Positions 1-64,000 of a stretch of DNA of 64,000 bases are shown piece after piece. Position numbers and translations under genes: made by a program. The notes beneath the pieces are model-generated. The model saw nothing but the letters and a program-made list of their open reading frames with translations. It ran no database searches and was not told the DNA's origin. Location: NCBI GenBank assembly GCA_033764315.1, contig JANRJA010000018.1, positions 17,496 through 81,495 of the forward strand. The letters are read 5' to 3'. The stretch is from Oculatellaceae cyanobacterium bins.114 (lineage in GTDB: Bacteria; Cyanobacteriota; Cyanobacteriia; Elainellales; Elainellaceae). How positions within the stretch are numbered: the stretch's first letter is position 1; every line of letters begins with the position of its first letter.

Positions 1-245
1 GCCATTCTCTTTCAGCTACATGAGAGCAATTCCACTAGCAAGGTGTTGTGGCTTTTAGAGGCACTAGAACACCTCAACATTGCCCTGAGTACCAACTTTG
101 GAAGCATGAGACTCAATCTGCAAAATAGCGGGATTAGTTAGGGATCGGCAACACAGTGAGGGGCTAGTCAGGCATCGTTGATCCATCATGACCATTCTGA
201 TCAGAGAATGGGTTTAATACGGAGTTCCTCTGAACTCGATCTGCA

Positions 246-1715
246 ATGCATTCAAAGTCCTTAAAGTTTACATTTCCAATCAAGGCTGACGGGGTAGAAG
301 GGGCGATCGCACAGTTGTCGAGTCGCTTTTTGAAGCCGACTCGCACGTCCTGCAAAGTCGTGCAAGAGCCAACCGATTTTGCATTGCTGGAGTTGTGTAA
401 ACCACTCATTGAGGATTGGAAAAGCGGGAAAGTTGCCTTTGCTAATGGTGAGATCACCCTGACCTTTACATCCGGCAAACTGGCTCGTGAAGCAGATTTG
501 CTAGTCTATAGCCCAGAACAGGGCGATCGCTTTTTATATACAGGCAAGGGGTTTGCAGCGGCTCCGCAACAGTTGCCCATCTCTGGAGTGATAGAGCATG
601 AGGCGATCGCTCAGGTGGCTCAACCGCTCCAAACGTTAGTTGAAACCCTAAACCAACTAACGGCCCATCAACGAGCTGTCGAAAATCGGTTACAAACCTT
701 GATATTGCAAGCTCCAACGACAGCCAGCTCTCAAGCCTATCCAAGCGATCTTCAAGCTGTGATGCAACAGGCGTTAGCCGCTCAAGCCAGTGCGTTTAAC
801 CAACAACTGCAAAGTGCTTTAGAGGCTCAAGCCGCTACGTTTGCCCAGATTCTCTCTAGCCAACTGACATCAACAGCACTGCACTTTAACAAACGGTTAG
901 ATGTCCTGCAAACTCAACTAGAACAACTAGCAGCCCAACTCAAAGAATTGGGAGAACTGAGTGAGCCGATCCAGGTTCCTCAAACCGATGCAGACTGGTT
1001 AACGTTAATCAAACGAGCTTGGGGCATGGTTGGTGACTATGAGCAATATAGCCTCAGCCACCGACTCGCCAATGCCGAAACACCCCTCTTTGCAGTTCCT
1101 GACTGGGTCGCATTGTGTGAATTTGACTGGGCACACAAGTTATCTCCCACACTGGCATTTCTCTATGATCTCATTCATGGCGATAACGGCATTGGCTATA
1201 GCGGAGCCGATATTTTGCAACAGTTTGGCCGTCATGTAGATGCTCAAACGGGGGAGCCTTATTACATCTATCATCAAGGGGGCTTCACGGCTTATGAAGC
1301 GTTGTGGCAAACTGCGAGTAATGGAGAGCATTCCTGGCTACCCGAATTGCAACGCCTGAGTGTCCGCATTGCTAACCGCCATCCCGATATTTTTGAATTG
1401 TTTGGTTGGGAGCCAGAGGCGATCGCCTCGCTTGAAAGTGTCATAAAACGAGCAACCTATCAACGCCAATCAGGGCGGCAAACGGCATCTGATTCTCAAA
1501 GCCACGCTCAACAAAAAACTAATGCGATGAGCGACTATCTTGCCATCTTAAACATTGGGCCATTTACACCCATCACCCTGGAATTGATCAAACGAGCCTA
1601 TAAACAAGCTATAAAAACCGCTCATCCCGATACTGGGGGCAGCAAAGAACAGGCTCAACGGGTAAATGAAGCTTATGAGGCCGTGTTGAAACACTATTTC
1701 CCGCAAGCGACCTAG
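246..1715 (+). CDS. J-domain (DnaJ-like, C-terminal) protein with central coiled coil
   Basis: C-terminal IKRAYKQAIKTAHPDTGGSKEQAQRVNEAYEAV carries the HPD motif; Q/A/L-rich middle region. Confidence 0.8.
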   Translation: MHSKSLKFTFPIKADGVEGAIAQLSSRFLKPTRTSCKVVQEPTDFALLELCKPLIEDWKSGKVAFANGEITLTFTSGKLAREADLLVYSPEQGDRFLYTGKGFAAAPQQLPISGVIEHEAIAQVAQPLQTLVETLNQLTAHQRAVENRLQTLILQAPTTASSQAYPSDLQAVMQQALAAQASAFNQQLQSALEAQAATFAQILSSQLTSTALHFNKRLDVLQTQLEQLAAQLKELGELSEPIQVPQTDADWLTLIKRAWGMVGDYEQYSLSHRLANAETPLFAVPDWVALCEFDWAHKLSPTLAFLYDLIHGDNGIGYSGADILQQFGRHVDAQTGEPYYIYHQGGFTAYEALWQTASNGEHSWLPELQRLSVRIANRHPDIFELFGWEPEAIASLESVIKRATYQRQSGRQTASDSQSHAQQKTNAMSDYLAILNIGPFTPITLELIKRAYKQAIKTAHPDTGGSKEQAQRVNEAYEAVLKHYFPQAT

Positions 1716-1889
1716 TGGAGATCGGGGAGTAGAGAGGGGTAATTTGGGTGAAAGACGACCCTGCCCATGAATTCGGCACATCGCGGTAACGACCCTATTT
1801 TCAAGATGAGAATTGCTGCATGGCGTCACTCGCGGTTGACCCCGATCAAGGCAATTGACTAATGACAACTGACCCTTGAGGATGGATGA

Positions 1890-2102
1890 GTGACTATTGA
1901 TCTAAAGCGTATGCAGGGCGAATTCGGATTTGTGCTTAAAGTATTGCTGATCTCGTTGATAGGAGCGATCGCCATTAAATATATCGCCCCCTATCTAGCC
2001 ATTTCAGCATCGACAGGAGGCGTGTTAGTCAGTGTATTTCTACCCAGCACTGTGATTGGGATCGTTTTAGGATGGCGATCGCTGCAAGAGAAATCCCATT
2101 AG
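1890..2102 (+). CDS. small two-TM hypothetical protein
   Basis: 70 aa ORF with two hydrophobic stretches; GGATG upstream. Confidence 0.55.
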   Translation: MTIDLKRMQGEFGFVLKVLLISLIGAIAIKYIAPYLAISASTGGVLVSVFLPSTVIGIVLGWRSLQEKSH

Positions 2103-2153
2103 AAGCGACTTTTCCATCTCCGTCAACCCATAGCAGTCGATTGAGCCACAGAC

Positions 2154-2876
2154 TTACAACATTTTCTCTAAAAACTGCTTAGCCCGCTCTGATGTAGGGT
2201 TGTTGAAAAACTCGTGCGGGGGTGAATCTTCAACCAACTTGCCTTGATCAAGAAACAAGATACGATTAGCGACTTCACGAGCAAACCCCATTTCGTGAGT
2301 CACAATCGCCATTGTAATGCCCGTTGTTGCCAGGTCTTTCATCACCTCTAACACCTCTTTCACCATTTCAGGGTCAAGGGCTGAGGTCGGTTCATCAAAC
2401 AACATCACATCGGGTTCCATCGCCAACGCGCGGGCGATCGCCACCCGTTGCTTTTGCCCCCCTGATAACCGGGATGGAAAAACATGTGCCTTTTCAGCCA
2501 ACCCCACTCGGTTTAACAACTCAAACGCGGTTTCATTGGCCTCATCTTTAGAAAGTTTTTTAACCTTAATTGGGGCGTAGGTAATGTTTTCTAGAACGGT
2601 TTTGTGAGGAAACAAATGGAAGTGTTGAAACACCATGCCAATATTTTGACGGACGGCTGAAATATTGGTTTTGGGATGGGTAATGTCTTGATCGGCAATA
2701 TAGACCCTGCCCCGCGTCGGAACCTCTAGCAAGTTAATGCATCGCAACATTGTGGACTTGCCTGACCCAGATGGGCCAATAATAGCAACCACTTCTCCCT
2801 TTTTAATCTCAGTTGAAATGTCTTTTAAGACATCCAGCTTACCGAAAGATTTACAAAGAAACTCAACTCTAATCAC
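2154..2876 (-). CDS. polar amino-acid ABC transporter ATP-binding protein (GlnQ-like)
   Basis: Walker [35 protein letters not shown]; likely GTG start at 2876 overlapping the permease stop. Confidence 0.95.
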
Positions 2877-3597
2877 TGAGGCGCATCCTCCTTTCCAACT
2901 TCTGGGCTGCAAAACTCAGCCCCATTACCATGATGTAGTAAATCGCTCCAGCAAAAATTAGCGGCTCGAAGTAAATAAACTTTTCAGCGGCGACAATCGT
3001 GCTACGCCGCAGGATATCGAGAACCCCAATGACCGAAACAAGCGCAGAGTCTTTGAGCAAGGCAATGCTCTCGTTGACAAGCGCAGGCAAGATATTTTTA
3101 AACGCTTGCGGCAAAATAATATCTCGCATCATTTCTGGGTAGGGCACACCCAATGACATAGAGGCTTCTCGTTGACCTTTATCAACGGCTAGAATGCCAC
3201 CCCGAATTGTTTCTGAGCTATAAGCAGCCGAGTTTAGCGCAAAGGTCACAACTCCTGCTTCGAGAGCTGAGATGGTATATCCCAGCAATTGAGGCGTTGC
3301 GTAATACACCAGTGAAAGCTGCAAAATTAAGGGTGTTCCCCTAAAAATTGACGTGTAAACATTTGCAAACACATTCAACACAGGCACACCTGTAATTTTT
3401 AGCAAAGAGAGCACTGTCCCCCAGGTAAACCCAAAAAAAGCAGAGAGTAGTGTGAATTTTAATGTGACCCAAATTCCCTGCAAGATAAAGGGAACAGAGG
3501 GCAAGATTTTGGTGAAATCTAAATTGAGACCAGTTTGGGGCGGACTGGTCGCCACCTGAGATAAAGCAGTAATAAGATCGAACGACGGAAGCTCCAT
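2869..3597 (-). CDS. polar amino-acid ABC transporter permease
   Basis: [10 protein letters not shown] and the EAA-loop [10 protein letters not shown]; start uncertain (3597 or 3651). Confidence 0.92.
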
Positions 3598-3867
3598 GAG
3601 TAAGATTCTAAATAATGACTCAATGAAATAAAGGATAAGTTGTTGGGACAACGCTAATGCAGATTAGCGTAGGTTGATCGCCCACAAATGTAGCGAATGT
3701 AGCTTCATGAAAGGAGACTTTTTGCATGACTGAGTGGGCGTCTTGGCGGCACAACCATTGACACCCTTAAAACCACCTCACTCAAGCGATCGCGTGGAAT
3801 GAATGAAATAGATCCCCGAAATCAGAAGATTCCAGGGATCGGAGATTGCTATCAACCAGAATTGAGG

Positions 3868-4689
3868 TTAGCTAGCTGGAACGGGTGGCGCGTCGCCAAA
3901 CCACTTTGTGACTAATTTCTCAATTTCGCCACTATCCAGCATTTGAGTCAAGACAGGGTCAAATTTTGCCACTAGCTCAGACCCTTTTGGAAAGGCGATC
4001 GCCGAGCCAGACTCTCCGGTATTGGGAATCGTGTTGAACTCCAAATCAGGGTTTGCTTCAATGTAACCCTTGGCAACTGTGTCTTCTACGATAGCCGCAT
4101 CAATGCGTCCCGCTTTAATTTCTTGAATGATTTCGTTGATTCGGTTGAGGGGCACTACGTTGGCTCCCTGAATCTCTTTTGCGGCTCCCTCTTGAATCGA
4201 GCCTAGCTGTACACCAACTCGCTTGCCCGCAAGACTTTCGGCTGAGGTCAGGTTACTTCCTGCTTTTGCCACGATTGTATTTTGGGCATCGTAATAGATT
4301 TGAGAGAAATCAACGTTTTGCTTCCGTTCTGCGGTGGGGGTCATGCCTGCCATAACAAAGCTAGCCCGCCCAGACTGCAATGCTGGAATAAGGCCATTAA
4401 AGTCAATATTGTTGATTTCTAAGCCATAGCCCAACTGACTGGTGATATAGGTTGCGATGTCTACATCAAAACCCACAATTTTTTCTTCACCACCTGAGGT
4501 GTCAATAAACTCATAGGGTGGATAGTCTGCGGAGGTCGCCATAATGAGCGTTTCTGTGGGAGAAGCCGCAGGAGAAGCCCCAGGAGACTGGCTCGCCGTA
4601 TCAGTCGGTTGTGAACCACATCCAGCCACAATCACTACTGTTAGAAGGGCACTCAGCAGAGCGGTAAATAAATACTTTAGTCGTTTCAT
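3868..4689 (-). CDS. amino-acid ABC transporter substrate-binding lipoprotein
   Basis: Lipobox VAGC; SADYPPYEF, GFDVDIA and FNGLIPALQSG motifs of SBP family 3. Confidence 0.93.
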   Translation of the reverse strand: MKRLKYLFTALLSALLTVVIVAGCGSQPTDTASQSPGASPAASPTETLIMATSADYPPYEFIDTSGGEEKIVGFDVDIATYITSQLGYGLEINNIDFNGLIPALQSGRASFVMAGMTPTAERKQNVDFSQIYYDAQNTIVAKAGSNLTSAESLAGKRVGVQLGSIQEGAAKEIQGANVVPLNRINEIIQEIKAGRIDAAIVEDTVAKGYIEANPDLEFNTIPNTGESGSAIAFPKGSELVAKFDPVLTQMLDSGEIEKLVTKWFGDAPPVPAS

Positions 4690-5032
4690 TGTTGTGAATA
4701 GATGAGGGAACAGTCTTGTAGTTTGAACTGGTTAAGTTAACCGAGTTAAGCAGAGTGTGAACGGGGGCGGAGAAAATAGGATAACAATTCTTTAAGTGGC
4801 TGTGGTGCTTGTATATCAGCCCTATTGAGATTGATATTGGCAGCGACAACCAAAAACAATGTACCGTACTTGTCAGAAGATAAAGCTCTTAGTTTCCTGA
4901 GAAAAGAAAGAAGGCTTCCACTGAATTTGTAATACTCATCACACGAATAAAGCTATGTTCAAAGGTAGAGCGGTTATTGAGCCTCCTGCGAGAGAATGAT
5001 TTTTAAACACGCAAAGGTTTGCATTCCTTGAC

Positions 5033-5926
5033 ATGAAAGGTCAGTTGCAACGGAACGTGCCGGAGAATTTAGCGGGATATGGGTTTATGGCACCCACGCT
5101 AATCGTGTTGGGAACGTTTGTGGTGTTACCGATTCTCTATGCCGTTTTCCTGTCGTTTCAAAAGGTTCAACTTTTAGGGGAGATTGAGTATCAATTCATT
5201 GGTCTTAGCAACTTTGCTCGGTTAGTCGAAGACGATCGCGTCTGGATCGCTTTGCAAAACACGGTGGAATATGTGGCGATCGTGGTACCCACTCAAACCC
5301 TGTTGGCGTTGGGGTTAGCGGTGACCCTTAACTCTGGAATTCGTGGGAAAGGTTGGTGGCGAGTGATTTACTTTATGCCGACGGTCACATCATCGGCGGT
5401 GTTGACGTTAATTTTTATGTGGCTCTATAACACCAATGGTTTGCTCAACGATGCCCTGGCGTTTGTAGGATTGCCCACCTATAACTGGTTAGGAGATCCA
5501 GCGATCGCCCTCAAAGGCATCATGGTGATGAATATCTGGTCTACTGCGCCTTATTTCATGGTGATTTACTTAGCAGCCCTGCAAGACATTCCGCGATCGG
5601 TCTATGAAGCCGCCGAAATTGATGGAGCCAATGAGTGGCAACAGTTTTGGCACATCACCCTGCCCTTGCTCAAACCCGTGACGTTTTTTGTCATGACGAT
5701 GGGCGTCATTGGCACCTTTCAACTGTTTGATCAGTCCTACATTTTTTCTAATGGCACCGGAGGCCCGAATAACTCAACGCTGACGGTGGTGTTGCTGATT
5801 TATCAAGCGGTGTTTCGCAATTTGCAGTTGGGCTATGGAGCCGCGATCGCCTTTTTGTTGGCAGTGGTGATCATCATCGCCACGGTGTTACAACGTCGGT
5901 TCTTTCAGGAGGAAGAGCGTGGTTAA
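5033..5926 (+). CDS. carbohydrate ABC transporter permease
   Basis: YEAAEIDGA EAA motif; multiple TM segments. Confidence 0.93.
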   Translation: MKGQLQRNVPENLAGYGFMAPTLIVLGTFVVLPILYAVFLSFQKVQLLGEIEYQFIGLSNFARLVEDDRVWIALQNTVEYVAIVVPTQTLLALGLAVTLNSGIRGKGWWRVIYFMPTVTSSAVLTLIFMWLYNTNGLLNDALAFVGLPTYNWLGDPAIALKGIMVMNIWSTAPYFMVIYLAALQDIPRSVYEAAEIDGANEWQQFWHITLPLLKPVTFFVMTMGVIGTFQLFDQSYIFSNGTGGPNNSTLTVVLLIYQAVFRNLQLGYGAAIAFLLAVVIIIATVLQRRFFQEEERG

Positions 5927-6824
5927 GACTCTTGACACTCAAAACCAACAACCAGTGAGACGCTTGCGTCTGTTCAGTTCTCCCAATCCCACTGATAAAA
6001 CCAGGTCAGGTATATGGTTGAGAGTATTGGTATATGCCGGACTGATTACCTATGCCGTACTCACGCTAATCCCGTTTCTTTGGGCATTGTCTGCCTCTTT
6101 TAAGCCCCTATCAGAGATCGCCAGTGGTGAACCCAATTTCTTGCCGCAACAATTTACCCTTGATAACTATCGCAACATCTTTCGAGAGCCCTTGTTTTTG
6201 CGCTGGCTATTTAACAGTGTGGCGATCGCCGTCAGTGTCACTCTTTTGAATCTTCTGTTTAACTCAATGGCGGGCTATGCTCTGGCTCGACTGCGGTTTC
6301 AAGGCAGACAGTTCTGGTTTTTTCTAATTCTGGTGGTGTTAGCCATTCCTGCTCAGATTACGCTGATCCCTACGTTCTTAATTCTCAAAACTCTGGGCTG
6401 GCTCAACTCCTATCAAGGCATGATTGTGCCAGGAATGGTCAATGCCACCTTTATCTTTATGATGCGGCAATTTTTTATGAATTTTCCGCGTGAACTGGAG
6501 GAAGCGGCTCAACTCGATGGACTGACTCGGTTTGGCACCTTTTGGCGCATTGTCTTACCTCTGGCAAAACCTGCCCTCGCGGCTCAAGCAATTTTTGTCT
6601 TTATGGGCAGTTGGAATAACTTTTTAATGCCAGTGGTGATTTTGTTTGACCCAGAGATGTTTACCCTGCCGTTGGGTCTAAACACCTTCAAAGGCACCTA
6701 CATTAGTTACTGGAACTACATCATGGCGGCCTCAATGGTCTTCACGTTGCCCGCATTGGCAATCTACGCCTTCTTTAACCGCTACTTTATTGAGGGAGTG
6801 ACCTTTACGGGAGGCAAGGGGTAA
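5919..6824 (+). CDS. carbohydrate ABC transporter permease
   Basis: ELEEAAQLDG motif; overlaps the upstream permease. Confidence 0.93.
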   Translation: MVKTLDTQNQQPVRRLRLFSSPNPTDKTRSGIWLRVLVYAGLITYAVLTLIPFLWALSASFKPLSEIASGEPNFLPQQFTLDNYRNIFREPLFLRWLFNSVAIAVSVTLLNLLFNSMAGYALARLRFQGRQFWFFLILVVLAIPAQITLIPTFLILKTLGWLNSYQGMIVPGMVNATFIFMMRQFFMNFPRELEEAAQLDGLTRFGTFWRIVLPLAKPALAAQAIFVFMGSWNNFLMPVVILFDPEMFTLPLGLNTFKGTYISYWNYIMAASMVFTLPALAIYAFFNRYFIEGVTFTGGKG

Positions 6825-6980
6825 GGAGAAGAAAGAAGAAAGAAAAGAGAAGAAAGAAGGCTGAAGGCTAAAGGATGAGAGGGGATACCGCAGAATGCTG
6901 ATTGAGACATAAAACGCTTTTCTCCCTTCTTTTTTCTGTTTTCCCTCTTCTTTTTATGCTTCGTCCTTCATCCTTTTCAG
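6825..6980. repeat. purine-rich tract facing a pyrimidine-rich tract between convergent genes (short tandem repeat-like)
   Basis: GAAGAAAGAAGAAAGAAAAGAGAAGAAAG... and TTTTCTCCCTTCTTTTTTCTG... Confidence 0.5.
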
Positions 6981-8564
6981 TAAACCCAACCCGGCGATCG
7001 CCAATAAGGTCGGGGTTAGCCAATCGCCCCACCGGACAAAGAGAGTTTGGGTTTGACGACGATAGATCGTGGCGATGTGGGTTTCATAGGTTCTAAAGTC
7101 AGAGATCCAGATGGTGTTACCGTGGGGATCAACGACTCCAGAAAATCCCGTATTCGTAGCACGCACTGCCCAGCGATCGCTCTCAATCGACCGCATGATG
7201 TCTTGAGCGTGATGTTGTGCCATCATCGCGGCTCCATAGGGGTCGTTGTTTGAAGCCGTGAGAATGAACTGTCCTCCTGTGGCGGCCTGATCTCGAAAGA
7301 TGTAGGCAAAGGCAGAGTCAAAGCAAATTCCAGCGATCGCCCTGCCAAAGGGAGTGTCAACGTGTTGATGGCGCGAACCCGGAATCATCGATAGCTCAAC
7401 CGGGGATAAGCGTCTAATCACCTTTCCTAATATCGGCTCAAATGGCAAATATTCACCCAGGGGAACGGGTTTAATTTTGTCGTAGCGGCTCACAATTTCA
7501 CCGTTGCCTGCAATGGTAAAGAGGCTCTGTGTGACTTTGCCATTCTCTAATCCAGGAGTGCCAATCCAGGTAGGGATGCCCGCTTGCAAAATCGCTTGAT
7601 AGAGGGGGTCACGCGATCGATTCATGCCTACCCAAAAATAGGGCAAGGCTCCCTCTGGCATCAGCACGGCATCAACACCTTGAGCCGCTAAGGTGCGATA
7701 GCCATCGGTGTAAGCTTTGACTGCCCGACGCACACCTTCCTCAAATAGTTTAATGCGAGTGGGGATGTTGCCCTGGATGATGCCAATGTTGAGCTGAGAG
7801 TTGGGCAGTTCAACCAGAGGTCGAGTATAGAGCCATGCCCCAATGCCATGCAGGGTGAGCAAGAGCGTCAAAGTAATCGTTAGTAGCCCTTGAGCGATCC
7901 GGTTTCTGGAGGAACTGGAGTAATACAACCACGCTTCTGCTAACAAGCCATTGACAGCCACGATCGCCCCCGTCACAGCATTAGGCCCTGAGAGTTGCCC
8001 CAGATGTAAAATCGGCAGATTATGAGGACTTTGAGTAAACGACAACGAAGCCCACCAGAGGGCAGATTGGCTCCACAGTCCTTCGGTCAGGCACCACAAC
8101 GCTGTGCCCAATAGCACCGACAGCAACGGTAAACCCAGTGACAGGGTCGATTCAGAGCCAAGCCGATGAGGGAGAAGGATCTTTCCTCGGTTGAGCAAAA
8201 ATCGGAAGCTCCAGCCCCAAAAACTCACTAGTGCTCCGCCCCACAGGGTGATAGCTCCCCAGGCAAATAGAGCGATCGCCACACTGGCTAACCAGGGCAC
8301 TCCCATCCACGTCAAGGGATGCAAATCGCGAATCCAGGCGATCGCCAGACCGTAGTAGCCAAATGCCCAAAACAAGGGATACAACCATTGGCTGAATTGG
8401 CTACCCGGATCACTCACATGCAGTCGAATCAACACCCACAAAGGAACCAACGCCACCCAGGCTAACCACCAGGCATTGACCGGAGCCACCGTTAACCCCA
8501 TGAGCACTCCGCCACTGAAGGCGATCGCCAGTTTTGAGGGAAAGTTCAACCGTTTTGCAATCAT
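6954..8564 (-). CDS. lnt: apolipoprotein N-acyltransferase
   Basis: TM N-terminus; QGNI, PEGA, YDKIKPVPLGEY, ICFDS and RATNTGFS nitrilase-fold motifs. Confidence 0.93.
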   Translation of the reverse strand: MIAKRLNFPSKLAIAFSGGVLMGLTVAPVNAWWLAWVALVPLWVLIRLHVSDPGSQFSQWLYPLFWAFGYYGLAIAWIRDLHPLTWMGVPWLASVAIALFAWGAITLWGGALVSFWGWSFRFLLNRGKILLPHRLGSESTLSLGLPLLSVLLGTALWCLTEGLWSQSALWWASLSFTQSPHNLPILHLGQLSGPNAVTGAIVAVNGLLAEAWLYYSSSSRNRIAQGLLTITLTLLLTLHGIGAWLYTRPLVELPNSQLNIGIIQGNIPTRIKLFEEGVRRAVKAYTDGYRTLAAQGVDAVLMPEGALPYFWVGMNRSRDPLYQAILQAGIPTWIGTPGLENGKVTQSLFTIAGNGEIVSRYDKIKPVPLGEYLPFEPILGKVIRRLSPVELSMIPGSRHQHVDTPFGRAIAGICFDSAFAYIFRDQAATGGQFILTASNNDPYGAAMMAQHHAQDIMRSIESDRWAVRATNTGFSGVVDPHGNTIWISDFRTYETHIATIYRRQTQTLFVRWGDWLTPTLLAIAGLGLLKRMKDEA

Positions 8565-8593
8565 ATACTACACCCTTAATCCAAGCTACACCC

Positions 8594-10330
8594 TTAATGC
8601 AAGTCAGCATCCCAAACCGCCATATAAATGCGATCGTGATCACTATGCCGTTCAATAATGCCTTCTAGTCCATCTATCTCAAAGGTGTAGCTATTTGATT
8701 GGCGTTGCTGCACCTGCTTTAATTGGTGCTCCATTTCTTCAGTCAACTGCCCACCGACCATGCCGTTTAAGGTAACTCGCAACGTCAGCAGATCGATAGA
8801 TTGAGCAAAGGAGGCTTCGCTTTGGCGCACCTGATTGGTATCGCGATCGTAGATATAGGCCAGCGTCACCTTGTTGGGGATCACGTCATATAATGCTGTG
8901 CGAGTATTGCGCCAATAGCCATCGCTTACACGAGTGGGTGTCCCCAACAATGCCACGATTTGATCTTCACTAGTGCCAACGGTTACTCCTGGAATGCTAG
9001 GACGGCTCGACCTGTTCCCTCGATCTAGCTCTGGTTGGGGTTCATTCTTTGGTTCTGGAGTCGCCGGGGGAGTGCTCTCTGCGATTGTGATGGGGCCTAA
9101 AGCAGGCGGAGGCGTAACTGAGCTGGCCTCTGGAGCAGGCACCTCCTCTGGCAGCTCAACAGGAGTGGGCTGACGCTCAGGGCTAGGGCTTGGTTCGGTT
9201 GAGCCATCCGTGGTTGCGACAGGTTGGGTCTGCTGCCATACAGTAGCGATTGCCGCAATAGCGATAGAGGTAATGACGACCACCCCTAAGGCTGTCACCA
9301 ATGACCGAGACGGCCCCCGTCGCCTGGGTGGGGTTGAATGAGCGAGAGGATCTGGGGAAGCCAGATCTGCATCAGGAGCGGGGTAAGGAGTACGGGGAGC
9401 GATCGCCTGGGTTGCCGCTCTCGACACCGGATCAGGGATTGGGGTTGGAGGGGTTAAAAGCACTCCATTGGTTCCATGCAGTTCCTGTACTGGAGGCGGC
9501 ATTGACACCGACACAGAAGCATTACCAGGCAACAACGCCAACCACTCTGCAATTGTTTGCGGGCGATAGCGCACTTCTACCGCCATGCCTCGCATGATGG
9601 CCTGGTTAATCGCCGCACTCAACTCTGGATGCAGATCTCGTGGAGTAGGCATCGGTTGGCGATCGCGCAAAATCGCCGCCACCGGGATATAGGCCGTCAA
9701 TAGCGTATAAAGGGTTGCTGCCAGGGCATAGACATCTGTGGCAGGAGTACGCTTTTCATGAGAGAGATATTGCTCCACGGGAGCATAACCCGTTGAAATA
9801 ATGCTGGTATGGGTTTGGGCGACACCGGGGGTAAACTCTCGCGCAATGCCAAAGTCAATTAAGACAACTTCTTGTGTGCCCTGCCGCAGAATAATGTTTT
9901 GGGGCTTCACATCGCGGTGTAACATGCCGTTTTGGTGAACCACTTCCAGGGCTGCCCCAATCTGCCGAATATAATAAATGGCGATCGCTTCAGCTAGAGG
10001 GCGATCGGGCAACACCACCTGTTCTAAGGTTTGCCCCGGAATATAATCCATCACCAAATAGGGAATGCCTTCCTCCATAAAGAAGTCATTCACCCGCACG
10101 ATGTTGGGGTGGATGCACACGGCCAGTCGGCGTCCCTCATCCTGAAACTGCTGCACCAATCGCGGAAATTGGGGGTCTTGTTGATTTCCCTGGTTCAGCG
10201 TCTTAATCACAACAACCTGCCCCAAATAGTGGTGAGTTGCCTTAAACGTGATGCCAAAGCCACCCTGACCCAATTGCTGATCCAGGGTATACTTTCCACC
10301 TTGCAACGTCTTACCCACTGGCGTATCCAT
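8594..10330 (-). CDS. Ser/Thr protein kinase with TM segment and Pro-rich extracytoplasmic region
   Basis: [15 protein letters not shown] and DFG motifs. Confidence 0.93.
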
Positions 10331-10430
10331 GATTTCCTGACAGGGCTAATGCTCTCCAAAGCTTAACATTTCAGGCTTGATCGCTTCAGGAAATCTCTCT
10401 GGTGCTTCGTTAAGTATGTTGCGAGGTTGA

Positions 10431-10928
10431 TCAAAGGCCATAGTGTTGTTGTACTTGCTCTAAGGGAACATGCCACATCTGCTCAGGTTGCCAACTATCG
10501 ACATCAAAGCTAGAGTGACTCCCCCGCTGATAGGCACTCCACAGTCTGGCTTGTACTTCTTGCCAAGTCGGGTGTTGGTGATAAATAGGCTTGAGCAACC
10601 CCACCCCTAAAAGGACGTGTGCGACTCGAAACTTTGACCCCAACAAAAAGGCTTGCACCTCTGCTTCGCCAAGAGGGTCAGTGTCATACCCCGTTAAGAC
10701 GTGAATGCCATCGTGTAAGTGTTTGCGGCGAGGTCCAGTGGTGAATGGAGCCAGGTTACGGCGATCGAGCGACTCTGCCCAGGCGTGACCAAGAGTGCCT
10801 ACTGGGAGCGATCGCAACTGCTCTAAATGGACAAACGGAGGAACACTAACACCCAACTTGTCAGAGATGCGATCGATCAGGTTGAGAAACTGTTGAATCT
10901 TAGCGGGTGAAGGAGGAGAGAAAAGCAT
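10431..10928 (-). CDS. Coq4-like protein
   Basis: LRSLPVGTLG followed by HDGIHVLTGYDTDPLGEAE (HDxxH...E); likely ATG at 10928. Confidence 0.7.
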   Translation of the reverse strand: MLFSPPSPAKIQQFLNLIDRISDKLGVSVPPFVHLEQLRSLPVGTLGHAWAESLDRRNLAPFTTGPRRKHLHDGIHVLTGYDTDPLGEAEVQAFLLGSKFRVAHVLLGVGLLKPIYHQHPTWQEVQARLWSAYQRGSHSSFDVDSWQPEQMWHVPLEQVQQHYGL

Positions 10929-11155
10929 AGGAAAAAGAAAGAGGAAAGAACAAGGGTCAAAAGAGGAGAGAGATAGGGGTGCGGCAGTCGGATGGAGATT
11001 GACGCTTGAGGCACACAGGAGAGTTGACCAAATGCCACACACCCTTGATCGACCGGGGCATCCTGTCAAAGGGCTCAACCCAAACAAGGTTGGGCAGGGT
11101 AGTTTGCCAGCCCTGACAAAAACCTGTATGGGTCATCTAGATCGAAGAAATCGGA

Positions 11156-11896
11156 TTAAACGAAGGTAAACCCGCTGTTGAAATCAGAAATGCTAACCCC
11201 AGCCACTACTCCAATTAATTCAGGGGTTCCAGTACCAGTGGTATTTTTGTAATAGATTCCTGTTCCTGCAAAACCAAGCTGCTCTGGCAGCGCACCCACG
11301 CTGTAGTTCTCAGCACTTCCCTTGAGTTGAATCTTGTCTTGCCCAGGGTTAAAGTCCACGATCAAGGCATAGTCACTGAGTCCAGCGGTGATGGAGTTGC
11401 CATCGTCATAAAAGACCATTGAGCGATCGCCCAGAACAAAGGTATCTTGACCTCCACCCCCACAGAGCGTGTCTACATCGCCTACGCCGAAGTCAGTCGC
11501 GGTTGCCCCCGTTAGCGTATCGTTGCCTAGCCCAGTCCACACGACATCATTGCCATCGGTGCCCGTCACGCTATCGTTGGTGCGGGGGAAGCGGGAGGCT
11601 TGAGCAATATTTTGCAAATCATAGAAAATAGTACGGGCTTCAGTTGGGGTGACACCTGCGCTGTCTACCACAGCTAAAACATCGCCAACAATCGCTTTAA
11701 ACTCAGAACGAGTGATCGTGCGATCGCTAAAGGCGGCTTTTACACTTGCTTTAAGTTCCGCCACGCTACTGTCAGAGGGGTAATTATCGACACTGGTTTG
11801 AACGTCACTCACTAACTTGCGAATGTTTTGCTTTTGGGTTTCAGACAGCCGAGCCGCACGTCGAGCCGCAATGCGAGCATTGATTGAAGTTGTCAT
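11156..11896 (-). CDS. calcium-binding RTX-repeat protein with helical N-terminal domain
   Basis: GTDGNDVVWTGLGNDTLTG, GGGGQDTF, DFNPGQDKIQL; AAGGAG precedes ATG at 11896. Confidence 0.75.
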   Translation of the reverse strand: MTTSINARIAARRAARLSETQKQNIRKLVSDVQTSVDNYPSDSSVAELKASVKAAFSDRTITRSEFKAIVGDVLAVVDSAGVTPTEARTIFYDLQNIAQASRFPRTNDSVTGTDGNDVVWTGLGNDTLTGATATDFGVGDVDTLCGGGGQDTFVLGDRSMVFYDDGNSITAGLSDYALIVDFNPGQDKIQLKGSAENYSVGALPEQLGFAGTGIYYKNTTGTGTPELIGVVAGVSISDFNSGFTFV

Positions 11897-12144
11897 GAGA
11901 TTACTCCTTAAAGGCATAGGTGAAAACACGTATCAACCATCACTCAGTGGACATAGATTTTTAGTTAGAACGCTGGATGGGTCAGGTTCTAAACCCACAC
12001 CCTGCTTTTGTCAGAGCGATCGCCCTCAATCCCTGATGCACAGGTAATTTCACGCAAGCGAAACTCACCGCTGCGGTTGCAGCGATTTGACTCGCTTCAG
12101 AAAAACCAAGACTAAGTCGTGCCGTTATTGTTGATCGACAGTGA

Positions 12145-12588
12145 TCAACGCTGTTGCAATCGCGATCGCACTAGTTCTTGAACTTGTTGTCGTTGCTCAT
12201 CTGTCAACACAGTTGCGGCCTGTTCACGAGCTGACTGAAAGATCGCCCGCAGTTGAGTTTGCTGCTCAGAGGAGAGGTTCATAGCCGCGATCGCCTCTCG
12301 AAAGCCATTGCCACTTTCCAGAGTGCTTCTAAACTGCGCTCGTTGGTCTTCGGTCAACAAGGCTTCTAACTCAGATCGAGTATTTTGCCGAATCTGGTTT
12401 AGTTGGGTTTGCTGTTCTGGCGTTAAATTTAATTCTTCTAAGACCTGCGACCATTGCTCCATGCCGTCTCTCGCTTGAGCCTGCACCACCACAGGATGAA
12501 ATGCAATGGTGAGTCCAGCTGCCAATCCGACGACTGCCATTGCTCCTCCGGTCAACACTGTCATGGGTTTGATCGTTACAAACTTCAT
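12145..12588 (-). CDS. Spy/CpxP-family periplasmic protein
   Basis: Signal peptide plus repeated LTPEQ/LTEDQ/LSSEQ/LTDEQ (LTxxQ) motifs. Confidence 0.8.
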   Translation of the reverse strand: MKFVTIKPMTVLTGGAMAVVGLAAGLTIAFHPVVVQAQARDGMEQWSQVLEELNLTPEQQTQLNQIRQNTRSELEALLTEDQRAQFRSTLESGNGFREAIAAMNLSSEQQTQLRAIFQSAREQAATVLTDEQRQQVQELVRSRLQQR

Positions 12589-12817
12589 TGCGGAACCTCC
12601 TTTCTGGATAGCCGTTTGATGCTTCAATCCTAGAAGGTTCAGGAGGGCGATCGCCTCAGATCAATGTCACGACTCAAGGCATGACAAATAGCATAGGTTT
12701 TGATTTCAGTAGAAATACTGACCCGATCAGCTAAAAGCCAAGTGTAATAATGCACAAAGGGGGCTTAGTAATTTGTGATCCAAGTTCAACACACCTCATC
12801 CTTAGGAGACTTCCCCT

Positions 12818-13213
12818 ATGACCCATCGGAGAGATTCGTGGTTCGATCGACAATGGGCGATCGCGTTCTGTCTCTACCTGCTGGTGCTATTGGTTATTAC
12901 TCTTGCGGCCTATCTCGATATCTTGCCAACCCAACTTGCTGCCATTCCTTCGTATGACACATTAGGGCATTTCTTCTTAATGGGAATTGCCAGTTATTTA
13001 AGTTATTTAGCTCTCCGAGGTCGCATGATTTGCGTTTGGCGATGCGCTATGCCATTGGGTCCGGCCCTGATTGGGGCGATCGTCATTGTCGATGAAACAT
13101 TGCAAGCCTTTTCGCCCTATCGCACTGTCAGTGTGACCGATGTTGCTGCCAGCTTTAGCGGCATATTGCTGTTTTATCGATTAGCGCGAGCACAACTTAT
13201 TCTTAAGCATTAA
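12818..13213 (+). CDS. VanZ-family membrane protein
   Basis: DTLGHF and DETLQAFSPYRTVSVTD motifs. Confidence 0.75.
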   Translation: MTHRRDSWFDRQWAIAFCLYLLVLLVITLAAYLDILPTQLAAIPSYDTLGHFFLMGIASYLSYLALRGRMICVWRCAMPLGPALIGAIVIVDETLQAFSPYRTVSVTDVAASFSGILLFYRLARAQLILKH

Positions 13214-13448
13214 TAATTTCCCAAAAAGCAGCCACAAAAGACTCCAGATCTGGATCAGATTTAGGGCAGGGAGTCACAAAATCATGGACTCTGCGAGCAT
13301 AGCTGACACCGCGATATTGACACATCACCAGCGGTGAAATTGCAGCCATGCGATCGGCATGGGCTTGAAAAGAGTGGATGGCTGTTCGAGAGTCCGAAAA
13401 ATGAGAGGGAGTGAGTATATAACGAACTCCACGATAGATCAAGTACAT
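13203..13448 (-). CDS. DUF4278-like small protein
   Basis: Two YRGVxY motifs (LIYRGVRY, QYRGVSY). Confidence 0.7.
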   Translation of the reverse strand: MYLIYRGVRYILTPSHFSDSRTAIHSFQAHADRMAAISPLVMCQYRGVSYARRVHDFVTPCPKSDPDLESFVAAFWEIINA

Positions 13449-13609
13449 TCGCTTAACCTCATAAAATGAGCGACACGAGCTGAAACTTTCTACGTTGATC
13501 CCCGTGAAATTATGCAGAGCATACTTACTAATTTTTACGGTTTTTTCGTTAGAAGTACGGATTTAGCCCTCCAAGAACTTTCAAAGTGCTTTTCTTGATT
13601 GCTCCAACA

Positions 13610-15442
13610 TTATTGCTCCTCCAACATTTGCAATCGGTAGAGGCTGGCGTATAACCCACCCTGACTCAACAATTCCTCATGACTGCCTGACTCAATCAAC
13701 TGCCCTTGCTTGAGCACTAGGATGCGATCGACACTACGAATCGTAGAGAGGCGATGAGCGATGATAATTGCTGTTCGCTTAACCAACAATCGCTCTAGAG
13801 CCTGCTGGATCATGGCTTCAGTACCCACATCAAGATTAGCGGTTGCCTCATCCAAGACGAGAATATGAGGGTCACGAATGGCGGCGCGGGCAAAGGCAAG
13901 CAGTTGCTTTTGTCCTCCAGAGAGGTTTGTGCCCCGCTGACGCAACATCGTGTCATAGCCTTGAGGTAACTGCTCAATGAAACTGGCGACATTAGTTTGC
14001 TCGGCAGCCGCCCGAATCGCTTCGATGGGGTAATGCTCTCCTAGGGTAATGTTGCTCTTGACATCTCCGGCAAACAAAAAACCATCTTGCAAAATGACGG
14101 CCATGCGTTGTCGTAGCTCAACTTGGGGCAGATCTCGAATATCCACTCCATCCAACAAGATTCGCCCTTGTGTCACCTCATAAAGACGGCATAGCAAGCG
14201 AATAATTGAGCTTTTACCGGCTCCAGTGGGTCCCACCAAGGCGACTTTTTCACCCGGACGGATGACGAAGTTGAGGTTACGCAAAACGGGTTCATCGGGT
14301 TTATAACCAAACCAGACCTGCTCAAACCGAATCTCTCCAGCAGCACGGGGAACTGCCTTTTCTACAGCCTGTTCAGTGCGCTCTGGGTCGCGGATCTCAA
14401 TCGGTTCGTTGAGAATGTCGCTGACCCTTTCTAATGCCGTAAACCCGGCTTGAATCGCAGTAAATTGTTCTGCAAACTCTCGTAGTGGGTCAAACAGCCG
14501 CTGAGCAAACAGAATAAAGGATGCCAGGATGCCGAAGTTGAGGGCGTCTTGTAACACTAACACCCCCCCTAACCACAACACAGCGGCGATCGCCCCTAAA
14601 GCCACCCACTCTAACGTAGCTGAGACAGCCGAGTCATAAAAAATGGTCTTATCAACTTCACCAACATATCGCTGGTTAATTGTGCGATAAAGCTGCGAGT
14701 TAAACTGCTCTCGTCGAAACAGTTGTACGACGTTAATTCCGGTGATGTTTTCCTGCAACGTAGAGTTGAGTGCTGATAGCTCTTCTCGTGCTATGTAATT
14801 GGCGGTGCGATACTTGCGTTGAAAATAAACGATTAAGGCTGTCACAGGAATCAACAGGCTCACCAGCATGAGTGCCAGTTGCCACTGCAGCGTAAACATC
14901 GTGACAGCAATCACCACCATTGAGAACAGGTTGCCAATGATCCCGATCGCTCCGGTTGAAAACACATCTCCTAGCGCATCCACATCACTGGTGAGACGTG
15001 TGATCAAACGCCCAACCGGAGTGCGATCAAAAAATCGAGCGGCCAGTGAGGTGACATGCTGAAACAAATCATCTCGAATGTTGGCGGTGATCCGTTGCCC
15101 TACTTTTTGCACCATGTAACCCTGCCAGCCATCCACAGCCAGTCGAGTGGCGATCGTCGCTAGCAGCAGCAACACTAACAGATTTAACCCACTCGCTAAC
15201 GTCTGCCCCCGCAAAAACCAGAGGACGGGTTCATTGCGAATCAGTGATATTGCCTGCCCTACTAGAATTGGTTGAATGGCTTCAGCGATCGAGGTTGGAA
15301 CAAGCAGAATCAGGGCGATCGTCAGTAAGCGTTTATTTTGTAGAGCATAGGGAGCCAAAAGTCGCAACAATCGCCAATCGGTAGGTCGAGGTTGTCGGCG
15401 TTCCTCGTTTGAGGAAGATGCACTGGTCATGCTGAGGGTCAA
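13610..15442 (-). CDS. ABC exporter, fused permease/ATP-binding protein
   Basis: TM domain followed by GPTGAGKS, LSGGQKQ and DEATANLD. Confidence 0.93.
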   Translation of the reverse strand: MTLSMTSASSSNEERRQPRPTDWRLLRLLAPYALQNKRLLTIALILLVPTSIAEAIQPILVGQAISLIRNEPVLWFLRGQTLASGLNLLVLLLLATIATRLAVDGWQGYMVQKVGQRITANIRDDLFQHVTSLAARFFDRTPVGRLITRLTSDVDALGDVFSTGAIGIIGNLFSMVVIAVTMFTLQWQLALMLVSLLIPVTALIVYFQRKYRTANYIAREELSALNSTLQENITGINVVQLFRREQFNSQLYRTINQRYVGEVDKTIFYDSAVSATLEWVALGAIAAVLWLGGVLVLQDALNFGILASFILFAQRLFDPLREFAEQFTAIQAGFTALERVSDILNEPIEIRDPERTEQAVEKAVPRAAGEIRFEQVWFGYKPDEPVLRNLNFVIRPGEKVALVGPTGAGKSSIIRLLCRLYEVTQGRILLDGVDIRDLPQVELRQRMAVILQDGFLFAGDVKSNITLGEHYPIEAIRAAAEQTNVASFIEQLPQGYDTMLRQRGTNLSGGQKQLLAFARAAIRDPHILVLDEATANLDVGTEAMIQQALERLLVKRTAIIIAHRLSTIRSVDRILVLKQGQLIESGSHEELLSQGGLYASLYRLQMLEEQ

Positions 15443-15622
15443 TGAGGGTCTGCTCTATTTTAGAGTGTCCTCAGTTTTAGTGAGGCAGTATACAAAATTT
15501 CTCATGCTCATGACGGTTGATGGGCTATCGATCAGCCCATAGCAGAGGTGGCATTTGGCAAAGAGTTTGGGTTAAGTTGCAACATAGAATGGCTAAGTAC
15601 TGCACTCTTAATTCCCTTCTCT

Positions 15623-16276
15623 CTACTTTTGACTGATCACTCCTCCTACTTCCACTCGAATGCGTTCAATCACGGTTTGCAACCCATCAATGTCAAGTCG
15701 ATAACCTAGAGGATGGGCAATCAGACGGGCTGTGCTATCAAACAAGCGATCGATTTCTAACAAATTGTTTTCTTTGAGGGTGCGTCCAGAGGCGACTAAA
15801 TCGACGATCGCCTCTGACATTCCAGTGATCGGCCCTAACTCAACCGACCCATAGAGGGGCACAATTTCTACTGGCAGATCAAGGCTCTGAAAATATTCGC
15901 GGGCACAGTTAACAAACTTAGACGCCACTCGACTGTGAGGAGGCAACTGCAATGCCGAGCGATAAGGACTTGCTTCTTTAACCGCCACTGACAAGCGACA
16001 TTGCCCAAACCCTAAATCTACTAAATGAGCTACTTTGGGCTGTTTTTCTCGCAAAATGTCATAGCCGACGATCCCCAATTGGGCCTGACCATATTCCACA
16101 TAGACAGGCACATCATAATTGCGAACTAGCAACGCCTTTGCAGTATGAGTCGTATCCCAAATTTCAAGCTGGCGATTACTAGAGTCGAGAAAAGCACTGA
16201 AGTCAAGTCCAACTGCTTGCAACAGGCGAATACTCTCTTCTAATAAACCGCCCTTGGGCAGCGCAACGGTAATCAT
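15623..16276 (-). CDS. hisG: ATP phosphoribosyltransferase (short form)
   Basis: [21 protein letters not shown] and [14 protein letters not shown] motifs. Confidence 0.96.
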
Positions 16277-16458
16277 GGTATCTTTAACAACACTTTAGCC
16301 ATCCTACAGCAGGAAGGAGATTGCGAGTGAGAGAGTAGCCGAGTGGGAGTGTGAAAGGGGAGGAATGCCTAAGCATTGACCAATATCTCCCATGACCGAT
16401 AACCATGAACGAATGACCCATGCCTCTTGCTATCACATCATCTTGCTGCCCTAGTGAT

Positions 16459-17367
16459 TTAGGGAATTGGAGTCGATCGCAACAATCGCTCGATGATGCC
16501 CCGTGCTCTTCGTCCTCCAGCGGGGATCAGACGATGCGAGAGCACATGGGGTGCCAGCAACTTGACATCATCAGGGATGGCATAGTCTCTCCCTTCCAAA
16601 AAGGCGAGGGCCTGAATAGCTCGGTGCAATGATACCGAACCCCGGGGGCTAACCCCTAGAATAATTTCTTCATCTTGGCGGGTTGCCCGAATCAAATCGA
16701 GGATGTATTGCTGCAAAGGAGCCTCTACTCTCACCTGAGCACAGAGACGACGTAACTCCACAATGTCTGCCAAAGACAAACTGGGCTTTAGCTCATCCAA
16801 TGAAGTGCCTTGCTGCAACCGTTGTAACATCTGCAATTCTTCTGCCTCGGTTGGATATCCTAAACTCAAAGACAGGGCAAAGCGATCCATTTGGGCTTCA
16901 GGTAAGGGGAACGTGCCCTGATATTCCACTGGGTTTTGAGTCGCAATGACAAAAAATGGAGTCGGCACGAGACGAGAGATTCCATCTACTGTGACCTGGT
17001 GCTCCTCCATAACTTCTAAGAGGGCCGATTGAGTCCGAGGAGTTGCCCGATTAATTTCATCAGCCAGCAACACATTGGCAAAGACAGGTCCCGGTGAAAA
17101 CACAAATTCACCCGTCCGGGGGTTCCAAATATTGGTGCCGGTGACATCGGTTGGTAGTAAGTCAGGAGTGCATTGAATCCGCTGAAACTGCCCATCAATT
17201 GAACGAGCCAACGATTTGGCTAACAACGTTTTCCCCACTCCTGGCACATCTTCTAAAAGGGCGTGACCGCCTGATAACAAAGCCACTAATACCAATCGAA
17301 TTGCCTCAGCTTTGCCCACAATCGTACGACCCAGATTTTGGGTGAGCTGTTCAATGCTTTCTCTCAT
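16459..17367 (-). CDS. MoxR-family AAA+ ATPase
   Basis: LEDVPGVGKT, LADEINRA, ATQNPVE, LPEAQMDRF. Confidence 0.95.
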   Translation of the reverse strand: MRESIEQLTQNLGRTIVGKAEAIRLVLVALLSGGHALLEDVPGVGKTLLAKSLARSIDGQFQRIQCTPDLLPTDVTGTNIWNPRTGEFVFSPGPVFANVLLADEINRATPRTQSALLEVMEEHQVTVDGISRLVPTPFFVIATQNPVEYQGTFPLPEAQMDRFALSLSLGYPTEAEELQMLQRLQQGTSLDELKPSLSLADIVELRRLCAQVRVEAPLQQYILDLIRATRQDEEIILGVSPRGSVSLHRAIQALAFLEGRDYAIPDDVKLLAPHVLSHRLIPAGGRRARGIIERLLRSTPIP

Positions 17368-17430
17368 AGTTTTTGTAATCTTGTGTGTAACCCAGAGGCG
17401 TGACCTGACTACCCATTCCCCTACTCTAAC

Positions 17431-18402
17431 TCAGGGTAAAGGAGTGGTGGCTAAGAGCGATCGCGCTATATCGCAATCTGCTTGGATTTGAGCTTTTAGT
17501 GCCTCCAGTGAAGCAAACTTTTGCTCAGGGCGAATAAACTTTTCTAGACTAACGGTTAAGGTCTGTCCATACAGGTCGCCCGACCAATCTAACAGGTGAA
17601 CTTCGATCGTTTGCTGCACCCCATTGACAGTAGGGCGGTTGCCAATATTCATCACGCCCGCCAATGAATGTCCCTGTAGGGTCAACTCAGTTCCTGATAC
17701 CCGTACTGAGTAAACTCCTTGATGCGGTAAAAACTTTTCGTCAGGGAGCTTGAGGTTAGCCGTGGGAAACCCCAAAAGACGACCGAGTTGTTGTCCCTGA
17801 ACGACCTGCCCCACTAGCGTATAGGTTCGACCTAACAGATGATTGGCTTGGGGCAGGTCGCCTGCTTGCAGCGCATGGCGGATAGCAGAGCTACTGATGC
17901 GATCGCCATTAGAGGTATGGAGCGGGATGATTTGCACGGTGATGTCATAGGTCGCGGCGATCGCCTGTAAATCTTGAGTGGTGCCCGATCGCTTACAGCC
18001 AAATCGAAAATCTTGACCAACGCTGATTTGGCGTGCTTGTAGCCGTTGCACGAGGATAATGTCTACAAAATCTTGAGCCGACATCTCTGCCAGGGTCTGG
18101 TCAAATGGCAACAAGACCAACTGTTGCACCCCCATTTCCTGCAAGAGGGCTACTTTTTCATCTATTGGGGTCAACAAGGGGCGACGTTTCCCCGTAAAAA
18201 ACTCTTGAGGGTGAGGACAAAACGTCAAGACGGTGGAGTGAGGCTTGTGGATCAAATCAGGAACAACAGCCTCTGAATGAGTCAGGGCAGACGCCAAAAT
18301 TGGCTCAATGACACGTCGGTGCCCCCGATGAACTCCGTCAAAGTTTCCCAGGGCAACGTGTGTCGGAACGCGAACAGTGTCTAAAGAGGAAGTAATCCAC
18401 AC
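17431..18402 (-). CDS. ribF: bifunctional riboflavin kinase/FAD synthetase
   Basis: GNFDGVHRGH, ISSSAIR, GFPTAN, IEVHLLD. Confidence 0.96.
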   Translation of the reverse strand: MWITSSLDTVRVPTHVALGNFDGVHRGHRRVIEPILASALTHSEAVVPDLIHKPHSTVLTFCPHPQEFFTGKRRPLLTPIDEKVALLQEMGVQQLVLLPFDQTLAEMSAQDFVDIILVQRLQARQISVGQDFRFGCKRSGTTQDLQAIAATYDITVQIIPLHTSNGDRISSSAIRHALQAGDLPQANHLLGRTYTLVGQVVQGQQLGRLLGFPTANLKLPDEKFLPHQGVYSVRVSGTELTLQGHSLAGVMNIGNRPTVNGVQQTIEVHLLDWSGDLYGQTLTVSLEKFIRPEQKFASLEALKAQIQADCDIARSLLATTPLP

Positions 18403-18460
18403 GCTTTACATTTTGACACAAAACAAGGGAAAGTCTGACAAAACCAATGGAAAGTAGCGA

Positions 18461-19363
18461 TCAGGCTGATAACTTAGCCTCTGATGTTTCCTCAGCCGGG
18501 ACGTTAGTCGGAGAGGCTAACAAGTCAATTTCCAGACCCTCCCAGGCAACAACACTATTGGGAAACTCTTCAGCCGTGTTTTCTTGAATCTGATCCATAA
18601 AGGCATCGCTGTGCAGCGGGTCATGATGGAAGATAACAAGCTTTTTAACATTAGCTGCCTTAGCCACTTTGACAGCTTCTTGCCAGGTTGAATGCCCCCA
18701 ACCCACTTTGCTCGACTTTTCAGAATAGTATTCTTCGTTGGTATAGGTGGAATCGTAGATCATCAAATCGGCTTCACGAGCCAGCCAGAGCACATGTTCA
18801 TCCAGACGGTCGGTAAAGTGCTCAGTGTCAGTGACATACGCCACAGCGTGCCCATTCCAGTTAACGCGATAACCCACCGCTTCACCGGGGTGATTAAGCA
18901 GTGCATTTTCAACGCGAATATCGCCAATTTCTACAGTCTCACCGATCTCAATGTCGCAGAACGTCAGGTCTGCACCCATGATTTGCAAGGGGACTGGGAA
19001 GTTGGGATGAAGCATCTGGTCATTGAGCCGTTGCTCAATCGTGGAACCATTAGGAGCGATCGCCCCATAGATTTTGAACTTATTACCTTTAACGAAAGCA
19101 GGCACAAAGAACGGAAAGCCTTGAATGTGATCCCAATGAGAGTGGGTAAAGAACAGGTGTCCTTCTAAGGGCAGTTCTCGCATGAGCGACTGTCCGAGAA
19201 CACGCAATCCGGTTCCACCATCGAAGATCAGACGATAACCAGCAACTTGCATCTCAATGCAAGACGTATTGCCGCCATATCGCACCGTCTCAGGACCAGG
19301 ACAAGCAATACTACCTCTGACACCCCAAAAGCGAACTTTGAACTGGTTTTGCATCTTAGACAT
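18461..19363 (-). CDS. MBL-fold metallohydrolase
   Basis: THSHWDHIQG, TDTEH, FHHDP. Confidence 0.9.
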   Translation of the reverse strand: MSKMQNQFKVRFWGVRGSIACPGPETVRYGGNTSCIEMQVAGYRLIFDGGTGLRVLGQSLMRELPLEGHLFFTHSHWDHIQGFPFFVPAFVKGNKFKIYGAIAPNGSTIEQRLNDQMLHPNFPVPLQIMGADLTFCDIEIGETVEIGDIRVENALLNHPGEAVGYRVNWNGHAVAYVTDTEHFTDRLDEHVLWLAREADLMIYDSTYTNEEYYSEKSSKVGWGHSTWQEAVKVAKAANVKKLVIFHHDPLHSDAFMDQIQENTAEEFPNSVVAWEGLEIDLLASPTNVPAEETSEAKLSA

Positions 19364-19702
19364 GAATGTTCCCTACCGGACTCGATCGAGTCTTAAAAGA
19401 CGAGCCTTGCTCCCAAGATTGGTTAGCCTAAATCTTACTTACGATCTGGCAAGCATTGTCTCAGGATTACAGCCTCCGTTGCAGATTGGTAGAAATCTTT
19501 ACAAGGGCACCCTTTTGATATCAAACTCCCACACAAGGTGGTTATCTGCTCCATCTCAACTAAAAGTCTTTAGCTAAGATATACAGCCCATATTGCACCG
19601 ACCAAGATTATGTCGAACAATATTGCTTGATTTAGCTCCAGTCTAGACTGTTACTTACTATAGAAACATCTCAACTTAGAGCAATTCCTATCAAATTTAA
19701 CG

Positions 19703-20545
19703 TTATTTAAAAAAAATCGGTTGCCAATCCTGCAATTTTGCCAGCCCTGAAATGGAAGTCAAGTTATATTGCAACGGTGTAACAGTAATGTAATTCTGCC
19801 GAATTGCTTGTACGTCTGTCATTGTGTTGCTGATCCATTCTAAGTCAACTCTTGGGGCAGTGGTTCCAAATATAGACAAAACATCGATATCGGTTTCACT
19901 GACATCTTCGAGCACCTCACCCGCTAGCCAGTAATACGTTTTACCGCGTGGGTCAAGTCGTTTCTCAAACATATCAAAGTAACGACGAATGCCTTGTCGA
20001 GTCACCATCACCCCGGCAATTTTTTCGGGATGAACGGCTGGTATATTAACATTGAGCAACATGAGCTGGGGCAGTGGATGTTTCTCAAGCTGTTGCAGCA
20101 GGTCACGGGCAAAATCAGCCGCAGGTTGAAAGGTCTGACTCGAAAAGCTCGTGAGACTAAAGGCAATCCCAGGAATGCCCTCAATCACGCCCTCCATTGC
20201 AGCTGAGACCGTGCCAGAATAAAGCACGTCAGTTCCTAAGTTAGAGCCATGATTGATGCCTGACAAAACCAGATCAGGAGGACTGTCTAGTAAAGCTCCT
20301 AGAGCAAGTTTGACACAATCAGACGGCGTTCCAGAACAGGCCCAGGCTTTGATATTGGGGTGAAAGGTTGATTCAACTTGTTCAGCTCGAATCGGATCGT
20401 GCAAGGTTAAGCCGTGTCCGGTTGCCGATCGCTCTCGATCAGGACACACGACAGTGACCTGATGTCCTGCCTCTGCTAGGGTGTTTGCCAGCGTGCGAAT
20501 GCCTAATGCAAAGATGCCATCATCGTTACTAATTAGAAGATTCAT
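19703..20545 (-). CDS. surE: 5'/3'-nucleotidase SurE
   Basis: [36 protein letters not shown] at 20545. Confidence 0.96.
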
Positions 20546-20788
20546 GCCATTACCAGAACGAGTTGTCAGCCAGTTCCAGTGTAGAGGGAAGAGGGAAAAG
20601 GAAAGAGGAAAGAGGGAAGAAGCGGAGGTTAGGAGCAAAAAAGAGGGCTGAAAAAAAGAGGGCTGGATTTTTAGTGTTAAGTTTTGAATGCCTTGGTTCT
20701 GGAATTCAGAAGATTTCATAGCGGGCTACGGCTACAACTCAAAATTCAACGCGCATCACTCAAAGCTCTATCACCTCTCTACTCATCG

Positions 20789-20830
20789 CTTCATCCCCTC
20801 ATTCACTTCATCCCCTCATTCACTTCATCC
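20789..20830 (+). repeat. 17-bp tandem repeat (CTTCATCCCCTCATTCA x2.5)
   Basis: Read directly in the surE-pheS intergenic region. Confidence 0.8.
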
Positions 20831-20897
20831 TTCGCACTCTATTTAGAGATAAACTGAAATAGTCTTAGCTGTTTCTTTATCACGGGCAATTCTAGGC

Positions 20898-21899
20898 ATG
20901 GCTACAGTGCTCAATGAGCTTGAATCTCAACTGACCCACTTGCGTCAGGAGGCGCAGGAGGCGATCGCTGATACAACCACGTTGGAGCAGCTAGAACAAC
21001 TGCGAATCAAGTATTTAGGCAAAAAAGGTAGCCTCTCTCAGGTGTTAGGGGGGATGGGGAAACTAGAGGCAAGCGATCGCCCTCGCATTGGGGCACTTGC
21101 TAATGAGGTAAAAGAGGTGTTGCAGACAGCCCTCGATCAAAAGCGAGACACTCTGCAAGCAGCTCAAATCGAGGCTCAACTCACGGCTGAAAAAATAGAT
21201 GTGACCATGCCAGGGGTGTATGCACCTCAGGGTCATACCCATCCGCTGACGAGCACGATCGAGCGCGTATTAGACATTTTTGTGGGATTGGGCTACACCG
21301 TGGCTGAAGGCCCTGAGATGGAGACCGACTACTACAACTTTGAGGCACTCAACTTTTTAGAAGACCATCCGGCGCGAGACATGCAAGATACGTTGTATTT
21401 GCCCGATGGCAATCTGCTGAGAACCCACACCTCCTCAGTGCAGATTCGCTATATGGAAAACAACGAGCCACCGATTCGAGTGGCGATTCCAGGGCGGTGT
21501 TATCGACGAGACACCGTGGATGCAACTCATTCAGCGGTGTTTCACCAGGTTGAGATTTTGGCGGTGGATGAGGGGTTGACTTTCACCGATTTAAGAGGAA
21601 CGCTCAAAGTCTTTTTAGAAGAGATCTTTGGCGATATTGAAATTCGCCTGCGTCCCAGTTTCTTCCCGTTCACAGAGCCATCTGCTGAGGTAGATGTGCA
21701 GTGGCGCGGTCGCTGGTTAGAGGTGATGGGCTGTGGCATGGTTGATCCCAATGTGTTGAAATCGGTGGGCTATGATCCCGAAGTCTACACTGGGTTTGCC
21801 GCAGGGTTTGGGGTTGAGCGGTTTGCGATGGTGTTGCACCAGGTAGACGATATTCGTCGGCTTTACAACAGTGACCTACGCTTTTTAAGACAGTTTTAG
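20898..21899 (+). CDS. pheS: phenylalanine-tRNA ligase alpha subunit
   Basis: [36 protein letters not shown]. Confidence 0.98.
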
Positions 21900-21945
21900 T
21901 CCATTTTGTCCTGATGGAGGATAAACGCTCCTGTATCACTAGGCA

Positions 21946-22911
21946 GTGATTGAGGTGGTATTTGAGGCATCGTCTGAGTTGGTAGAGCTTGCTTCTACTC
22001 TCTCAGCCTCTGTTCCACCTGAATTTGCCAGTGACCTTCATATAGGAGACAATGTGCGCGTACCAACTCTAGCTTTGGCAACCGTGGCAGTGGTCGTAGG
22101 GCAGGAAATGGGTCAAGAGGCTCAAGCCAGCCCAATTTCTCAAGATTGGCAGCCCTCAGTGCCCATCGATCAGATAAAGGCAAGCCGATTCGATGACGTG
22201 AAGGAAACCGCGATTACTACTGCTCCAGAAGTCCTGGTTACTCCCCAATTTGCCCCAGAGCGATCGCCTGAGCCAACCCCATCGACAGCTGAGCCTGCAC
22301 TGATGAATGGGGCGATCGCGGCGGCTCGTTCTGATGTGATGGTGACAGAGGCGATCGCTGAGTCTAGTGAAGTAGTGGCACCACAAAGTGGGTCTCGTGG
22401 TGGGGCGATCGCTCCTGTAGAGGCAGCGTTACCAATGGTAGCCGCATTGCCGACAGTGCCTATCCCTCAATCTATTCAAGGATCTCAACCTGTACCTGTT
22501 ACTCAACCTGTACCTGTTACTCAACCTATCGCAGAACCCTTAACAGTGGCTCAGTTTAGGCAGTTTAGCTATGAGTCTCCGGGGGTAAATCGACGACGGG
22601 TACGAATCAGTCAACTCACGACCATTCAGGTCACGAACCGCACTAGACGGTCGATCGAAATTGAGTTGGTTGGGCGAACAAGACCTTTGCTATTACTGCC
22701 AGGGCAAACTCGGCGCATCCGGGTTGATCCCCGCGATTTGTCGCTGCTGTATTGGACTTTGGGGGGTCAGCAAGAGTTGACGGCTACAGTGTCACAACCT
22801 AGTTTAAGTACGGTTGTCGTGAATATTTTCCCAAGCCGCTTTCCCAATGGCAATTTGGCAATTTATTTACCAGACCCGGATAACCGTCCTGATATTCTCC
22901 GTGTTTTTTGA
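21946..22911 (+). CDS. hypothetical secreted protein with low-complexity N-terminus and beta-rich C-terminus
   Basis: Long ORF; true start may be the GTG near 22054 after AGGAG; contains an 18-bp tandem repeat at 22484-22527 (QPVPVT). Confidence 0.6.
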   Translation: MIEVVFEASSELVELASTLSASVPPEFASDLHIGDNVRVPTLALATVAVVVGQEMGQEAQASPISQDWQPSVPIDQIKASRFDDVKETAITTAPEVLVTPQFAPERSPEPTPSTAEPALMNGAIAAARSDVMVTEAIAESSEVVAPQSGSRGGAIAPVEAALPMVAALPTVPIPQSIQGSQPVPVTQPVPVTQPIAEPLTVAQFRQFSYESPGVNRRRVRISQLTTIQVTNRTRRSIEIELVGRTRPLLLLPGQTRRIRVDPRDLSLLYWTLGGQQELTATVSQPSLSTVVVNIFPSRFPNGNLAIYLPDPDNRPDILRVF

Positions 22912-23017
22912 CACTTTTGGCCTTGAGCCAGGAAATAAATTTCCTGGTATGAAAGGTTAATAGCTTCGGGATAGCTAACGACAAAGACCCATCAACCCAG
23001 TTTAATCGTTGGTTGAC

Positions 23018-23641
23018 TCAACTATCCTCCGATTCAAGTTGTAATGGCCCTAAATATTTTGCCAAGTACGGCGAAAAGACTTCGTAAATCAACGTAATGG
23101 GGTGTCCGTGGTGCCAAAAGAGATAGTGTCTGCCCCAAAAGGGCCCAGGTTGTCCAAACGCCAACTCTAAGGCTGGAGAATGTCCACAGACGATGCCTTG
23201 AATGTCACGATATAACTCGGTGCGCGATCGCGACAAGTTTGACCAAATAGGGAGCGATCGATTCTGCAAATATTCATCAACGTGGCTTGCCTCCCACCAA
23301 GAGGTTGCATAGGCCAACCGTTTTCCTGACCGAGTTCTCAGCCAAACCTGCCGTCGCAGTCGAGGTGCCGTCAGCACCTGAATTGGCTCTGGAGCCTCAT
23401 CCAATGTGTCATCAATTAATGACATATCAATCACATCAACCTCGGTGGCCTCCCCGGTCAATAGTTGTAGATGCCGAGTGGGGGAGCCATCTCCTAACAA
23501 CAGCATTTGCCATGCGGGAGCAAGCTGATGATGTGGTAGTCCACGCTGCACAGTGTGTTCGCCACCTTGCCACAGCGGTTGGAGCCGATGCCAGGTGAGG
23601 GAAGGGTTGACATGATTGGAGGCTGAGAGTATTGAAGTCAA
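23018..23641 (-). CDS. chorismate lyase (UbiC/DUF98-like)
   Basis: LLGDGSPTRHL, RRQVWL, LAYATSWW, IYEVFSP. Confidence 0.8.
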   Translation of the reverse strand: MTSILSASNHVNPSLTWHRLQPLWQGGEHTVQRGLPHHQLAPAWQMLLLGDGSPTRHLQLLTGEATEVDVIDMSLIDDTLDEAPEPIQVLTAPRLRRQVWLRTRSGKRLAYATSWWEASHVDEYLQNRSLPIWSNLSRSRTELYRDIQGIVCGHSPALELAFGQPGPFWGRHYLFWHHGHPITLIYEVFSPYLAKYLGPLQLESEDS

Positions 23642-23983
23642 AGGATTTACAAAACTTTATTTACTTCCTTAATCATAGTATGACAGGGCTGAGTGGGGTG
23701 GAGAGGAGGTCACGCAATAGCAACTGAAGGGGTTTAGATCCAGGGGTTTAGATCCCTGAGTTCTCGTTGAAGGTACCTTTAACACGATGTCTGATGGACA
23801 TCCCCAAAACCTGGAGATCTGGAATAGTCGTAGATCGTGTCTTGCGTCAGGGTGGGTCATGATATGGCTCCCTATTTAGGGCTACCTCACGAGAGAGTAC
23901 TGTTACAAAAACGAGATTTCATTCCTGCTTGTTGTTAATACGCTAAAATCCACAAATAGCCGTGCTACCGCATTTTCTGTCGT

Positions 23984-26900
23984 ATGCAAATTCTTCACGG
24001 TACGTGGATTCCTCAAAGCGATGAGGAATTTATTCAACAAGGGGCTTTTTATCTGTGGGTTGAGACAACGGAGCGCAAGCGGTTTCACAAAATCAGCCAG
24101 CGACATCCCCGACAACGGGTTAAGGCAGATTTGGCTGCGTTATTGACTCAAGAACTAGGCATCCAACCCCCTGGCGATCGCAAGTTAGAAGATTTGATTT
24201 CGCCGCGCTATTTTTTGTTGCCGACAGTTGATGCTCAACCGTTACCCTCTTTGGAGTTGTCTCGGTATTTGGAGGAAGAACTCCCGGACACCTTTGAGTT
24301 TCAATATTGGCAGGTGGATTGCTATCAAACCGTTGCCTCTGCTAAACAGGGAGGCTACGTCAACAATGTGATTAGCTTACTCAATGACCTGCATTTCATC
24401 GCATTGCACAACCTGGCAGACATTCAACTAGGGTCTGATCTGCTGTTTTGGTTTCACTTTACTCAAGCGATTAAGCGCATCATTCTCAAAGATCAATATA
24501 TTCCAGCGTTAAAGTATCGCGAACTGGAACCGCCAAAGCCCTCTGGAACGAAGCGTAAATCTACCAAAGCAACGACCCAGGCACCTGCCCCGGATCCCAC
24601 CACCCCTAAAACTCGCCGCAGTTCCTCACGTGGTACCACCCCTCAGATGGCTAAAACCACTCGACGAACGCGATCGGCAGGGATGGCAAAGAAGACTTCT
24701 GCGGCTACAAAAACCATTGATGTATCGGTTGCCTCAGCCGAGAACGGCAAGTTTGAGATTTATCCTAGTTGGGAGTTTATTGGTGAAGAATACGAAGCCA
24801 CGATTCAACAGTATGTGGAGTACATGCCGTTGATCTGTGTGGCGGGGTTTGCTGAACCGCGCGATCGCCCCGAATTCTACGATCGCTCTACGCTGTTGCG
24901 TCACTTTTCGGAGTGTTTGCTCACCGATATCGTCACCCATACTCCCACCACTCAGACCTATGAGAAAACAATCGCTGATACGCTGCTCTACAGTTGTTTG
25001 CATCTAACCAATCGGCCTGGGACAGGGGCACCTCAATTAGAGCAATATCAACAGTGGCAGGTATGGCGCGATCGCATTCTGCGAACTCAGACCGATCAGC
25101 CCTTTTATCTTTGCTTTCAACTGAAAGACCCAGCAAAACCTGAAGATGCCTGGGAACTTCAGTTTCAAGTGGCCCCTAAACATGACCCCTCTCTGCGAGT
25201 GTCGTTGCAAGACTATTGGCGCATGCGTCCTAAACAGCAAGCACAGGTCAAGAACGAGCTTGGAGAAGGCTTTGAGCAGCATTTGCTGATGAATCTCGGC
25301 TATGCAGCCCGCATCTATCCGACGCTCTGGCAAGGATTAGAAACCGATCAGCCTGTAGGGATTGCCCTCGATCTGGATGCGGCGTTTACCTTCCTCAAAG
25401 AGTCTGCCTGGGTGTTGGAAAACGCAGGCTATAAGGTAATCGTGCCTGCCTGGTGGACACCCAAAGGGCGACAGCGGGCCAAAGTGCGGCTCAAAGCCAA
25501 GGGTAAATCGCTCACCGGGGGAGAAGACAAGAGCAAGAAATACTTCTCGTTTGAAAGCCTGGTGGAATATCAGTACGAACTGGCAATCGGGGGTGAAACC
25601 GTCAGCGAACAGGAATGGAATCAACTGGTCAATGCTAAAACCTCTCTGGTCAAGTTCCGGGGGCAGTGGATGGAACTCGACCAGGACAAGATGAAGCAAA
25701 TGCTGGAGTTTTGGAAGACTCAGCAACAAGAGAACCCAGAGTTGAGCTTGCTTGACTTCCTCAAACTGACCTCTGACCAGGATGACAACTTGGATATCGA
25801 GGTCGATCGCCATGATGCTCTGTCTGATATGTTGTCAAAATTGGGTGACAAGAGCCAGCTGCAACCGATCGAAAACCCTCAACAGTTACAGGGCAATCTG
25901 CGGGAATATCAAAAGCGAGGAGTTTCCTGGTTGCACTATTTAGAGCAGCTTGGCTTGAATGGGTGTCTTGCAGATGACATGGGATTGGGTAAAACCATTC
26001 AGGTGATTGCCCGACTGTTGCAGGAACGGGAGATCGCTCAACAAAATCGGGTCAAAAATATTCCACCCACTCTTTTAATAGCCCCAACTTCAGTGGTGGG
26101 CAACTGGTATCGGGAGATCCAAAAGTTTGCCCCTGACCTCAAAGCGGTCGTACATCACGGCACTCAACGAGCAAAGGACACCAAAGACTTTAAGCAAATT
26201 TGCCGCGAAAACGATTTGGTGATTACGTCGTTTACCTTGGCTCGTAAAGATATTAAGTTGTTAGGCGAAATTCAGTGGCACCGCATTGTGCTAGATGAAG
26301 CGCAAAACATTAAGAACCCTAAAGCAGATCTAACCAAATCTATTCTCAAACTCTCGGCTCCGCACCGACTAGCGTTAACGGGAACCCCGGTCGAAAACCG
26401 TTTACTTGATCTCTGGTCCATCTTTAACTTCTTAAATCCTGGTTATTTGGGCAATCAAACCCAGTTTCGCCGCAATTTTGAACTGCCGATTCAAAAAGCC
26501 AATGATGTGCGCCAATCTGCCACGCTGAAAAAGCTGATTGAGCCATTCATTCTCCGGCGGGTCAAAACGGATCAGTCCATCATCAAAGATTTGCCTGACA
26601 AAGTTGAGCAGAAACTTTACTGCAATCTGACGAGAGAGCAAGCTTCTCTATATGAAGCGGTGGTGAAAGATGTTGAGGAAAAAATTCAAACCCTGGATGG
26701 CATTCAACGCAAAGGGTTGATTCTAGCGACACTGACTAAATTGAAACAAGTGTGTAACCATCCAATGCAGTTTTTACAAGATGGGAGTGAGTTTACACCA
26801 GAGCGATCGCACAAGTTGACTCGTCTCAGTGAAATGGTCGAAGAAGTGATGGATGAAGGTGAAAGTTTGTTGATTTTTACTCAATTTACAGAACTGGGTG

Positions 26901-27349
26901 AAGCCTTAGAAAAGTACTTGCGACACAGCTGTCATCACAACACCTACTACTTGCATGGAGGCACCTCTCGCAAAAAACGAGAGCAGATGATTAGTGAATT
27001 TCAAGACCCTGAAACAGAACCTTCTGTGTTTGTTTTGTCGCTTAAAGCGGGGGGTGTAGGAATTACGCTAACCAAGGCTAATCATGTGTTTCACTTTGAT
27101 CGTTGGTGGAATCCGGCAGTTGAAGATCAGGCAACCGATCGCGCCTTTCGGATTGGTCAGAAAAAGAATGTGTTCGTTCACAAGTTTGTGGCAATGGGCA
27201 CGTTGGAGGAGCGGATCGATGAAATGATCGAAGACAAGAAAAAACTAGCAGGGGCGATCGTAGGGGCAGATGAATCATGGCTCAGCGAGTTAGATAACGA
27301 CGCCTTTAAAAAACTAATCGCTTTAAACAAGAGTGCCATCATGGAATGA
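23984..27349 (+). CDS. SNF2-family (DEAD/DEAH) helicase-like ATPase
   Basis: LADDMGLGKT, LDEAQNIKN, LTGTPVEN, SLKAGGVG, WWNPAVEDQATDRAFRIGQ. Confidence 0.95.
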   Translation: MQILHGTWIPQSDEEFIQQGAFYLWVETTERKRFHKISQRHPRQRVKADLAALLTQELGIQPPGDRKLEDLISPRYFLLPTVDAQPLPSLELSRYLEEELPDTFEFQYWQVDCYQTVASAKQGGYVNNVISLLNDLHFIALHNLADIQLGSDLLFWFHFTQAIKRIILKDQYIPALKYRELEPPKPSGTKRKSTKATTQAPAPDPTTPKTRRSSSRGTTPQMAKTTRRTRSAGMAKKTSAATKTIDVSVASAENGKFEIYPSWEFIGEEYEATIQQYVEYMPLICVAGFAEPRDRPEFYDRSTLLRHFSECLLTDIVTHTPTTQTYEKTIADTLLYSCLHLTNRPGTGAPQLEQYQQWQVWRDRILRTQTDQPFYLCFQLKDPAKPEDAWELQFQVAPKHDPSLRVSLQDYWRMRPKQQAQVKNELGEGFEQHLLMNLGYAARIYPTLWQGLETDQPVGIALDLDAAFTFLKESAWVLENAGYKVIVPAWWTPKGRQRAKVRLKAKGKSLTGGEDKSKKYFSFESLVEYQYELAIGGETVSEQEWNQLVNAKTSLVKFRGQWMELDQDKMKQMLEFWKTQQQENPELSLLDFLKLTSDQDDNLDIEVDRHDALSDMLSKLGDKSQLQPIENPQQLQGNLREYQKRGVSWLHYLEQLGLNGCLADDMGLGKTIQVIARLLQEREIAQQNRVKNIPPTLLIAPTSVVGNWYREIQKFAPDLKAVVHHGTQRAKDTKDFKQICRENDLVITSFTLARKDIKLLGEIQWHRIVLDEAQNIKNPKADLTKSILKLSAPHRLALTGTPVENRLLDLWSIFNFLNPGYLGNQTQFRRNFELPIQKANDVRQSATLKKLIEPFILRRVKTDQSIIKDLPDKVEQKLYCNLTREQASLYEAVVKDVEEKIQTLDGIQRKGLILATLTKLKQVCNHPMQFLQDGSEFTPERSHKLTRLSEMVEEVMDEGESLLIFTQFTELGEALEKYLRHSCHHNTYYLHGGTSRKKREQMISEFQDPETEPSVFVLSLKAGGVGITLTKANHVFHFDRWWNPAVEDQATDRAFRIGQKKNVFVHKFVAMGTLEERIDEMIEDKKKLAGAIVGADESWLSELDNDAFKKLIALNKSAIME

Positions 27350-27384
27350 TCAAAACACTCATCTCATGACTTTTGTGATAATGC

Positions 27385-28038
27385 GTGAACCGATGGAAAC
27401 CAGTTATGAACCCTGATTTACTTGATCGCCTCAAAGACCACCCTGATTTGCTCTCAGATGAGACTGATCAGCAATACACAATTACAAACGTGAGCTGGCA
27501 GGCATACGAAGCTCTGTTAGCCGATCTAGAGGATGATTTTCCAGGGTTGCGGGTTCACTATTGTGAGGGAACGCTTGAGATCACCATGCCAGGGCGCAAA
27601 CACGAAGTTTTTAAGGACAACATTGGTGGGTTGCTGAGAGCCTATTTTGAGGAAACCCGGACTCGATTTTATGGATTAGGTTCAACTACGTTTAAGGTAG
27701 AAGCAAAACGTCGGGGGGCTGAACCGGATGTTTCCTTTTGTGTGGGCACTGATAAGGAATTTCCCGATATTGCCATTGAGGTGGTGCAAACCAGTGGCGG
27801 CATCGATAAGTTAGCAGTTTATCTGGGGCTAAATGTTCCAGAAGTCTGGTTTTGGCAACATGGAGCCTTTCGGGTCTATCATCTGCGGGGCGATCGCTAT
27901 GAGTTGGGCGATCGCAGTGAGTTTCTCCCCGATTTGGATTTAACTTTACTGGCAACTTATGTCCAATCGCCAGAGCCCCTGGATGCCGTCTTAGAATTTC
28001 GCGCTGCCATTCGCAATTTGTCTGGAGGAAAGCCATGA
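27385..28038 (+). CDS. Uma2-family PD-(D/E)xK endonuclease-like protein
   Basis: GAEPDVSF, PDIAIEVV, VPEVWFW; stop overlaps the SWIM gene start (ATGA). Confidence 0.9.
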   Translation: MNRWKPVMNPDLLDRLKDHPDLLSDETDQQYTITNVSWQAYEALLADLEDDFPGLRVHYCEGTLEITMPGRKHEVFKDNIGGLLRAYFEETRTRFYGLGSTTFKVEAKRRGAEPDVSFCVGTDKEFPDIAIEVVQTSGGIDKLAVYLGLNVPEVWFWQHGAFRVYHLRGDRYELGDRSEFLPDLDLTLLATYVQSPEPLDAVLEFRAAIRNLSGGKP

Positions 28039-28868
28039 GCCAGTTTAGCCGCACCTGGTGGGGACGAAAATTCATTGAGGCATTGGAAGCGTTTACCGAT
28101 TCGGGGCGATTGAGTCGGGGTCGCTCCTACGCCAAAAACGACAAGGTCAAGAGCTTTGAGATTGTGGATGGCATTGTCACCGCTAAGGTACGCGGCTCCG
28201 TGAACCCCTATTACGGTGTTTATAAGGAACCGCTCTACACGACCACGATTGAGTTTCAACCGATTAGTTCTGCCAAGTGGTCAGCGGCGATCGCCCTAAT
28301 TGCCTCAAAAGCCAGCCTGATTTCGCGATTACTGTTGAACGAAATTCCCGAGGATATTGAGGACTCCTTCAAAACCCTGAAAATCAACCTGTTGCCCCAT
28401 AGCCGCAAAGACTTTGATACAGAGTGCTCATGCCCCGATTGGGAAAATCCCTGTAAGCACATCGCTGGGGTCTATTACCTGATTGCCGCTGAACTTGACC
28501 GCGATCCATTTTTGTTGTTTGAATTGCGCGGTTTATCTCGTCAAGACCTGCATAAAGAACTGGCAAAATCTCCTTTGGGGCTTGCCCTCTCAGCCGAACT
28601 GTTGTTAGAACAGCGATCGCCCGAATCTCGTTCCTCTTATCACACACGACCACAAACTGTTTCCGCAGAAGCGATCGCCGGATTGCGTGACTTTTGGCAT
28701 GGAGCTAAGCGGCTACCCCAAACGATGGAACCGCTACCTGAAACGCTGGTTTCTGGCATTCCCGTCAAGAAACAGGGTGATTTCCCTGCTTTTTGGAGTC
28801 GTGATAATTCCTTTATTGAGGCAATGGAAACGCTCTATGAACAAGTGAGAAATAAAGGTTCGTTGTAG
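28035..28868 (+). CDS. SWIM zinc-finger protein
   Basis: CSCPDWENPCKH; RLSRGRSY N-terminal motif typical of SNF2-associated SWIM proteins. Confidence 0.9.
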   Translation: MSQFSRTWWGRKFIEALEAFTDSGRLSRGRSYAKNDKVKSFEIVDGIVTAKVRGSVNPYYGVYKEPLYTTTIEFQPISSAKWSAAIALIASKASLISRLLLNEIPEDIEDSFKTLKINLLPHSRKDFDTECSCPDWENPCKHIAGVYYLIAAELDRDPFLLFELRGLSRQDLHKELAKSPLGLALSAELLLEQRSPESRSSYHTRPQTVSAEAIAGLRDFWHGAKRLPQTMEPLPETLVSGIPVKKQGDFPAFWSRDNSFIEAMETLYEQVRNKGSL

Positions 28869-28874
28869 GTGGCT

Positions 28875-29528
28875 CTATCTGGATGTCTGAAATTGGGCAC
28901 GTAAGGCTTGCACTGCTTCAATTTCATCTTCTTTAGCGTGCGCCAAGAACTGATACAGCCACTCTTTCGGCACTGGTGGAAAAGTAGGACTGACTTCAAG
29001 TTCGACGTAAACGCCTGCCTGAAGCTGATAAATTCGCCAGACCTGACCATTGAATCGCCAAAACTCAGGCACACCAACGGTGGCGTAAAACCGATTTTTC
29101 CGAATATCGGTATGGGTAATATCCACTTCAACCACTAAATCGGGTGGTGGATCATGAGCAAAATCGACATGGCGACCTTTAACCAAGGGTTGATTTTGAA
29201 TGTAGTAGGCGTTGTCGGGTTCGGCTCCCTTTTGAAAGTTGGGATAATTCATCGTCGTTGAACCTATCGTTTTAACCCGCATTCCCAAGCACTCAATCAG
29301 TGTGACAATGAAGCGTTCAATTAAGCTGCGATAGAATTCATGATCTTCTAAGGGCGTTGTAATTTCTAACATTCCCTCGTCGTAGGTAAGGCGAGAACTA
29401 CGTGCTTGAGGCAGGGCATCTAAAATTTGCAGGTATGCCTCCCAGGACACGCCTCGAATCACCACCCGCTGTTCGCCAATGGGGGCGCGTTGTAGCTCAG
29501 TTGTGGGTTCGGGTGCTGCACTAACCAT
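28875..29528 (-). CDS. Uma2-family endonuclease-like protein
   Basis: GAEPDNAYY, PPDLVVEVDIT, GVPEFWRF. Confidence 0.9.
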   Translation of the reverse strand: MVSAAPEPTTELQRAPIGEQRVVIRGVSWEAYLQILDALPQARSSRLTYDEGMLEITTPLEDHEFYRSLIERFIVTLIECLGMRVKTIGSTTMNYPNFQKGAEPDNAYYIQNQPLVKGRHVDFAHDPPPDLVVEVDITHTDIRKNRFYATVGVPEFWRFNGQVWRIYQLQAGVYVELEVSPTFPPVPKEWLYQFLAHAKEDEIEAVQALRAQFQTSR

Positions 29529-29572
29529 CGGGAATGCCCTGAAAATGCTAGAACCTTGCCATCTATTATGAA

Positions 29573-30880
29573 TTATCCCTCACTCGATTGGCTCTCTAAC
29601 GGTGGAGCTACTTTGAGAATGCCGCGATCGCTATAGATGGGTCGCAACACCTGTCTAACTTGAGGTAAGTGTCTGACAAAAACAATAGAGCCAACGATGC
29701 AAGCTACTCCACCGATCGCCACCGTATTGGCTGCTCCGATTGAGTTCGCTAGACCTCCCGCGTAGAGGCTGCCAAAGGGAATCGTTCCCATAAAACACAT
29801 GGCATAAAAACTCATCACTCTGCCACGTTTGTTGTCATCCACAATCGTTTGAATCAGGGTATTGCTGGAGGCAGCTTGCAAGATCGAACTAAATCCGGCG
29901 ATCGCCATCAACCCCAGTGATAGCCAAAACACAGGGCAAAACGCAAATAGGATTAAACTACTTCCCAAGATCATCGGACTCCAGGCAATCAGCTTGCCCA
30001 ACCCCAACACGGTCGTGCGCGTACTCAGGTATACGCCTGCTAAAAAAGCCCCCAATCCAGAAGCAGCCGTCAGAAATCCTAACGTAGTGGCATCTCCCTG
30101 GAACACTTCGACTGCAAACACAGGCAATAGGGTCAGATAGGGCATCCCCATAAAACTCATCAATGCCAATAACAACAGCGTCGAGCGGATCGGCAAAAAC
30201 CTGCAAACGTAAGAAAATCCCTCCTTCAAGGTTTTCCAAATTGGATGAGATATACCAGCGGAAGCGTTGGGTTGAATCTGCATCGACAGCAACATCGCAG
30301 TGACCGCCACATAACTCACCGTGTCGATCAAAAAGCAACTGCCCGCCCCAATCGTAGCAATCAAAATCCCCGCGATCGCAGGGCCAATGAGACGCGCACC
30401 ATTGATGAGAGAGGCATTTAGGGCGATCGCATTGGTCAAATCATCCCGGCTCTCTAACATCTCAACCACAAATGCCTGACGCACCGGAACGTCTAACCCG
30501 CGCAACAAGCCAGAGAGGGTGCTGAGGATAATTAAGAGCACCACATTGAGTTGGTCAAATCCATAAAGTAATGTCAAAGCCAAGGACAAAATAGTGCCAA
30601 TAATTTGCACCCAAATCAGCAAATGATAGCGATTCCAGCGATCGGCTAAAACTCCTGAAAAGGGTGCCAGCACAAAAGTAGGGAGTTGCCCCAAAAAGCC
30701 AGCTAATCCTAGTAAAAAAGCAGAACCCGTTAGTTCATAGATTAACCAGGCGATCGCCACTTGGGTCATAAAAGTGCCGATCATCGACAGGCTTTGTCCG
30801 ATGAAAAACAGGCGATAATTGCGCGATCGCAAGGCCGTTAAGACAGGCAGCTTCAGCGTCAGAATCGGTTTATTTGGCAT
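29573..30880 (-). CDS. MFS transporter
   Basis: ALRSRNYRLFF and GVLADRWNR motifs; about 12 TM segments. Confidence 0.9.
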   Translation of the reverse strand: MPNKPILTLKLPVLTALRSRNYRLFFIGQSLSMIGTFMTQVAIAWLIYELTGSAFLLGLAGFLGQLPTFVLAPFSGVLADRWNRYHLLIWVQIIGTILSLALTLLYGFDQLNVVLLIILSTLSGLLRGLDVPVRQAFVVEMLESRDDLTNAIALNASLINGARLIGPAIAGILIATIGAGSCFLIDTVSYVAVTAMLLSMQIQPNASAGISHPIWKTLKEGFSYVCRFLPIRSTLLLLALMSFMGMPYLTLLPVFAVEVFQGDATTLGFLTAASGLGAFLAGVYLSTRTTVLGLGKLIAWSPMILGSSLILFAFCPVFWLSLGLMAIAGFSSILQAASSNTLIQTIVDDNKRGRVMSFYAMCFMGTIPFGSLYAGGLANSIGAANTVAIGGVACIVGSIVFVRHLPQVRQVLRPIYSDRGILKVAPPLESQSSEG

Positions 30881-30962
30881 TCAAAAAAAAAGCAAAAGGC
30901 AGAAGGCAATAGGAATAAAGAGGTAACGTGACCAAGCCCAAGACCAATGATGACTGACCCCA

Positions 30963-31784
30963 TCACGTTTTCTGATATCCCGGATGCCATTCCAACCACT
31001 TGTATTCTAAGTATCGAGCCGCAGAGTCAGCAAACTTACCCAACAACGCATACAAAATGACGCAGAGCATCACCACATCGGTTCGCAAAAACTCCCGTGC
31101 TTCGGTAGCTAAAAAGCCAATGCCAGAATCAGCCGCCACTGTTTCAGCCACAATAATCGTCACCCAAGTCACGCCTAAGGAATGGCGAAACCCAATCAAA
31201 ATAGAAGATAGCGCACCAGGGAGAATCACCTGCCAAAACAGGTTCCAAGAGCGGAGCCCATAGACTTTTGCCACCTCAATCAACTCTGGATCAATATTGC
31301 GAACACCATGAAAGGTGTTCATGTAGATGGGAAAAAATACGCCGATCGCCACCAAAAATAGCTTCGATTCTTCGTGAATCCCAAACCACAAAATTGCCAG
31401 GGGCACCATTGCCAGATTGGGAATATTCCGCAGCATTTGCATCGATGCATCTAAATATTCTTCAGCACTGGGTAACATGCCGTTGATTAATCCCAACAAG
31501 AAGCCAAATCCACCTCCTACCAGGAATCCAACAAAGGCACGTCCTGTGCTGACTGCCATGTGATGCAACAGTTCACCACTAACTAATAGAGCGATCGCCG
31601 CACTCAATACCGTGCTGGGGGCAGGCATTAACTCAACGCGGAGCAACTGTAACCGTGCCAAGATTTCCCACAGCAGCAAAATGCCAACGGGCACAATCCA
31701 GGGTTTAATGCGCCGAAACCACCGTTTTGAAAATATTTGGCCGATTTTTGGATGAGCTTGTGAAGCTTGTTTTGCTAAGGTCAT
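30963..31784 (-). CDS. sulfonate-type ABC transporter permease (SsuC-like)
   Basis: RNIPNLAMVPLAILWFG, IVAETVAADSGIG. Confidence 0.88.
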   Translation of the reverse strand: MTLAKQASQAHPKIGQIFSKRWFRRIKPWIVPVGILLLWEILARLQLLRVELMPAPSTVLSAAIALLVSGELLHHMAVSTGRAFVGFLVGGGFGFLLGLINGMLPSAEEYLDASMQMLRNIPNLAMVPLAILWFGIHEESKLFLVAIGVFFPIYMNTFHGVRNIDPELIEVAKVYGLRSWNLFWQVILPGALSSILIGFRHSLGVTWVTIIVAETVAADSGIGFLATEAREFLRTDVVMLCVILYALLGKFADSAARYLEYKWLEWHPGYQKT

Positions 31785-31896
31785 TTGGCTGAATTCAATC
31801 TAAAACGGTTTGATGTGGCTGTAGCAAACGCTAAAGGGCTTTCCCATTGCTCCTGTGGATATGGTCTGCCCTTTAACTCCCGTTCCCAGCGCAGAA

Positions 31897-32150
31897 GCCT
31901 ACTCTGTGTACACAAGTCCTCTTAGCCCTTAAATCCCCCTAACTTTGGGAGACTTTGAGCCTTTGCCAAAGGTCTTGCCCCCACCCGAAACACCCGGACT
32001 TGGAACCGATGCGAAGCGCGTTTTTGGTTGAACCGAAACACCGTCTGCTAGGGGGTTTGGGGGAGACTCCCCCAATGCCTGGTTTTCACATGCTTGCAAC
32101 AACCCTGCACCTAGTTTGGAAGGAAACAGAGATCTGTGTACACGGTAGGC
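31897..32150. mobile_element. MITE-like non-coding element with terminal inverted repeats
   Basis: Left end GCCTACTCTGTGTACACAAGTC; reverse complement of right end GCCTACCGTGTACACAGATC; internal hairpin TTGGGGGAGACTCCCCCAA. Confidence 0.6.
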
Positions 32151-32176
32151 CCAGAAGTTTACGGGTATCAGACAAG

Positions 32177-33211
32177 CTATTTCTGATAAACCCACTCGTC
32201 AAAGGGAAACTCAGACTTGACAATATCTTCCGCAATCAGAAATGCCTGAGTTTTGCGCAGACGCTCGACTCCATCAGCCGGTAGTGGCTCTGCGGGATAA
32301 AGACTAATAGGTGAGGTGAACTCTGATACATCCAGTGGTTGCTTGTTAATCTCACTGACAAATTGGTAGTAAGCCTGAGGTTGAGATTTAATCTCTTGGG
32401 TCGCACGAGCGATGATTTCGTACCACTTCTCAACAAACTCAGGATGTGCTGCCAAAAAGGCTTCACTGGCTGAAGTCACGTTTGAGCCGACCAGATCCCC
32501 ATGATTGGCTGCTTCATCAATCACCGTAAACCCCTGCGATTTCAACCGAAATGCTAAGGCACCTGTGGCAGCATAGGCATCAATATCTCCCCGTGTCAGT
32601 GCTGCTTCGCCTTCACTGTTAGTCAAGTTAACCAGTTTGACCTGATCCGTTAATCCGGCTTCATCTAGCAAGCCAACCAGATAACGATGGGGAATTGCCC
32701 CCACCCGAACCCCAACCGTTTTGCCTGCTAAGTCTTGAACCGATTGAATGCCACCCTCTTTGCGGGGCACCAGATACACATTAATGCCGCTCTGGTTGAT
32801 GTTGATTAAGCGAGTCCGCAAGCCATTCGTTTTGCCCACGATCGCCGGAGTATCGCCATTCATTGAGAGATCCACTTCCCCTGCGGCAACCGCTTCGTTG
32901 ACCCCAGGGCCGCTGTCAAACCCGTAAAATTCGACTTCCCCAATGCCAATCTCTTGCAGCTCATCGTCTAAATAACCTTGGGTTTCTGCCCAGCCAATGG
33001 GACCAATCGGCACATTGCCCCCATCCGCAGCCGTAAAGCCAATGCGCAGTGTCACGTCTTCTGTCGCTACAGGGCTGGCTGGCGTATCACCAGAACTGGC
33101 ACTTGGAGTCGTTGGAGCTGGGGTTGAGCATCCCGTCACGAGTAACAATAGGGAGGCTACTGCTCCTGATAAATAAACTGGAACTGAATACGATAAACGC
33201 GCTGTCACCAT
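32177..33211 (-). CDS. sulfonate-type ABC substrate-binding lipoprotein (SsuA/AsfC-like)
   Basis: Lipobox VTGC; GPGVNEAVAAGEVD, GDTPAI, SVQDLAGKTVGV. Confidence 0.8.
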   Translation of the reverse strand: MVTARLSYSVPVYLSGAVASLLLLVTGCSTPAPTTPSASSGDTPASPVATEDVTLRIGFTAADGGNVPIGPIGWAETQGYLDDELQEIGIGEVEFYGFDSGPGVNEAVAAGEVDLSMNGDTPAIVGKTNGLRTRLININQSGINVYLVPRKEGGIQSVQDLAGKTVGVRVGAIPHRYLVGLLDEAGLTDQVKLVNLTNSEGEAALTRGDIDAYAATGALAFRLKSQGFTVIDEAANHGDLVGSNVTSASEAFLAAHPEFVEKWYEIIARATQEIKSQPQAYYQFVSEINKQPLDVSEFTSPISLYPAEPLPADGVERLRKTQAFLIAEDIVKSEFPFDEWVYQK

Positions 33212-33263
33212 TGGTTGAGATCCTCCTGAATGATTAATTGGGATGGAATAGTTTGAAGACCAC

Positions 33264-33614
33264 TCAGCTCATGCGAGTGTTTAATTCCTGTAAATAACGG
33301 TGGGTGTAATACGAGGTGTCGATCGCCGCTCCCGATGTTCGTCCTTTGCCCCAACCGACAATCTCGCGATAGCTGCCCAACAGCCCCGATTCGACTAATT
33401 CAGCTTCATCTACGGGCACTGACTGTTCAGCATCGTGAGCCACATAGAGAGCATCCACCGGGCAATAGACCTCGCACATAAAGCAGGTCTGACAATCGCT
33501 CTGACGGGCGATCGCAGGGGGTGCATGAGGCACGGCATCAAACACATTCGTCGGACAAACGCTGACGCAGAGATTACAACCAATGCAGCGAGAGGCACTG
33601 ACGAGTTCAATCAC
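33264..33614 (-). CDS. 2x[4Fe-4S] ferredoxin (AsfB-like)
   Basis: CIGCNLCVSVCP and CQTCFMCEVYCP. Confidence 0.9.
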   Translation of the reverse strand: MIELVSASRCIGCNLCVSVCPTNVFDAVPHAPPAIARQSDCQTCFMCEVYCPVDALYVAHDAEQSVPVDEAELVESGLLGSYREIVGWGKGRTSGAAIDTSYYTHRYLQELNTRMS

Positions 33615-35260
33615 AGCGTTACCACCTCCCGAATCAAGGATGGATAGGACGAAACAGGCGTTATATCGGGCTTGACCCAGACCTGTTCTAATCCGCCACT
33701 GAGAAGCCGATGAGCTTGATTAGCATCGGTTTGAGGATAGTCCGATCGCTTGTGCATCCCCCGTGACTCTTGCCGCTGCAAGGCGGTGGCATACATCCAA
33801 CGAGCTGTTGCTAACAGGGCGATCGCCTCCCGTCCTCGAATTTCGTCTGCTTCTGAGATAGAAAGCTGGCACACCTCACGCCACAAGGCATGCAAACGAG
33901 CGAGGGAATCGGTCAGGGTTGCTTCCTGGCGAAACAGGTTGCGATCGTAAGGAAAGACTTCTGCTTGCACCGATCGGATCAATTCTTCTGGCTGCAACAC
34001 CTTAGACGGAGTGGTTTGGGTCGTTTGACTGACTCGATATAGATCGCGAGTAGCAGCTTTAGAACCGAGCGATCGCGCAAACAAAGCAGCCGCCTTACCC
34101 GACCAAACCCCCGACGAAAACGCCCAGGCAACATTCAAACTGCCACCCCCCGACACGCCTCCACAGATCACCTCGCGGCTGGCGGCATCTCCTGCTACAT
34201 ACAGACCTGGAATGGACGTAGCGCAGGTTTCGTCGATCACGCGGATGCCTCCGGTGCCCCGAACCGTGCCCTCTAGCCGCAGGGTGATGGCAAACCGTTG
34301 GGTAAAAGGATTAATGCCCGCGCGATCAAACGGCAAGAAAAAGTTAGGCTGAGCCGTTCGCATCATCGCCTGCGTCACATCGTCTGCCTCCAATTGGGCA
34401 TAGACGGGTTGCGAGAGTAACGCACGAGCAATCAAGGGTCTGCCCTTGCCTGCGTTTGCCCCTTCGATCGGGGTGCCATCTTCGTAGGTAAATTTTGCCC
34501 ATCGATAAAAGGCATTTTTGGTGACGGAGGCAAAAGTCGGCACAATGCCGTACACATTTGAGAACTCCATCCCCGACAGATCTGCTCCCGCCTCAGCTGC
34601 CATCAAGTAGCCATCTCCCGTCAGGACGTTGCAGCCTAATGCTTTGCTCAAAAAAGCACAGCCCCCCGATGCAATCACTACAGATCTGGCTTGCACCCGC
34701 CAGCGTTTGCCTAATTGCCGCTGGATTCCGGTTGCCCCTGCGACTACACCATCGGACGTCACTAACAATTCCAAAGCGGGACTGTGATCTAAAATATCGA
34801 CGCCGACTTTGCGGATCTGCTTTCGCATCCGCCGCATATATTCTGGACCCTGGAGCGATCGCCGATAAATCTGCCCCTGATCATCCAGCGGAAAGGGATA
34901 GCCCCACTGTTCTAGCCAATGAATGCACTCGTAGGTCTGGTCTAACACGCGACTCATCCACTGGCGATCGCACAGTTCACCCCCTAACTCCAATCGTTTG
35001 GCGATCGCGGCTTCCCGTGCTGCCCTATCCGGAGGAACATACCAGACCGTATTTCCAGAGGGAGCCGCCGCCCCACTGGCACCGCAATATCCCTTATCCA
35101 CTAAAACGACTTGCGCTCCATTAACCGCTGCACTCCAGGCTGCCCAGGTTGCCGCCGGACCTCCACCAATCACCAGGATATCGGCTTGAATCACAACATC
35201 GGCATGGGTAAGCGTGGACTGATTGAAAGCACGCTGACGATTAACCATCCTAAATTTCAC
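33611..35260 (-). CDS. FAD-dependent oxidoreductase of the SdhA/FrdA/AprA superfamily (AsfA-like)
   Basis: DILVIGGGPA, PGLYVAGD, RQESRGMHKRSDYP; overlaps the ferredoxin start. Confidence 0.85.
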   Translation of the reverse strand: MKFRMVNRQRAFNQSTLTHADVVIQADILVIGGGPAATWAAWSAAVNGAQVVLVDKGYCGASGAAAPSGNTVWYVPPDRAAREAAIAKRLELGGELCDRQWMSRVLDQTYECIHWLEQWGYPFPLDDQGQIYRRSLQGPEYMRRMRKQIRKVGVDILDHSPALELLVTSDGVVAGATGIQRQLGKRWRVQARSVVIASGGCAFLSKALGCNVLTGDGYLMAAEAGADLSGMEFSNVYGIVPTFASVTKNAFYRWAKFTYEDGTPIEGANAGKGRPLIARALLSQPVYAQLEADDVTQAMMRTAQPNFFLPFDRAGINPFTQRFAITLRLEGTVRGTGGIRVIDETCATSIPGLYVAGDAASREVICGGVSGGGSLNVAWAFSSGVWSGKAAALFARSLGSKAATRDLYRVSQTTQTTPSKVLQPEELIRSVQAEVFPYDRNLFRQEATLTDSLARLHALWREVCQLSISEADEIRGREAIALLATARWMYATALQRQESRGMHKRSDYPQTDANQAHRLLSGGLEQVWVKPDITPVSSYPSLIREVVTL

Positions 35261-35361
35261 TCACCTGATACATTTGGGGCTATAGCAAATCTTGGCAAAG
35301 ACAGATTGAGCCAGAGTTGATGGACAATGCTTCACCATTACCCGTTGATCAACAGTTCCGG

Positions 35362-36165
35362 TCAAGCTCCCACCAGCGTGCCTGCCAAAGGCTTCGAGGC
35401 ATCCGCTTGATCCGCTGTGGGGTCTGTGTTTTCTCGCTGCATCACCCGATCAAGAACCGTTTGGGCGATCGCACTGAAGGCAGGGCTGTTGGGGTGGCGC
35501 GGACGGGGCAATGTCACGGGAACATTGAGGGCGATCGTTCCCTGATCAATCAATACAATGCGATCGGCAAGCAACACCGCTTCTTGAATATCGTGTGTCA
35601 CCAAAACAGCCGTAAACTGCTGCGTCTGCCACAACTGTTCCACCAACCGTTGCATTTCCAGCCGAGTCAGGGCATCCAATGCCCCTAGCGGTTCATCGAG
35701 CAACAGCAACGACGGTTCACTGGCGAGTGCCCTGGCAAGAGAGACTCGTTGCCGTTGACCCCCTGACAAAAACGCCGGATAGTCTCGCAATTTGTCACTC
35801 AACCCCACCTGATGCAGCACTCGTTCTGCTCGTTTGCGCCAATCTTGACGGTGATTTAGCAAGCCCATGCCCACATTTTCGAGAACTCGTCGCCAGGGCA
35901 GTAATCGTGGCGTTTGAAACATCACTCGTGTGGTTGGTTCCAACGCTTTTAAGGGTTTGCCATTCAGTAACACCTCTCCTTCACAAGGTTGCTCTAACCC
36001 AGCTAACAATCGCAGCAGCGTGCTTTTGCCACAACCACTGTGTCCCACGATCGCCAAGAACTCTCCTGGCATCACCTCTAACGCCACATCCTGCAAAACC
36101 CGATTGGCTCCATAGGTTTTTGCCAACCTCTGAATGTTGAGGTGGGTTCCATAACCATGCTGCAT
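35362..36165 (-). CDS. sulfonate-type ABC transporter ATP-binding protein (SsuB-like)
   Basis: GHSGCGKST, LSGGQRQRV, DEPLGALDALTR. Confidence 0.9.
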   Translation of the reverse strand: MQHGYGTHLNIQRLAKTYGANRVLQDVALEVMPGEFLAIVGHSGCGKSTLLRLLAGLEQPCEGEVLLNGKPLKALEPTTRVMFQTPRLLPWRRVLENVGMGLLNHRQDWRKRAERVLHQVGLSDKLRDYPAFLSGGQRQRVSLARALASEPSLLLLDEPLGALDALTRLEMQRLVEQLWQTQQFTAVLVTHDIQEAVLLADRIVLIDQGTIALNVPVTLPRPRHPNSPAFSAIAQTVLDRVMQRENTDPTADQADASKPLAGTLVGA

Positions 36166-36493
36166 AATTCAATTCCTTCCATGCGCGACTGTCTCAACTG
36201 CGGCTTACTCAAAAGATGTAAGGTTTTGAGCAGCATCAAGGGACATCTCAAGGTAAACTACGGTATCTCGATCAAGATTTAGATGATTAATGAGGTGAGT
36301 ATCACATAGCTCAAACGAAAACGCAAGTAGACGAACAAAGATCCTTTAACAAGCAGTAAAAGCCTTTTTTAAAGCCGTTTTAGGAATGGTGTAATCGAAA
36401 AACTTGCCAGCAAGTGAAGAACTATGAGACACTTCTTTTTCAGAAAATACTAAATCTTGGTCAACTTATCGTAGTTTAATTTAGGAGGTTTTT

Positions 36494-37099
36494 ATGCCCA
36501 GGACAGAATCGACTATGCTGCCCTTGGGGACAGTGGCTCCCGCTTTTTCATTACCCAATGTCGCCACCGGAGACCCCGTTTCACTTGACACCTTTGATGG
36601 CTCAAAGGCTTTGCTGGTGGTGTTTGCCAGTCCTCACTGTCCGTTTGTGCAACATGTAAAGTACGAACTTGCCCAATTAGGACACGACTTGATTGAGCAA
36701 GGTCTGGCGATCGTTGGCATTAGCTCGAACGATGTGGCGCAATATCCTGACGACGCCCCAGATCAGATTCAGGCATTTGCTCAAGCCGTAGATTTACCAT
36801 TTCCGTTTGTGTTTGATGAGAGTCAAGAGGTCGCCAAAGCTTATCAGGCGGCTTGTACTCCTGACTTTTTTCTGTTTGATGGCGATCGCCGTTTGGTCTA
36901 TCGGGGGCAATTAGATAGCAGTCGTCCTGGTAATGAGATTCCGGTTACAGGTCAAGATTTGCGTGAGGCGATCGCGGCTGTTCTCACAGGTCAACCTGTT
37001 TCAGCCGAACAAAAACCCAGCATCGGCTGCAATATTAAATGGAAACCTGGTAATGAGCCTGTGTATTACGGCGCAGCTTCAGCAGTAGCCACAAAGTAG
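36494..37099 (+). CDS. thioredoxin-fold (AhpC/TSA-like) protein
   Basis: HCPFV, ISSND, AACTPDFFLFD, SIGCNIKW. Confidence 0.88.
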   Translation: MPRTESTMLPLGTVAPAFSLPNVATGDPVSLDTFDGSKALLVVFASPHCPFVQHVKYELAQLGHDLIEQGLAIVGISSNDVAQYPDDAPDQIQAFAQAVDLPFPFVFDESQEVAKAYQAACTPDFFLFDGDRRLVYRGQLDSSRPGNEIPVTGQDLREAIAAVLTGQPVSAEQKPSIGCNIKWKPGNEPVYYGAASAVATK

Positions 37100-37228
37100 T
37101 TAGAAAGTATCGACGTTAAAAACAGGGTACATCTCTCAGTCCAATTCCTCTGTCAGACAGGCTTTGCTCAACATCTACTCAACATCTATTAGTTCTCATT
37201 ATTCACTACAATCAATATCTAATAAACA

Positions 37229-37894
37229 ATGTCTAACAAAACAATTGGTCTAGATCAGTCGCTCTATAATTACTTGCTATCTGTTTCTCTGCGAGAACCC
37301 GAAATTCTGTTTCGCCTGCGCGAAGAAACAGCACGTCACCCCAGAGCCAATATGCAAATTGCGCCAGAACAAGGGCAATTTATGGCACTCTTGTTGCAAT
37401 TGATAGGGGCAACTAAAACATTAGAGCTAGGAGTCTTTACAGGATACAGTTCTCTGTCAACAGCATTGACATTGCCTGACCACGGCAAGATTGTGGCCTG
37501 TGATGTGAGTGAAGAATTTACCTCAGTCGCTCGTCGTTATTGGCAAGAAGCTGGAGTTGCTCACAAAATTGATTTGCGGTTAGCCCCTGCTTTGTCAACG
37601 CTTGATCAGCTATTGGCTGAAGGTCAAGCAAACACCTTCGACTTTGCCTTTATTGATGCTGACAAAGAAAACTATCTCCATTACTACGATCGCGTGCTGC
37701 AACTGATCAGACCAGGGGGATTAATCGCCATCGACAATGTGCTCTGGTCAGGGCGAGTGGTTCAACCGGATGCCAATAATTTAGGCACTACCGTCTTACG
37801 CGAACTGAATCAAACGTTGCATCAAGATGAGCGTGTGAGTTTGAGCTTAGTGCCGATTGCCGATGGCTTAACTCTTGCTCTCAAGCGGGCTTGA
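37229..37894 (+). CDS. SAM-dependent O-methyltransferase (CCoAOMT-like)
   Basis: LELGVFTGYS, FIDADKENY, DNVLWSG. Confidence 0.92.
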   Translation: MSNKTIGLDQSLYNYLLSVSLREPEILFRLREETARHPRANMQIAPEQGQFMALLLQLIGATKTLELGVFTGYSSLSTALTLPDHGKIVACDVSEEFTSVARRYWQEAGVAHKIDLRLAPALSTLDQLLAEGQANTFDFAFIDADKENYLHYYDRVLQLIRPGGLIAIDNVLWSGRVVQPDANNLGTTVLRELNQTLHQDERVSLSLVPIADGLTLALKRA

Positions 37895-38087
37895 CCCTCG
37901 ACGGCTAAGCTCACCGTTGAAGCTAGAAAATCGACAAATCAGCAATTGAGAACTCAGGAAATCCTGAGTTCTAGGGTTTGTAAAGCTAGTTGAGAATCGG
38001 GAACCCCAGAACAAACCGTTGCATCTATACATTTCTACGCAATAATACTGGGTACATCCCTCTTAACTCAACCACTAGCCAAACCGC

Positions 38088-38735
38088 ATGGAGAATTTGG
38101 AGGAACAAATTCGTCAGTGGGTGATCGAAGCATGCAAACACCCATCTGGTAGCCCCACTCGCCAACGATATTTGACGAAAGTGATTCGTTATACCACTCA
38201 CAAGCTGTGGCGAGAATCTAGTCCCTATTATCAAGATGCGCTGCAACAAACCTGGGTTTATTTTTGCCAAAATGTTTGTGAACGGGGCACAGGAGAACGC
38301 TATGACCCCGATCGCAGTAGTGTAACAACCTGGCTTAACTCCTATCTCAAGCGGCGATTACAAGATTTCTTTATTGATACTCAAAAACAGCAAGCCCGCA
38401 AAGCCACAGGGCTAGCTCAATTGTCGCGATCGGGCAACCACGACCTGCTTGACCCACTCGACACCGTTGCGGCTGAGCCAGACGTGCCTCCCATCCTCGA
38501 CGAAGTCAGAACCTGGGTTGAGACAGATGCCACTGAGGAACTCCGTCGTGTTTGTATTGAGGGGCATCCTGCGGTCAATTGCCAATTGCTCATTTTGCGT
38601 CGCCTGCCGCCTGAAACCAGTTGGAAAGACCTGGCAAGCGAGTTTGGGTTATCGGTTTCAACCTTGAGTAGTTTTTATCAGAGACAATGTTTGCCACGTT
38701 TGCGTAAATTTGGCGAGTCAGAGGGATATCTGTAA
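38088..38735 (+). CDS. sigma-70-like/HTH regulator
   Basis: YYQDALQQTW (region-2-like); C-terminal HTH SWKDLASEFGLSVSTLSSFYQRQC. Confidence 0.7.
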   Translation: MENLEEQIRQWVIEACKHPSGSPTRQRYLTKVIRYTTHKLWRESSPYYQDALQQTWVYFCQNVCERGTGERYDPDRSSVTTWLNSYLKRRLQDFFIDTQKQQARKATGLAQLSRSGNHDLLDPLDTVAAEPDVPPILDEVRTWVETDATEELRRVCIEGHPAVNCQLLILRRLPPETSWKDLASEFGLSVSTLSSFYQRQCLPRLRKFGESEGYL

Positions 38736-38743
38736 AGGAGGGC

Positions 38744-39751
38744 TTGACTATGACCTACAGTACCCACGACACCGAATCGTTTGCGTTACCATTACCCATC
38801 ACTCAACGCGCTCAGCACTTGGCACAACAATTTGCCAACCAACAGCCGACCCCTCAAAAAGCCGAACAGGTTAGGCTCAACACGCTGGCCGTGATGGTGA
38901 TTCACGATTATTTAGAAATGCTGGGCATTGCCACTGATCCGCTTCAGAGTGATAGCTGGAACCCAGTCATCCGGTTATGTGCAGACGTTGCTGATTTACA
39001 AATTGTGGGCTTAGGTCGTCTGGAATGCCGCCCACTCGCCTCGGCTGAGCCAATCTGCCCCATTCCCCCAGAGGTTTGGGAAGACCGGGTTGGCTATGCC
39101 ATTGTACAAATCGGCCCGCAATCTGAAAACGCTAATTTGTTAGGGTTTGTGCCTACTGTGGCGGATGAGGGATTGCCGTTGAGTCAGTTGCGATCGCCCG
39201 AAGAGTTGCTCGACCACCTCGATCGCCTCTTACACCCTGTCACTCAAACCACCCCGACTCCAGGAGTCACGACATCGCCCGAACGAGCCTTGATTGCCTT
39301 GGGTCAGTGGTTCCAAAATCAGTTCAGCGAAAGCTGGCAAGCCATAGAATCGGTGCTCAATCCTCAAAATCTTACCTCTGCCTATGGCTTTCGGAGTGTC
39401 GCCAGTACAGCCGCAGCCCCGCAAGAGGCTTCTAAAATTGGGCGTGCCAAGCTGATTGATTTAGGAATTCAGTTTAATCGTCAACCCGTTGCTCTGGTCG
39501 TCGAATTGCAACCTGCCGCAAATCAGACTACTCAAGTGTGCTTGCAAGTACACCCCACGCAAGATCAACCTTACTTACCTGCAAATTTGCGCTTAACCGT
39601 TCTTGATGAATCAGGAGCAACCTTTTTAGAGGCTGAATCACGAGTAGCAGATAACTATATTCAACTGCAATTTAGCGGAAACTCTGGGGAACGGTTTGGA
39701 GTTCAAATTACCCTGGGTGATAGTAGTGTCTTCGAGGAGTTTATGATCTAG
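38744..39751 (+). CDS. DUF1822-family protein
   Basis: LNTLAV, GRLECRP, ANLLGF; C-terminal VHP...YLP..L.LTVLDESG...DNYIQLQFSG..GERF. Confidence 0.8.
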   Translation: MTMTYSTHDTESFALPLPITQRAQHLAQQFANQQPTPQKAEQVRLNTLAVMVIHDYLEMLGIATDPLQSDSWNPVIRLCADVADLQIVGLGRLECRPLASAEPICPIPPEVWEDRVGYAIVQIGPQSENANLLGFVPTVADEGLPLSQLRSPEELLDHLDRLLHPVTQTTPTPGVTTSPERALIALGQWFQNQFSESWQAIESVLNPQNLTSAYGFRSVASTAAAPQEASKIGRAKLIDLGIQFNRQPVALVVELQPAANQTTQVCLQVHPTQDQPYLPANLRLTVLDESGATFLEAESRVADNYIQLQFSGNSGERFGVQITLGDSSVFEEFMI

Positions 39752-39882
39752 CCGATGGGGGAGTAGCAGAGACGTGATTAATCGCCTCTCTCCGAGTACA
39801 GACGCGATTGATTGCGCCTGTACGGAATGGGAAATTCCCCATTTCCTTAAGGAAAATGACACGGCATGATGGAGCAGCAGTC

Positions 39883-42252
39883 GTGGGTAAGGTCGTCGTC
39901 TTAAAATTTGGAGAAGGTCGCTTTCAAGAAGGGTTTCTGGTCACATTGCAGATCGGAGAAGAAGGCGATCGCCCCTCAGTTGAAGTGACTGGCAGATTGC
40001 CTGCCGCTCCTGACCTGCTGCAAATTTATCAACGATGGCAACAGACCTATCGTCGATTGGGGGTGCCTTCTCGCCTCGAAGCCCCTGCTGCTCAAGTGAC
40101 CAATGTTGCTCTTTCGGGTGATTGTGAGGAGGCAGCACACCAGTTGCGCGATCGCTTTAGTACCTGGCTGCAAGCCGAGTCATTTCGTCCGATTCGAGAA
40201 AAATGGTTAGAACAGCTCTCCCCCAGTGACGAAATTCGCGTGATCCTCCAGAGTGCTGACCCAGGCTTGCAATCTCTGCCCTGGCATCTGTGGGATTTGT
40301 TGGAGCGTTATTCTAAAGCGGAAGTTGCCCTCAGCATTCCCGCCTATGAACGGGTCAGTCAACCTCGTCTCCCCAGAGGCGTCGTCAGGATCTTAGCCAT
40401 CTTGGGGAACAGCACGGGGATTGACGTCCAAGCCGATCGCCGCTTATTAGAGCAGCTCCCGGATGCCGAAATCTCCTTCCTCGTCGAGCCGCAACGCCAA
40501 GACTTAACCGACCGTTTGTGGGAGCAACGCTGGGATATTTTGTTTTTTGCCGGACATAGCGTCACTCAAAAAAATGGTGAGGCAGGACAAATTCACATCA
40601 ACCCCACTGAGAGCCTGACCATTAGTCAACTGCGCTATGCCCTCAAAAAAGCAATGGAACGGGGGTTAAAGTTAGCGATTTTTAACTCCTGCGATGGGTT
40701 AGGGTTAGCCCGCGAACTGGCAGACTTGCATATCCCGCAGTTGGTAGTGATGCGCGAATCAGTGCCTGACCGCGTGGCTCAAGCATTTCTAAAATACTTT
40801 TTAGCCGCTTTTTCTAAAGGGCGATCGCTTTATTTGGCAGTGCGTGAGGGACGCGAACGCTTGCAAGCCCTAGAAGAACAATTTCCTTGTGCCACCTGGC
40901 TGCCTGTAATTTTTCAAAACCCGGCAGAGATGCCCTTTACCTGGCACAGTTTAACCGGAAGGCAGTATTTTGATACAGCGATTCGAGATCTGTTACAGTC
41001 ACCGCGATCGCCCCACACATCTCACGGGCAACCCTCTCTCAAGCGATCGCTGATCAGCAGTCTGGTGGCGGCTATCCTCTTGACTGGGATGCGATATCTA
41101 GGACTGTTGCAGGGAATGGAGCTGGCGGTTTTTGACCGGATGTTGAGCTTGCGACCAGACGAAGGCACCGATCCTCGGATTTTGTTGATCACGATTGATG
41201 ACAACGACATTCAGTCTCAACAAGAACGCACAGGCTCTCTCTCAGAGCCAAGCCTACAAGCCCTGCTCGACAAACTAGCACCCCATCACCCACGAGTCAT
41301 TGGGCTGGATGTCTACCGCGATTTCTCAGTAGAGCAAGCAGACCTTGCCACTCGCTTGCAACAAACGGAATCTCTCATTGCCATTTGTAAGGCGGGTGAT
41401 CCAGATGGCAACGCCAAAGGCATTGCTCCACCGCCAGAGGTGCCTGCTTCACGGATTGGGTTCAGCGATTTTGTCGAAGATGACGATGGCAGTGTGCGTC
41501 GTCACCTGCTGTTTATGAGTGCTGATCCAGCTTCACGGTGCACAACCCCCTATGCCTTTAGCACCCAAATTGCCTTTCAATATTTAGTGGCAGAAGGCAT
41601 CGTTCCTACCTTTACTCAAGATAAAGATTTGCGGTTTGGCGACACCGTGTTTTACAGCTTGCGATCGCGATCGGGTGGATATCAAGCGATTGACGCGAGA
41701 GGGAGCCAAATTCTGCTCAATTATCGTTCTACCGACCGAATTGCCGCCCAAGTATCGCTCACCCAGGTTTTGCATAACGAGGTTGATCTGAGTGTTGTCC
41801 GTGACAAAATTGTCCTGATTGGGGTCACAGCTTATAGTGCTGGTGATTATTGGGTCACACCCTATGGCACCAGTTCTGCTGAAAAGCTGTCAGGAGTCGA
41901 GGTGCAAGCTCACATGATTAGCCAGATGTTGAGTGCTGTCTTGGACGATCGCCCCTTATTGTGGGTTTGGAATGTCTGGGTTGACGTGATCTGGATCGGC
42001 ACTTGGGCCGTGATCGGTGGCTTGCTAGCTTGGCGGATTCACTCGTTTCCCTACTTGGGGCTAGCGATCGCCATCTTCTCTAGTCTGCTCGGTGGTGTTA
42101 GTGTCGCTGTCCTGATCCACGGCGGATGGCTGCCCGTCGTGCCTGCTATTTTAGCCATGACTGGCAGTGGCATGCTTGTCTTGCTAACTCGCCCAACTGT
42201 AGCCCTAAGTGCGTCTGCCTCGACCTCTGCCCCCACTCAAAAACCTTTCTAA
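39883..42252 (+). CDS. CHAT (caspase-like) domain plus CHASE2 sensor membrane protein
   Basis: LFFAGHS and IFNSCDG (His/Cys dyad), TM segment, CHASE2 motifs (PRVIGLDVYRD, GVEVQAHMISQ) and three C-terminal TMs; probable GTG start at 39883. Confidence 0.85.
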   Translation: MGKVVVLKFGEGRFQEGFLVTLQIGEEGDRPSVEVTGRLPAAPDLLQIYQRWQQTYRRLGVPSRLEAPAAQVTNVALSGDCEEAAHQLRDRFSTWLQAESFRPIREKWLEQLSPSDEIRVILQSADPGLQSLPWHLWDLLERYSKAEVALSIPAYERVSQPRLPRGVVRILAILGNSTGIDVQADRRLLEQLPDAEISFLVEPQRQDLTDRLWEQRWDILFFAGHSVTQKNGEAGQIHINPTESLTISQLRYALKKAMERGLKLAIFNSCDGLGLARELADLHIPQLVVMRESVPDRVAQAFLKYFLAAFSKGRSLYLAVREGRERLQALEEQFPCATWLPVIFQNPAEMPFTWHSLTGRQYFDTAIRDLLQSPRSPHTSHGQPSLKRSLISSLVAAILLTGMRYLGLLQGMELAVFDRMLSLRPDEGTDPRILLITIDDNDIQSQQERTGSLSEPSLQALLDKLAPHHPRVIGLDVYRDFSVEQADLATRLQQTESLIAICKAGDPDGNAKGIAPPPEVPASRIGFSDFVEDDDGSVRRHLLFMSADPASRCTTPYAFSTQIAFQYLVAEGIVPTFTQDKDLRFGDTVFYSLRSRSGGYQAIDARGSQILLNYRSTDRIAAQVSLTQVLHNEVDLSVVRDKIVLIGVTAYSAGDYWVTPYGTSSAEKLSGVEVQAHMISQMLSAVLDDRPLLWVWNVWVDVIWIGTWAVIGGLLAWRIHSFPYLGLAIAIFSSLLGGVSVAVLIHGGWLPVVPAILAMTGSGMLVLLTRPTVALSASASTSAPTQKPF

Positions 42253-42257
42253 CTGTT

Positions 42258-43076
42258 ATGAAATATCGCGCGGCGATCGCCCTTATCCTGCTCAGTTTAA
42301 TGCCCGTCACAGCCCCTGTTTTGGCATATCCGACCTTGGCTCAATCCCTTCTAAAACAAACCCCTCCTCCGCCGCCTGATCGGGGTGCTCCGGGCGATCG
42401 CCTGCGAGGTGGAGCCGTCTGGTACACTCCCCCTGCACCCCCTGACCGAGGTATGCCAGAAGGACGCACGAGAGGCGGAGCCAGTCGGGGCAATTGCCCA
42501 CCCTCTGTTCAATCATTGACAGCCCTTGCCCCCTCTACCCCAGTCAATACCCCGGTCACTCGAAATTCAGTTTGGGGCTTAACCACCGTTGAGCATCCTA
42601 CCTTTTGGTTCTACGTTCCCTATGCAGCCACTCCTGACTTGCCTATGGAGTTTGTTTTGCTAGACGAACAAGACACCCTGATTTATCAGACTGATTTAAC
42701 CGTGACCAGCCCTGCGGGAGTGATTAACATTACCCTGCCCCCTACTGCGCCACCCCTAGAAGTCGGCAAAATGTATCGCTGGTATTTTCTGGTTTACTGT
42801 AGTCCCGAAAATCCCATCTTCACGCAAGGTGGCATTCAGCGCATGACTCCCACCCCAGAATTGGCGACTGCTTTACTGCAAGCTGACCCACGAGAGCAGG
42901 CAGCCCTCTATGCCTCTAATGGCGTCTGGTTTGATGCCCTCACCACAATGGCAAGACTACGACAGGCAGAACCCAACAATCCGGCGATCGCCACTGACTG
43001 GACAAGCCTACTGCAATCAGGGGGCTTAGAGGATGTCGCCCGACAACCTTTTGCCCCCTGTTGCACTCCTCACTAG
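42258..43076 (+). CDS. DUF928-family secreted protein
   Basis: Signal peptide, GGASRG, PTFWFYVPY, GVWFDALT. Confidence 0.85.
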   Translation: MKYRAAIALILLSLMPVTAPVLAYPTLAQSLLKQTPPPPPDRGAPGDRLRGGAVWYTPPAPPDRGMPEGRTRGGASRGNCPPSVQSLTALAPSTPVNTPVTRNSVWGLTTVEHPTFWFYVPYAATPDLPMEFVLLDEQDTLIYQTDLTVTSPAGVINITLPPTAPPLEVGKMYRWYFLVYCSPENPIFTQGGIQRMTPTPELATALLQADPREQAALYASNGVWFDALTTMARLRQAEPNNPAIATDWTSLLQSGGLEDVARQPFAPCCTPH

Positions 43077-43498
43077 GGCAGAGAGCAGGGACTCAACACA
43101 GCTACTAACCCGACATCTCGGCATCAGCATAGCCAGATGCAAGCAGAAGAGCAGCAATTGCCAGTTTGAAAATCGGTTTGTTAGACCTGAGACAGACTTG
43201 CGCAACCCCCGGTATGTTGAGAGAGTGGTAGACCGTGAACCCCACCTAAATCGTGAGCAGGTAAGCAGGGTGCTAGCCGCAAATCATCGGTGCTGCATAG
43301 CGCAAAGTTATCAATTGGCATCCAAGATAAAGTTGCTATGTATCTCCTTAGGAACCAGAAAATAGGCGGAAAGATTCTTGCTATTTAGCTTAAACGACAA
43401 TTATGCGGAAATAATCTATATAAGTAGTAGATTTGGGCGTTAGGCATGAATCATGCTGCCTATCTACCCCAAATTGGGATCTTAGGCAGAAAATTTCA

Positions 43499-43517
43499 GT
43501 CTAATAACTTGTTAGGC
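43499..43517 (+). other. candidate attI site (inverted box GTCTAAT, 5-bp spacer AACTT, core GTTAGGC)
   Basis: Same geometry as the integron attI simple site; GTTAGGCGCAA (43511-43521) is the exact reverse complement of TTGCGCCTAAC (44378-44388) at the first attC. Confidence 0.65.
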
Positions 43518-43644
43518 GCAATCATTGGAGAACTCTTTTAGAAGAGCGCAATTATTAACCCAGCAATCAAAGTCGTAAAGGAAGATTCAGTGCTTTAGGG
43601 GACTCCAAGCTAAAAAATGCTAGAACAACGGGTACCAATTTAAT

Positions 43645-44364
43645 ATGACAAATCCCAGCAAAGAATCTATTGCTGTCCAAATTTCGCCTTCAACTAAGAC
43701 GGTTGGATTCTGGTCTGCGGTACTTGCTACAGCGTTCAGCATCACATACATCGTGGGACAATTTGCCGAATGGTTGGGACTAATGGGGTCTCAAGGAGGT
43801 CCCGCGAGTGGTAGTACGCCTTTTGGGCTGGTGGTATTGCTAACACCGTCACTCTTCCTTGGTTCCTCGTTTCTCGTGCTTGTCGTGAGCATTCACCAAC
43901 TGACGCCTCCCGACAGAAGAATCTGGAGTCATGCTGCCGTTGTATTCGCTACCATTTACGCAGTCCTGATCAGCATTGTCTACTTTGTTCAGCTCACGCT
44001 CGTTGCACCTCGTGTTGCTCACGGGCAGATCGAAGGCATTGAGGCGTTTCTATTTGTGCCCTTCGATTCATTTCTGTATTCCGTGGATATTCTTGGGTAC
44101 AGCTTCATGAGTGTGGCTACCTTGTTTGCTGCACAGGTATTTACGGGTAGCGGGTTATATCGGGTTGTGCGGTTGTTTCTGATCACAAATGGGTTGTTAC
44201 TTCCCTTCATCGCGCTACAAATATATTTCCATTCGTTGATATGGGTTGCAGCACTTTGGGCAGTGACGTTTCCGGGATCAACGTGGACACTTGCTATCCT
44301 CTTTCGACGTACTGCAACTACAGGAACTATTCCTAACAGTTCGGTGGATGAGACTCAGGAGTAG
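43645..44364 (+). CDS. hypothetical multi-TM membrane protein (cassette 1)
   Basis: 239 aa hydrophobic ORF between the attI-like site and attC1. Confidence 0.75.
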   Translation: MTNPSKESIAVQISPSTKTVGFWSAVLATAFSITYIVGQFAEWLGLMGSQGGPASGSTPFGLVVLLTPSLFLGSSFLVLVVSIHQLTPPDRRIWSHAAVVFATIYAVLISIVYFVQLTLVAPRVAHGQIEGIEAFLFVPFDSFLYSVDILGYSFMSVATLFAAQVFTGSGLYRVVRLFLITNGLLLPFIALQIYFHSLIWVAALWAVTFPGSTWTLAILFRRTATTGTIPNSSVDETQE

Positions 44365-44381
44365 CAAAATAGTCGCCTTGC

Positions 44382-44468
44382 GCCTAACAACCGCGCTGCA
44401 CCGGAACGTTTCAGTATGGTCGGTTTGTTGCGAAGGTTGTTTGCGTCCGGTGAGCGCGACCGTTATGC
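44382..44468 (+). other. attC site 1
   Basis: GCCTAAC-AAC-CGCGCTGCACCGGAACG...CGTCCGGTGAGCGCG-ACC-GTTATGC; imperfect palindrome with extrahelical bases; 87 bp. Confidence 0.88.
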
Positions 44469-44618
44469 TGCCTCAAGTTATCTGTGGGAGCGCAAGCTGA
44501 AATCTCTCTGTGAGACACAGTGCCCAAGTAGCGATGAGTTTTTTGCTGAGACGCAATTGGGAGGTGATCGGTAAGCTACAATTCCTAATAGATTATTCTT
44601 TTCATCGCAGGTTGGGTA

Positions 44619-44909
44619 GTGCGAAAACAGGAAGTCCTGACATTACTGGTAAAGCACCAAAACACGCTGAAGGATTTTGGCGTAAAGTCTCTGATGCTGT
44701 TCGGCTCAGTGGCAAGAGATGAAGCGCGAACAGACAGCGATGTTGATCTGCTAGTAGAGTTTGATCGTCCGGTCGGGCTGTTTGCCTTTGTACGCTTGAA
44801 ACGATACCTGGAAGAGATTTTAGAGAGTTCAGTTGATCTGGGTACGCCCGACTCCCTCAAACCTTATTTACGAGAACCCATTTTTCGGGAGGCGATTCGT
44901 GCCTTCTAG
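44619..44909 (+). CDS. minimal nucleotidyltransferase antitoxin (MntA-like)
   Basis: FGSVARDEARTDSDVDLLVEF (GS-x10-DxD). Confidence 0.88.
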   Translation: MRKQEVLTLLVKHQNTLKDFGVKSLMLFGSVARDEARTDSDVDLLVEFDRPVGLFAFVRLKRYLEEILESSVDLGTPDSLKPYLREPIFREAIRAF

Positions 44910-45237
44910 AGATTGGCAAAATCGAGTAAGGGATGTACTAGCCGCGATCGCAGAAATCCGAGAGTTCACCAACGAAATAACCTTTGAGGAATTTCAGAGC
45001 GATCGCAAAACAATCAGAGCAGTTTTGTATAACTTTGCAATCATTGGTGAAGCAGTTCGTGGCATTCCGCCTGATGTAGAAGCGTTACATCCTGAAATTC
45101 CCTGGGACGATGTACGTGGAATGCGAAATATTGTGATTCACGAGTATTTTCAGGTGAATCTATCGATCATCTGGCAAACGATTCAAGAAGACATTGTTTT
45201 ATTAGAGATCTCGCTTCGTCAACTAATAAACCCTTAA
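44899..45237 (+). CDS. HEPN (DUF86) ribonuclease toxin (HepT-like)
   Basis: IIGEA and RNIVIHEY (Rx4HxY); GTG start overlaps the MNT gene. Confidence 0.88.
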   Translation: MPSRDWQNRVRDVLAAIAEIREFTNEITFEEFQSDRKTIRAVLYNFAIIGEAVRGIPPDVEALHPEIPWDDVRGMRNIVIHEYFQVNLSIIWQTIQEDIVLLEISLRQLINP

Positions 45238-45278
45238 GCCCGATTGATTACGCTGTTAACTTTAGTAGATGAGCTTAG

Positions 45279-45740
45279 ATGCAACAGTCAGAGGATGCGA
45301 ATACACCGAAACCATTGAGCCGAGTACAACGCTGGGAAATAGTACGAACTTTGCTACAACGTGAAAACTTGAGAATTGAGGCAAGAGAGGCATTTCGTCA
45401 GGCTTATCCCAATGCCCCAGAGGAGATGCTAACAACGGCTGTTTTTCATACTTGCGTTGATGGAATTGGAGCCGCAATAGATTGGCTAGTTGATTTAGAA
45501 CTATTTTTACGTGAACCGAGTCGAGAACTTGATATGGGTACCACATATTACCTGTTGTACCATCTTTACAATTGGTATCAGTTTCATGTATTGCTTCCAG
45601 ATGGAAGGACAGGCGTGTTAGAACGTCTTAAAGAAATTAGGGAGTTGATTGCAGATGGAGAGATAGAGGCAATTCTTGCAACAGTTGAGGAGTTAGAAGC
45701 GATGTTTGAAGGTGGTCGAAATAATCCTGATTTTCAGTAA
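45279..45740 (+). CDS. hypothetical protein (third gene of cassette 2)
   Basis: 153 aa ORF ending 6 bp before the ACATAAC box. Confidence 0.7.
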   Translation: MQQSEDANTPKPLSRVQRWEIVRTLLQRENLRIEAREAFRQAYPNAPEEMLTTAVFHTCVDGIGAAIDWLVDLELFLREPSRELDMGTTYYLLYHLYNWYQFHVLLPDGRTGVLERLKEIRELIADGEIEAILATVEELEAMFEGGRNNPDFQ

Positions 45741-45989
45741 GCAGCAACATAACATAGCCTCTGAGCCGGACGAGGTCAAGTAGATCTTGAAGAATTCTGT
45801 TCATTCTCATTGCTCATTACATACACAGACATGTTCATTTAACTGACTCTAAATATGGATTTACAGCATCTATTTTGGAGTCAGTTATTTTGTCTATTCG
45901 TGTTATATTTTTTGGTGCTTTAGCGTCTTTTTACTTTGAATGGGAGTTAGGTTGCTGTGCTCATTCTCTTGCTTTAAGGATTGGCAATG

Positions 45990-47231
45990 TCATAGAGCTA
46001 ATGGCTTAGCAATAGGAGATCCCTTGCGTTTTAAGGATGCAAGATATTTGGCTTCATCGTAGGCTTCCCGGTTCTTCCAACACCGAAACAAAATGCGAAT
46101 CCACTTGAACGCCAGTGACCGCATCGCCGCGGGATGGGATTTGCCCTTAGACCGTTGCATCTGGTAATAAGCTTGTGCCCAGCCACAATGATGACGGCTG
46201 TGATTGGCCCACTCCACAAAGGTCTGTCTCAAGAAGATCGGACAACTCCAACGCCAATGCACCCAGTTCTTTTTGCCGCTACTCTCTTTAACCGGCGCAA
46301 TACCGAAGTAGCACATCATCTGCTGGGCATTCTCAAAACGTGTCCTATCTTCTCCAAAAGCTGCCAGTAATCGCGGAGCCAGATGCTCTCCAGCCCCAGG
46401 TAGAGCCGCAAACCACGCCGCATCCGAAAAGCTGGTAAAGCACTGGTCAATTTTGAGCGTCAGTTCCACTAAGCTTGCCAACAGGGGCTTTAACTGACCG
46501 ATCAAGGTTTGCACTAACCATTGCATCGGCTCAACAATGCCTGGGTCTTCCGTTAAAGGAATACCGGACGCTGCAATCCGCTCAATCCGACGGGCGATTG
46601 CACTGCGACGAATGACACGATGCTGCTGAAAGAATTGGGTAAGTTCTTCTGAACTTGCCGCTTGAGCAGCTTTGAGAGTGGGATAGCGTTCAAGAAACTC
46701 ACAAAACACCTGGGTGTCCTTGTCCTCAAACCAATCAAGCACTTGAGGGTAATAGTTTTTGAGGGCCGAGGTAAGACGATTGGTCAACCGCACCTTCTCG
46801 CCCACTAGCATTCTCCTGGACTCAACCCACGGTCGCAGTGCTCGCATCTGAGCGCTTTCTGGACGCCAAACGGGTAATTTGTCTCCATGCTTTCGCAACA
46901 GTTCGACCAAAATCCGAGCATCAATCGGGTCTGACTTGGCACGAGATGGCTGAAAGGCTTTGCGGTAATTGGAAACAGTGCGGGGATTGATGGGAAAAAG
47001 CACCAGGTTTTCGTACTGGCAAAGCGCATAAACCAGTGGGCCACGTTTTTGCTCCAAGCATACGGCGAGCAAGGCAGTGCCATAGCGTTTTCGTAGTCCC
47101 TCGACCCAAGCAGCAATGGCATCAGGTTGTGATCCAATGACCAACTCTTCGGCTTCCCCTGTGGCGCAATCGTAAAGATAAATGTCATGTTTGCGGTCAG
47201 CCCAATCAATACCGATGTAAGCAGCGTACAC
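45990..47231 (-). CDS. IS110-family transposase (DEDD recombinase)
   Basis: YIGIDWADRKH, VCLEQ and KSDPIDA (DEDD); PGAGEHLA; GIAPVKESSGK. Confidence 0.95.
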   Translation of the reverse strand: MYAAYIGIDWADRKHDIYLYDCATGEAEELVIGSQPDAIAAWVEGLRKRYGTALLAVCLEQKRGPLVYALCQYENLVLFPINPRTVSNYRKAFQPSRAKSDPIDARILVELLRKHGDKLPVWRPESAQMRALRPWVESRRMLVGEKVRLTNRLTSALKNYYPQVLDWFEDKDTQVFCEFLERYPTLKAAQAASSEELTQFFQQHRVIRRSAIARRIERIAASGIPLTEDPGIVEPMQWLVQTLIGQLKPLLASLVELTLKIDQCFTSFSDAAWFAALPGAGEHLAPRLLAAFGEDRTRFENAQQMMCYFGIAPVKESSGKKNWVHWRWSCPIFLRQTFVEWANHSRHHCGWAQAYYQMQRSKGKSHPAAMRSLAFKWIRILFRCWKNREAYDEAKYLASLKRKGSPIAKPLAL

Positions 47232-47276
47232 GTCCTAATTCATAATGTTATTCTCGAATTACAGTTGGTGATGCAA

Positions 47277-47468
47277 CTGGGACGGCTTCTGCTCAAGGCG
47301 ATAAAGATTATGGAAGGTGTTGCCGCACCGACCTCTGAGGATTCGTTGGAGAGAGAAGCACAGGGTGGGGCGAGGCGATATGTTAGTAGACATCGAATGT
47401 CATCAAGTGCATGGTCGTCTCCTACCCTGCGTCCCAGTGATGAAGCTGAGTTTATATCCTCTGCTTCA
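47277..47468 (-). ncRNA. candidate IS110 bridge RNA
   Basis: Predicted 5' hairpin (47441-47468) and two stem-loops closed by the 47277-47284/47430-47437 stem; the internal loops match the attC target and the element ends. Confidence 0.65.
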
Positions 47469-47484
47469 GTCCTGTCCTCCCATA

Positions 47485-47565
47485 AATTCAAATGCAGCGG
47501 ACGGTTGACAGCCGCTGGTACTGAGTTTTAGGCTAACTGCCGCCGCTGCATTTGAGTCGTTATGC
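47485..47565 (+). other. attC site 2 (right part; R'' box at 45747-45753 separated by the IS)
   Basis: TCAAATGCAGCGG...CCGCTGCATTTGA-GTC-GTTATGC. Confidence 0.8.
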
Positions 47566-47669
47566 ATATATTCAACCTTAAAAGAGTCAAGCTGGGAGCG
47601 ATCGCCCAGGTTGATTTGGTCAGCTTAACTCCCTACCGTTATGCATATGTTCAACATTAGAAGAGTCAA
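47558..47669 (+). repeat. 33-bp direct repeat of a cassette 5' leader (47558-47590 and 47637-47669)
   Basis: CGTTATGCATATATTCAACCTTAAAAGAGTCAA vs CGTTATGCATATGTTCAACATTAGAAGAGTCAA; 3 mismatches. Confidence 0.85.
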
Positions 47670-47674
47670 AGGTT

Positions 47675-48319
47675 ATGACAGAACAAGTTAATACTCAAAT
47701 TCCTATTTCTCCCCACTTCTTTTGTGATGGTATGGGATACGTATTGACCTCATCGAGTCTGGGTGGAAGTAATCTGACTCCTGATCAAATTTCTAGCATT
47801 GTTTTGGATGGTTCTGCTGACGATATGACTCCCCTTTTGACTCAGGGGATCTGTATGCCTGTTCTCTTTGATGGCGATTGTGCTTTAGATCGCAGTACAC
47901 TTTTCGTCCTTGGCGACTTAACGCCAGAGCAAGAGCGGGATTGGAGAGCGCGGTTAACCTGGAAATTACGAATTCCTTGTGGAAAATTAATCTTGTTATG
48001 CAGTTGTATAGCAGAAGATCTTGCTCATGCCATTTCTGGAAAACCCCCAACAAAACACTTTGAAATTTTTCAGGTAGTAGATATTCCTCCTGATTCGTAC
48101 TTGGTTGAGATCTATGCTTATTCATCCAGCTTGACGGTCATCATGACACTGGATGACGAAGAATATGAAGAGTTTGAGAAAACTATGCCCGAAAAAGATT
48201 ATGACAAGGAAGGAAACTTAACTTTAGTGAATTACATCATTCGTCTATCATCTCTCAAAAGTGAACCCAACATGCCCCAACATAGTGGTTCCTGGTTTGA
48301 TACTTTTACTTTCCGCTAA
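47675..48319 (+). CDS. hypothetical protein (cassette gene)
   Basis: 214 aa, AT-rich, same orientation as the array. Confidence 0.7.
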   Translation: MTEQVNTQIPISPHFFCDGMGYVLTSSSLGGSNLTPDQISSIVLDGSADDMTPLLTQGICMPVLFDGDCALDRSTLFVLGDLTPEQERDWRARLTWKLRIPCGKLILLCSCIAEDLAHAISGKPPTKHFEIFQVVDIPPDSYLVEIYAYSSSLTVIMTLDDEEYEEFEKTMPEKDYDKEGNLTLVNYIIRLSSLKSEPNMPQHSGSWFDTFTFR

Positions 48320-48328
48320 ACATAATTT

Positions 48329-48904
48329 ATGCAAGTTATTGAGCACACCGAAGTAAAGTTAGTCCTTACACTTGATGAGAATCAGATATTACATAATGCA
48401 ATCTTGATGGCAAGCGTATTTATATTTGCTGGAATGTTGATGTTTGGTGCAGATTTTAGATCAAATCCTAACTATGAACTCATTTCCGCACAAAATCTAA
48501 ATTTTGTCATTAAAATAATGGGAGGTATTTCAATACTAATTGGTTTGTTTTCCGTCTGGGCTGGAATAAATAATCGAGACAATACCTATATCTTTGATAA
48601 AGAGAACTCTATATTTAGAGTTACAGGAAAGAATTTGTTAGGTTCCTATACAAAAGACTATTCTATCTCTGCTATTAAGGACGTAACGCTACATGTTACA
48701 TCTACTCAGCCCATAGACCTTCCTGACAACAATTTTTATGGATCTTTAGTTCCTACACCTGATAAGTTCAATATTTCTCTTGAGCTAGAAGGTGAAGCAT
48801 TTTCAGAAAAAGTTTTTTTACATTACCAAGACTCGAATTTTCAATTAATGAGTAGTCTTGTAAATACAATTAGAGATTTTCTTGAGATGACGGATGACAA
48901 ATGA
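48329..48904 (+). CDS. hypothetical two-TM membrane protein (cassette gene)
   Basis: 191 aa, very AT-rich, two hydrophobic segments. Confidence 0.7.
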   Translation: MQVIEHTEVKLVLTLDENQILHNAILMASVFIFAGMLMFGADFRSNPNYELISAQNLNFVIKIMGGISILIGLFSVWAGINNRDNTYIFDKENSIFRVTGKNLLGSYTKDYSISAIKDVTLHVTSTQPIDLPDNNFYGSLVPTPDKFNISLELEGEAFSEKVFLHYQDSNFQLMSSLVNTIRDFLEMTDDK

Positions 48905-48977
48905 CAGCAAACGAACGCATTGTAGGCTATCTACATCATCTGAGATTGGCAACGGTATGTCAGTTCGATCGTTATGT
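48899..48977 (+). other. degenerate attC site 3
   Basis: Ends GTTCG-ATC-GTTATGT with partial left arm CGAAC; R'' box decayed. Confidence 0.5.
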
Positions 48978-49056
48978 TTACCACGCTGCTATTTTTGTAC
49001 AAGTGAATCTACAAAATGAAATGTGATGCTGTGTGCCAGTTGGGGAATCCATATCA

Positions 49057-49587
49057 ATGCAAACAAGGGAAATAATAAAACCAGGTAGGATCGCTGCTCT
49101 ACTGCTCTTCTTAATATTTGGAGGTTTCTGGTCACCTATACTCTTTCAATCCATTCCTCGTATATTTTATCCTGACACTTTGACTATAAGTTGCCATAAG
49201 GTGTCTGCAATTACTAATTGTGAAATAGTTCGGCAGTACGGTTCTGGGGAAAGATTGGTTAAATCATACTTAAATGTAATAGGAGTAGAGCCACCATCAA
49301 GTCAGCCTCAAGGAAAGACACTTGTTCCAGTATTTTTAGTAACCAGAAGTGGCAATGAGCTTCTGTTTCCTCTGGAAGACCCTGTAGTTAGTATGTATAA
49401 AAAAACTGAAATAAAGTATGAGATTGGGCAGTTTCTAAATAACAGTGAAACCCTATTAATAATCACCTTAAATAACCGTGCCGATGCAGCTTTTACATTT
49501 GTGTTTCTAGGGATCTTGCTTTTCCCTTGTTGCTTTTATGTAGTGAGAGACTTATGCAATTTATTAAAGGAATTCAAAGTTTTGTAG
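49057..49587 (+). CDS. hypothetical membrane protein (cassette gene)
   Basis: N- and C-terminal TM segments; AT-rich; start at 49033 or 49057. Confidence 0.65.
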   Translation: MQTREIIKPGRIAALLLFLIFGGFWSPILFQSIPRIFYPDTLTISCHKVSAITNCEIVRQYGSGERLVKSYLNVIGVEPPSSQPQGKTLVPVFLVTRSGNELLFPLEDPVVSMYKKTEIKYEIGQFLNNSETLLIITLNNRADAAFTFVFLGILLFPCCFYVVRDLCNLLKEFKVL

Positions 49588-49613
49588 ATTTATAAGAAAA
49601 CCCTGAGCTTGAT

Positions 49614-49702
49614 GTATAACAAGTTGCTGCACCGGAACGGAGCCATAATTTATCTGTCGAGTTCCAAAAGCTACTGCCGTCCGGTGAGCTTGGTCGTTAG
49701 CC
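49614..49702 (+). other. attC site 4
   Basis: GTATAAC-AAGTT-GCTGCACCGGAACGG...CCGTCCGGTGAGC-TTGGTC-GTTAGCC; arms nearly identical to attC1. Confidence 0.88.
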
Positions 49703-49867
49703 CTTAAGTCCCTGGTAGTGATGTAGCTTGGATTTTGGGGGAACCGATGGGATTGGCAGTGTGGGGCGACAGCTCTAAGCGGATCGATTTGCAGGCAACG
49801 GCACTCAGCACAATGCGTTTGATGGCACAACAGAAGCTAAAGGAGAAAGCGATCGCCCGCTCACCCT

Positions 49868-50416
49868 TTACTCCGGGTGCAGCAAAGCCTCTGGCAATTG
49901 ATGCAGAATGCGCTCAAAGATGGCTGTGTTGTTGAGTCCACGGGTCAATACCAGTCCGCCTTGAATCAGCGCGATCGCCTCTTCAGCCCTTTGACGGGCA
50001 GTCATCGGTGTGATGCCAGCCTCTACTAACACGTCCGCCACACTATCAATCCAGAGGTTGAGTGCTTGTTGCACGCGCTCCTGAAATAATTCATGGGCCT
50101 CTCCGACGCTGAGGAGTGCTAATAAACAATCCTGCTGACCCTGTTGGTAAAAGGCATCGACATTTTGGTTCATCGCCTGGAGGCGATCGCGGGGTGAGCG
50201 ATCGCTGCGTAAGGGTGCTAACAAATTTTCCTTTAACGCCTGGGTCACGTACTCCAGAACAGCATCAGCCATTTCTTCCTTGCCATTCGGGAAATAGTGA
50301 TAGAGACTGGCTCGCTTCAGCCCAGTTGCCTCAGAAAATCGGGTGATGCTAGCCCCTTCGTAGCCATATTCCTGAAATACCGCCATCAACTGGGGGATGA
50401 CTTCTGCTCTAGCCAT
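49868..50416 (-). CDS. TetR/AcrR-family transcriptional regulator
   Basis: GYEGASITRFSEATGLKRASLYHYFPNGKEE HTH; likely ATG at 50416. Confidence 0.92.
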   Translation of the reverse strand: MARAEVIPQLMAVFQEYGYEGASITRFSEATGLKRASLYHYFPNGKEEMADAVLEYVTQALKENLLAPLRSDRSPRDRLQAMNQNVDAFYQQGQQDCLLALLSVGEAHELFQERVQQALNLWIDSVADVLVEAGITPMTARQRAEEAIALIQGGLVLTRGLNNTAIFERILHQLPEALLHPE

Positions 50417-50448
50417 GAGTGCCCTCAAAAAAGGTTTTGCGTTCCTAC

Positions 50449-50500
50449 TTGACAGCATACCAAACGTTCGGTAGTTTAAGAATATACCGAACGTTTGGTA
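50449..50500 (+). promoter_or_regulatory. sigma70-type promoter with two TetR-like palindromic operators
   Basis: TTGACA (50449)-17 bp-TAGTTT (50472); operators TACCAAACGTTCGGTA (50458-50473) and its exact reverse complement TACCGAACGTTTGGTA (50485-50500). Confidence 0.75.
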
Positions 50501-50685
50501 AAGAAGGCGGGGCGATATAACCTACAAGGAGCAAATTGATGAAACCTCCATTTAAAGAGCGCTTGGCGGTGATTGCAGGAGCAGCAGACTGTATCACGGG
50601 TCAGCCTTCTTGAACCAGAACTGCCCGCCACTGAATGGCAAATTCTATGCAAAACACACGTGTACAAAACACAAGGAGTAATATC

Positions 50686-51543
50686 ATGACGACCTACAAC
50701 ACTATTTCGATCGATGGCTTGAATATTTTCTATCGGGAGGCCGGTTCAAAGGACAATCCGACCATTGTTCTCCTGCATGGCTATCCAGCATCGTCTCACA
50801 TGTATCGAGATTTGATTAACCAGCTATCCGATCAGTTTCACTTGATTGCACCCGATTATCCTGGGTTTGGCAACAGCGATACACCACCAATCGATCAATT
50901 TGAATACAGCTTTGATCATCTCGCTGATATTACCGAGCATTTCTTGCAAGCTCTGGAATTAAATCGCTTCAGTCTGTATGTGCAAGATTACGGCGCGCCC
51001 GTTGGGTTTCGGATTGCCAGCCGCCATCCCAAATGGATTCAATCGCTGATTGTGCAGAATGGGAATGCCTATGAGGAAGGGTTGACTCCGGCTTGGCAAG
51101 CTTTCCGTAATTTGTGGAGCGATCGCAGCGAAGCGACCGAAGCACCTGTACGCGATTTTCTCAAGCGCGATACGACGATTTTCTTTTACACAGCCGGGGT
51201 GCGCGATCGCCAAAACATCAATCCCGACAATTGGAATCTTGACCAATCCTTCCTGGATCGCCCAGAGAACGCGGCGGCTCAATTGGAACTGTTCTACAAC
51301 TACCGGGCGAACCTGGAGCAGTATCCCCAGTGGCATGAGTACTTCCGCACCCACCAGCCGCCGACGCTCATTGTCTGGGGTAAGAACGACCCGTTCTTTG
51401 GTCTAGAGGGAGCCAATGCATTCCAACGAGATCTGAAAACGATTGAGGTGCATCTGCTCGATACGGGGCATTTTGTCCTGGATGAAGAAGGTGAGGCGAT
51501 CGCCGCCCACATCCGTCGCTTTCTTCCGGCTCACTTGGGTTAG
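50686..51543 (+). CDS. alpha/beta hydrolase (epoxide hydrolase/dehalogenase-like)
   Basis: LLHGYP, PDYPGFG, QDYG nucleophile motif, TGHF; AAGGAG RBS. Confidence 0.9.
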   Translation: MTTYNTISIDGLNIFYREAGSKDNPTIVLLHGYPASSHMYRDLINQLSDQFHLIAPDYPGFGNSDTPPIDQFEYSFDHLADITEHFLQALELNRFSLYVQDYGAPVGFRIASRHPKWIQSLIVQNGNAYEEGLTPAWQAFRNLWSDRSEATEAPVRDFLKRDTTIFFYTAGVRDRQNINPDNWNLDQSFLDRPENAAAQLELFYNYRANLEQYPQWHEYFRTHQPPTLIVWGKNDPFFGLEGANAFQRDLKTIEVHLLDTGHFVLDEEGEAIAAHIRRFLPAHLG

Positions 51544-51646
51544 TCGATCAACCCTTAGCAACTGGCTGGATCGATCTAATGGCTACAACGCTGGTTGCCA
51601 AGGTTACAGTTTCGGCGATCGATTCAACTCCTCAGAGGACACAACC

Positions 51647-51937
51647 ATGTCAGTTTATTTTGTCGTTTCGCTCAACATTACCGATGCTGATCGATTTATG
51701 CAGTATTTTCAGGCAGTCCTGCCGCTGATCAAACAACGCGGCGGGCGATTAATTGCTCAGGGAACGCCCGAAACGATCGAAGGCAACACGACAGGCTCGC
51801 AATCGGCTGTGTTTGAGTGGTCTTCCCGTCAAGCCTTTCTCGACTACTGGCACTCAAAAGAGTACGCCGAGATCAGAAAACTGCGTGAAGGTGCCGTAGA
51901 GTTTCAGGGAATCATTGTCGAAGGAGTGGTCGGATGA
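51647..51937 (+). CDS. DUF1330-family protein
   Basis: GGRLIA, IEG, EW.S, YWHSKEYAEIRKLR; GAGGA RBS. Confidence 0.8.
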   Translation: MSVYFVVSLNITDADRFMQYFQAVLPLIKQRGGRLIAQGTPETIEGNTTGSQSAVFEWSSRQAFLDYWHSKEYAEIRKLREGAVEFQGIIVEGVVG

Positions 51938-52575
51938 AACTCATCTCCGTTTGTGTTGGCTTGCCACGCGAAGTCAACTGGAAGGGCAAACCTGTCACAA
52001 CTGGTATTTTTAAGCAGCCTGTACAGGGGCGAGTGATGATGCGATCGCTAAATCTAGAGGGCGATCAACAAGCGGATCTAACCGTTCACGGGGGTGTCGA
52101 GAAAGCCATTTACGCTTATCCGATGGAGCATTACACTTACTGGCGGCAGGAACTACCGGATGAAGCACTCCCCTGGGGTGCATTTGGTGAAAATCTGACC
52201 GTAGAAGGCTTATTGGAAACAACTGTGAACATTGGCGATCGCTTTCGCATCGGCAATGCCGAAGTGATGGTAACGCAGCCCCGGTTTCCTTGCTTCAAAC
52301 TCAATCTCAAGTTTGGCCGCGACGATATGGTCAAACGGTTCCTGAACAGTCGTTTGAGCGGCATTTATTTCTCAGTGTCGCAAGAAGGTGAAATTGGAGC
52401 AGGTGATGCGATCGAACTCATAGAGCGCGACGAACACAATATTACAGTTGCTGACATTGTGCGAATCTACGTGCGTGAAGCGAATGATGATTTGGTCCGT
52501 CGTGCCATTCAAGTACCCGCTTTGGCAGCCGAGTTGAAGACTTACTTTCAGCAGCAAATTGAACAACGCCATTAA
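51934..52575 (+). CDS. MOSC-domain protein (YiiM-like)
   Basis: VHGGVEKAIY, FGENLT, TQPRFPCFKL. Confidence 0.9.
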   Translation: MKLISVCVGLPREVNWKGKPVTTGIFKQPVQGRVMMRSLNLEGDQQADLTVHGGVEKAIYAYPMEHYTYWRQELPDEALPWGAFGENLTVEGLLETTVNIGDRFRIGNAEVMVTQPRFPCFKLNLKFGRDDMVKRFLNSRLSGIYFSVSQEGEIGAGDAIELIERDEHNITVADIVRIYVREANDDLVRRAIQVPALAAELKTYFQQQIEQRH

Positions 52576-52669
52576 GCTAGACTTTTGGCATGAGGATTGA
52601 GGCTCTAATGGATCACGATGACCGCGATAGCACGATCCAATGTAGACTAGCCAATCGACGTTCTAAACG

Positions 52670-52756
52670 GTCTAACAACCGTGTTGCGGCGGAACAACCA
52701 ATTTTCTTCGTTGGGCTGCAAAGGTTGCCTACGTCCGCTGAACACGACTGTTATGC
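52670..52756 (+). other. attC site 5
   Basis: GTCTAAC-AAC-CGTGTTGCGGCGGAAC...GTCCGCTGAACACG-ACT-GTTATGC. Confidence 0.85.
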
Positions 52757-52802
52757 ATCTAACCCAGCACCTTTCTGCGCCACTTCAATTAATAGGTAGA
52801 AG

Positions 52803-53285
52803 ATGTCATCCTCCGAGCCAATTAGCATTCGTCAGCTTTCCGCCAACGACCTAACACTTATGGAGGGTTTATTGGCTACCTTCGGTGAGGCTTTCAACGA
52901 AGTTGATACCTATAGCTCGTCTCGCCCAAGCAATGCCTATCTCAAACAGTTGCTAAACAGCGATTATTTCATTGCGCTTGCAGCGTTAAAAAATGGATCA
53001 GTAATTGGAGGTATCGCCGCTTACGAACTCCAGAAGTTTGAGCAGGAGCGTAGTGAAATTTATATTTACGATTTGGCTGTTGCAGCAGCGCATCGACGTG
53101 AAGGAATTGCCACCGCCTTAATCCGAGAATTAAAGAAGATCGCTGTAGCGCGAGCAGCTTATGTTATTTTCGTGCAGGCGGACATTGGGGATGACCCTGC
53201 GATTGCACTCTATACGAAGCTTGGGACACGCGAAGATGTGCTTCACTTCGATATTCCTGTTCCGGTTGGTGATGAAGATGCATAA
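52803..53285 (+). CDS. aac(3)-I: AAC(3)-I family aminoglycoside 3-N-acetyltransferase
   Basis: FIALAA, FEQERSEIYIYDLAV...HRREGIATALI and VIFVQADIGDDPAIALYTKLG..EDVLHFDI closely match the AAC(3)-Ia sequence as I recall it; the stop codon lies in the attC R'' box. Confidence 0.88.
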   Translation: MSSSEPISIRQLSANDLTLMEGLLATFGEAFNEVDTYSSSRPSNAYLKQLLNSDYFIALAALKNGSVIGGIAAYELQKFEQERSEIYIYDLAVAAAHRREGIATALIRELKKIAVARAAYVIFVQADIGDDPAIALYTKLGTREDVLHFDIPVPVGDEDA

Positions 53286-53365
53286 CAACCGCGATGCACC
53301 AAAACTTTGGATTATAGTAGCTAGTATCCTGAGTTATCTAAGTCCGGCGATCGCGACCGTTATGC
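53280..53365 (+). other. attC site 6
   Basis: GCATAAC-AAC-CGCGATGCACC...CCGGCGATCGCG-ACC-GTTATGC; AGATGCATAAC is the reverse complement of the cassette start GTTATGCATCT. Confidence 0.85.
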
Positions 53366-53402
53366 ATCTAAATCCATAGTCTAAAAATTAGATCTTTGAT
53401 TC

Positions 53403-54188
53403 ATGCGTGTTTTATATCCTGAAAATCCATTAAATAAAACACAAGCAGATGAGCCGTATCACGAAGAGTTCACTTTCGTGTGCAGTGCTGGGTGTAATCA
53501 ATGTTCACTTTTTGATTTTGATGCATTGGAATTTAATGAATTCAATCCACATCCAAAAATCCAGACTGGTGAGCGAGTACTTTATCGTGGCTGGATGCTC
53601 AACTCGCAAAAATATAAAACCTTAATCACGCAAATCGAACACAAAGGTGGTGTACCAATAACTTCCCATGATGACTACCTTCGATGTCATCATCTACCAG
53701 GTTGGTATCAACAATGCTCAAATTTCACAGCAGAGACATATTTTTTTGCAGTTGACGAAGAGTTAGAAGCAAAAGTAGAAGAACTTGGATGGGATCGCTA
53801 TTTTGTAAAGGACTTTGTGAAGTCCAACACAGCTAAACTAGGTTCAGTTGCAAATTCACCATTCGAAGTCCGCAGTATTATTGAGCAGATTGCTACTTAT
53901 CGAGGTGAAATTGAGGGTGGCATTGCAATACGACGTTGTGAAAACTATCGCTCCAGTACAGAACGTCGATACTTTATAGTTAATGGTACACCTTACTCAT
54001 CTGATGGCGCAGTTCCTGAGATGGTACAAGCAATAGCCAGCATCATTAATGCACCGTTTTACTCTGTCGATGTGGTAGAAAACTCAGAAGGGAAACTGCG
54101 GCTTGTTGAGTTGGGAGATGGGCAGGTGTCAGATAAAAAGGATTGGTCAGTATCCAAATTGGTGGAGGTTATTGCAGCAAATGCATAA
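53403..54188 (+). CDS. ATP-grasp domain protein (DUF4343-like)
   Basis: LYRGWML, FVKDFVKS, FYSVDV, VELGDGQVSD; stop lies in the R'' box. Confidence 0.75.
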   Translation: MRVLYPENPLNKTQADEPYHEEFTFVCSAGCNQCSLFDFDALEFNEFNPHPKIQTGERVLYRGWMLNSQKYKTLITQIEHKGGVPITSHDDYLRCHHLPGWYQQCSNFTAETYFFAVDEELEAKVEELGWDRYFVKDFVKSNTAKLGSVANSPFEVRSIIEQIATYRGEIEGGIAIRRCENYRSSTERRYFIVNGTPYSSDGAVPEMVQAIASIINAPFYSVDVVENSEGKLRLVELGDGQVSDKKDWSVSKLVEVIAANA

Positions 54189-54271
54189 CAATCCGCTTGC
54201 ACACCGACCGTATTAAGTTAGTTTGTTGAGAACAAAAGGTTACTGGCAACCTCTGACCGCGACCATTAGAC
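54183..54271 (+). other. terminal degenerate attC site 7
   Basis: GCATAAC-AAT-CCGCTTGCAC...TGACCGCG-ACC-ATTAGAC (G of the GTT core changed to A). Confidence 0.65.
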
Positions 54272-54331
54272 GGGCTTCAACTCACATATGCCATCCACCC
54301 ATCTACCCACCCTCTCCTGATCCCATCATTC

Positions 54332-56140
54332 TTACCCAACTGTGGTCTGCATTGACGGATTGACGATCATATTGCCCTGTTTTAGGTAATTCAGCACTCG
54401 CTGGCGACCCTCTAACGCCGTTTCAAAGTCGTGTTTGAGTTGCACCGCCTTATCATAGGCGGCGAGGGCTGCCTCATAGCGTTCCAAAATCTCCAACACG
54501 CGACCCCGATCGTGCCATGCCCAATAATTCTCAGGCTGAATCTGCACGACTTTAGTATAAGAACTCAGGGCGTCTTTATATTGGTGCAACTGCTCCAACA
54601 CACTACCTCGCTTAAACCAGGCCAGGTGATCGTCGGGCTGGAGCTGCACGACCTGATCATAAGAAGCCGCCGCTTCCTCATAGTGTTGCAGGTTCTCCAA
54701 CGCCATCCCTCGCATCAACCACGCCAGTGCATCTTCTGGATTTTCTTGAATAGCGCGATCGCACGACATGACCGCTTCGTCATAGTGTTGCAAGCTATAG
54801 AGCTGATCGACCTGTTGAAGTTGACTCAAAACCCGCTTGCGACTTTGAATCGCCAACTGAAATCCAGACTTCAGTTGCACCGCTCGATTATAGGCCGCGA
54901 CCGCTTCCTCTAACCGCTCTGAGGCTTCTAACACGCGACCGCGATCGTGCCATGCCCAATAGTTATCGGGTTGAATCTCAATCACTCGGTCATAACAGGC
55001 GATCGCTTCCTCATACCGATGTACGTTTTCCAGTGCCTTGCCCCGCTTAAACCAGGCCAGATAATCATCTGACTGAATCTGAATGACGCGATCATAGGAC
55101 GCGATCGCCTCATCATATTCCTGTAAGTTTTCTAACGCGATCCCCCGTTTAAACCAGATCAAATAGTCGTCTGGCATCGCCTGGATCACTTTGTCGTAAC
55201 ACGCCACGGCTTCTCGATAACGTTGCAGTTGAAACAACTCATCGCCTCGCTCAAACCATGCCAGGTGCCCATCTAAGCTGACAGCCCGAACCGTTGGCAT
55301 GATCACGGTGCTGTGATTGGGCCCTAACACTGTAGCGATCGCTTTTAATGCCTCTAAAGCCGATTGATAGCGTTGACGGAAGTCATAACGCACCATGCCA
55401 TCCAACAGATCAGCAAACTCTGGGCTGACCTCTGTATGTTCGCGCCAGTGAATCTCACCAGTCCGGGGGTCTTCTGGCAATTGCGCTGGATATAACCCCG
55501 TCAAGGCCCGAATGCCCACCATGCCAACCGCATAGATATCGCTGCTAAATCGGGGTTTGCCTGCCATCTGCTCGTTGGGCATATATCCCGATGAGCCGAT
55601 CGCGATCGTGATGCTGGTTTGAGTTTGGTCATCAGTCGCCACCCCAATCTGCTTAACAGCTCCAAAGTCAATCAAGACAATCTTTTGATCGCTTTTCCGC
55701 CGAATCAAATTAGAGGGTTTGATGTCCCGGTGAATCACCTGCTGCTGGTGCACAAACTCCAGCGTGGTCAAAATATCATGCAAGATTAGCAAGACTTGCT
55801 CTTCATTAAACCGTTTTCCTCGTTTAAACAAACGGCTTAATACATCGCCTTCAACAAATTCTTGAACCAGATAAAACTCTTGATTTTCCTCAAAGTGAGC
55901 AAACAAACGAGGAATTTGATCGTGACTGCCTAGGGTGTAAAGCACTTCGGCTTCGCGATCAAACAAACGTCGGGCGGCTTGCAATGAACCTGCTTCAGTT
56001 ACTTTTGGCTTGAGCTGTTTGACAACACACTGAGGCTTTCCAGGCAAATGCCAATCCTCAGCCAGATAGGTTTGCCCAAATCCGCCTCCCCCTAGATATC
56101 GAATAATCTGGTAACGTCCGCCGATTATTTTTCCCAGCAT
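54332..56140 (-). CDS. Ser/Thr protein kinase with TPR repeats
   Basis: LGGGGFG, HRDIKPSN, DFG; C-terminal AWxxRG...YEEAxxxYD TPR array. Confidence 0.94.
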   Translation of the reverse strand: MLGKIIGGRYQIIRYLGGGGFGQTYLAEDWHLPGKPQCVVKQLKPKVTEAGSLQAARRLFDREAEVLYTLGSHDQIPRLFAHFEENQEFYLVQEFVEGDVLSRLFKRGKRFNEEQVLLILHDILTTLEFVHQQQVIHRDIKPSNLIRRKSDQKIVLIDFGAVKQIGVATDDQTQTSITIAIGSSGYMPNEQMAGKPRFSSDIYAVGMVGIRALTGLYPAQLPEDPRTGEIHWREHTEVSPEFADLLDGMVRYDFRQRYQSALEALKAIATVLGPNHSTVIMPTVRAVSLDGHLAWFERGDELFQLQRYREAVACYDKVIQAMPDDYLIWFKRGIALENLQEYDEAIASYDRVIQIQSDDYLAWFKRGKALENVHRYEEAIACYDRVIEIQPDNYWAWHDRGRVLEASERLEEAVAAYNRAVQLKSGFQLAIQSRKRVLSQLQQVDQLYSLQHYDEAVMSCDRAIQENPEDALAWLMRGMALENLQHYEEAAASYDQVVQLQPDDHLAWFKRGSVLEQLHQYKDALSSYTKVVQIQPENYWAWHDRGRVLEILERYEAALAAYDKAVQLKHDFETALEGRQRVLNYLKQGNMIVNPSMQTTVG

Positions 56141-56830
56141 AAATTAATGTGTTCCGCAGAGATCGCCTCACAGGGGCGCATCCAATCGTTAGGCGAGGAA
56201 CAGCTTGGTCACTGTTTTTGCTCACTGCTTTTACAGATAGCAAACTCCTCGGTCTGACTAACAGACTTGCCTTGTAACCATGAATAACTTCACAAACAAT
56301 CCGTCTAGCTCTTCACATTAAAATGCCCTGATGGAAACTGAAATCGAACCTCAAACAACGAGAAATCAGAATAGGTGAACCGATTGACCCAATCCATGTG
56401 CTGTTTAATAGTATTCCCCACGCTTTGATAAAGCTGTTCGTAAGTCAGGTCAAGATTGAGTGAATTTTGTAGATCCCTCCCACCCTTGGGGAACTCCTGA
56501 ACCTGTCCCACCTAACTGTCAGAGCCTAATCAGATCAAGGGTTTGATTAACAACACAGGCTTAATGAATTGGCTTTTTTGACGGGCCACGGCGAAATCCT
56601 GACTCAACCATCAAGCTACCGTATATACCGAGCCTGGGGTTTCTCAAACTTTATCTCAGATTGACGAAAGACAGGGCTGAGGGCTGAGTTCTCAGGACTG
56701 AGTCGATTCCTTTCACTCTCCCTCCCTCCTGCCTTTCTCCTGCCTCTTAATAAATTGCTCACGCGAAATTCCCCAACTTGTTATACTAAAAACGCTGGAA
56801 CTATTGATTTTCGGGATTTTTGTTTCAAAC

Positions 56831-59572
56831 ATGCAGCCCACTGACCCTAGCAAATTTACAGAGAAAGCCTGGGAAGCGATCGTTAAATCGCAGGATGTGA
56901 TTCGCCGTTTTCGGCAGCAACAGCTAGAGGTAGAACATGTGGCGATCGCCCTGCTTGAGCAAGAAGGGCTAATCAATACGATTTTGACCAAGGTTGGCTT
57001 TGACCCGATCCGACTGAAGCAGCAATTAGAATCCTTTGCCCAACGTCAGCCCAAAATTTCAGATAATGGTCAACTCTACTTGGGACGAGGTCTAGACTTG
57101 ATGCTAGATGGGGCAGAAAATGCCCGCAAAGCCTTGCAAGACGAGTTTATTTCCGTTGAGCACATATTGCTGGCCCTAGCAGAAGACGATCGCATTGGCA
57201 GACGCTTATTTCGCGGTGCCAATATTGAAGCCAAACAGCTTGAAACCACCATTAAAGCGGCGCGAGGTAGTCAGCGAGTGACCAATCAAACCCCTGAAAC
57301 AGGGTATAACGCGCTAGAAAAATATGGACGCGATCTGACTGAGCAAGCCAAGACGGGCAAGCTTGACCCGGTGATTGGGCGCGATGAAGAAATTCGGCGG
57401 GTGGTGCAGGTTTTATCTCGTCGCAGCAAAAATAATCCGGTGCTGATTGGGGAACCGGGTGTGGGAAAGACGGCGATCGCCGAGGGTCTGGCTCAGCGCA
57501 TTGTCAATGGTGATGTGCCCGAATCGCTCAAAAACCGCTTGTTGATTACTCTCGATATGGGTTCTCTAATCGCAGGAGCCAAATATCGAGGGGAGTTTGA
57601 GGAACGGTTGCGGGCGGTGCTTAAAGAAGTCACCAGTTCTGAAGGGCAGATTGTGCTGTTTATTGATGAACTGCATTCCGTGGTGGGAGCAGGTTCTTCT
57701 CAGGGCACAATGGATGCCAGTAACTTGCTCAAACCCATGCTGGCACGCGGTGAGCTTCGTTGTATCGGTGCTACAACGATTGATGAATATCGCAAACACA
57801 TTGAAAAAGACGCGGCTCTAGAACGGCGATTTCAACAAGTCTATGTCGGTCAGCCCAGTGTAGAAGACACGATCTCTATTTTGCGCGGGTTAAAGGAAAA
57901 ATATGAGGTGCACCACGGGGTGAAAATTGCTGACTCGGCTTTAGTCGCAGCCGCAACCCTGTCAGATCGATACATCAGCGATCGCTTCTTACCTGACAAA
58001 GCGATTGATTTGGTGGACGAATCAGCGGCCAAGCTGAAGATGGAAATTACCTCAAAGCCAGTTGAACTGGAGACGATCGATCGTCGCTTGATCCAACTGG
58101 AGATGGAGAAGCTGTCTCTTGAAGGTGAAGGACAGTCCGCTGTGATTATTGGCTCCTATCGCACTTCGCGCGATCGCCTAGAACGCATTGAGCAAGAGAT
58201 TCTAGATTTAAAAGAACAGCAAAACAAACTGAGTTCTCAGTGGGAGTCAGAAAAACAACTCCTAACCGACATCAACACCCTCAAAGAAGAAGAAGAGCAG
58301 TTGCGGCGACAAATCGAGAAAGCCGAGCGAGACTATGATCTCAACACGGCTGCCCAACTCAAATATGGTCGGTTAGAAGCGGTTCATCGTGAGCTAGAAG
58401 CCAAAGAAGCCAGTCTAATTGAGAGTCAGGCGCGGGGCACCTCTCTCCTGCGAGAGCAGGTAACGGAGGCTGATATCGCCGAGATTGTGGCAAAGTGGAC
58501 GGGCATTCCCGTCAATCGCCTGATGGAGTCAGAACGGCAAAAGCTACTCAATTTGGAGAGCTTTTTGCATCAGCGCGTGATCGGGCAAGATGAACCTGTA
58601 GCCGCCGTTTCAGCCGCCATTCGACGGGCACGGGCAGGCATGAAAGATCCCGGTCGTCCGATTGGTTCGTTTATGTTCCTTGGCCCGACTGGGGTGGGTA
58701 AAACGGAACTGGCGCGTGCCCTAGCAGAATCTTTATTTGACACTGATGATGCCCTCGTGCGGCTCGACATGTCGGAGTATATGGAGAAAAACTCCGTAGC
58801 TCGTTTGGTGGGTGCGCCTCCGGGTTATATCGGCTATGAAGAAGGTGGACAATTGACGGAAGCCATCCGTCGTCATCCCTATTCTGTCTTGCTGTTAGAT
58901 GAAGTTGAGAAAGCGCATCCCGATGTGTTCAATATTTTGCTGCAAGTGTTGGATGATGGGCGCATTACCGACTCTCAGGGGCGAACCGTGGATTTTCGCA
59001 ACACGATCGTGGTCATGACCAGCAACATCGGTAGCGAATATATTCTGGATGTGTCCGGTGATGACTCTCGTTATGATGAGATGCAAAAACGGGTGATGGA
59101 TGGATTGCGATCGCACTTCCGCCCAGAGTTTCTCAATCGCGTCGATGATATTATTCTCTTCCATGCGTTGAGTCTCAAGGAACTACAAAAAATTGTCGGT
59201 ATCCAACTTCAGCGGGTGTCTCGCCTGTTGGCTGATCAAAAAATTTCGCTGGAACTGACCCTCGAAGCCCAAAACCACATCGCTGAAGTCGGCAACGATC
59301 CGGCCTATGGAGCACGTCCACTGAAACGAGCGATTCAAAAAGAAATTGAGAACCCCTTGGCAACCAAGATCCTGGAGAATACCTTTGTCGAGGGTGACAC
59401 CGTTTTGATTGATGTGGTCGATCACGAATTGACCTTTACGAAGAAGGAATTACCAAAAGTTCCTCAACCCATCGCAACGGTTCCTATCGTTCCAGTGGAT
59501 GTTGACCCGGCGGAGCCTTCAGCTGTTGCAGAGCTAATCGCGGTTGATCCTGTTGTTATAGCAGATAGCTAA
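56831..59572 (+). CDS. clpB: ATP-dependent chaperone ClpB
   Basis: [14 protein letters not shown] start; two AAA modules ([16 protein letters not shown]); coiled-coil M domain; [10 protein letters not shown]. Confidence 0.96.
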
Positions 59573-59576
59573 ATGC

Positions 59577-59819
59577 CTAGTCTTCCGCTTTTAAAGCATC
59601 TCTTAAGTCGTTGTGCCCATCCAGCATTTTAGGGGTGACTGCTGGATTTTTAATTATTTCGTGTGGGTCGCGATTGAAGCTGGTCGTAGAAACTAAATCA
59701 AGAGGATCGACAATGCGGTGTGATGCGGTTTCCTCTATAGGGCGATCGCTTGTTTTGGCTTCCTCTTTATTTGATTCCTGATTAAATACTTTTTTAATGG
59801 GTTCACTCATGTTGAACAC
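59577..59819 (-). CDS. small hypothetical protein
   Basis: 80 aa ORF convergent on clpB; start may be MSEP. Confidence 0.5.
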   Translation of the reverse strand: MFNMSEPIKKVFNQESNKEEAKTSDRPIEETASHRIVDPLDLVSTTSFNRDPHEIIKNPAVTPKMLDGHNDLRDALKAED

Positions 59820-59889
59820 TCTAAATTCGCCTGCTCAAGCATATTCTTATGTTCAAGATCTAGACACTATCTTGAGAAATATCTCTGTA

Positions 59890-60099
59890 CTACATATCCT
59901 CTTCATCCTCGGCAATAGCTTCCATAACCTGTTTGACTATTTTTGGATGCAGTGTCTTTCCAGCATGAAAAGGAACCACAACTCTAATGTTCTCTTTGAA
60001 ATAGATTCTATGGCTTCCCTTGCTTCTCAACAAGATGAAACCATCAGCTAACAACAATTTCTCTGCATCTTGAGCAGTAAGGCGAGGGAGCTTAGGCAA
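59890..60099 (-). CDS. hicA: HicA-family toxin
   Basis: GFILLRSKGSHRIY...VVVPFH. Confidence 0.88.
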   Translation of the reverse strand: MPKLPRLTAQDAEKLLLADGFILLRSKGSHRIYFKENIRVVVPFHAGKTLHPKIVKQVMEAIAEDEEDM

Positions 60100-60316
60100 C
60101 TTGAACCTCTAGAGTCATCGTTACAATCTCTCTCGCTAAAGTTTCTTGCTTCTCTTCATCCGAAAGTGTTTCTAAATATAGCTCAACCGCTTCTTGAATA
60201 TTTTCCTTGACCTCTTCTAAAGAATCTCCTTGTGTTTGGCAGCCTTTCAATTTGGGTGAGTAGGCATAATAGCCATACTCATCTTTCTCAATTACAATTC
60301 CAACTTGATAAACCAT
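60092..60316 (-). CDS. hicB: HicB-family antitoxin
   Basis: YYAYSPKLKGCQTQGDSLEEVKENIQEAVELYLE. Confidence 0.88.
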   Translation of the reverse strand: MVYQVGIVIEKDEYGYYAYSPKLKGCQTQGDSLEEVKENIQEAVELYLETLSDEEKQETLAREIVTMTLEVQVA

Positions 60317-60328
60317 ATCAGTACCTCT

Positions 60329-62347
60329 TTATCGCTCTATTTGAATTTGTGCAAAATGTTCCATTAATAATCGATGAACAAAAATGTAACCTCCACCAAC
60401 TCTTTGCAAAAATAACCTATCACAACAAAAATCTAGAAATCGAGCATAGTTCCAAGGAATAAGTTGTTCAAAATACAAAATTAAACGCAAAATAAGATGC
60501 TTTAAACATGCGTCTCCACCATAAAAAAACCAACTCAGAAAACCTAGGAATAAACCGATCAAAACGCCAATTAATCTTCCAGATAATCCATATTTTAGTA
60601 AACTTATTAATAAGAAAAACAATCCTGAAAATACAAGGCAGCACATCATTCCAGCAATAAATGAATTAATAGCTGACTTCAAAATCCCTTGATTTGGACA
60701 GTTTTTAGCATGTAGTTCTGAGGCTTCTACTATTCCCCCTGAAATTCCTGCAAATAACAAAGCAAAAATCAAAACAGATAAACCAAGTGTAATAAGCTCA
60801 TCACTATTTAGAGGGACAATGTTTGCTCCTCCTAACTTGGTAATTAGACCAAGAGCTACAAGAGTTAAACCTATTACCAATTGACTTTTGACCATGCCTA
60901 TCGTTTCTTTTTCTGATTCTGTTCTGATTCCATTACCTTGAAGCCAATCGAAAAAAATAAAATTAAGTCTTTCAACTATCTCAATCTCATAAGGTTTATT
61001 GTCTGGTTTTTTGCGTAAAGTATTTATTCTTACGGCGGGGAAAGATTGAGTGCCAGAAGATTTGTTTCCAATTAGCTTAGTAAGAATTTTATCTACACTT
61101 GGCAGCATAATGACCCAGCCCATAAAACTAATACTATATCCAATTATTACACCCAATAGAAAACCATTTAAGAACCCGCCAGTTATTTCTTTAATCTGAG
61201 TCAATAGTTCTGATAGAAAGCCCAAAAACAATCCTAAAATCAATCCTCCAATTAGCCCAAACGCTAATGTAAAACCTAAGTCATATCTCCATTTCTTCGC
61301 ATACATTGACAACGAATCAGGCTGTATCCACTCAATAAGGAAAATGGTTTGTGACTCTTGAATCATTTGTTTTCCTAAAAAAGATAGCCAATGAATTGTC
61401 TGTTTCAGTGAGTACTTTCCTCCACCCCTTTGCTCAAACATTCGAGAAATGTATTTATTAAATAAATGTCTGCGTTGTTCTTTGAGAGTTAGTCGAGGGA
61501 GTTCTTCGATTGACAAGCCTTGATAGGCAAGTGACATAACCCATAAAAATAGAGGTGTTTTAGCCAGTTCTGCTATTACTGGGTCAGTTTGTAATGCTAG
61601 TTTTACTCCTGCTAAATTTTCACCAGCTTGATTTAAATACTCTCCAACCTGAGTACGAGTGAGAGCGCGAATAAAAATTGCTCCATTAAACTTTAAGCGA
61701 GTGGAGAGCTTTTTATAATCTTTGATGCGACTACAAACTACTAGTTCGGTTTGTCCATAGGCTTGACAAAATTGGTTAATAGCAATTACACAGTCGTCAC
61801 GGTCTTTCTCATTAACTTCATCTAGCCCGTCTAACAATAAAAGCAACTTTTGGTTTTCAATCCAGACTTTGACGTACTTTCTAGCTTGATAGTGTAGGTT
61901 TAGTTCTTGAATCAACCAATCTTTTAATTTAGGTTTTTTGACTGCCCAAGAGGAGAGTTTAAGGACGACAGGGATAGGTTGAGTGATATCTTGTTCAGCC
62001 CGTTCAATCAGTGACTGAGTTAATTCCAAAAGTGTTGTGGTTTTACCAGCACCAGGAGCACCCAAAATTAAGAGTGTTTTAGCTCCAATTCCTAACTCAT
62101 CAAATTTGGAAATGGCTTTTGTTCCTTGAGGTAAAGGTCGTCGTGGTTGTTCAAGAGTTGCCCAATCAAGATCTAGTAAATCTAAGCGTTCTATTAAACC
62201 CAGTTCAATTCGTGCTTGGTTATAGAGCGATTGCTCTATCTTTCTCAGCCAAAAATTTCTTACTTTACTTAAAAGGGCGAGGCGATGCAGGCGTTCATCT
62301 TCAGTTAAGGGAGTAAACTTTACCCGTTCCCGTTCGGGCGATTCTAG
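60329..62347 (-). CDS. NACHT/STAND NTPase with C-terminal multi-TM region; reading frame open up to the TGA at 62348-62350 with no canonical start before the P-loop
   Basis: LLILGAPGAGKTT, LLLLDGLDEV, PWNYARFLD...FLQRVGGGYIFVHRLLMEHF; 94 further open codons upstream of 62065. Confidence 0.85.
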   Translation of the reverse strand, partial: LESPERERVKFTPLTEDERLHRLALLSKVRNFWLRKIEQSLYNQARIELGLIERLDLLDLDWATLEQPRRPLPQGTKAISKFDELGIGAKTLLILGAPGAGKTTTLLELTQSLIERAEQDITQPIPVVLKLSSWAVKKPKLKDWLIQELNLHYQARKYVKVWIENQKLLLLLDGLDEVNEKDRDDCVIAINQFCQAYGQTELVVCSRIKDYKKLSTRLKFNGAIFIRALTRTQVGEYLNQAGENLAGVKLALQTDPVIAELAKTPLFLWVMSLAYQGLSIEELPRLTLKEQRRHLFNKYISRMFEQRGGGKYSLKQTIHWLSFLGKQMIQESQTIFLIEWIQPDSLSMYAKKWRYDLGFTLAFGLIGGLILGLFLGFLSELLTQIKEITGGFLNGFLLGVIIGYSISFMGWVIMLPSVDKILTKLIGNKSSGTQSFPAVRINTLRKKPDNKPYEIEIVERLNFIFFDWLQGNGIRTESEKETIGMVKSQLVIGLTLVALGLITKLGGANIVPLNSDELITLGLSVLIFALLFAGISGGIVEASELHAKNCPNQGILKSAINSFIAGMMCCLVFSGLFFLLISLLKYGLSGRLIGVLIGLFLGFLSWFFYGGDACLKHLILRLILYFEQLIPWNYARFLDFCCDRLFLQRVGGGYIFVHRLLMEHFAQIQIER

Positions 62348-62773
62348 TCAGTTAAATGTGACTGGGGAAGTGAATGTGTTGCCTTGAAAAACGTTTTTAA
62401 TTTCTTCAGCTAATTTGCCATAGTTTTGAACAGTAGCGGGATGAGATTGTTCTAGTCCTTTAGCAAAATCAGTGATTTGTTGAGCTAATTTAGAATTTGC
62501 TTGAACTGCCGTTGCTACTGCTTGAATGGCTTGAAAGATCTCAGGATCGGCCTTTCCAGCTTCCTCTAGTTCCAAAACAGCTTGACCATAATCAATGGTC
62601 TGTTCAGGTTGTTCGATTGCTCCCATTTTAACTAAAGGCTTTTTTCTAATAAGCTGTATCAACTTACTAACTTGAGTGCTGATGGCTTCACCCAAATGTT
62701 CACCTGTTTTCTCAGAGGCTTTAGTGAAGATCAGCGTAGCAATGGCAATTGCTGCAGAGGTGAGGGGTTCCAT
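62348..62773 (-). CDS. small helical protein in frame with the NACHT gene (candidate Bell/HeLo-like effector)
   Basis: MEPLTSAAIAIATLIFTKASEKTGE...QNYGKLAEEIKNVFQGNTFTSPVTFN*; 141 aa. Confidence 0.7.
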   Translation of the reverse strand: MEPLTSAAIAIATLIFTKASEKTGEHLGEAISTQVSKLIQLIRKKPLVKMGAIEQPEQTIDYGQAVLELEEAGKADPEIFQAIQAVATAVQANSKLAQQITDFAKGLEQSHPATVQNYGKLAEEIKNVFQGNTFTSPVTFN

Positions 62774-62864
62774 AGAGAATAGAAGGGCTAGGAATATTGT
62801 TATTCTACCTATGGCTGACAAATTTCTTTTAGGATTGGTGCATTAATTCTAGAAACTTAAAAGC

Positions 62865-63099
62865 ATGATTTTAGAAGTTGCTTTGTTAGACGTTCGCCCC
62901 GAAATGGAGAGTGAGTTTGAACAGGTTTTTGCTCAAGCATCTCCGATCATTGCGGCAACCGAGGGCTACATTTCTCACGAGTTACAACGCTGTATTGAGA
63001 TGGTTAGAGGCGATCGGCTTTGAGCAGGTCGATTGCTGGTACAAAAATTTTCGTTTTGCAGTGTTTGGAGGTCGCCGTCCTCTCAGTACATCCCGTTAA
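62865..63099 (+). pseudogene. chimeric remnant: 5' part of an antibiotic-biosynthesis-monooxygenase (ABM) gene joined out of frame to the 3' end of a methyltransferase-like gene
   Basis: MILEVALLDVRPEMESEFEQVFAQASPIIAATEGYISHELQRCIE, then in another frame LRWLEAIGFEQVDCWYKNFRFAVFGGRR*. Confidence 0.6.
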
Positions 63100-63176
63100 A
63101 TCACTTGTCTAGAAGATGTCTTGAGGATAAGGTACTGAGATACTACGGTCAGGACACCTGGAATCAAGACAGTCGC

Positions 63177-63767
63177 ATGATTCAACAACCCCTTCTAAAA
63201 ACTGAACGGCTCTTATTGCGTCCCTTTGTCATGGAGGATGCACCAGCAGTGCAGCACTTAGCAGGCGATCGCGATATTGCAGCGATGACCCTCTCGATTC
63301 CCCATCCCTATTCACTGTCGTTTGCAGAAGACTGGATTGAGCTACATCCCGACTTGCTAGCCAAAGGAACTGGTGTCAACTACGCCATTGTCTGGGCTGA
63401 AGAGCCGCAATTGTGTGGGGCGCAATTGTGTGGGGCGATCGGGTTAGGGATCGATCCGGTGAAACGCCATGCCGAGTTAGGCTATTGGATTGGCAAACCT
63501 GATTGGGGCAGAGGAATTTGCACAGAAGCGGCTAAAGCCATTCTGAACTATGGTTTTGAGCAACTAGGGCTAGAATGCATCCATTCCACCCACTTTGCCT
63601 GCAATCCGGCATCAGGGCGAGTCATGCAAAAAATTGGTATGCGCTATGAGGCTTATCGTCCTCAATACACCCTTAAGTGGGGCAGGTTTGAAGACATTGT
63701 GCAATACGTCATTACGCGAGAGGACTGGCAAGCAAACCTGACCCAAACCGTGATTGGCGGACTGTGA
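63177..63767 (+). CDS. GNAT (RimJ/RimL-like) acetyltransferase
   Basis: LKTERLLLRPF, AELGYWIG, WGRGICTEAA, NPASGRVMQKIGM. Confidence 0.9.
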   Translation: MIQQPLLKTERLLLRPFVMEDAPAVQHLAGDRDIAAMTLSIPHPYSLSFAEDWIELHPDLLAKGTGVNYAIVWAEEPQLCGAQLCGAIGLGIDPVKRHAELGYWIGKPDWGRGICTEAAKAILNYGFEQLGLECIHSTHFACNPASGRVMQKIGMRYEAYRPQYTLKWGRFEDIVQYVITREDWQANLTQTVIGGL

Positions 63768-63859
63768 TTGCATGTTGATCGATGACACCCCAGGTAACAG
63801 AACAGGCTTCCCGGTTGGATTGCCTTGCTCACAAAACGTGAATTCGGGATAAGGATTTT

Positions 63860-63975
63860 GGCGGTTGAAACCGCAACTACACGAGCAAAACCGACCTGCG
63901 TCGGTTCACTCAACTCTTGATTCTCCGTAGTTCGCGAAGGCGAACTTCGCTCTGATAGCTGCGAATTTATTCGCT
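63860..63975. repeat. REP/SDR-like multi-hairpin dispersed repeat
   Basis: Hairpins GCGGTTGAAACCGC, AACCGACCTGCGTCGGTT, AGTTCGCGAAGGCGAACT and GCGAATTTATTCGC. Confidence 0.6.
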
Positions 63976-64000
63976 AGGCTCTTAAACCGAACTGACGTTA

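Follow-up and report, generated by a model that had tools for sequence, protein, structure and literature searches.

Does a run of palindromes that follow open reading frames (ORFs) on one strand of a cyanobacterial chromosome represent an integron, and if so, where is its integrase? The locus that raises this question lies in a 64,000-nt stretch of DNA (hereafter the window), whose chromosomal nature is indicated by the presence of pheS, hisG, ribF and clpB-type genes. Our analysis identified a genuine integron gene-cassette array, composed of an attI site (43350-43511) followed in a single orientation by seven gene cassettes (43512-54271), without an integrase gene. With a probability of roughly 85%, the locus 43350-54271 represents a chromosomal integron reduced to its cassette platform, the integrase gene being no longer there. 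The original prediction had placed an attI-bearing CALIN at 43499-54271; the position of the array held, whereas its left edge did not, as the attI block begins at about 43350, or at 43311 in one comparison. Two genes outside the element flank the array: a plus-strand DUF928 gene on the left (42126-43076; Pfam DUF928) and a minus-strand TPR Ser/Thr protein kinase gene on the right (54332-56140; Pfam Pkinase and TPR).

To locate attC sites, all 64,000 bases were searched, with filters off, using a covariance model (R2) trained on 150 attC-like sites that all came from other genomes and not from the window. The model matched six sites, all in the minus (bottom-strand) orientation and all within 44382-54271: attC 1 (44382-44468; 92.2 bits, E = 3.8e-19), the right part of attC 2 (47480-47565; 36.2 bits, E = 3.6e-6), attC 4 (49614-49702; 70.3 bits), attC 5 (52670-52756; 74.1 bits), attC 6 (53280-53365; 60.6 bits) and attC 7 (54183-54271; 32.6 bits, E = 2.5e-5). 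No other significant R2 match was found in the 64 kb, the next best place having an E-value of 2.7. Seven palindromes had been predicted, and the six above were recovered as significant; the seventh, at about 48899 (best placement 48906-48977), scored 8.3 bits with an E-value of 0.05 in a search of 301 bases only, and is a decayed attC at most. A covariance model without significant matches, which had been named beforehand as evidence against an integron, was therefore not the outcome. The strict family pattern gave three matches in the window versus 0.00 expected from 100 shuffles, and the previously noted motif TAACAA-n5/6-TGC proved to be a real signature of this attC family. It should be noted that the attC models used are family-specific, the first one (R1) giving no match on a class 1 integron at E-values up to 0.01.

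At 87, 89, 87, 86 and 89 nt, the lengths of the five intact sites agree with the predicted 86-89 bp, and the sites were rated as having the inverted core boxes of attC (R'' RYYYAAC, R' GTTRRRY). The R'' boxes of the six sites read GCCTAAC, ACATAAC, GTATAAC, GTCTAAC, GCATAAC and GCATAAC, while the R' boxes read GTTATGC in four sites, GTTAGCC in one and ATTAGAC in one, the latter being that of attC 7. Taking GTTRRRY to be the consensus, GTTATGC deviates from it by carrying a T where the second R is expected, and ATTAGAC deviates as a whole. In attC 6 and attC 7, TAA stop codons (53283-53285 and 54186-54188) lie inside the R'' box GCATAAC (53280-53286 and 54183-54189), so that the two stop codons expected within R'' are indeed there. 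The bottom strand is predicted to fold into a single-strand imperfect palindrome with a 21-bp stem and two extrahelical bases on its 3' arm, which is the R''/L'' arm, as in attC sites; these extrahelical bases are C and T in the window, and G and T in the class 1 aadA1 attC read from L121, the locus of Escherichia coli p1658/97, a difference in the first base that counts against the integron reading. Across the attC family, we counted 273 double-change cells versus 71 in shuffles, a number reached by 0 of 500 shuffles, and 89.3% of the cells were paired versus 78.1% in shuffles, with compensatory changes at 10 of the 12 pairs of the inner helix. The family is also conserved in sequence, loop included.

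Upstream of the first cassette, the plus-strand block 43350-43511 is, judging by its homology and position, the attI of the array, ending at the crossover G43511/T43512 (G|T). It contains a box of about 14 nt (of the TAGGCGGAAAGATT type) in three direct copies and one inverted copy. This block is 82% identical (over 164-168 nt) to the stretch that separates the first cassette from the integrase on Kovacikia minuta plasmid pB, where the annotated integron integrase starts 52 nt upstream of the attI block, and the homology breaks off at the predicted crossover G43511|T43512, which bears out the term "attI-bearing". The attI is likewise 73-82% identical to loci L040, L068, L071 and L006, with the homology ending at 43507-43517; in five other genomes, attI homology stops at the crossover. 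On the left, the homology extends to about 43311 in K. minuta plasmid pA and to about 43350 in four other loci.

If the cassettes entered by recombination between a bottom-strand attC and attI at G|TT, the first bases of each cassette would for that reason be complementary to its own R''. Counted from the crossover G up to the first mismatch, this complementarity reaches 11 in cassettes 1 and 6 (aac(3)-I), 9 in cassette 7 (ATP-grasp) and 6 in cassette 2 (or 9/10 over the first ten positions); the low values in cassettes 3, 4 and 5 (3, 5 and 5, respectively) speak against the integron reading. The earlier figures of 11/11, 9/10, 11/11 and 9/9 for cassettes 1, 2, aac(3)-I and ATP-grasp were thus reproduced. 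At positions 5-14, cognate pairs had a mean of 5.14/10 versus 3.67 for 42 non-cognate pairs, a contrast that is modest because four cassettes start alike.

All seven cassettes lie on the plus strand, and their GC content ranges from 0.35 to 0.52 versus about 0.49 for the window. Cassette 1 (43512-44462, with attC 1) carries an ORF of 239 amino acids (43645-44364) with no Pfam, NCBIfam or PADLOC match. Cassette 2 (44463-47559) harbors a toxin-antitoxin pair, consisting of an MNT-type nucleotidyltransferase (44619-44909; Pfam NTP_transf_2) and a HepT-type RNase (44833-45237; Pfam HepT-like), together with a further ORF (45279-45740) and the split attC 2. Cassette 3 (47560-48971) encodes two ORFs (47675-48319 and 48329-48904) without a family in Pfam, NCBIfam or PADLOC, followed by the decayed attC-like site; it contains a 79-nt duplication of its start (47558-47590/47637-47669), and the GC content in its region, at 48-49 kb, is 0.35. 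No family was found for the ORF of cassette 4 (48972-49696, ORF 49033-49587, attC 4). Cassette 5 (49697-52750, with attC 5) is a 3-kb module of four genes assigned by Pfam: a minus-strand TetR gene (49868-50458), an alpha/beta hydrolase gene (50635-51543), an ORF containing a DUF1330 domain (51443-51937) and a MOSC/YiiM gene (51934-52575). With four genes over 3 kb, one of them on the opposite strand, it is an unusual cassette and could be the product of a later insertion or fusion. Cassette 6 (52751-53359, with attC 6) carries an acetyltransferase gene (52803-53285) whose predicted product matches NF033083 over its full length with 237.7 bits (NCBIfam curated cut-off 200) and is 58-63% identical to AAC(3)-Ia and -Ib; judged on sequence, this gene is a member of the AAC(3)-I family and resembles a gentamicin-resistance gene. 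Finally, cassette 7 (53360-54271) encodes an ATP-grasp protein of the R2K clade (53403-54188; Pfam R2K_3) and ends with the terminal attC 7.

Three of the seven cassettes (MNT/HepT, AAC(3)-I and ATP-grasp) recur in cyanobacterial genomes or plasmids with 86-94% identity, in two, three and two contexts, respectively. The segment 44462-45238 shares 86% identity with L030, in which an attI-like site directly precedes the cassette; 52751-53362 is 91% identical to plasmid1 of Aulosira laxa NIES-50 and 52762-53362 is 88% identical to L073; and 53359-54229 is 93.6% identical to plasmid pCRI9333.02 of Crinalium epipsammum PCC 9333. One plasmid bearing the aac(3)-I cassette is typed as conjugative. The left edge of all three homologies lies within 1 nt of the predicted crossover, in support of the circular, mobile cassettes that had been proposed. 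Such exchange with homologies beginning at G|TT is also indirect evidence that IntI may recombine these attC sites on the bottom strand. On the right, the crossover is again the limit of the aac(3)-I homology, the ATP-grasp homology ends inside attC 7, and the MNT/HepT homology at 45238, just past the HepT stop codon and well before the cassette end and its attC. The definition of a gene cassette as a unit of ORF and attC with the same ends in different contexts thus applies to three of the seven. Among the loci and plasmids searched, cassette 1 had only a 67% match to its ORF, cassette 5 was represented only by a portion of its module that includes the TetR, hydrolase and DUF1330 genes (77% identical to a module on a plasmid of Synechococcus PCC 7502), and cassettes 3 and 4 had no counterpart.

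attC 2 is split right after its R'' box (ACATAAC, 45747-45753) by a minus-strand insertion sequence of 1732 bp (45754-47485, ends ambiguous by 3-4 nt), the rest of the site lying at 47486-47566; this accounts for the palindrome that had been noted as divided between 45747 and 47485. Its transposase (45990-47231) matches NF033542 (164.5 bits, cut-off 140), DEDD_Tnp_IS110 and Transposase_20. A DEDD transposase and site-specific insertion are features of the IS110 family, and an element 68% related to this one occupies the same position and orientation in another attC, in L020, so that the two copies examined both sit at the same attC point. Putative pairing between guide and target covers 10 nt in L020 and 5-6 nt here. 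The element has 254 nt of non-coding sequence upstream and 236 nt of it downstream, lengths that do not separate the IS110 from the IS1111 type.

As had been predicted, no tyrosine recombinase is encoded in the window: none was found among 62 ORFs scanned with Pfam (43 + 19), no TIGR02249 match was obtained for the 18 of the 62 ORFs analyzed with NCBIfam, and a tblastn search of the window with five cyanobacterial IntI proteins returned nothing better than E = 0.06. The cognate IntI of Kovacikia gave no tblastn match in 42000-43400 at E-values up to 5, and 43077-43310 holds no recognizable intI remnant, tblastn and local DNA alignment with the Kovacikia intI being no better than shuffles. Neither the 43 kb upstream of the array nor the 9.7 kb downstream of it contains an intI, and of the features of a complete integron the locus has an attI at the head of the array, by homology and position, without an adjacent intI. 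With six attC sites separated by gaps of at most about 3.0 kb (two or more sites no more than 4 kb apart, with no nearby intI, define the class), the locus is a CALIN in the terms of IntegronFinder because the integrase gene is gone. The reading as an attI-bearing CALIN is supported, since every part of it that could be tested (attC, attI, mobile cassettes, lack of an integrase and the shared motif) agreed with our results.

The attC family represented at the ends of most of these cassettes is widespread in cyanobacteria, and elsewhere it adjoins integron integrases. In five other cyanobacterial loci (L067, L010, L037, L008 and L022, with TIGR02249 scores of 464, 473, 438, 438 and 335 bits, cut-off 265), the integrase is divergent from the array, which is the canonical layout, and cyanobacterial titles account for 66 of 80 in the attC-family scan, among the loci listed. 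Of the IntI-positive loci, 13 of 18 have a partial integrase (e.g., residues 1-20 in L071 and 63-119 in L068). K. minuta pB combines an integrase, an attI of the window type and five attC sites of the same family, and pA of the same strain has an attI and two attC sites with no IntI match within 6 kb on either side. This pairing of a complete integron with an integrase-less attI array is a precedent for service in trans.

Taken as a chromosomal integron, the locus would have been assembled by an integron integrase that put the cassettes in singly, as circles, presumably through recombination at G|TT between attI and the bottom strand of each attC in its folded form, by analogy with the established integron mechanism. 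The integrase gene, whose start in the closest complete relative lies about 50 nt to the left of the attI block, would then have been lost. It may have been deleted in place, although no trace of intI remains, or the attI array may have been separated from it. Excision and reshuffling would now depend on an IntI from elsewhere. Four attC sites look intact; with attC 2 split by the IS110-family element, a decayed attC 3 and a weak attC 7, the array would be mobile only in part at best. The usual cassette promoter may have gone along with intI, in which case expression would come from read-through or from the cassettes' own promoters, such as those of the toxin-antitoxin pair and the TetR-controlled operon. 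A consensus promoter scan of 43000-43700 found no site on the plus strand, with a consensus that may not fit cyanobacterial promoters, and one site on the minus strand, which equals chance expectation.

Other explanations were weighed against this one. Cyanobacterial genomes are rich in short repeats, with HIP1 alone occurring 101 times in the window, and a family of palindromes conserved even in its loop could be taken for REP, MITE-like or terminator repeats unrelated to integrons. We regard this as scarcely credible, as it is contradicted by the single orientation of all six palindromes directly after ORFs and by their absence from the remaining 53 kb of the window; moreover, the family is tied to integron integrases in the canonical layout, and units of cassette size are exchanged with homologies that start at G|TT. 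Insertion of the cassettes by an in-trans integrase at an ordinary GTT-type secondary site, with no true attI, is an accepted origin of CALINs, as described in PMC4889954 and PMC8618304. For this locus it is very improbable, being contradicted by the 160-nt block left of the first crossover, which is 73-82% identical to the pB block and to four further arrays and holds four box copies, none of which would be expected at a secondary site.

A more serious alternative is that the integrase was never at this locus, and that attI and cassettes came as a unit from a complete integron elsewhere, e.g., on a plasmid, whether through rearrangement, homologous recombination or transfer. The complete lack of an intI remnant in 42000-43400 would fit such an arrival, as would the left edge of the attI homology (about 43311 or 43350), which lies close to the equivalent of the pB integrase start codon (about 43298). 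The same attI type also occurs in varied neighborhoods (next to DUF928 here, a purL-like gene in L040, aldehyde dehydrogenase in L071 and rubrerythrin in L006), and rearrangement is listed among the origins of CALINs by Cury et al. (2016; PMC4889954). Against it, the intI fragments of varied length beside attI in those 13 of 18 loci are the pattern expected from stepwise decay in place, and a repeat search found neither transposon ends nor repeats flanking the array on both sides. We therefore consider it possible but rather unlikely, and retain the reading of a chromosomal integron that lost its integrase gene.

More tentatively, cyanobacterial integrons might usually be distributed, with several attI-headed, mostly intI-less arrays per genome served in trans by just one IntI that is plasmid-borne in some cases, although we would not count on it. 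If so, the fact that at least six genomes retain a conserved, box-rich attI of 160 nt despite the loss of the adjacent intI would reflect continued use and not recent decay, and chromosomal arrays would swap cassettes, AAC(3)-I-type genes included, with conjugative plasmids. Single cassettes move between chromosomes and plasmids of cyanobacteria, and an AAC(3)-I-family cassette on a plasmid typed as conjugative is relevant to environmental reservoirs of resistance-type cassettes; at 58-63% identity, the clinical genes do not stem from the gene of cassette 6. The locus provides a well-resolved cyanobacterial example of a class mostly known from attC counts alone, with attI, crossover points, cassette limits and an attC-targeting insertion sequence mapped to the base, and its recognizable attI offers a handle on how often integrase-less arrays remain serviceable.

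The locus adds to a known kind, as Cury et al. (2016; PMC4889954) already reported CALINs and cyanobacterial integrons, and Ghaly et al. (2021; PMC8352920) presented an attC covariance model specific to Cyanobacteria. The latter likewise concerns attC sites whose sequence and structure are conserved within Cyanobacteria, and the family of the window is probably the same one. Among the systems compared, K. minuta CCNUW1 pB (NZ_CP083584.1) shares the attI type, the attC family (five sites, 43-84 bits) and a layout in which attI precedes cassettes that all lie on one strand; it differs in having an integrase and in being a plasmid, whereas the array of the window is chromosomal and has none, and no pB cassette matches the first 6.4 kb of this array. 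The class 1 aacC1 (aac(3)-Ia) cassette of E. coli p1658/97 resembles cassette 6 in its NF033083 enzyme family and in having its own attC, but its protein is 58-63% identical and its attC belongs to another family. In the aadA1 attC of the same locus the bottom-strand bulged base nearer the R box is G, whereas it is C in the window, and the class 1 attI has, like that of the window, a similar inverted pair at its end, just ahead of G|TTAGGC. The insertion sequence resembles the IS1111-attC group (ISKpn4 and ISPst6), reported to target one end of attC sites (PMC11187229), in its DEDD transposase, its fixed place and orientation and its use of the R'' end of attC, and differs in its cyanobacterial hosts and in the NCBIfam assignment of its transposase to IS110. 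Like the CALINs described by Cury et al. (2016; PMC4889954), the array consists mostly of cassettes of unknown function, with one resistance-type gene and an insertion sequence; according to the same account, attI was searched there for classes 1-3 only, being unknown for most integrons, whereas in the window the attI is still recognizable.

Direct reading of the sequence from 43300 to 54400 confirmed the palindromes of the original prediction, five of which are intact attC sites of 86-89 nt (44382-44468, 49614-49702, 52670-52756, 53280-53365, and 54183-54271). In folding analyses, the single strands of these five sites form a long imperfect stem; the bottom-strand energy of the three strongest sites lies 2.7-3.5 sd below that of shuffled sequences, and that of the other two is at about the shuffle level. 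In the RNAalifold consensus, the stem has 21 pairs; compensatory changes occur in 8 of these, and the bottom strand carries two bulged bases on its 3' arm. A strict family pattern matched three places in the window (0.00 expected from 100 shuffles). Rfam returned 0 matches in the window, a result that is uninformative either way because an attC family appears to be missing from that database.

A covariance model trained on the window's own sites (R1) recovered five matches in the window, which are circular, and therefore a second model (R2) was built from other genomes. A contig scan with the family pattern yielded at least 119 stretches, with flanks for 80, so that its counts are lower bounds; the source genome of the window is absent from the fetched loci. 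Among the 80 stretches listed (designated with L numbers), 66 have cyanobacterial titles and the remaining 14 comprise planctomycete and Chloroflexota entries along with other or unnamed ones, including two under a doubted Rhizobium MAG name. Both of the latter (L064 and L073) carry HIP1 sites besides the cyanobacterial attC family and an aac(3)-I-type cassette, and the binning of their contigs therefore looks doubtful. R1 gave 161 matches on the 80 listed flanked loci, the best 150 of which were aligned (A5) and used as the sole source of R2. Pairing in A5 reaches 89.3% of cells (78.1% in shuffles; 29-46% in slid controls), both-side changes occur in 273 cells (71 in shuffles), and the covariation score is 0.278 (0.101 in shuffles, 0 of 500 of which reach the observed value); these pairing and covariation figures are biased towards structure, since the alignment was fitted to the model. 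With filters off and the entire window searched, R2 identified six sites, in a single orientation and all within 44382-54271 (92.2, 74.1, 70.3, 60.6, 36.2, and 32.6 bits); the best remaining place has an E-value of 2.7. The cassette array originally described is thus confirmed with a model trained on other genomes, save for one of its sites, at about 48899 (48906-48977), which scored 8.3 bits with R2, below significance.

To the left of the first cassette, BLAST showed that 43350-43517 is about 74-82% identical to stretches in four other attC-bearing loci (L040, L068, L071, and L006). In a multiple alignment, the conserved block extends up to the GTTA at the first crossover (G43511|T43512), and both flanks are unrelated. 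The block is also present on two plasmids of Kovacikia minuta CCNUW1 (pA and pB). On pB (stretch L122), the start of an annotated integron integrase (5986-6948, minus strand) is 52 nt away from the block (7001-7164), and cassettes with five attC sites of the window's family lie on the side away from the integrase. Because the homologous pB block sits between an annotated integrase and its cassettes, we identify the window block, by position and homology, as the predicted attI. It contains four copies of a 14-nt box, three direct and one inverted, and ends in an inverted pair followed by G|TTAGGC. A promoter scan at the head of the array found nothing above chance.

We next consider the integrase itself. 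Using IntI1 of the Escherichia coli class 1 integron (L121) as the query, phmmer against all ORFs of the listed loci found matches in 12 of these. Five correspond to full or nearly full integron integrases according to NCBIfam TIGR02249 (cut-off 265), in L067 (464 bits), L010 (473 bits), L037 (438 bits), L008 (438 bits), and L022 (335 bits), and the rest are fragments. In all five, the integrase gene is divergent from an attC array of the same family, which is the canonical integron layout. A tblastn search with seven IntI proteins detected an IntI-like match in 18 of the 80 listed flanked loci (two of these, L007 and L020, are overlapping stretches of a single contig), intI being partial in 13 of the 18. 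Short, mostly N-terminal pieces of intI lie beside attI in L071 (10519-10578, the first 20 codons), L068 (17877-18047, residues 63-119), L011, L041, L069, L074, L080, L032, L044, and L007. An IntI match occurs in 7 of the 23 listed loci that extend 10 kb to either side, and only in L067 is the gene intact; arrays of this attC family without an integrase are therefore the common case. This frequency agrees with the abundance of CALINs (clusters of attC sites lacking an integron-integrase) reported by Cury et al. (2016; PMC4889954).

In the window, tblastn with five cyanobacterial IntI proteins gave a best E-value of 0.06, in unrelated places, and the cognate Kovacikia IntI had no match in 42000-43400. 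The start codon of pB intI aligns to about position 43298, upstream of which tblastn and local alignment found nothing IntI-like. An intI remnant in 43077-43349 was considered and rejected, as local DNA alignment to the 5' region of intI scores 18 (shuffle mean 17.9); in a MAFFT alignment, the apparent match of about 43290-43310 to the start-codon region of intI was discounted as too short. On pA, no IntI match was found within 6 kb on either side of attI, so that the closed Kovacikia genome holds both a complete integron, on pB, and a separate attI-array without an integrase. Direct BLAST located one attI in the 12-kb pA stretch and one on pB, where other places that had suggested several copies are attC matches; the further places on pA lie beyond those 12 kb. 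That the attI survives and recurs is a modest additional point.

Three of the cassettes recur elsewhere as mobile units. The aac(3)-I-type cassette, predicted at 52751-53359, is 91% identical over 52751-53362 to Aulosira laxa NIES-50 plasmid1, a plasmid typed as conjugative. There, the cassette is preceded by an attI-like stretch (L001, 14850-15000) resembling the attI region beside the intact integrase of L037, and within 15 kb the plasmid yielded no integrase. The same cassette is 88% identical to a copy in L073 that sits after a different site. The MNT/HepT cassette matches L030 at 86% from 44462, directly after an attI-like site in that locus, and the ATP-grasp cassette matches a plasmid of Crinalium epipsammum PCC 9333 at 93.6% over 53359-54229, this match too beginning at the crossover. 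The end complementarity initially given for cassettes 1, 2, 6, and 7 holds (11/11, 9/10, 11/11, and 9/9); it is weak in cassettes 3, 4, and 5.

No family was found in Pfam, NCBIfam or PADLOC for the proteins encoded by cassettes 1, 3, and 4. Cassette 2 encodes a predicted MNT/HepT toxin-antitoxin pair, whose MNT protein is the sole PADLOC match to candidate defence models, and one unknown ORF. Cassette 5 is a 3-kb module encoding TetR (opposite strand), an alpha/beta hydrolase, DUF1330 and MOSC proteins, and a Synechococcus PCC 7502 plasmid carries a 77% match to its TetR, hydrolase and DUF1330 part. Between the divergent tetR and hydrolase genes of the cassette lies a perfect 16-nt inverted repeat (50458-50473 and 50485-50500), likely the TetR operator. 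The predicted product of cassette 6 is assigned to the AAC(3)-I family at 237.7 bits (cut-off 200), with 58-63% identity to AAC(3)-Ia/-Ib and 95% to the Aulosira protein, and cassette 7 encodes an R2K-clade ATP-grasp protein. A 79-nt tandem duplication (47558-47590 and 47637-47669, copies 91% identical) covers the R' box together with the initial 26 nt of cassette 3; the interval between the copies contains a hairpin centred on HIP1 and a GCTTAAC that resembles R'', and the duplication may be a collapsed mini-cassette.

The second attC site is split directly after its R'' box (45747-45753) by a 1732-bp IS110-family element (45754-47485; transposase at 45990-47231, minus strand; NF033542, 164.5 bits), and resumes at 47486. 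In L020, a 68%-related element with similar ends (11277-13092) occupies the identical point, in the same orientation, in another attC. In L020, 10 nt of the non-coding sequence at the upstream end of the element match its target flank exactly; at the aligned place, the window copy has just 5-6 nt of possible guide-target pairing. A parallel to both insertions is offered by IS1111 elements whose target is one end of an attC site (PMC11187229).

The window is cyanobacterial chromosome, with 101 HIP1 octamers in 64 kb and mostly housekeeping genes (pheS, hisG, ribF-type, surE, and clpB-type). The array lies between a DUF928 gene (42126-43076, plus strand) and a TPR Ser/Thr kinase gene (54332-56140, minus strand). 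Synteny with pB through DUF928 was rejected: the two proteins are just 27% identical, and thus window and plasmid have no common neighbourhood. Elsewhere in the window, a low-GC stretch at 60001-62000 (0.35-0.37, about 0.49 elsewhere) contains a 578-amino acid NACHT-domain ORF (60329-62065, minus strand) and may be another acquired island. An unassigned ORF lies between two Uma2-family (putative restriction endonuclease) genes at 27385-29528, adjoined by a SNF2/DUF3670 helicase gene (23984-27349).

Taken together, these data confirm the original observation and support its interpretation; the element is a cyanobacterial integron platform without its integrase. This kind of element is already known: Cury et al. 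(2016; PMC4889954) describe CALINs and integrons in Cyanobacteria, Ghaly et al. ("The Natural History of Integrons"; PMC8618304) list integrons for the phylum, and Ghaly et al. (2021; PMC8352920) present a Cyanobacteria-specific attC covariance model. The supplementary tables of these papers may list the window's genome or attC family. A limited literature search, which cannot prove absence, found neither an account of a conserved attI in cyanobacteria nor one of attI being kept in arrays without an integrase. In its architecture, the predicted attI resembles attI1 of the class 1 integron (L121), which similarly ends in an inverted pair before the crossover.

Follow-up and report, generated by a model that had tools for sequence, protein, structure and literature searches.

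An IS110-family insertion sequence in an integron attC site of a cyanobacterium, and the placement of its relatives at attC sites

Results

The cassette array and the interrupted attC

The window, by which we mean the whole 64,000-nucleotide stretch of contig JANRJA010000018.1 (Oculatellaceae cyanobacterium bins.114) that was analysed, carries a cassette array (44382-54270, + strand) with six co-oriented attC sites, each following a cassette ORF, for which the repeat families D2 and D4 were part of the basis. One of these sites is interrupted by an IS110-family insertion sequence of about 1730 bp (45754-47485, - strand), present as a single copy in the window. The R'' box of the interrupted site, ACATAAC (45747-45753, + strand), is intact despite the insertion and lies immediately 3' of the stop codon of the cassette ORF at 45279-45740, the same placement that R'' has in the other attCs of the window. 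The remainder (47486-47565, + strand) lies to the right of the element and comprises the spacer, L'' arm, variable loop, L' arm, spacer gtc and R' box GTTATGC (47559-47565). Its arms, TCAAATGCAGCGG at 47488-47500 and CCGCTGCATTTGA at 47543-47555, form an imperfect palindrome of 13 bp in which L'' continues as GACGG and L' as CGG, with one extra base in L''. The two boxes fit the attC consensus of RYYYAAC for R'' and GTTRRRY for R'. A first-pass annotation of this DNA had described an attC split in this manner, with R'' left of the element and the rest of the palindrome right of it, and direct reading of the sequence bears this out. Over 79 nt, the remainder also shares 85% identity with the intact attC at locus L048, which reads ...CATTTGA-ATT-GTTATGC.

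The other five attCs of the array lie at 44382-44468, 49614-49702, 52670-52756, 53280-53366 and 54183-54270 (all + strand). An attC HMM trained only on sequence flanking 34 related IS copies of other genomes, and on nothing from the window, matches the interrupted site at 47488-47564 (E=8.1e-9) and recovers four of these five (44390-44467, 49626-49701, 52680-52755 and 54193-54270), missing the site at 53280-53366; all matches share a single orientation. As a model derived from the flanks of relatives recovers the site in the window, the attC context extends beyond chance. A detector combining a regular expression with an arm score was dropped, because shuffled windows gave 1-8 matches against 13 raw matches (7 distinct sites, both strands) in the real window. 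A scan of 43000-55000 against Rfam, which holds no attC model, gave no match at E<=1. None of the 56 ORFs scanned in the window has a Phage_integrase domain, and so no integron integrase was found there. On this showing the array is of the integrase-less (CALIN) kind.

The transposase

The transposase ORF (45990-47231, - strand; 413 aa from a GTG) was examined with Pfam, NCBIfam and alignment with relatives. It has the two domains expected of the IS110 family, a DEDD/RuvC-like one at the N-terminus (DEDD_Tnp_IS110, PF01548, 9e-27) and Transposase_20 at the C-terminus (PF02371, 5e-16), scores 164.5 bits against the NCBIfam model NF033542 'IS110 family RNA-guided transposase' (cutoff 140), and is 93% identical to the related protein P0001. 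Similarity to the transposase of IS621 covers the RuvC part (E=1.3e-7), and BLASTP against ISEc21 (IS110-type) and IS4321 (IS1111-type) gave equally weak scores of 26.9 bits each, the latter with E=7e-4 over 78 aa. The transposases of relatives are 417 aa long and start four codons further upstream (MNQD...), where the window has ATG AAT TAG (47243-47235), with a stop at codon 3; translation of the window copy could begin only at the GTG two codons past this TAG.

Element termini and crossover point

The ends were placed by copy-to-copy comparison within genomes, a family junction table and intact homologous attCs. In transposase orientation the element reads (T)TATGGGAGG...GAGGCTA(T), with ends uncertain by 1-2 nt because the crossover falls in a run of T; a 1736-bp contig (L001) consists of exactly this IS unit and encodes a protein 94% identical. 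Intact homologous attCs have the form arm-NTT-GTTRRRY, and occupied and intact sites differ by the element alone, with a 1-nt (T) overlap and neither a multi-base target duplication nor terminal inverted repeats, as is typical of the IS110 family. Together with the family comparison, these intact sites place the crossover in T(T) between the spacer and the R-box, with just 1 nt demonstrably shared. The register is ambiguous by one T, in that L013 fits one placement, and the window, L036, L045 and L062 the other. The junction GTT is followed by AG or AT, continuing the R-box, in 31 of the 35 loci for which a right flank is listed.

Two statements of the first-pass annotation are altered by this placement. 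The CATA noted at both junctions is present (45753-45756 and 47481-47484) but does not stand as a target duplication, given a crossover in T(T) with 1 nt shared. The rebuilt empty site, ACATAAC-AAT(or AAAT)-TCAAATG..., has a spacer of 3-4 nt, not 6, against 3 nt in other attCs, and thus the caveat that it was about 3 nt longer than in the other attCs vanishes once the ends are correctly placed. Two other cores were rejected: TT of the R-box as a dinucleotide core (IS = ATGG...CTATG) needs a 2-3-nt deletion relative to the intact homologous attCs, and for a TT dinucleotide core inside the spacer the right junction has AT at that place.

The right-end terminus (45751-45779, - strand) carries the donor sequence CTCAGAGG and a promoter-like TTGACC-17-TATGTT that reads outward. 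As one such site was found in 45600-47700 where chance alone would give 2.4, it is not significant by itself in the window; TTGAC(C/T)-17-TATGTT does, however, recur at the right ends of relatives.

Relatives of the element in other genomes

Of 56 eligible related loci, 41 have an attC-HMM match directly at the corresponding IS end and oriented as in the window. The training set accounts for 33 of these, and the 23 loci outside it for eight; all seven non-cyanobacterial relatives (45-49% identity) are among the 15 loci without such a match. Among all HMM matches in the loci, 84/91 have the orientation of the transposase. A separate test, the occurrence of TAAC 70-82 nt upstream of the junction, was positive in 35/58 loci (60%) as against 90 of 2320 random control positions (3.9%). 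A duplex-energy criterion for attC flanks flagged only 15/58 loci; it lacked the sensitivity needed to pick up imperfect arms, and the TAAC test and the HMM took its place. In the window, and in relatives from many genomes, the element sits at one end of the attC, between the R'' box and the 3-nt spacer; its transposase is antisense to the cassettes, and the attC hairpin lies in its entirety on the left-end side. Most of the other copies and homologues are thus found at attC sites, and insertion of other copies in unrelated sequences, which the first-pass annotation had named as refuting its reading, is not the general pattern. That the window holds one copy only would accord with a single chance insertion by an IS of some other preference, but with 41 of 56 related loci in the same context, and TAAC at so many more junctions than control positions, we give this account almost no credence.

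At locus L036 an integron integrase (TIGR02249, 465 bits, cutoff 265) lies 1.7 kb past the right end of the IS; the orientation and the core sites are as expected for intI-attI-cassette-R''|IS, with an attI core of GTTAGAC, and the IS occupies the first cassette of a complete integron. This locus bears on whether the repeats are attC sites at all. They could belong to a cyanobacterial palindromic repeat family, targeted in the manner of the REP-type targets of ISPpu9, ISPpu10 and ISPa11, as the lack of an integrase in 64 kb and the unusual likeness of the repeats across genera might imply. We regard this as improbable, since the boxes conform to RYYYAAC...GTTRRRY, pair with each other by complementarity and are set off by 3-nt spacers; the sites are co-oriented, each after an ORF on the same strand; the contents are those of typical cassettes (a HEPN/MNT pair, GNAT and ATP-grasp in the window; Arr and APH in relatives); and at L036 repeat and IS adjoin the integrase, with a matching attI core.

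A footprint of the cyanobacterial IS lineage is present at L036:2362-2445.

Target and donor loops upstream of the transposase

Conserved guide-bearing modules, marked by covariation and guide-like segments, lie between the left end and the transposase start codon, whereas conservation of the downstream (right-end) region of 236 nt is limited, beyond the closest relatives, to the terminal ~30 nt. This places the functional non-coding region upstream of the transposase, where the first-pass annotation had put it. In the IS110 group the left-end non-coding region far exceeds the right-end one in length; the two measure ~250 and 236 nt in the window, a slight difference, versus about 340-450 and 205-300 nt in most relatives. 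Single-sequence folding proved uninformative as a locator of the guide RNA (upstream z = -0.81, with 43/200 shuffles folding equally well; downstream z = -2.12, somewhat better than shuffles) and was replaced by comparative analysis. Support for the upstream structure comes from covariation, while its folding z of -0.81 shows no unusual structure.

In the target-binding module (47361-47429, - strand; 65 modules aligned), an outer stem pairs 47421-47429 with 47361-47369. The module alignment resolves, on the same strand, a constant ACGACCA followed by the variable guide UGCACUUGAU (47402-47411), a hairpin GACAUUCGAUGUC (47389-47401) and a second constant segment UACUAACAUAUCG (47376-47388), which is complementary to the TA of the donor, then T, then GTTAG of the R-box. 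The loop accordingly combines a fixed CUAACAUA, complementary to the R-box, with a 10-nt hypervariable segment that tracks the attC arm and is the sole unconserved stretch of a near-invariant module. Covariation across the 65 modules (16-71 GC43/AU18/CG2; 17-70 AU28/GC27; 37-49 AU36/UA27) reached a score matched by 0/500 shuffles, although it represents few independent events, because much of it separates two paralogous module types. At 47423 the G of relatives is replaced by A in the window, with the loss of one stem pair; with the TAG at codon 3 of the transposase frame, this suggests from sequence that the window copy is probably impaired.

The donor-binding loop (47297-47347, - strand) contains AACGAAUC-CUCAGAGG, identical to the right-end CTCAGAGG. 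Next come a hairpin GGUG..CACC and UUCCAUAA, which is complementary to TTATGG, the start of the left end. The donor sequence is alike in loop and right end, being CTCAGAGG in window-type elements and CTCAGGGA in others, and the inner hairpin varies across lineages but stays paired (GGTG/CACC, GTG/CAC, GAGT/ACTC, GATGA/TCATC). With two internal loops predicted to pair with target and donor ends, the predicted upstream RNA would be of the bridge RNA or seekRNA kind, and its matches are discontiguous with the crossover.

Guides and flanks

The window guide matches its own flank TGCATTTG at 7/8 positions. Across 40 loci, own guides match own flanks at a mean of 6.45/8, against 5.59 +/- 0.14 for permuted pairings (0/5000 as high); 21/40 loci reach at least 7/8, compared with 22% under permutation, and the other 19 match at 6/8 or fewer. 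A 10-nt version of the test gave 6.6 versus 5.92 permuted. The background is high because guides and attC arms share a TGCA/TCCA start. Unpaired stretches separate the guide match from the crossover, of 2-4 nt for the target and of 4-5 nt for the donor. At L044 the element has inserted into non-attC sequence, with a 7/8 match to one of its own guides and GTT on the right.

These results bear on a different account of site choice, in which the transposase recognises the folded attC hairpin, either in the manner of IntI or through a structural gate like the ISPpu10 stem-loop, and the upstream RNA adds little. The constant placement of the whole hairpin on the left-end side in one orientation (84/91 HMM matches) would fit this, as would the only moderate guide-flank matches, and a preprint describes a target-encoded stem-loop 5' of the site as a specificity determinant for an IS110 element (10.64898/2026.03.19.712850). 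We nonetheless consider it unlikely, though to be taken seriously, as guides covary with their own flanks beyond permuted pairings, the variable segment alone is unconserved within its module, and the L044 insertion matches a guide in sequence that is not attC. Hairpin recognition and RNA guidance are not necessarily mutually exclusive.

Most relatives (63-73% protein identity) have two paralogous target loops upstream of a single donor loop. The fixed, R-box-binding half CUAACAUA is common to both target loops, and the variable arm guide is particular to each. Among 32 two-module loci, the first module gives the better match to the occupied site in 15 and the second in 11, with six ties. One genome, that of Leptothermofonsia sp. 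ETS-13, has three attC insertions that agree with the second guide at 6/8, and the non-attC insertion at L044, which agrees with the first at 7/8. Pairing of the second target loop with the distal arm or distal R-box within one attC was also considered; it fits L024 by eye (8/10), but not L015 or L050, and was set aside. Tentatively, and with rather less than even confidence, we propose that the two-loop relatives have a natural two-address bridge RNA, for two attC classes or for attC and non-attC sequence, and that with its fixed R-box guide the family may be an RNA-guided, retargetable parasite of integrons. In the limited literature searched, we found no description of double target loops in one bridge RNA.

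Discussion

Because its relatives occupy the same place in other genomes, we think it likely that the element represents a cyanobacterial IS110-type lineage, guided by a bridge RNA or seekRNA, that naturally inserts at the cassette-proximal (R'') end of attCs in integrons. By analogy with IS621 and ISEc21, excision would yield a circle in which the right end is joined to the left end, and the right-end promoter (TTGACC-17-TAT...) may in this way drive the bridge RNA and the transposase. In target recognition, the constant 3' segment CUAAC-A would pair with T-GTTAG on the top strand of the R-box, and the following UA would serve as a handshake guide for the ...TA of the donor, in the sense in which that concept is described in PMC11208158. 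The donor loop would pair with CTCAGAGG at the right end and TTATGG at the left end, with strand exchange at the T(T) directly 5' of GTT. The address would then consist of a fixed half, taken from the conserved R-box, and a programmable half, taken from the variable arm. With R'' displaced 1.7 kb from the rest of the attC, the site should not fold for IntI, and excision there would be blocked.

Two unrelated elements, the IS1111-attC group and the group IIC-attC introns, already have attC as their target, and a third lineage, of IS110 type and at the same attC end and strand, would strengthen the case for this end as a preferred landing place and extend attC targeting to cyanobacterial chromosomal integrons. 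The limited literature searched contained no published description of attC targeting by an IS110-type element. For the bridge-RNA field, the lineage would provide a naturally occurring address split between a fixed half, set on a conserved box, and a half that follows a variable hairpin arm, along with non-contiguous left guides and, in relatives, two target loops per RNA. The footprint at L036 suggests that IS elements of this lineage freeze or reshape cassette arrays; Tetu and Holmes reportedly observed in 2008 that IS1111-attC elements leave degenerate footprints in arrays.

Comparison with known systems

A close parallel in target choice is the IS1111-attC group (ISPa21, ISPst6, ISKpn4, ISPa25), which likewise has a DEDD transposase, is RNA-guided, and inserts at one attC end, its members being described as lying close to the 5' end of the site and in antisense direction relative to the cassettes (PMC11187229, PMC3001079). 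Members of that group have a downstream guide, a top-strand match that precedes the bottom-strand one, long subterminal inverted repeats and proteobacterial hosts, whereas the present lineage has its guide upstream, its bottom-strand match first, cyanobacterial hosts, and marginal similarity to IS4321. One could still suppose that the element belongs to the known group (ISPa21, ISPst6, ISKpn4) and that its gene layout has been misread, for target class and geometry are the same (PMC3001079), and the downstream region is of considerable length too (236 nt), its fold scoring a little better than shuffles. We judge this very improbable. IS1111 transposases are described as 330-350 aa long (PMC11187229), against 413-417 aa here; the conserved guide modules are upstream, with downstream conservation limited to the terminal ~30 nt beyond close relatives; and BLASTP to IS4321 is just E=7e-4 over 78 aa. 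The strand order points the same way: in the IS110 pattern, as given in PMC11187229 and PMC11208160, the RNA is upstream and the bottom-strand match precedes the top-strand match, and here the variable guide, in the sense of the left flank, stands 5' of CUAACA, the complement of TGTTAG. Among 60 matches spread over 1096 plasmid matches, none was labelled IS4321 or IS5075, the named elements being ISEsa2, IS116, ISBth166 and ISBth13. On transposase length and upstream guide, as read from sequence, the lineage is not IS1111-attC and is set apart from ISPa21, ISPst6 and ISKpn4 by their published descriptions; the separate attC-targeting lineage put forward in the first-pass annotation is upheld by the same features.

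With IS621 and ISEc21 the lineage shares, according to the accounts in PMC11208160, PMC11208158 and PMC11187229, an upstream non-coding RNA (here a predicted one) with target and donor loops, a promoter or promoter-like site at the right end, the absence of a target duplication, and a loop plan with the left guide on the 5' side and the right guide and handshake on the 3' side. It differs in its only distantly related transposase, in left guides that are separated from the crossover by unpaired bases (pairing in IS621 is contiguous), in a crossover with 1 nt demonstrably shared as opposed to a CT dinucleotide, in a target that is a structured, multi-copy recombination site, and in the two target-loop modules of most relatives. 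ISEsa2, from enterobacterial plasmids, is the closest named IS among the matches listed (42% protein identity, full length). Its upstream non-coding region has AACGAATACTCAGGG, with the same AACGAAT-CTCAGGG donor-loop motif, and its right end contains CTCAGGGC but is short, unlike that of the present lineage; no attC was seen at the one ISEsa2 locus read.

Group IIC-attC introns, as described in PMC3001079, also enter attC on its bottom strand, close to the 5' end and in antisense to the cassettes. They are retroelements, however, with a wholly different mechanism, and have an outward promoter able to drive the next cassette; the promoter-like site described here is the opposite of the intron's, pointing into the antisense of the upstream cassette. 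Lastly, ISPpu10, ISPpu9 and ISPa11, which are IS110 or IS1111 elements, are described as inserting at a repeated palindromic target with a stem-loop 5' of the insertion point (10.64898/2026.03.19.712850; PMC12288879), a resemblance in geometry to elements whose targets are REP or intergenic repeats, and not the integron recombination sites at which the present lineage is found.

The split attC and its IS110 element

The first-pass annotation placed an IS110 element inside an attC site, and this is confirmed by the transposase domains, the split site and a profile match adjoining the element. A plus-strand cassette ORF (45279-45740) ends in TAA and is followed by gcagca and an R'' box, ACATAAC (45747-45753), which the insertion left untouched; the rest of the attC, AATTCAAATGCAGCGG ... 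CCGCTGCATTTGA gtc GTTATGC, lies right of the element and extends to 47565. The two parts are separated by about 1.73 kb with a single long minus-strand ORF (45990-47231), which encodes an IS110-family transposase (Pfam DEDD_Tnp_IS110, 9e-27; Transposase_20, 5e-16; NCBIfam NF033542, 'IS110 family RNA-guided transposase', 164.5 bits against a cutoff of 140). Similar sites, all on the plus strand, are co-oriented over the surrounding 10 kb (44382, 49614, 52670, 53280 and 54183), each downstream of plus-strand ORFs and with the layout RYYYAAC, 3 nt, arm ... arm, 3 nt, GTTRRRY. ORFs of the array encode a nucleotidyltransferase/HEPN pair, a GNAT acetyltransferase and an ATP-grasp protein, and no integrase was found among the 56 window ORFs scanned. 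The insertion would be expected to block excision at the split attC.

Several other features of the array deserve record. GCGATCGC repeats are dense in the window, which, together with the relatives recovered, points to a cyanobacterial host. Immediately right of the split attC, a 33-nt direct repeat (47558-47590 and 47637-47669; 91% identical, 79-bp spacing) comprises R' GTTATGCATAT and the leader of the next cassette, with a GCGATCGC palindrome and a GCTTAAC..GTTATGC mini-site between its copies; it resembles a cassette start that was duplicated, or an empty cassette left as a remnant. The non-coding stretch ahead of the first cassette ORF (43645) holds two GTTAGGC boxes and one CTTAGGC (43439-43445, 43481-43487 and 43511-43517), which may be an old array start or an attI-like remnant, with no integrase gene nearby. 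The interval 49702-52670, which has no attC between its two bounding sites, carries four genes: a TetR regulator gene on the minus strand and, on the plus strand, genes for an alpha/beta hydrolase, a DUF1330 protein and a MOSC protein. It is an unusually large 'cassette' or a set of fused cassettes.

Homologues of the transposase number thousands, the best (64-93% identity) being cyanobacterial proteins of 417 aa that start MNQD-VYAAY. The start of the window copy reads ATG AAT TAG GAC GTG (47235-47243 for the first three codons), placing a stop at codon 3 (47237-47235), where relatives carry a Gln or Glu codon; the listed ORF begins at the GTG two codons past the TAG, and its remainder is intact and 93% identical to the related transposase P0001. 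Among the matches listed, the nearest named element is ISEsa2 (42% identity over full length), which shares the donor-loop motif upstream and has a short right end of its own, followed by actinobacterial IS110/IS116-like proteins (25-29% identity over >90% of length). Solved structures match weakly, in the RuvC part (IS621, E=1.3e-7; ISCro4, 3.2e-6).

attC sites as the target of the family

A genome scan with A1, an alignment of related transposases, returned 80 loci, mostly from Leptolyngbya-like and related filamentous cyanobacteria; distant loci from other phyla (45-49% identity) make up 7 of the 56 eligible for flank analysis (transposase N-terminus present and at least 560 nt upstream). 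Whether other copies are flanked by attC sites was the check proposed at first pass, and most are. For 58 loci the left junction could be recognised and the flank was 130 nt or longer; TAAC occurs 70-82 nt upstream of the junction in 35 of these, against 90 of 2320 random control positions from the same loci (3.9%). An attC HMM built from 34 of those flanks, window excluded (threshold E<=1e-3), gave 96 matches: five in the window, all co-oriented and including the site adjacent to the element (E=8.1e-9), and 91 in the loci, 84 of which share the transposase orientation. The window site at 53280 was missed. In 41 of the 56 eligible loci a match stops immediately before the left end; 33 of these were training sequences and eight belong to the 23 non-training loci. 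The 15 loci lacking an adjacent match include all seven distant non-cyanobacterial ones; degenerate boxes are visible by eye in several others (L003, L023, L042 and L059), and some have truly different flanks (L044, L074, L031 and L027). Of the 35 right flanks listed, 31 read AG.. or AT.. directly after GTT. Because the search pattern included GTT, its presence is not independent evidence, which comparisons of copies within a genome do provide.

In L074 (3630-3662) the copy is inserted beside ..ttccgcctcagaggcga, which resembles the right-end terminus, and may lie next to an older remnant or at a donor-like site. Distant Myxococcota relatives (L070, 3000-3136; L065; L073; 46-49% identity) also start TTATGGG, and in L070 at least, an attC-like palindrome, GCCCAAC..GTTCAGCAGCGAAC...GTTCGTCTGCTGCAAC, undetected by the cyanobacterial attC HMM, abuts the left end.

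Element ends and crossover

Copies inside one genome are 98.7-99.9% identical across 1.8-1.9 kb and diverge beyond, which delimits the family junctions, in transposase orientation, as left flank-TTATGGGG... and ...CTCAGGG(A/C)CTATGTT-flank; those of the window read ...catttgaat-TTATGGGAGG and ...GGCTCAGAGGCTATGTT-atgttgc. Junction comparison places the element at about 45754-47485, with its transposase on the minus strand. Intact homologous attCs read arm-NTT-GTTRRRY, as in the L048 site (CCGCCTGCATTTGA-ATT-GTTATGC; 85% identical to the window site over 79 nt), and the occupied site is therefore an intact site plus the element. On the same grounds the TT of TATG-TT-RRRY was rejected as a core dinucleotide. 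The left junction retains everything up to T(T) and the right retains T-GTTRRRY; only one T is demonstrably shared. Within this one-T ambiguity, L013 fits an element start of ATGG, and the window, L036, L045 and L062 fit TATGG. CATA does occur at both junctions, as first noted, but is not a target duplication, and a spacer some 3 nt longer than in other attCs is not borne out: the extra bases arose because CATA was treated as duplicated, and the rebuilt empty site reads ACATAAC-AAT-TCAAATG... (or AAAT).

A putative bridge RNA upstream of the transposase gene

Nearly all cyanobacterial relatives carry, upstream of the gene, a target-loop module in which the two strands of an outer stem enclose, in order, ACGAC(C/T)A, a variable ten-nucleotide stretch that opens with T(G/C)CA, a hairpin of the type GACA-loop-TGTC or GTCA-loop-TGAC, and TACTAACATATCG. 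Across 65 distinct aligned modules the columns on either side of the guide vary little or not at all, and no base reaches a majority at the last six guide positions. Stem pairs covary (16-71, GC43/AU18/CG2; 17-70, AU28/GC27; 37-49, AU36/UA27/GC2). Bases pair in 83.9% of cells; shifting the partners by 1-3 columns reduces this to 40.6-58.3%. None of 500 shuffles reaches the observed covariation score, although independent covariation events are few because many changes separate two paralogous module types. Folded thermodynamically by itself, the upstream region does not stand out, and no Rfam family was found for the non-coding region. In the window, an A for G at 47423 breaks one outer-stem pair.

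In sense, the ten variable nucleotides correspond to the left flank. Each guide agrees with the flank of its own locus at 6.45 of 8 positions on average; permuting the pairings lowers this mean to 5.59 +/- 0.14, and none of 5000 permutations scores as high. A 10-nt version of the comparison gives 6.6 against 5.92. Matches of 7 or 8 positions are seen in 21 of 40 loci (22% after permutation), and in half of the loci two or more of the 8 positions mismatch. The window guide, UGCACUUG, matches TGCATTTG at 7 of 8. Guide matches stop 2-4 nt short of the crossover in the target and 4-5 nt short in the donor. The constant CUAACAUA complements TA-T-GTTAG, which comprises the end of the donor, the shared T and the R-box; under the scheme outlined for IS621 in PMC11208160 and PMC11208158, this constant segment would combine right target guide, core-binding base and handshake guide.

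A second module, the donor loop, reads AACGAAU-CUCAG(A/G)GG, continues with a hairpin whose sequence varies, and closes with UUCCAUAAUC. Window-type elements have CUCAGAGG in loop and right end alike, and the remaining elements have CUCAGGGA in both places; CCAUAA complements TTATGG, with which the left end starts.

Many relatives hold tandem paralogous target-loop modules in their left ends, about 20-240 nt from the junction (L004, L010, L013-L015, L017-L021, L023, L024, L026, L033, L038-L042, L044, L045, L049, L050, L054, L055, L059, L062, L066, L067, L069, L072, L074 and L080), the first with a GACA..TGTC and the second with a GTCA..TGAC hairpin; their variable guides differ, and both modules contain CUAACAUA. 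Which module fits the occupied site better varies: the first in 15 of 32 two-module loci, the second in 11, with 6 ties. Our literature search found no published description of such putative double target loops. In Leptothermofonsia sp. ETS-13, one copy (L044; 3640-3670, 5460-5490) lies in non-attC sequence, ..cggTACAGTGAT-TT.., matching its first guide, TGCAGTGA, at 7 of 8, and GTT follows to the right; its three sister copies occupy attCs, which fit the second guide.

The downstream region of the window element (236 nt) is almost as long as the upstream one and is conserved only among the closest relatives, except for its last ~30 nt. Two plus-strand hairpins lie within it, each followed by a T-rich run: 45841-45886, the long stem of a predicted fold, and 45914-45927, listed as terminator-like. 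These would stop cassette read-through antisense into the transposase gene. On the transposase strand the right end contains a promoter-like TTGACC-17-TATGTT, the sole such site in the region and not significant alone; a similar site recurs in relatives.

Integron context in relatives

In L036, an ORF 1.7 kb beyond the right end is an integron integrase (TIGR02249, 465 bits; cutoff 265), and the order, in array orientation, is leftward intI, a GTTAGAC attI core, one ORF region, R'' GTCTAAC, IS and attC remainder. The element sits in a complete integron, at the R'' end of the attC following the ORF region, with its transposase directed towards intI and a geometry equal to that in the window. 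Besides this full IS, of another subtype, L036 holds a footprint (2362-2445) in which the left 63 attC positions run straight into the terminal 20 nt of a right end of the window type (TCGTCCGGCTCAGAGGCTAT), followed by GTTAGCTGG. Near related copies in environmental cyanobacteria, flanking ORFs (L010:2732-3490, L005:6640-7602 and L066:7988-9172) encode, among others, a rifampin ADP-ribosyltransferase domain of the Arr type and phosphotransferases of the APH family.

Relation to known attC-targeting elements

Taken together, the original observation is confirmed and its interpretation supported, with the junction reading corrected. BLASTP matches to ISEc21 (IS110 type) and IS4321 (IS1111 type) are equally marginal, and the IS110-type assignment is based on architecture and length rather than on phylogeny. 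IS110-type elements are described in PMC11187229 as having an upstream guide position and a bottom-strand match that precedes the top-strand match, the reverse of IS1111; in the present family the bottom-strand match likewise comes first and the putative guide region lies upstream of the gene, so that the upstream structured layout proposed at first pass holds, given its covarying modules. PMC3001079 reports that IS1111-attC elements and group IIC-attC introns insert into the antisense strand of attC, close to its 5' end. The present family shares this position and strand with both, but, unlike the IS1111-attC group, reaches them by IS110-type means.

Follow-up and report, generated by a model that had tools for sequence, protein, structure and literature searches.

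A predicted bridge-RNA gene in an IS110-group insertion sequence integrated into an integron attC site

Introduction

One attC site in the stretch of DNA analysed here (64,000 nucleotides, referred to below as the window) is interrupted by 1.7 kb of sequence that holds a recombinase gene and, upstream of it, a non-coding region. The locus raises the question of what this non-coding region encodes and of what could have directed the element to this site in this orientation. We conclude that 47277-47469 on the minus strand very probably encodes the bridge RNA of an IS110-group insertion sequence, which occupies 45754-47484 inside an integron attC site; bridge-RNA activity is predicted from the sequence and its relatives. 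It clearly adds a new case to a known RNA-guided recombination system and is not a system of a new kind. The points of greater interest lie beyond the window and are an attC-specialised IS110-type clade and the two tandem target-binding loops in most of its members.

Bridge RNAs have been predicted for 85.7% of IS110 elements (Durrant et al. 2024, PMC11208160) and at 32,190 loci in a 2026 survey preprint, so a bridge RNA was to be expected here. The bridge RNA of IS621 is described as a 5' stem-loop followed by a target loop and then a donor loop (PMC11208160). Of the two core bases of IS621, the first tolerates variation and the second is almost always T, after which the top strand is cut (Hiraizumi et al. 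2024, PMC11208158).

Results

The element lies within an attC site of a cassette array

Six imperfect inverted repeats bounded by RYYYAAC and GTTRRRY were found between 44382 and 54240, with cassette-sized ORFs between them, as in an array of attC sites. No integron integrase domain was detected with Pfam among the 15 ORFs of 38-60 kb, and the array is therefore counted as attC sites without a nearby integrase. The intact sites start at 44382, 49614, 52670, 53280 and 54183. All read (R)YYTAAC-AAN, and their arm pairs with a far end reading ...GTTATGC or GTTAGCC. Whereas these five sites are all TAAC-AAN, the interrupted one is ACATAAC^[element]^AATTCAAATGCAGCGG, or in full ACATAAC^ATAG...CCCATA^AATTCAAATGCAGCGG, with the element between TAAC and AA. 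The five uninterrupted sites of this array thus place the ends at 45754 and 47484, which gives a whole IS110-type insertion sequence of 1731 bp on the minus strand (45754-47484). The homology of relatives begins and stops at the same two positions. One T is common to target and element, and 45755-47485 are equally valid as ends. A first reading of the ends, with TATG common to both junctions and a core of 3-4 nt, was dropped after the comparison with the five intact sites.

In the orientation of the element, the target before insertion read ...TGCATTTGAATT^GTTATG..., the left junction reads ...GAATT|TATGGGAGG... and the right junction reads ...CTCAGAGGCTAT|GTTATG.... Judged from the intact sites, the element is positioned between GTTA (the complement of R'') and the TT next to it. 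The main part of the interrupted attC occupies 47485-47565 on the plus strand and includes the left target TCAAATGCA (47488-47496), its inverted partner and R' (GTTATGC, 47559-47565). The R'' box, ACATAAC, lies at 45747-45753 on the plus strand and is the right target in element orientation (GTTATGT). The inverted partner of the left target is 59 nt away, with a local score of 13, and the arms of the interrupted site pair over 13 nt. At the far end of the same site, 47546-47565 on the plus strand reads TGCATTTGAGTC|GTTATGC, a near-copy of the used target with C instead of T before GTTA, and C also stands at the corresponding place in four of the five intact sites. Insertion at the R'' end only would be explained by a need for T.

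Relatives were collected by a protein scan of genome contigs, which gave 79 loci from the best 80 of 188 confirmed relatives. A pattern search then yielded 42 left-end entries among these best 80 of 188, including that of the window. The best 80 of 188 are mostly cyanobacterial, with 60-94% identity, and the other relatives listed are from proteobacteria, acidobacteria and myxobacteria, with 43-55% identity. The left flank ends in T in 38 of 40 insertions, and position -2 varies (T 24, G 11, A 5). Relatives, too, are flanked by attC-like sequence: compared with its upstream inverted partner, the left flank of relatives scored a mean of 6.44 against 5.70 +/- 0.15 under permutation (0 of 5000 permutations reaching it), and TAAC[GA] was found 55-100 nt away in 28 of 37 loci, compared with 3, 1 and 3 of 37 in control windows. 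Right flanks start with GTTA in 25 of the 27 entries with a pattern-found right end, the pattern itself having required [GT]TT. A BLAST-based look gave CTAT|GTT in nine of ten relatives.

Element ends and a possible junction promoter

The non-coding left end measures 253 nt, between the 413-codon ORF and the attC-like repeat. Its terminal TATGGGAGG (47476-47484, minus strand) is the putative right donor segment, as judged from the window and the left ends of relatives. The putative left donor segment, CTCAGAGG followed by CTAT, lies in the right end (45758-45765, minus strand) and was delimited by matches within the window and by relatives, whose right ends read CTAT. The non-coding right end measures 236 nt, a length above that described as typical for the IS110 group, which we count against our reading; only its last ~33 nt are conserved in relatives. 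Subterminal inverted repeats above the level of shuffles were not found in the element: the best local end-to-end inverted match scored 8, compared with 6.9 +/- 1.4 in shuffled sequence, and was reached by 144 of 500 shuffles. The sole inverted repeat near the ends is a weak, imperfect one of 7-8 bp (GGACAGG / CCTCGTCC).

A promoter-pattern scan of 45650-47650 returned one sigma-70-like site, TTGACC-17-TATGTT, which points outwards at the right end. Its -35-like TTGACC (45774-45779, minus strand) lies 17 nt from the terminal TAT, and TTGAC is kept at the same distance from the right end in relatives. Joining of the ends would convert this site into a TTGACC-17-TATTAT junction promoter with a start ~7-10 nt into the left end, just ahead of the 5' hairpin described below. 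Junction promoters have been described for both the IS110 and the IS1111 families (PMC11187229).

The adjoining gene and the condition of this copy

The ORF next to the non-coding left end (45990-47231, minus strand) comprises 413 codons from a GTG. It contains the domains PF01548 (9e-27) and PF02371 (5.3e-16) in Pfam, and in NCBIfam it matches NF033542, 'IS110 family RNA-guided transposase', with 164.5 bits against a cut-off of 140. Alignment to the IS621 recombinase (8wt6, E 1.3e-7) revealed that the positions D11, E60, D102, D105 and S241-G242 are kept; the roles of D11, E60, D102, D105 and S241 in IS621 have been described (PMC11208158). By domain content and alignment, the gene adjoining the RNA is that of an IS110-family DEDD/Ser recombinase.

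The start region was compared with that of 12 relatives. Their reading frames open with M-(S/N/T)-(Q/T)... from an ATG located 12 nt before the GTG of the window. Here the region reads ATG AAT TAG GAC GTG, with the ancestral ATG at 47241-47243 and codon 3 of the ancestral frame, TAG, at 47235-47237; from the GTG the frame is open for 413 codons. Because of the TAG at codon 3, the copy may be disabled or immobile on its own, and it may depend on re-initiation or on another copy.

The RNA gene could thus be real and the copy nevertheless a decaying, immobile relic, in which the codon-3 stop blocks normal recombinase synthesis and leaves the RNA without a partner unless another copy supplies one. 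Besides the start region, two changes are private to the window when compared with close relatives, an A.C mismatch in the stem of the target loop and an extra A (a 1-nt insertion) in the 3' strand of the donor loop. One mismatch separates guide and target, and no second copy of the element was found within the window. However, the 413 codons that remain form an open frame with 94% identity to one relative (L001), and the GTG lies 3 nt past the stop, so that re-initiation is possible. The upstream ATG is perhaps not the only start, since relative L030 has CTG at its position and L027 has the same in the alignment. We regard the relic reading as rather unlikely.

Structure of the predicted RNA

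Folding and comparison place the body of the predicted bridge RNA at 47277-47469 on the minus strand, with a 5' hairpin, a closing stem, a target-binding loop and a donor-binding loop. When RNA position 1 is set at window position 47484, the span 47277-47468 corresponds to RNA 17-208, from the 5' hairpin through the 3' strand of the closing stem. The 5' hairpin, UGAAGC.GAG / CUC.GCUUCA, lies at 47441-47468 (minus strand), and the closing stem around both loops is formed by CUGGGACG/CGUCCCAG. Both loops follow one plan of stem, near-invariant CGA/UCG clamp, 13-nt 5' strand, small hairpin and 3' strand. In the target-binding module (47361-47429, minus strand) the inner hairpin is GACAU/AUGUC and the 3' strand has 10 nt. 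In the donor-binding module (47285-47359, minus strand) the basal stem is GCUUCU.CUC/GAG.AGAAGC and the inner hairpin GGUG/CACC. A further small hairpin, RNA 206-223, lies just ahead of the recombinase start codon.

A reading of the sequence alone had proposed this series of a 5' hairpin and two stem-loops with internal loops, and had named RNAfold and covariation as checks. The two gave different results. The minimum free energy of the single sequence was no better than that of shuffles (z = -1.0; 30 of 200 shuffles fold as well or better) and was left out of the evidence for the RNA, whereas covariation was found in relatives. When 11 left ends of the window's type were aligned with MAFFT and folded with RNAalifold, 36 pairs resulted, 13 of them with compensatory changes; these pairs make up the 5' hairpin and the closing stem as well as the stem and inner hairpin of the target loop. 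Within the 5' hairpin, pairs such as CG:5 UA:3 and GC:6 AU:2 stay paired despite two-sided changes. The RNAalifold pairing of UCUC with GAGG in the donor loop was rejected as a mis-pairing, and the donor stem was tested by arm permutation instead.

The target loop was analysed in 58 modules with a structure of 15 pairs. Paired cells amounted to 85.7%, compared with 38-50% when the partners were slid; 104 cells were changed on both sides, compared with 19-36; and the covariation score was 0.288, compared with at most 0.139. None of the 500 shuffles reached these figures. Two forms of the inner hairpin alternate cleanly, GACA/UGUC in 33 modules and GUCA/UGAC in 23, and cognate stem arms gave -12.4 kcal/mol against -9.0 +/- 0.3 kcal/mol when swapped (0 of 5000 permutations). 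For the donor loop, cognate arms gave -8.9 against -7.5 +/- 0.4 kcal/mol (4 of 5000 permutations, 29 modules), and its inner hairpin occurs in the compensatory variants GGUG/CACC, AAGG/CCUU, GAUGA/UCAUC and UGGGUC/GACCCA. The donor-loop pattern was unmatched in 8 of the 42 left-end entries. Rfam gave no gathering-level match over the whole window, and at E values up to 10 the region itself returned two chance-level matches only. The proposed helices are thus backed by compensatory changes, as measured against slid and shuffled controls.

Four guide matches to target and element ends

The same reading had described a bridge-RNA-like RNA with four guide matches. All of its coordinates and scores proved right, and the polarity and the order of the loops are of the IS621 type. 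In the first module, the putative left target guide UGCACUUGA (RNA 74-82 = 47411-47403, minus strand) matches the flank TGCATTTGA (complement of 47488-47496) at 8/9, with C opposite A as the one mismatch; this 5' strand reads as the top strand of the left flank from -12 to -4. On the 3' side, UAACAUA (RNA 100-106 = 47385-47379) equals the plus strand at 45750-45756 at 7/7. This putative right target guide (47379-47385, minus strand) consists of UAAC, the core AU and one base A, and is complementary to TAT|GTTA at the right junction. The match had been described as one to the left junction; with the ends at 45754/47484 its last three bases, ATA, belong to the element. UAAC pairs with the GTTA of R'', AU is the donor-type core (AT), and the final A pairs with the T before the core in the right end. 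By analogy, this final A, which pairs with the donor and not with the target, would act like the 'handshake' base of IS621 (PMC11208158), and the 7/7 match to the finished junction would be explained in this way.

In the second module, the putative left donor guide CUCAGAGG (RNA 146-153 = 47339-47332, minus strand) equals the complement of 45758-45765 at 8/8 and reads as the right end from -12 to -5. CCUUCCAUA (RNA 168-176 = 47317-47309) matches the plus strand at 47476-47484 at 8/9, and the single mismatch is a possible G:U pair. Together with the core AU it forms the putative right donor guide (47307-47317, minus strand), defined from relatives and from pairing with the inferred junction. 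CCUUCCAUA-AU complements the left end together with the final two bases of the right end: it pairs at 11/11, including one G:U, with AT+TATGGGAGG of the inferred right-end/left-end junction, and it fits these joined ends better than the integrated left junction (TT+TATGG).

Counted from the crossover, positions -12 to -4 are matched by the left target guide and -12 to -5 by the left donor guide; each begins at the fourth base of its own 13-nt strand. An offset of about 2 nt between these two guides had been noted earlier; with the ends redrawn at 45754/47484 both are in the same register and the offset is gone. Both 3' guides run into AU (core AT), and both 5' guides end at -4/-5, with the next RNA bases unmatched. 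In relatives the 5' guide reaches -3 at most (L008). Against our reading, the first base of the RNA core AU does not fit the TT of this target.

Taken singly, the matches were seen in 1925, 2639, 370 and 2899 of 20,000 mononucleotide shuffles of the left-end body. None is rare alone, since each occurs in 2-15% of shuffles; all four together occurred in 1 of 20,000. The case for more than chance rests on the comparison of relatives, and not on the four matches or the fold of the single sequence.

Guides follow their DNA across relatives

The 5' strand of loop 1 was compared with the cognate left flank in 40 insertions, using the best ungapped local match. The mean was 6.45, against 5.03 +/- 0.18 when permuted, and 0 of 5000 permutations reached it; because all flanks are attC arms, this control already covers the common TGCA. 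Clear cases are TGCATCGCGC in L008 (10/10), CGCAACCAG in L026 (9/9, on an unusual arm), L038 (9/9) and, in L004, TCCAGCGA against TCAAGCGA. Poor fits were scored for L030 (3) and for L043, L016 and L008:2628 (4 each). Distant relatives (43-55% identical) track as well, with 10/10 in L064 and 8/9 in L055 and L062. The question raised by the sequence-only reading, whether changes in loop 1 track the target, can thus be answered positively over the 40 insertions and the distant relatives. That reading had also proposed an aim at the TAACA...TGCA motif of these attC sites. For the variable 5' guide this needs correction, as its aim is not a generic motif: it fits only the occupied attC, on which it scores 7, compared with 3-4 on the five other sites of the array.

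The remaining guides vary less. (C)UAACAUAU is near-invariant in relatives, as is the GTTA of their right flanks, and with no variation in either the right guides or the DNA they match, covariation says nothing about them. In 21 of 24 relatives, 7-8 of 9 positions of the loop-2 5' strand agree with the right end, and the donor guide classes AGAGG and AGGGA change together in guide and end. With so little variation in the ends, covariation of the donor guide is weak, and 278 of 5000 permutations scored at least as high. Pairing of the left end with the 3' strand of loop 2 involves 10-12 of 12 positions, with G:U allowed, in 35 of 35 relatives. L080, a relative on a Klebsiella plasmid with 42% protein identity, has CCGCUU as its 3' target strand, the complement of the AAGCGG in its own right flank, which shows re-aiming of the loop within the wider clade. 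L078 was considered as a tandem or circle junction and rejected; only a ~27-nt right-end-like remnant adjoins its left end.

These data bear on two other explanations of the matches. The repeats might act as DNA, as internal end-like or target-like binding sites for protein, in the manner of the subterminal repeats of other transposons. The donor-loop segments do repeat the element's own ends, and the weak 7-8-bp repeat mentioned above lies near those ends. However, the latter is not above shuffles (144 of 500), the surrounding helices stay paired through compensatory changes for which DNA-binding sites have no need, the variable segment follows the flank and not the element, and the protein family is documented as RNA-guided. 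We consider a role as DNA sites very improbable. That the region is only a structured 5' leader controlling translation of the recombinase, with four coincidental matches helped by the palindromic attC, seems barely credible: it does lie directly upstream of the start codon, with the small hairpin RNA 206-223 before it, and each match alone is common in shuffles, but the joint chance is 1 in 20,000 and guide-flank tracking over 40 independent insertions and in other phyla would be left unexplained.

Tandem target loops in relatives

Among the best 80 of 188 relatives, 30 of the 42 left-end entries contain two tandem target-loop modules, at about +30 and +157 from the end. The two modules have differing 5' guides and the same 3' strand, and lie ahead of one donor loop. 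The mean guide-flank match was 5.79 for the first loop, against 4.72 when permuted (0 of 5000), and 5.00 for the second, against 4.44 (25 of 5000). In one genome, copies of the Leptothermofonsia element that have identical guides occupy sites of two kinds: the site of L032 fits loop 1, and those of L005 and L071 fit loop 2. To judge from these matches, both tandem target loops appear to be used.

In the literature searched, we found no description of bridge RNAs with two target loops or of attC targeting of the IS110 type, although the supplements of the 2026 survey and of Durrant et al. could hold cases. Section 2.4 of the 2026 survey preprint mentions neither. The relatives may form an undescribed IS110-type clade, present in cyanobacteria, proteobacteria, acidobacteria and myxobacteria, that became specialised for attC independently of the IS1111-attC group. 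The bridge RNA of most of its cyanobacterial members would have two tandem target loops with different 5' guides and one donor loop, both target loops being used. We see this wider proposal as evenly balanced. If true, it would represent natural multiplexing, with one element reaching two classes of attC site, and, provided that they work, the relatives with two loops suggest how one bridge recombinase could be given two targets.

Discussion

A route of insertion can be proposed by analogy with IS621. The element would be excised as a circle with the junction ...CTCAGAGGCTAT|TATGGGAGG..., and this junction would create the promoter from which the RNA and the recombinase gene are transcribed. 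A recombinase tetramer would hold the RNA, with loop 2 paired to the junction and loop 1 to the attC, and the top strands would be cut after the common T and then exchanged. The variable 5' guide would choose the attC and thereby select an individual cassette, and the invariant 3' guide together with the T would set position and orientation by restricting insertion to the R'' end in one orientation.

The likeness to IS621 extends to several features. In both, the RNA lies in the left end, upstream of the gene for a DEDD/Ser recombinase, and has a 5' stem-loop, the target loop first and the donor loop second. In both, the crossover follows a T preceded by a variable core base, a promoter (here a predicted one) is split between right and left ends, and loop 1 has one base past the core that complements the donor instead of the target, in the manner of a handshake guide. 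Unlike in IS621, both loops of the ~190-nt RNA are enclosed by an additional stem, and each contains a CGA/UCG clamp. All four guides of IS621 are described as including the core, whereas the left guides here stop 3-4 nt before the crossover; guides that end short of the core may help to establish which part is recognised by the recombinase itself. Further differences are a long, U-rich right donor guide (9 nt + core) with G:U pairs, a donor core of AT instead of CT, and a structured attC site as target. The recombinase has 413 aa, compared with 328 in the solved IS621 chain, and the similarity between the two is weak (E 1.3e-7).

Other elements that target attC sites, the IS1111-attC group (ISKpn4, ISPst6, ISPa21), were reportedly the subject of work by Tetu & Holmes in 2008 and Post & Hall in 2009. 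For ISKpn4 and ISPst6 of this group, seekRNA work has been published (Siddiquee et al. 2024, PMC11187229). The element in the window shares with the group a DEDD-type recombinase, insertion at one end of attC in a fixed orientation and an element-encoded guide RNA. In the IS1111-attC elements, however, the RNA is described as lying downstream of the gene with the order of the target segments reversed, whereas here both loops lie upstream of the gene and the order is IS110-like. IS1111 elements are also described as having subterminal inverted repeats of 7-17 bp, and the element in the window has none that is significant. Thus, attC targeting looks convergent in the IS110-type clade and the IS1111-attC group, the latter judged by its published description. 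In the literature searched, Durrant et al. was the only paper found to join IS110, attC, integron and bridge RNA, and it cites the IS1111 work.

For the window itself, the reading accounts for the 1.7 kb that interrupt an attC site and adds the annotation of an RNA gene outside Rfam. Together with its relatives, the element provides a natural series of ~40 guide/target pairs in which predicted bridge RNAs are directed to a recombination site that is structured and semi-conserved. The results also suggest that IS110-type elements, and not only those of IS1111 type, can split attC sites, by which cassettes would be frozen or fused in chromosomal arrays.

Within the IS110 type, three further elements can be compared. 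The Klebsiella plasmid relative L080 has the same left-end layout, the ACGAA...UUCG loops and the donor guide CUCAGGG, but its flanks are without TAAC...GTTA boxes. The seekRNA of ISEc21 (PMC11187229) likewise comes from a non-coding region upstream of the gene and is a short RNA with segments that match both target strands, although its target is a different one. For ISPpu10 (bioRxiv 10.64898/2026.03.19.712850), an IS110 element, the target is an intergenic repeat of P. putida and not attC; as with the attC site here, its natural targets are described as repeat copies that form a stem-loop, of which both sequence and structure may count.

Tandem target-binding loops in related elements

Most relatives at 60-70% identity carry two tandem target-binding-loop modules ahead of a single donor loop. 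These two-module left ends, ~340-450 nt long, were found at recombinase loci L005, L008, L009, L011-L020, L022, L024-L026, L028, L032, L033, L035, L037-L040, L044, L048, L049, L051, L071 and L078. Within one left end the tandem modules differ in their 5' guides and share an identical 3' strand, and the flanks of two-module elements match either the first loop or the second. Of the copies in the Leptothermofonsia genome, L032 has a flank matching loop 1, and L005 and L071 have flanks matching loop 2. In the window's element, a plain 5' hairpin occupies the position of the first module.

At L008, a solo fragment of ~75 nt (1607-1690) runs from the left end through exactly the DNA for the loop-1 3' strand (...TAACATAT), beyond which the sequence goes on as GTTAGCGG of an attC; its flank matches the guide at 10/10. 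This fragment looks like what a deletion from the internal TAT to the right-end TAT would leave behind. At L078, a ~27-nt right-end-like remnant (2636-2662; TTGGACTCC...CCTCAGAGGCGAT) lies next to the left end of a Leptothermofonsia copy, in place of an attC arm. This junction could reflect insertion beside an old end, or could be the leftover of a tandem pair.

Recombinase start codon and right end of the window's element

The ancestral ATG start of the recombinase is followed by AAT TAG in the window's copy (47235-47243, minus strand), at a position where a sense codon, CAG or another, stands in relatives instead of TAG. The open frame resumes at a GTG 3 nt past this stop. The window's copy may be disabled or weakly expressed.

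The right-end non-coding stretch is 236 nt (45754-45989), AT-rich and long for the IS110 group, with conservation confined to its last ~33 nt. Two features lie within it: a large hairpin at about 45833-45886 and, on the + strand at 45914-45927, a small terminator-like site. On integration, the right-end TTGACC and the flank together form a promoter-like site, TTGACC-17-TATGTT (45751-45779, minus strand), which faces outward from the element and is antisense to the upstream cassette ORF at 45279-45740.

The attC target and its cassette array

The target motif TGCATTTGA...GTTATGC recurs in the opposite orientation at the R' end, the far end of the interrupted attC (47546-47565, + strand), with C rather than T before GTTA. 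This substitution may be the reason that the element uses the R'' end only. The array comprises at least six attC-like sites between small cassettes (44382-54240). Among the cassettes are a nucleotidyltransferase/HepT toxin-antitoxin pair (44619-45237), a GNAT acetyltransferase, an ATP-grasp protein and several ORFs that have no family assigned. The attC sites at 49614 and 52670 flank a larger block that encodes a TetR regulator, a hydrolase, a DUF1330 protein and a MOSC protein. A scan of ORFs at window positions 38-60 kb revealed no integrase domain.

A plasmid relative and the host signature

The recombinase of L080, a Klebsiella plasmid locus (2187-3760), is 42% identical; its left-end RNA has the same layout and is aimed at another site. 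The locus is directly preceded by another IS110-family gene. Many plasmid records from enterobacteria contain L080-type recombinases at <60% identity, with Klebsiella accounting for 261 and Enterobacter for 151 of the 954 matching records.

Across the whole window, the octamer GCGATCGC, a mark of cyanobacterial genomes, is repeated in many repeat families. Its recurrence is consistent with what the element's closest relatives indicate.

Follow-up and report, generated by a model that had tools for sequence, protein, structure and literature searches.

A locus on the minus strand of the window, that is, the whole 64-kb stretch of DNA that was analysed, is probably one gene with two products, part of an NLR cell-death system of Bell/BASS type, in which programmed UGA readthrough would yield both a free small effector and an effector–sensor fusion from one reading frame; this assignment is built on comparison of sequences. 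The frame opens with a small ORF of 141 aa encoding a Bell-like helical protein (62351..62773, minus strand, as are all features below). Because relatives begin at MEP, the ATG at 62773 is its likely start; an upstream TTG at 62821 represents an alternative. The small ORF ends AAC TGA CTA G, with the TGA, a candidate readthrough site, at 62348..62350. Past the TGA, the same frame remains open for 672 codons, taking in a NACHT ATPase and a membrane region of several passes, as far as the TAA that closes it (60329..60331), and the read-through translation amounts to 814 aa with an X at the stop. The earliest in-frame ATG, GTG or TTG past the TGA is a TTG at 62065-62063, 94 codons on and abutting the Walker A motif. 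Coordinates and translation bear out the layout described in the original prediction, namely a 141-aa ORF terminated within AAC TGA CTA G, 94 start-free codons and an 814-aa fusion.

The small protein belongs to a family with 182 matches at E ≤ 1e-3, mostly stand-alone proteins of 140–150 aa, whose members align end to end. It begins MEPLTS, with M1 and P3 being nearly invariant among 35 relatives, and this motif together with the hydrophobic first helix spans aa 1–23 (62705..62773). In the AF2 model (pLDDT 65.5), the protein is all-helical, with seven helices, including one at residues 3–23, and a disordered tail. The tail, about 25 aa long and rich in G, N, Q and F (aa 117–141; 62351..62425), is kept across the family, matches Bell/BASS motifs in composition and position, and aligns with the N-terminal motif of classical NACHT–membrane relatives, such as P0004; it is a candidate amyloid-signalling (BASS-like) motif. 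An N-terminus of the ‘MEPIS’ type is conserved in Bell, Hell and Bab domains (10.1101/2024.11.07.622273), and the small protein resembles effectors of the Bell type in its MEPLTS start, helical body and G/N/Q-rich tail. Neither the small protein nor the 35 relatives matched any Pfam, NCBIfam or PADLOC model, and a Foldseek search of the AF2 model (pLDDT 65) against the PDB returned nothing below E = 1. Profile-search matches in the PDB were alanine-rich helical repeats and designed coiled coils, which we took to be compositional. Matches in the ESM Atlas fell into cyanobacterial ‘hypothetical protein’ clusters; PF20701 (HetE-N), assigned to 20% of one of these clusters, was a lead that hmmscan did not confirm.

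The continuation opens with a pre-NACHT linker of 94 codons devoid of ATG, GTG and TTG (62066..62347), followed by a NACHT NTPase domain (61628..62077), which, with the post-stop linker counted in, scores 32.7 bits against the Pfam cut-off of 26.7. Both the Walker A (GAPGAGKT, 62039-62062) and the Walker B (LLLLDGLDE, 61817-61843) motifs are present, the features of a NACHT STAND NTPase. A hydropathy scan places the C-terminal membrane region, with about 6–8 hydrophobic segments, at aa 497–753 of 814 (60515..61285). The 672 downstream codons are intact and 40–59% identical to full-length relatives; the 94-codon linker is conserved in every full-length relative, aligning with the same region inside P0003–P0005 and P0014, and the membrane region is kept in relatives covering 96–100% of the query (for example, P0003–P0005). 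The sensor part has neither a start codon nor a tail-motif copy of its own.

Related loci were located with a 9-sequence alignment of the small-protein family, in a genome collection that did not include the window's own genome and in which the best match was 56% identical. Among 82 copies at 80 cyanobacterial loci (the best 80 of 308 confirmed matches, picked by likeness to the small ORF; being relatives of one another, they are not independent trials), the homologue of the small ORF ends in TGA in 80 and in TGA-C in 72, and a sense codon at this position occurs in none. These figures go beyond chance. TGA is a normal stop in this DNA: among ORFs of 200 aa or more, it ends 13 of 44 in the window and 75 of 249 in the related loci, the corresponding counts for TGA-C being 4/44 and 14/249. 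A long in-frame continuation, defined as a frame open for at least 200 codons, or for at least 90 up to the contig end, is present in 70 of the 82 copies and leads into NB-ARC/TPR, NACHT or other proteins; it is absent in the other 12. When the copies are clustered, the TGA/frame pattern persists: 35 of the 38 clusters formed at 90% identity show it, as do 9 of 11 at 60%, and the carrier genomes include Nostocales, Leptolyngbya-like cyanobacteria, Microcystis, Coleofasciculus and Waterburya. The original prediction had made its case dependent on such homologues, which could have carried a sense codon or lain out of frame with their own starts; the comparison came out in its favour. The proposed leaky context TGA-CTAG needs correction: what is conserved is TGA-C, usually as part of TGA-CTG or TGA-CTA and together with a hairpin described below, rather than TGA-CTAG specifically. 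Weak termination at UGA followed by C is well documented in bacteria (PMC5289835).

The recurrence of the stop bears directly on the possibility that the locus is a pseudogene, a fused effector–NACHT gene in which a nonsense mutation arose lately or a sequencing error placed a stop. A single step turns TGG into TGA, W occupies the stop position in the relatives P0134, P0273 and P0274, and several related copies are clearly decayed (L024, L058, L002, L071). However, 70 or more related copies of diverse cyanobacteria share the TGA, the +4 C, the frame and the hairpin, which contradicts the recent nonsense mutation entertained initially, and the 672 codons downstream are intact; moreover, the contigs that carry the W-bearing relatives are about 2 kb long and have a frameshifted NACHT, and a gene call with TGA read as Trp could be the source of the W. 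Decay of a fused gene is accordingly a very improbable explanation. Genuinely different arrangements are confined to a minority of relatives: separate genes (L065, L071, L072), small ORFs ended by TAA (L068, L080) and rare fused forms (P0134, with W at the stop position, and P0135), the fused forms showing W or a Ser-containing stretch. Given P0134 and P0135, a permanent fusion is tolerated. A word-based search with an NB-ARC-type junction (L036) recovered a fused long protein in 0 of 207 candidates, a weak negative, and a search of the same kind for longer homologues of the small ORF, equally weak as a negative, yielded one unrelated-looking 689-aa protein alone.

The proteins encoded in frame behind the stop are diverse. 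The 75 translated continuations comprise 53 NB-ARC proteins, mostly with TPR, 12 NACHT proteins and 3 PsbP-like proteins, and a collinear NACHT or NB-ARC directly downstream of the effector is found in the window as well as in 65 of the 75 related continuations. Since the in-frame parts represent different sensor classes, the effector, the stop and the junction travel as one cassette. At L009, L017 and L030, the cassette stands in frame with non-NLR membrane proteins bearing a PsbP-like domain. The share of codon differences that are synonymous, measured between the hairpin and a downstream FVGR motif, is 0.319 in frame versus 0.191 and 0.184 in the other two frames, which are interrupted by stops in 53 and 45 of the 56 loci, respectively. 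In 13 of the 56 loci, a canonical start is reached only past FVGR.

The locus might instead consist of two separate genes, the sensor being translated alone, by reinitiation at the codon adjoining the stop or from a start that is internal or non-canonical, with the hairpin serving coupling, mRNA processing or stability and with effector and sensor meeting as separate proteins only. The codon immediately after the TGA is start-capable in principle in 46 of 80 copies (CTG 40, TTG 3, ATG 1, GTG 1, ATC 1) but is a non-start codon in the remaining 34 (CTA 26, CCA 4, and AAG, CAG, CTC and TTA one each), and the residue is kept as Leu through the synonymous codons CTG, CTA and TTG, which fits elongation. 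In the public protein set, the sensor of the window is annotated as a protein of 578 aa begun at the TTG at 62065-62063 (P0001), yet the first canonical start in the window abuts Walker A and its use would remove the conserved 94-codon linker. Most NB-ARC-type loci have a GTG or TTG 20–25 codons past the stop, so that independent initiation is possible there and the lack of an own start is a weaker argument. None of 76 first canonical starts is preceded, at 5–15 nt, by GGAG, GAGG or AGGA, the core Shine-Dalgarno sequences; cyanobacterial genes often lack such sequences. Classical two-gene relatives do exist: the NACHT gene of L072 begins at an ATG of its own and carries a second copy of the tail motif, paired with the motif of the effector, and the classical relative P0004 carries an N-terminal motif copy, whereas L052, a readthrough-type relative of the L072 sensor, has neither start nor motif of its own. 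A separately made sensor in the window would, unlike these classical relatives, be devoid of the tail motif, and separate genes would have no need of the open frame shared by 70 of 82 copies. On balance, we consider independent translation of the sensor unlikely.

An 8-nt spacer (62340..62347), the first base of which is the +4 C of the CTA codon, separates the TGA from a predicted hairpin (62322..62339) composed of a 5-bp stem and an 8-nt purine-rich loop, with 62339-62335 pairing with 62326-62322. Exactly the same stem is predicted independently by RNAalifold from the related junctions (consensus −7.4 kcal/mol). Across these junctions, 97.4% of the stem cells are paired, a value that none of 500 shuffles reached (86.5% in shuffles), and controls in which the stem was slid gave 8–43%; compensatory changes occur at three of the five pairs (CG/UA/GC). 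In the spacer, conservation reaches 90% or more at alignment columns 16, 17, 20, 23 and 24. The stem is short (5 bp) and lies within codons of a conserved peptide, and part of its conservation is possibly at the protein level. Folded alone, the junction of the window does not surpass shuffles in stability (z 0.98), and its fold of lowest energy contains another small stem. A search with a covariance model of the junction, run on the window and on 664 kb of loci outside the Bell junctions, brought up no additional copies; the two other matches had E values of 0.67 and 0.78. Transcription termination was discarded as a role for the hairpin, there being no T-run past the stem, and frameshifting was set aside as the continuation lies in the zero frame.

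An in-frame UGA with a small hairpin, known as SECIS, shortly after it is also the layout of bacterial selenocysteine insertion, and in the window the stem begins 9 nt past the stop codon. Apart from that process, we know of no precedent for hairpin-stimulated readthrough in bacteria. Should the TGA of the window encode selenocysteine, with the hairpin acting as a SECIS-like element, homologues with Cys in its place would be expected, but Cys replaces the UGA codon in 0 of 82 copies and is likewise missing from this position in the fused proteins. An Rfam scan of 62000-62900 at E ≤ 10 gave two implausible eukaryotic matches and no SECIS, and no tRNA genes were found in the 64-kb window. The protein in which the codon lies has no link to redox chemistry, there would presumably be no chemical rationale for a selenol at the terminus of a G/N/Q-rich tail, and cyanobacteria are, to our knowledge, not known as selenocysteine users. 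Selenocysteine is thus scarcely credible as an explanation.

Taken together, the junction displays the hallmarks of readthrough: a conserved in-frame stop, a leaky context, an open coding frame downstream and a conserved 3′ structure whose distance from the stop is that of the mRNA entry channel. Starting from the anatomy of the locus, from the conservation of the TGA, the frame, the +4 C and the hairpin, and from the contrast with two-gene relatives, all of which can be read directly from the sequences, we infer the following mode of action. Most ribosomes would halt at the TGA and release the free 141-aa effector, whereas a small fraction would pass the weak UGA-C, aided by the hairpin located 8 nt downstream, and, with a residue inserted at the stop, would go on to translate the linker, the NACHT ATPase and the membrane region, producing the 814-aa effector–motif–sensor fusion in a ratio to the effector that would be determined at the stop. 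Because the sensor part has neither a start codon nor a tail motif, this fusion is the sole way for the sensor to carry the motif. Oligomerisation of the sensor would cluster the motifs, which may then nucleate, by amyloid templating, a fold that converts the free effector, and the converted effector would attack the membrane and kill the cell. The original prediction of an abundant short effector and a rare fusion seeding its assembly fits the contrast with the classical relatives L072 and P0004, in which the sensor has its own start and motif copy.

The proposed system most closely resembles the Bell/BASS–NLR pairs of filamentous bacteria described by Dyrka et al. (10.1101/2020.01.06.895854), in which, in multicellular cyanobacteria, the gene for a small helical effector lies directly before, and collinear with, that for a NACHT or NB-ARC protein; as here, the N-terminus of the effector is hydrophobic and its C-terminal motif, about 25 aa long, is rich in G, N and Q. 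Relatives of the effector of the window take precisely this two-gene form at L072. Among 346 matched pairs reported in that study, 57% are at most 10 bp apart and 42% overlap. There, however, the separately encoded NLR has a start codon and an N-terminal motif copy of its own, whereas the NLR part in the window has neither and lies behind an in-frame TGA; the text of that paper, its supplementary tables aside, mentions no stop codon, readthrough, in-frame arrangement or TGA. Bab/Agp of Escherichia coli ECOR25, for which amyloid-controlled abortive infection has been demonstrated (10.1101/2024.11.07.622273), similarly combines a Bell-related effector, with a MEPIS-type N-terminus and a C-terminal amyloid motif, and an adjacent sensor, but consists of two genes with two motif copies (BASS11). 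The same logic, in which oligomerisation of the NLR templates the amyloid fold of a membrane-targeting effector, is attributed to HET-S/NWD2 of Podospora (10.1101/2020.01.06.895854, 10.1101/2024.11.07.622273), again with two genes and co-evolving motif copies, whereas here one copy would serve both products. By contrast, the all-in-one NLRs Avast2 and bNACHT02/11/23 (10.1101/2024.11.07.622273) have an N-terminal domain with the MEPIS-type motif and carry the effector N-terminal to the NTPase, as the readthrough product would, but are permanent fusions with no free effector pool, and that source, as far as its account of them goes, describes no amyloid motif between effector and NTPase.

In its translational strategy, the locus would be comparable to the phage Qbeta coat/A1 gene and to alphavirus sites (PMC13517186), at which a leaky UGA yields an abundant short and a rare extended product. 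Viral type II sites have a C after the stop, often within CUA, and an RNA structure that begins 9–16 nt downstream, and UGA readthrough in Qbeta amounts to 3–5% in E. coli (PMC13517186). The differences are also clear: the alphavirus UGA-CUA and UGA-CGG sites are viral and have stems of 126–177 nt compared with 18 nt here, and the Qbeta site lies in a viral gene, has UGA-A and is presented in the relevant part of PMC13517186 with no reported structure. In our literature search, no paper connected Bell/BASS or bacterial NLR genes with an in-frame stop or with readthrough, and no case of readthrough in a chromosomal bacterial immune gene came up. Programmed readthrough is rare in bacterial chromosomal genes in general.

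A further, speculative extension, to which we would give a slim chance, is that the TGA is a regulated step rather than the setting of a fixed ratio and that UGA-C together with the hairpin constitutes the first RNA-structure-assisted readthrough signal known in bacteria. In that event, the amount of the effector–sensor fusion would track the termination fidelity of the cell, and raised UGA suppression during infection or stress, for which a phage suppressor tRNA, loss of RF2 activity and starvation are candidate causes, would supply more seeds and tip the cell toward death. The in-frame PsbP-like proteins at L009, L017 and L030 would fit a portable module capable of adding a free effector pool to any sensor.

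Gene callers break up loci of this kind and begin the sensor at arbitrary internal codons, as exemplified by P0001, and screens for motif pairs that require the motif on the annotated NLR would presumably miss the entire class. The proposed readthrough is directly testable in model cyanobacteria. Amyloid-signalling NLR systems are thought to require two genes with co-evolving copies of the motif; if the readthrough reading is correct, a single copy would serve both partners, with the sensor-to-effector ratio being set by a stop codon. This would represent a new and economical way to build an amplifying immune switch and would give bacterial chromosomal genes a readthrough site that is conserved and associated with RNA structure.

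The locus is encoded on the minus strand of the window. The small ORF of 141 codons begins at an ATG at position 62773 and ends in AAC TGA (TGA at 62350-62348, minus strand), followed by CTA G. The same frame then continues without another stop to a TAA at 60331-60329 (minus strand), giving a read-through product of 814 residues if the stop is counted as X. The first ATG, GTG or TTG beyond the TGA is a TTG at 62065, 94 codons downstream, and the Walker A motif (62062-62039, minus strand) follows it immediately. The original prediction had described this layout of small ORF, TGA, open frame and 94 start-free codons, and every detail held on re-inspection. The NACHT gene is directly followed, on its own strand, by a hicB-hicA toxin-antitoxin pair (59893-60316, minus strand; HicB_lk_antitox, E = 4.5e-9; HicA_toxin, E = 1.7e-14), with hicB starting 13 nt after the NACHT stop. 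Divergent from the small ORF are a possibly truncated 52-aa fragment (62865-63020, plus strand), matching the first 45 of the 78 positions of the ABM monooxygenase profile, and a GNAT acetyltransferase gene (63033-63764, plus strand).

Among 1.84 billion representatives, the small ORF has 182 relatives (E ≤ 1e-3), nearly all of them stand-alone proteins of about 140-150 aa. Their N-terminus is MEP followed by a hydrophobic helix, and at the C-terminus stands either a G/N/Q/F-rich motif patterned KLAE.IKNVFQGNTF...TFN or a second motif type, KIG.V.QGG.... These features agree with those of Bell-domain effectors, which in the available text of Dyrka et al. (bioRxiv 10.1101/2020.01.06.895854) and of the Bab/Agp preprint (bioRxiv 10.1101/2024.11.07.622273) have C-terminal BASS motifs and a ‘MEPIS’-type N-terminus. 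Neither profile libraries (Pfam, NCBIfam, PADLOC) nor a fold search provided a name for the small protein, and its AF2 model displays seven helices and a disordered tail at modest confidence (pLDDT 65.5).

A locus scan with one genome per species yielded 308 confirmed loci, of which we analyzed the best 80, picked by similarity to the small ORF and containing 82 copies of it. All but one of these 80 are cyanobacterial by label, with genera including Nostoc, Tolypothrix, Scytonema, Brasilonema, Nodularia, Microcystis, Leptolyngbya, Phormidesmis, Stenomitos, Coleofasciculus, Microcoleus, and Waterburya. In the best 80 loci, the small ORF is closed by TGA in 80 of the 82 copies and by TAA in two (loci L068 and L080); C directly follows the TGA in 72, and the frame remains open for at least 200 codons, or at least 90 up to the contig end, in 70. 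The next codon is CTG (40 copies), CTA (26), CCA (4), TTG (3), or one of eight others found once each. The in-frame stop is thus kept in homologues, which contradicts the earlier alternative of a recent nonsense mutation private to the window. Relatedness inflates these raw counts, but after clustering the pattern is still found in 35 of the 38 clusters formed at 90% identity and in 9 of 11 at 60%. A different genetic code was rejected as an explanation, because TGA serves as a normal stop in these genomes: among long ORFs, it closes 13 of 44 in the window and 75 of 249 in the best 80 loci, with TGA-C accounting for 4 and 14, respectively.

A long continuation is missing from 12 of the 82 copies. 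Three of these are classical two-gene loci (L065, L071, L072), and two are the TAA-ending copies. In L024 and L058, a further stop comes 1 and 30 codons after the TGA (L024:4421-4430, L058:4433-4530) although the junction motif is intact in both, and short continuations of 99-138 codons occur in L007, L040, L056, and both L076 copies. The small ORF is interrupted by an internal TAA in L002 (around 4271) and L071 (around 4343); the copies in L024, L058, L002, and L071 appear decayed. In L056 (4451-4750), an ATG directly follows the TGA, the 99-codon continuation has no Pfam match, and the match to the junction model is weak (23 bits). The sole locus without a cyanobacterial label, L080 (Roseivirgaceae MAG, 1275-1697), has the second motif type, a TAA stop and no in-frame continuation, and could represent a binning error or gene transfer.

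The post-stop part of the window contains a NACHT domain (Pfam, 32.7 bits against a curated cut-off of 26.7) and about 6-8 hydrophobic segments in its C-terminal third (aa 497-753). Its relatives form a very large family in cyanobacteria (3328 matches among 8000 candidates scored). Judging by precomputed Pfam labels of the relatives of window 60332-62344, N-terminal domains are interchangeable on the NACHT-plus-membrane module and comprise S26/signal-peptidase-like, protein kinase, caspase, TIR, trypsin-like, cyclase, CHAT, AAA, and ClpS/TPR types. In this module, a multi-pass membrane region takes the place of the usual NLR repeats. The 94 start-free codons align with a conserved linker inside every full-length relative (e.g., proteins P0003-P0005 and P0014) and are therefore more than a spacer; this linker is missing from any protein begun at TTG 62065, such as the 578-aa NACHT form in the public protein set (P0001; 60332-62065, minus strand).

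We scanned the 75 in-frame continuations of the best 80 loci against Pfam (E ≤ 1e-5; tallied by hand). NB-ARC, mostly with TPR, was found in 53 and NACHT in 12, several with HEAT and three (L001-L003) of the membrane type seen in the window, whereas the remainder comprised a PsbP-like domain after a hydrophobic stretch (3), AAA_16 alone in short pieces (2), TPR alone (1), a PPC domain (1), and no match (3). Thus, one effector, stop and junction precedes unrelated sensor classes, and the first dozen post-stop residues are alike across them (type L-x-S-P-E-x-E-x-V-K). The PsbP-like cases (L009:4439-5098, L017:4439-5074, L030:4436-5155) are non-NLR continuations of about 210-240 aa behind effector, TGA, and hairpin. 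Two cassettes occur inside one 8-kb locus in L003 (4001-6313 and 6620-8431; a NACHT-type copy, then an NB-ARC/TPR-type copy) and in L076 (5-670 and 4001-4774).

Alignment of 76 junctions (the window and 75 TGA-ending copies whose frame continues for 90 codons or more) contains, after an 8-nt spacer, a 5-bp stem with a purine-rich loop of 8-11 nt (arms at 62339-62335 and 62326-62322 of the window, minus strand); unguided RNAalifold recovered exactly the same pairs. Across 70 distinct rows, 97.4% of stem cells are paired compared to 86.5% in column shuffles, none of 500 reaching the former value, and sliding the partner by 1-3 columns leaves only 8-43% paired. Compensatory changes affect three of the five pairs (CG 49/UA 19; CG 31/UA 22/GC 3; GC 65/CG 5), the outer pair alternates between GU and GC, and one is invariant. 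In the encoded protein, the result is a coupling of Pro/Ser with Val/Thr that has no evident reason; the covariation therefore favors a constraint on the RNA. This reading is limited by the relatedness of the sequences, by the position of the hairpin within conserved codons and by the shortness of the stem (consensus energy -7.4 kcal/mol); moreover, the window junction on its own does not outperform shuffles when folded, and its preferred structure is a different small stem. In 664 kb of loci, a covariance model of the junction matches only at Bell junctions, including those of L024 (76.6 bits) and L058 (72.9 bits), which were left out of its building; it detected no further copies in the window. 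In many loci, the loop (alignment columns 29-39; window 62327-62334) resembles a Shine-Dalgarno sequence (GGAGGAG), with no start codon at a suitable distance.

The stretch from the hairpin to the FVGR motif, the beginning of the NTPase module, carries a coding signature in 56 NB-ARC-type loci: synonymous codon differences amount to 31.9% in the zero frame versus 19.1% and 18.4% in the other two, where stops interrupt 53 and 45 of the loci. In 13 of the 56, FVGR is reached before the first canonical start. Conservation of Leu after the stop through synonymous codons fits elongation rather than initiation. Cyanobacterial genes often lack a Shine-Dalgarno sequence, so that the absence of its core upstream of the first canonical start (0/76) is weak evidence.

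Classical relatives are organized differently. The small protein of L072 is closed by the motif and a stop, and 17 nt further on a separate ATG opens a 1096-aa NACHT-HEAT protein with a matching motif close to the N-terminus; similarly, the N-terminal motif of P0004, a classical NACHT-membrane relative of the window's sensor, aligns with the window's effector tail. Readthrough-type sensors have neither their own start nor their own motif. In NB-ARC-type loci, with start codons 20-25 codons after the stop, the sensor may be produced by independent initiation or reinitiation, but this does not explain why the two parts share a frame with no spacer, why a non-initiator codon follows the stop in 34 of 80 copies (best 80 of 308 loci), why the sensor lacks the motif, or why the window has 94 start-free codons. 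Fused relatives are rare. One (P0135, 769 aa, on a 41.6-kb contig) has sense codons through the stop region, whereas P0134, P0273, and P0274, from roughly 2-kb contigs with frameshifted NACHT, have W exactly at the stop position. This W might be the product of a TGA=Trp gene call; a genuine W would agree with the single step between TGG and TGA and with insertion of Trp. Selenocysteine at the TGA is unsupported, with no SECIS match at the window junction and no Cys homologues among the 82 copies of the best 80 loci or the fused proteins.

According to the available text of two papers, UGA is the leakiest stop and termination at UGA followed by C is inefficient in bacteria (PMC5289835), natural readthrough of UGA amounts to 3-5% in E. 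coli for Qbeta and to 1-6% for one B. subtilis gene, and viral UGA-CUA and UGA-CGG sites have stem-loops beginning 9-16 nt downstream (PMC13517186). On a smaller scale, the cyanobacterial cassette combines these three elements. Programmed readthrough and NLR-amyloid signaling are each of a known kind; no earlier description seems to exist of the two combined, of the conserved hairpin, or of a design in which one motif serves two products. The terms stop codon, readthrough, and in-frame are absent from the available text of Dyrka et al. and the Bab/Agp preprint, as is TGA from that of Dyrka et al., and full-text searches of the openly accessible literature found no link between readthrough and Bell/BASS or bacterial NLR genes.

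Given these shared elements, we propose that a single gene yields two products, the 141-aa effector presumably being the major one and an 814-aa effector-motif-NACHT-membrane fusion the minor one; readthrough itself, the residue inserted, the ratio of the two products, the formation of amyloid, and the damage to membranes are inferred. With no start and no motif of its own, a readthrough-type sensor could present the motif only as part of the fusion. Once the sensor oligomerizes, the motifs would be brought together and act as a template for the free effector, a mechanism documented for other Bell/BASS systems and for fungal ones in the available text of Dyrka et al. and the Bab/Agp preprint.
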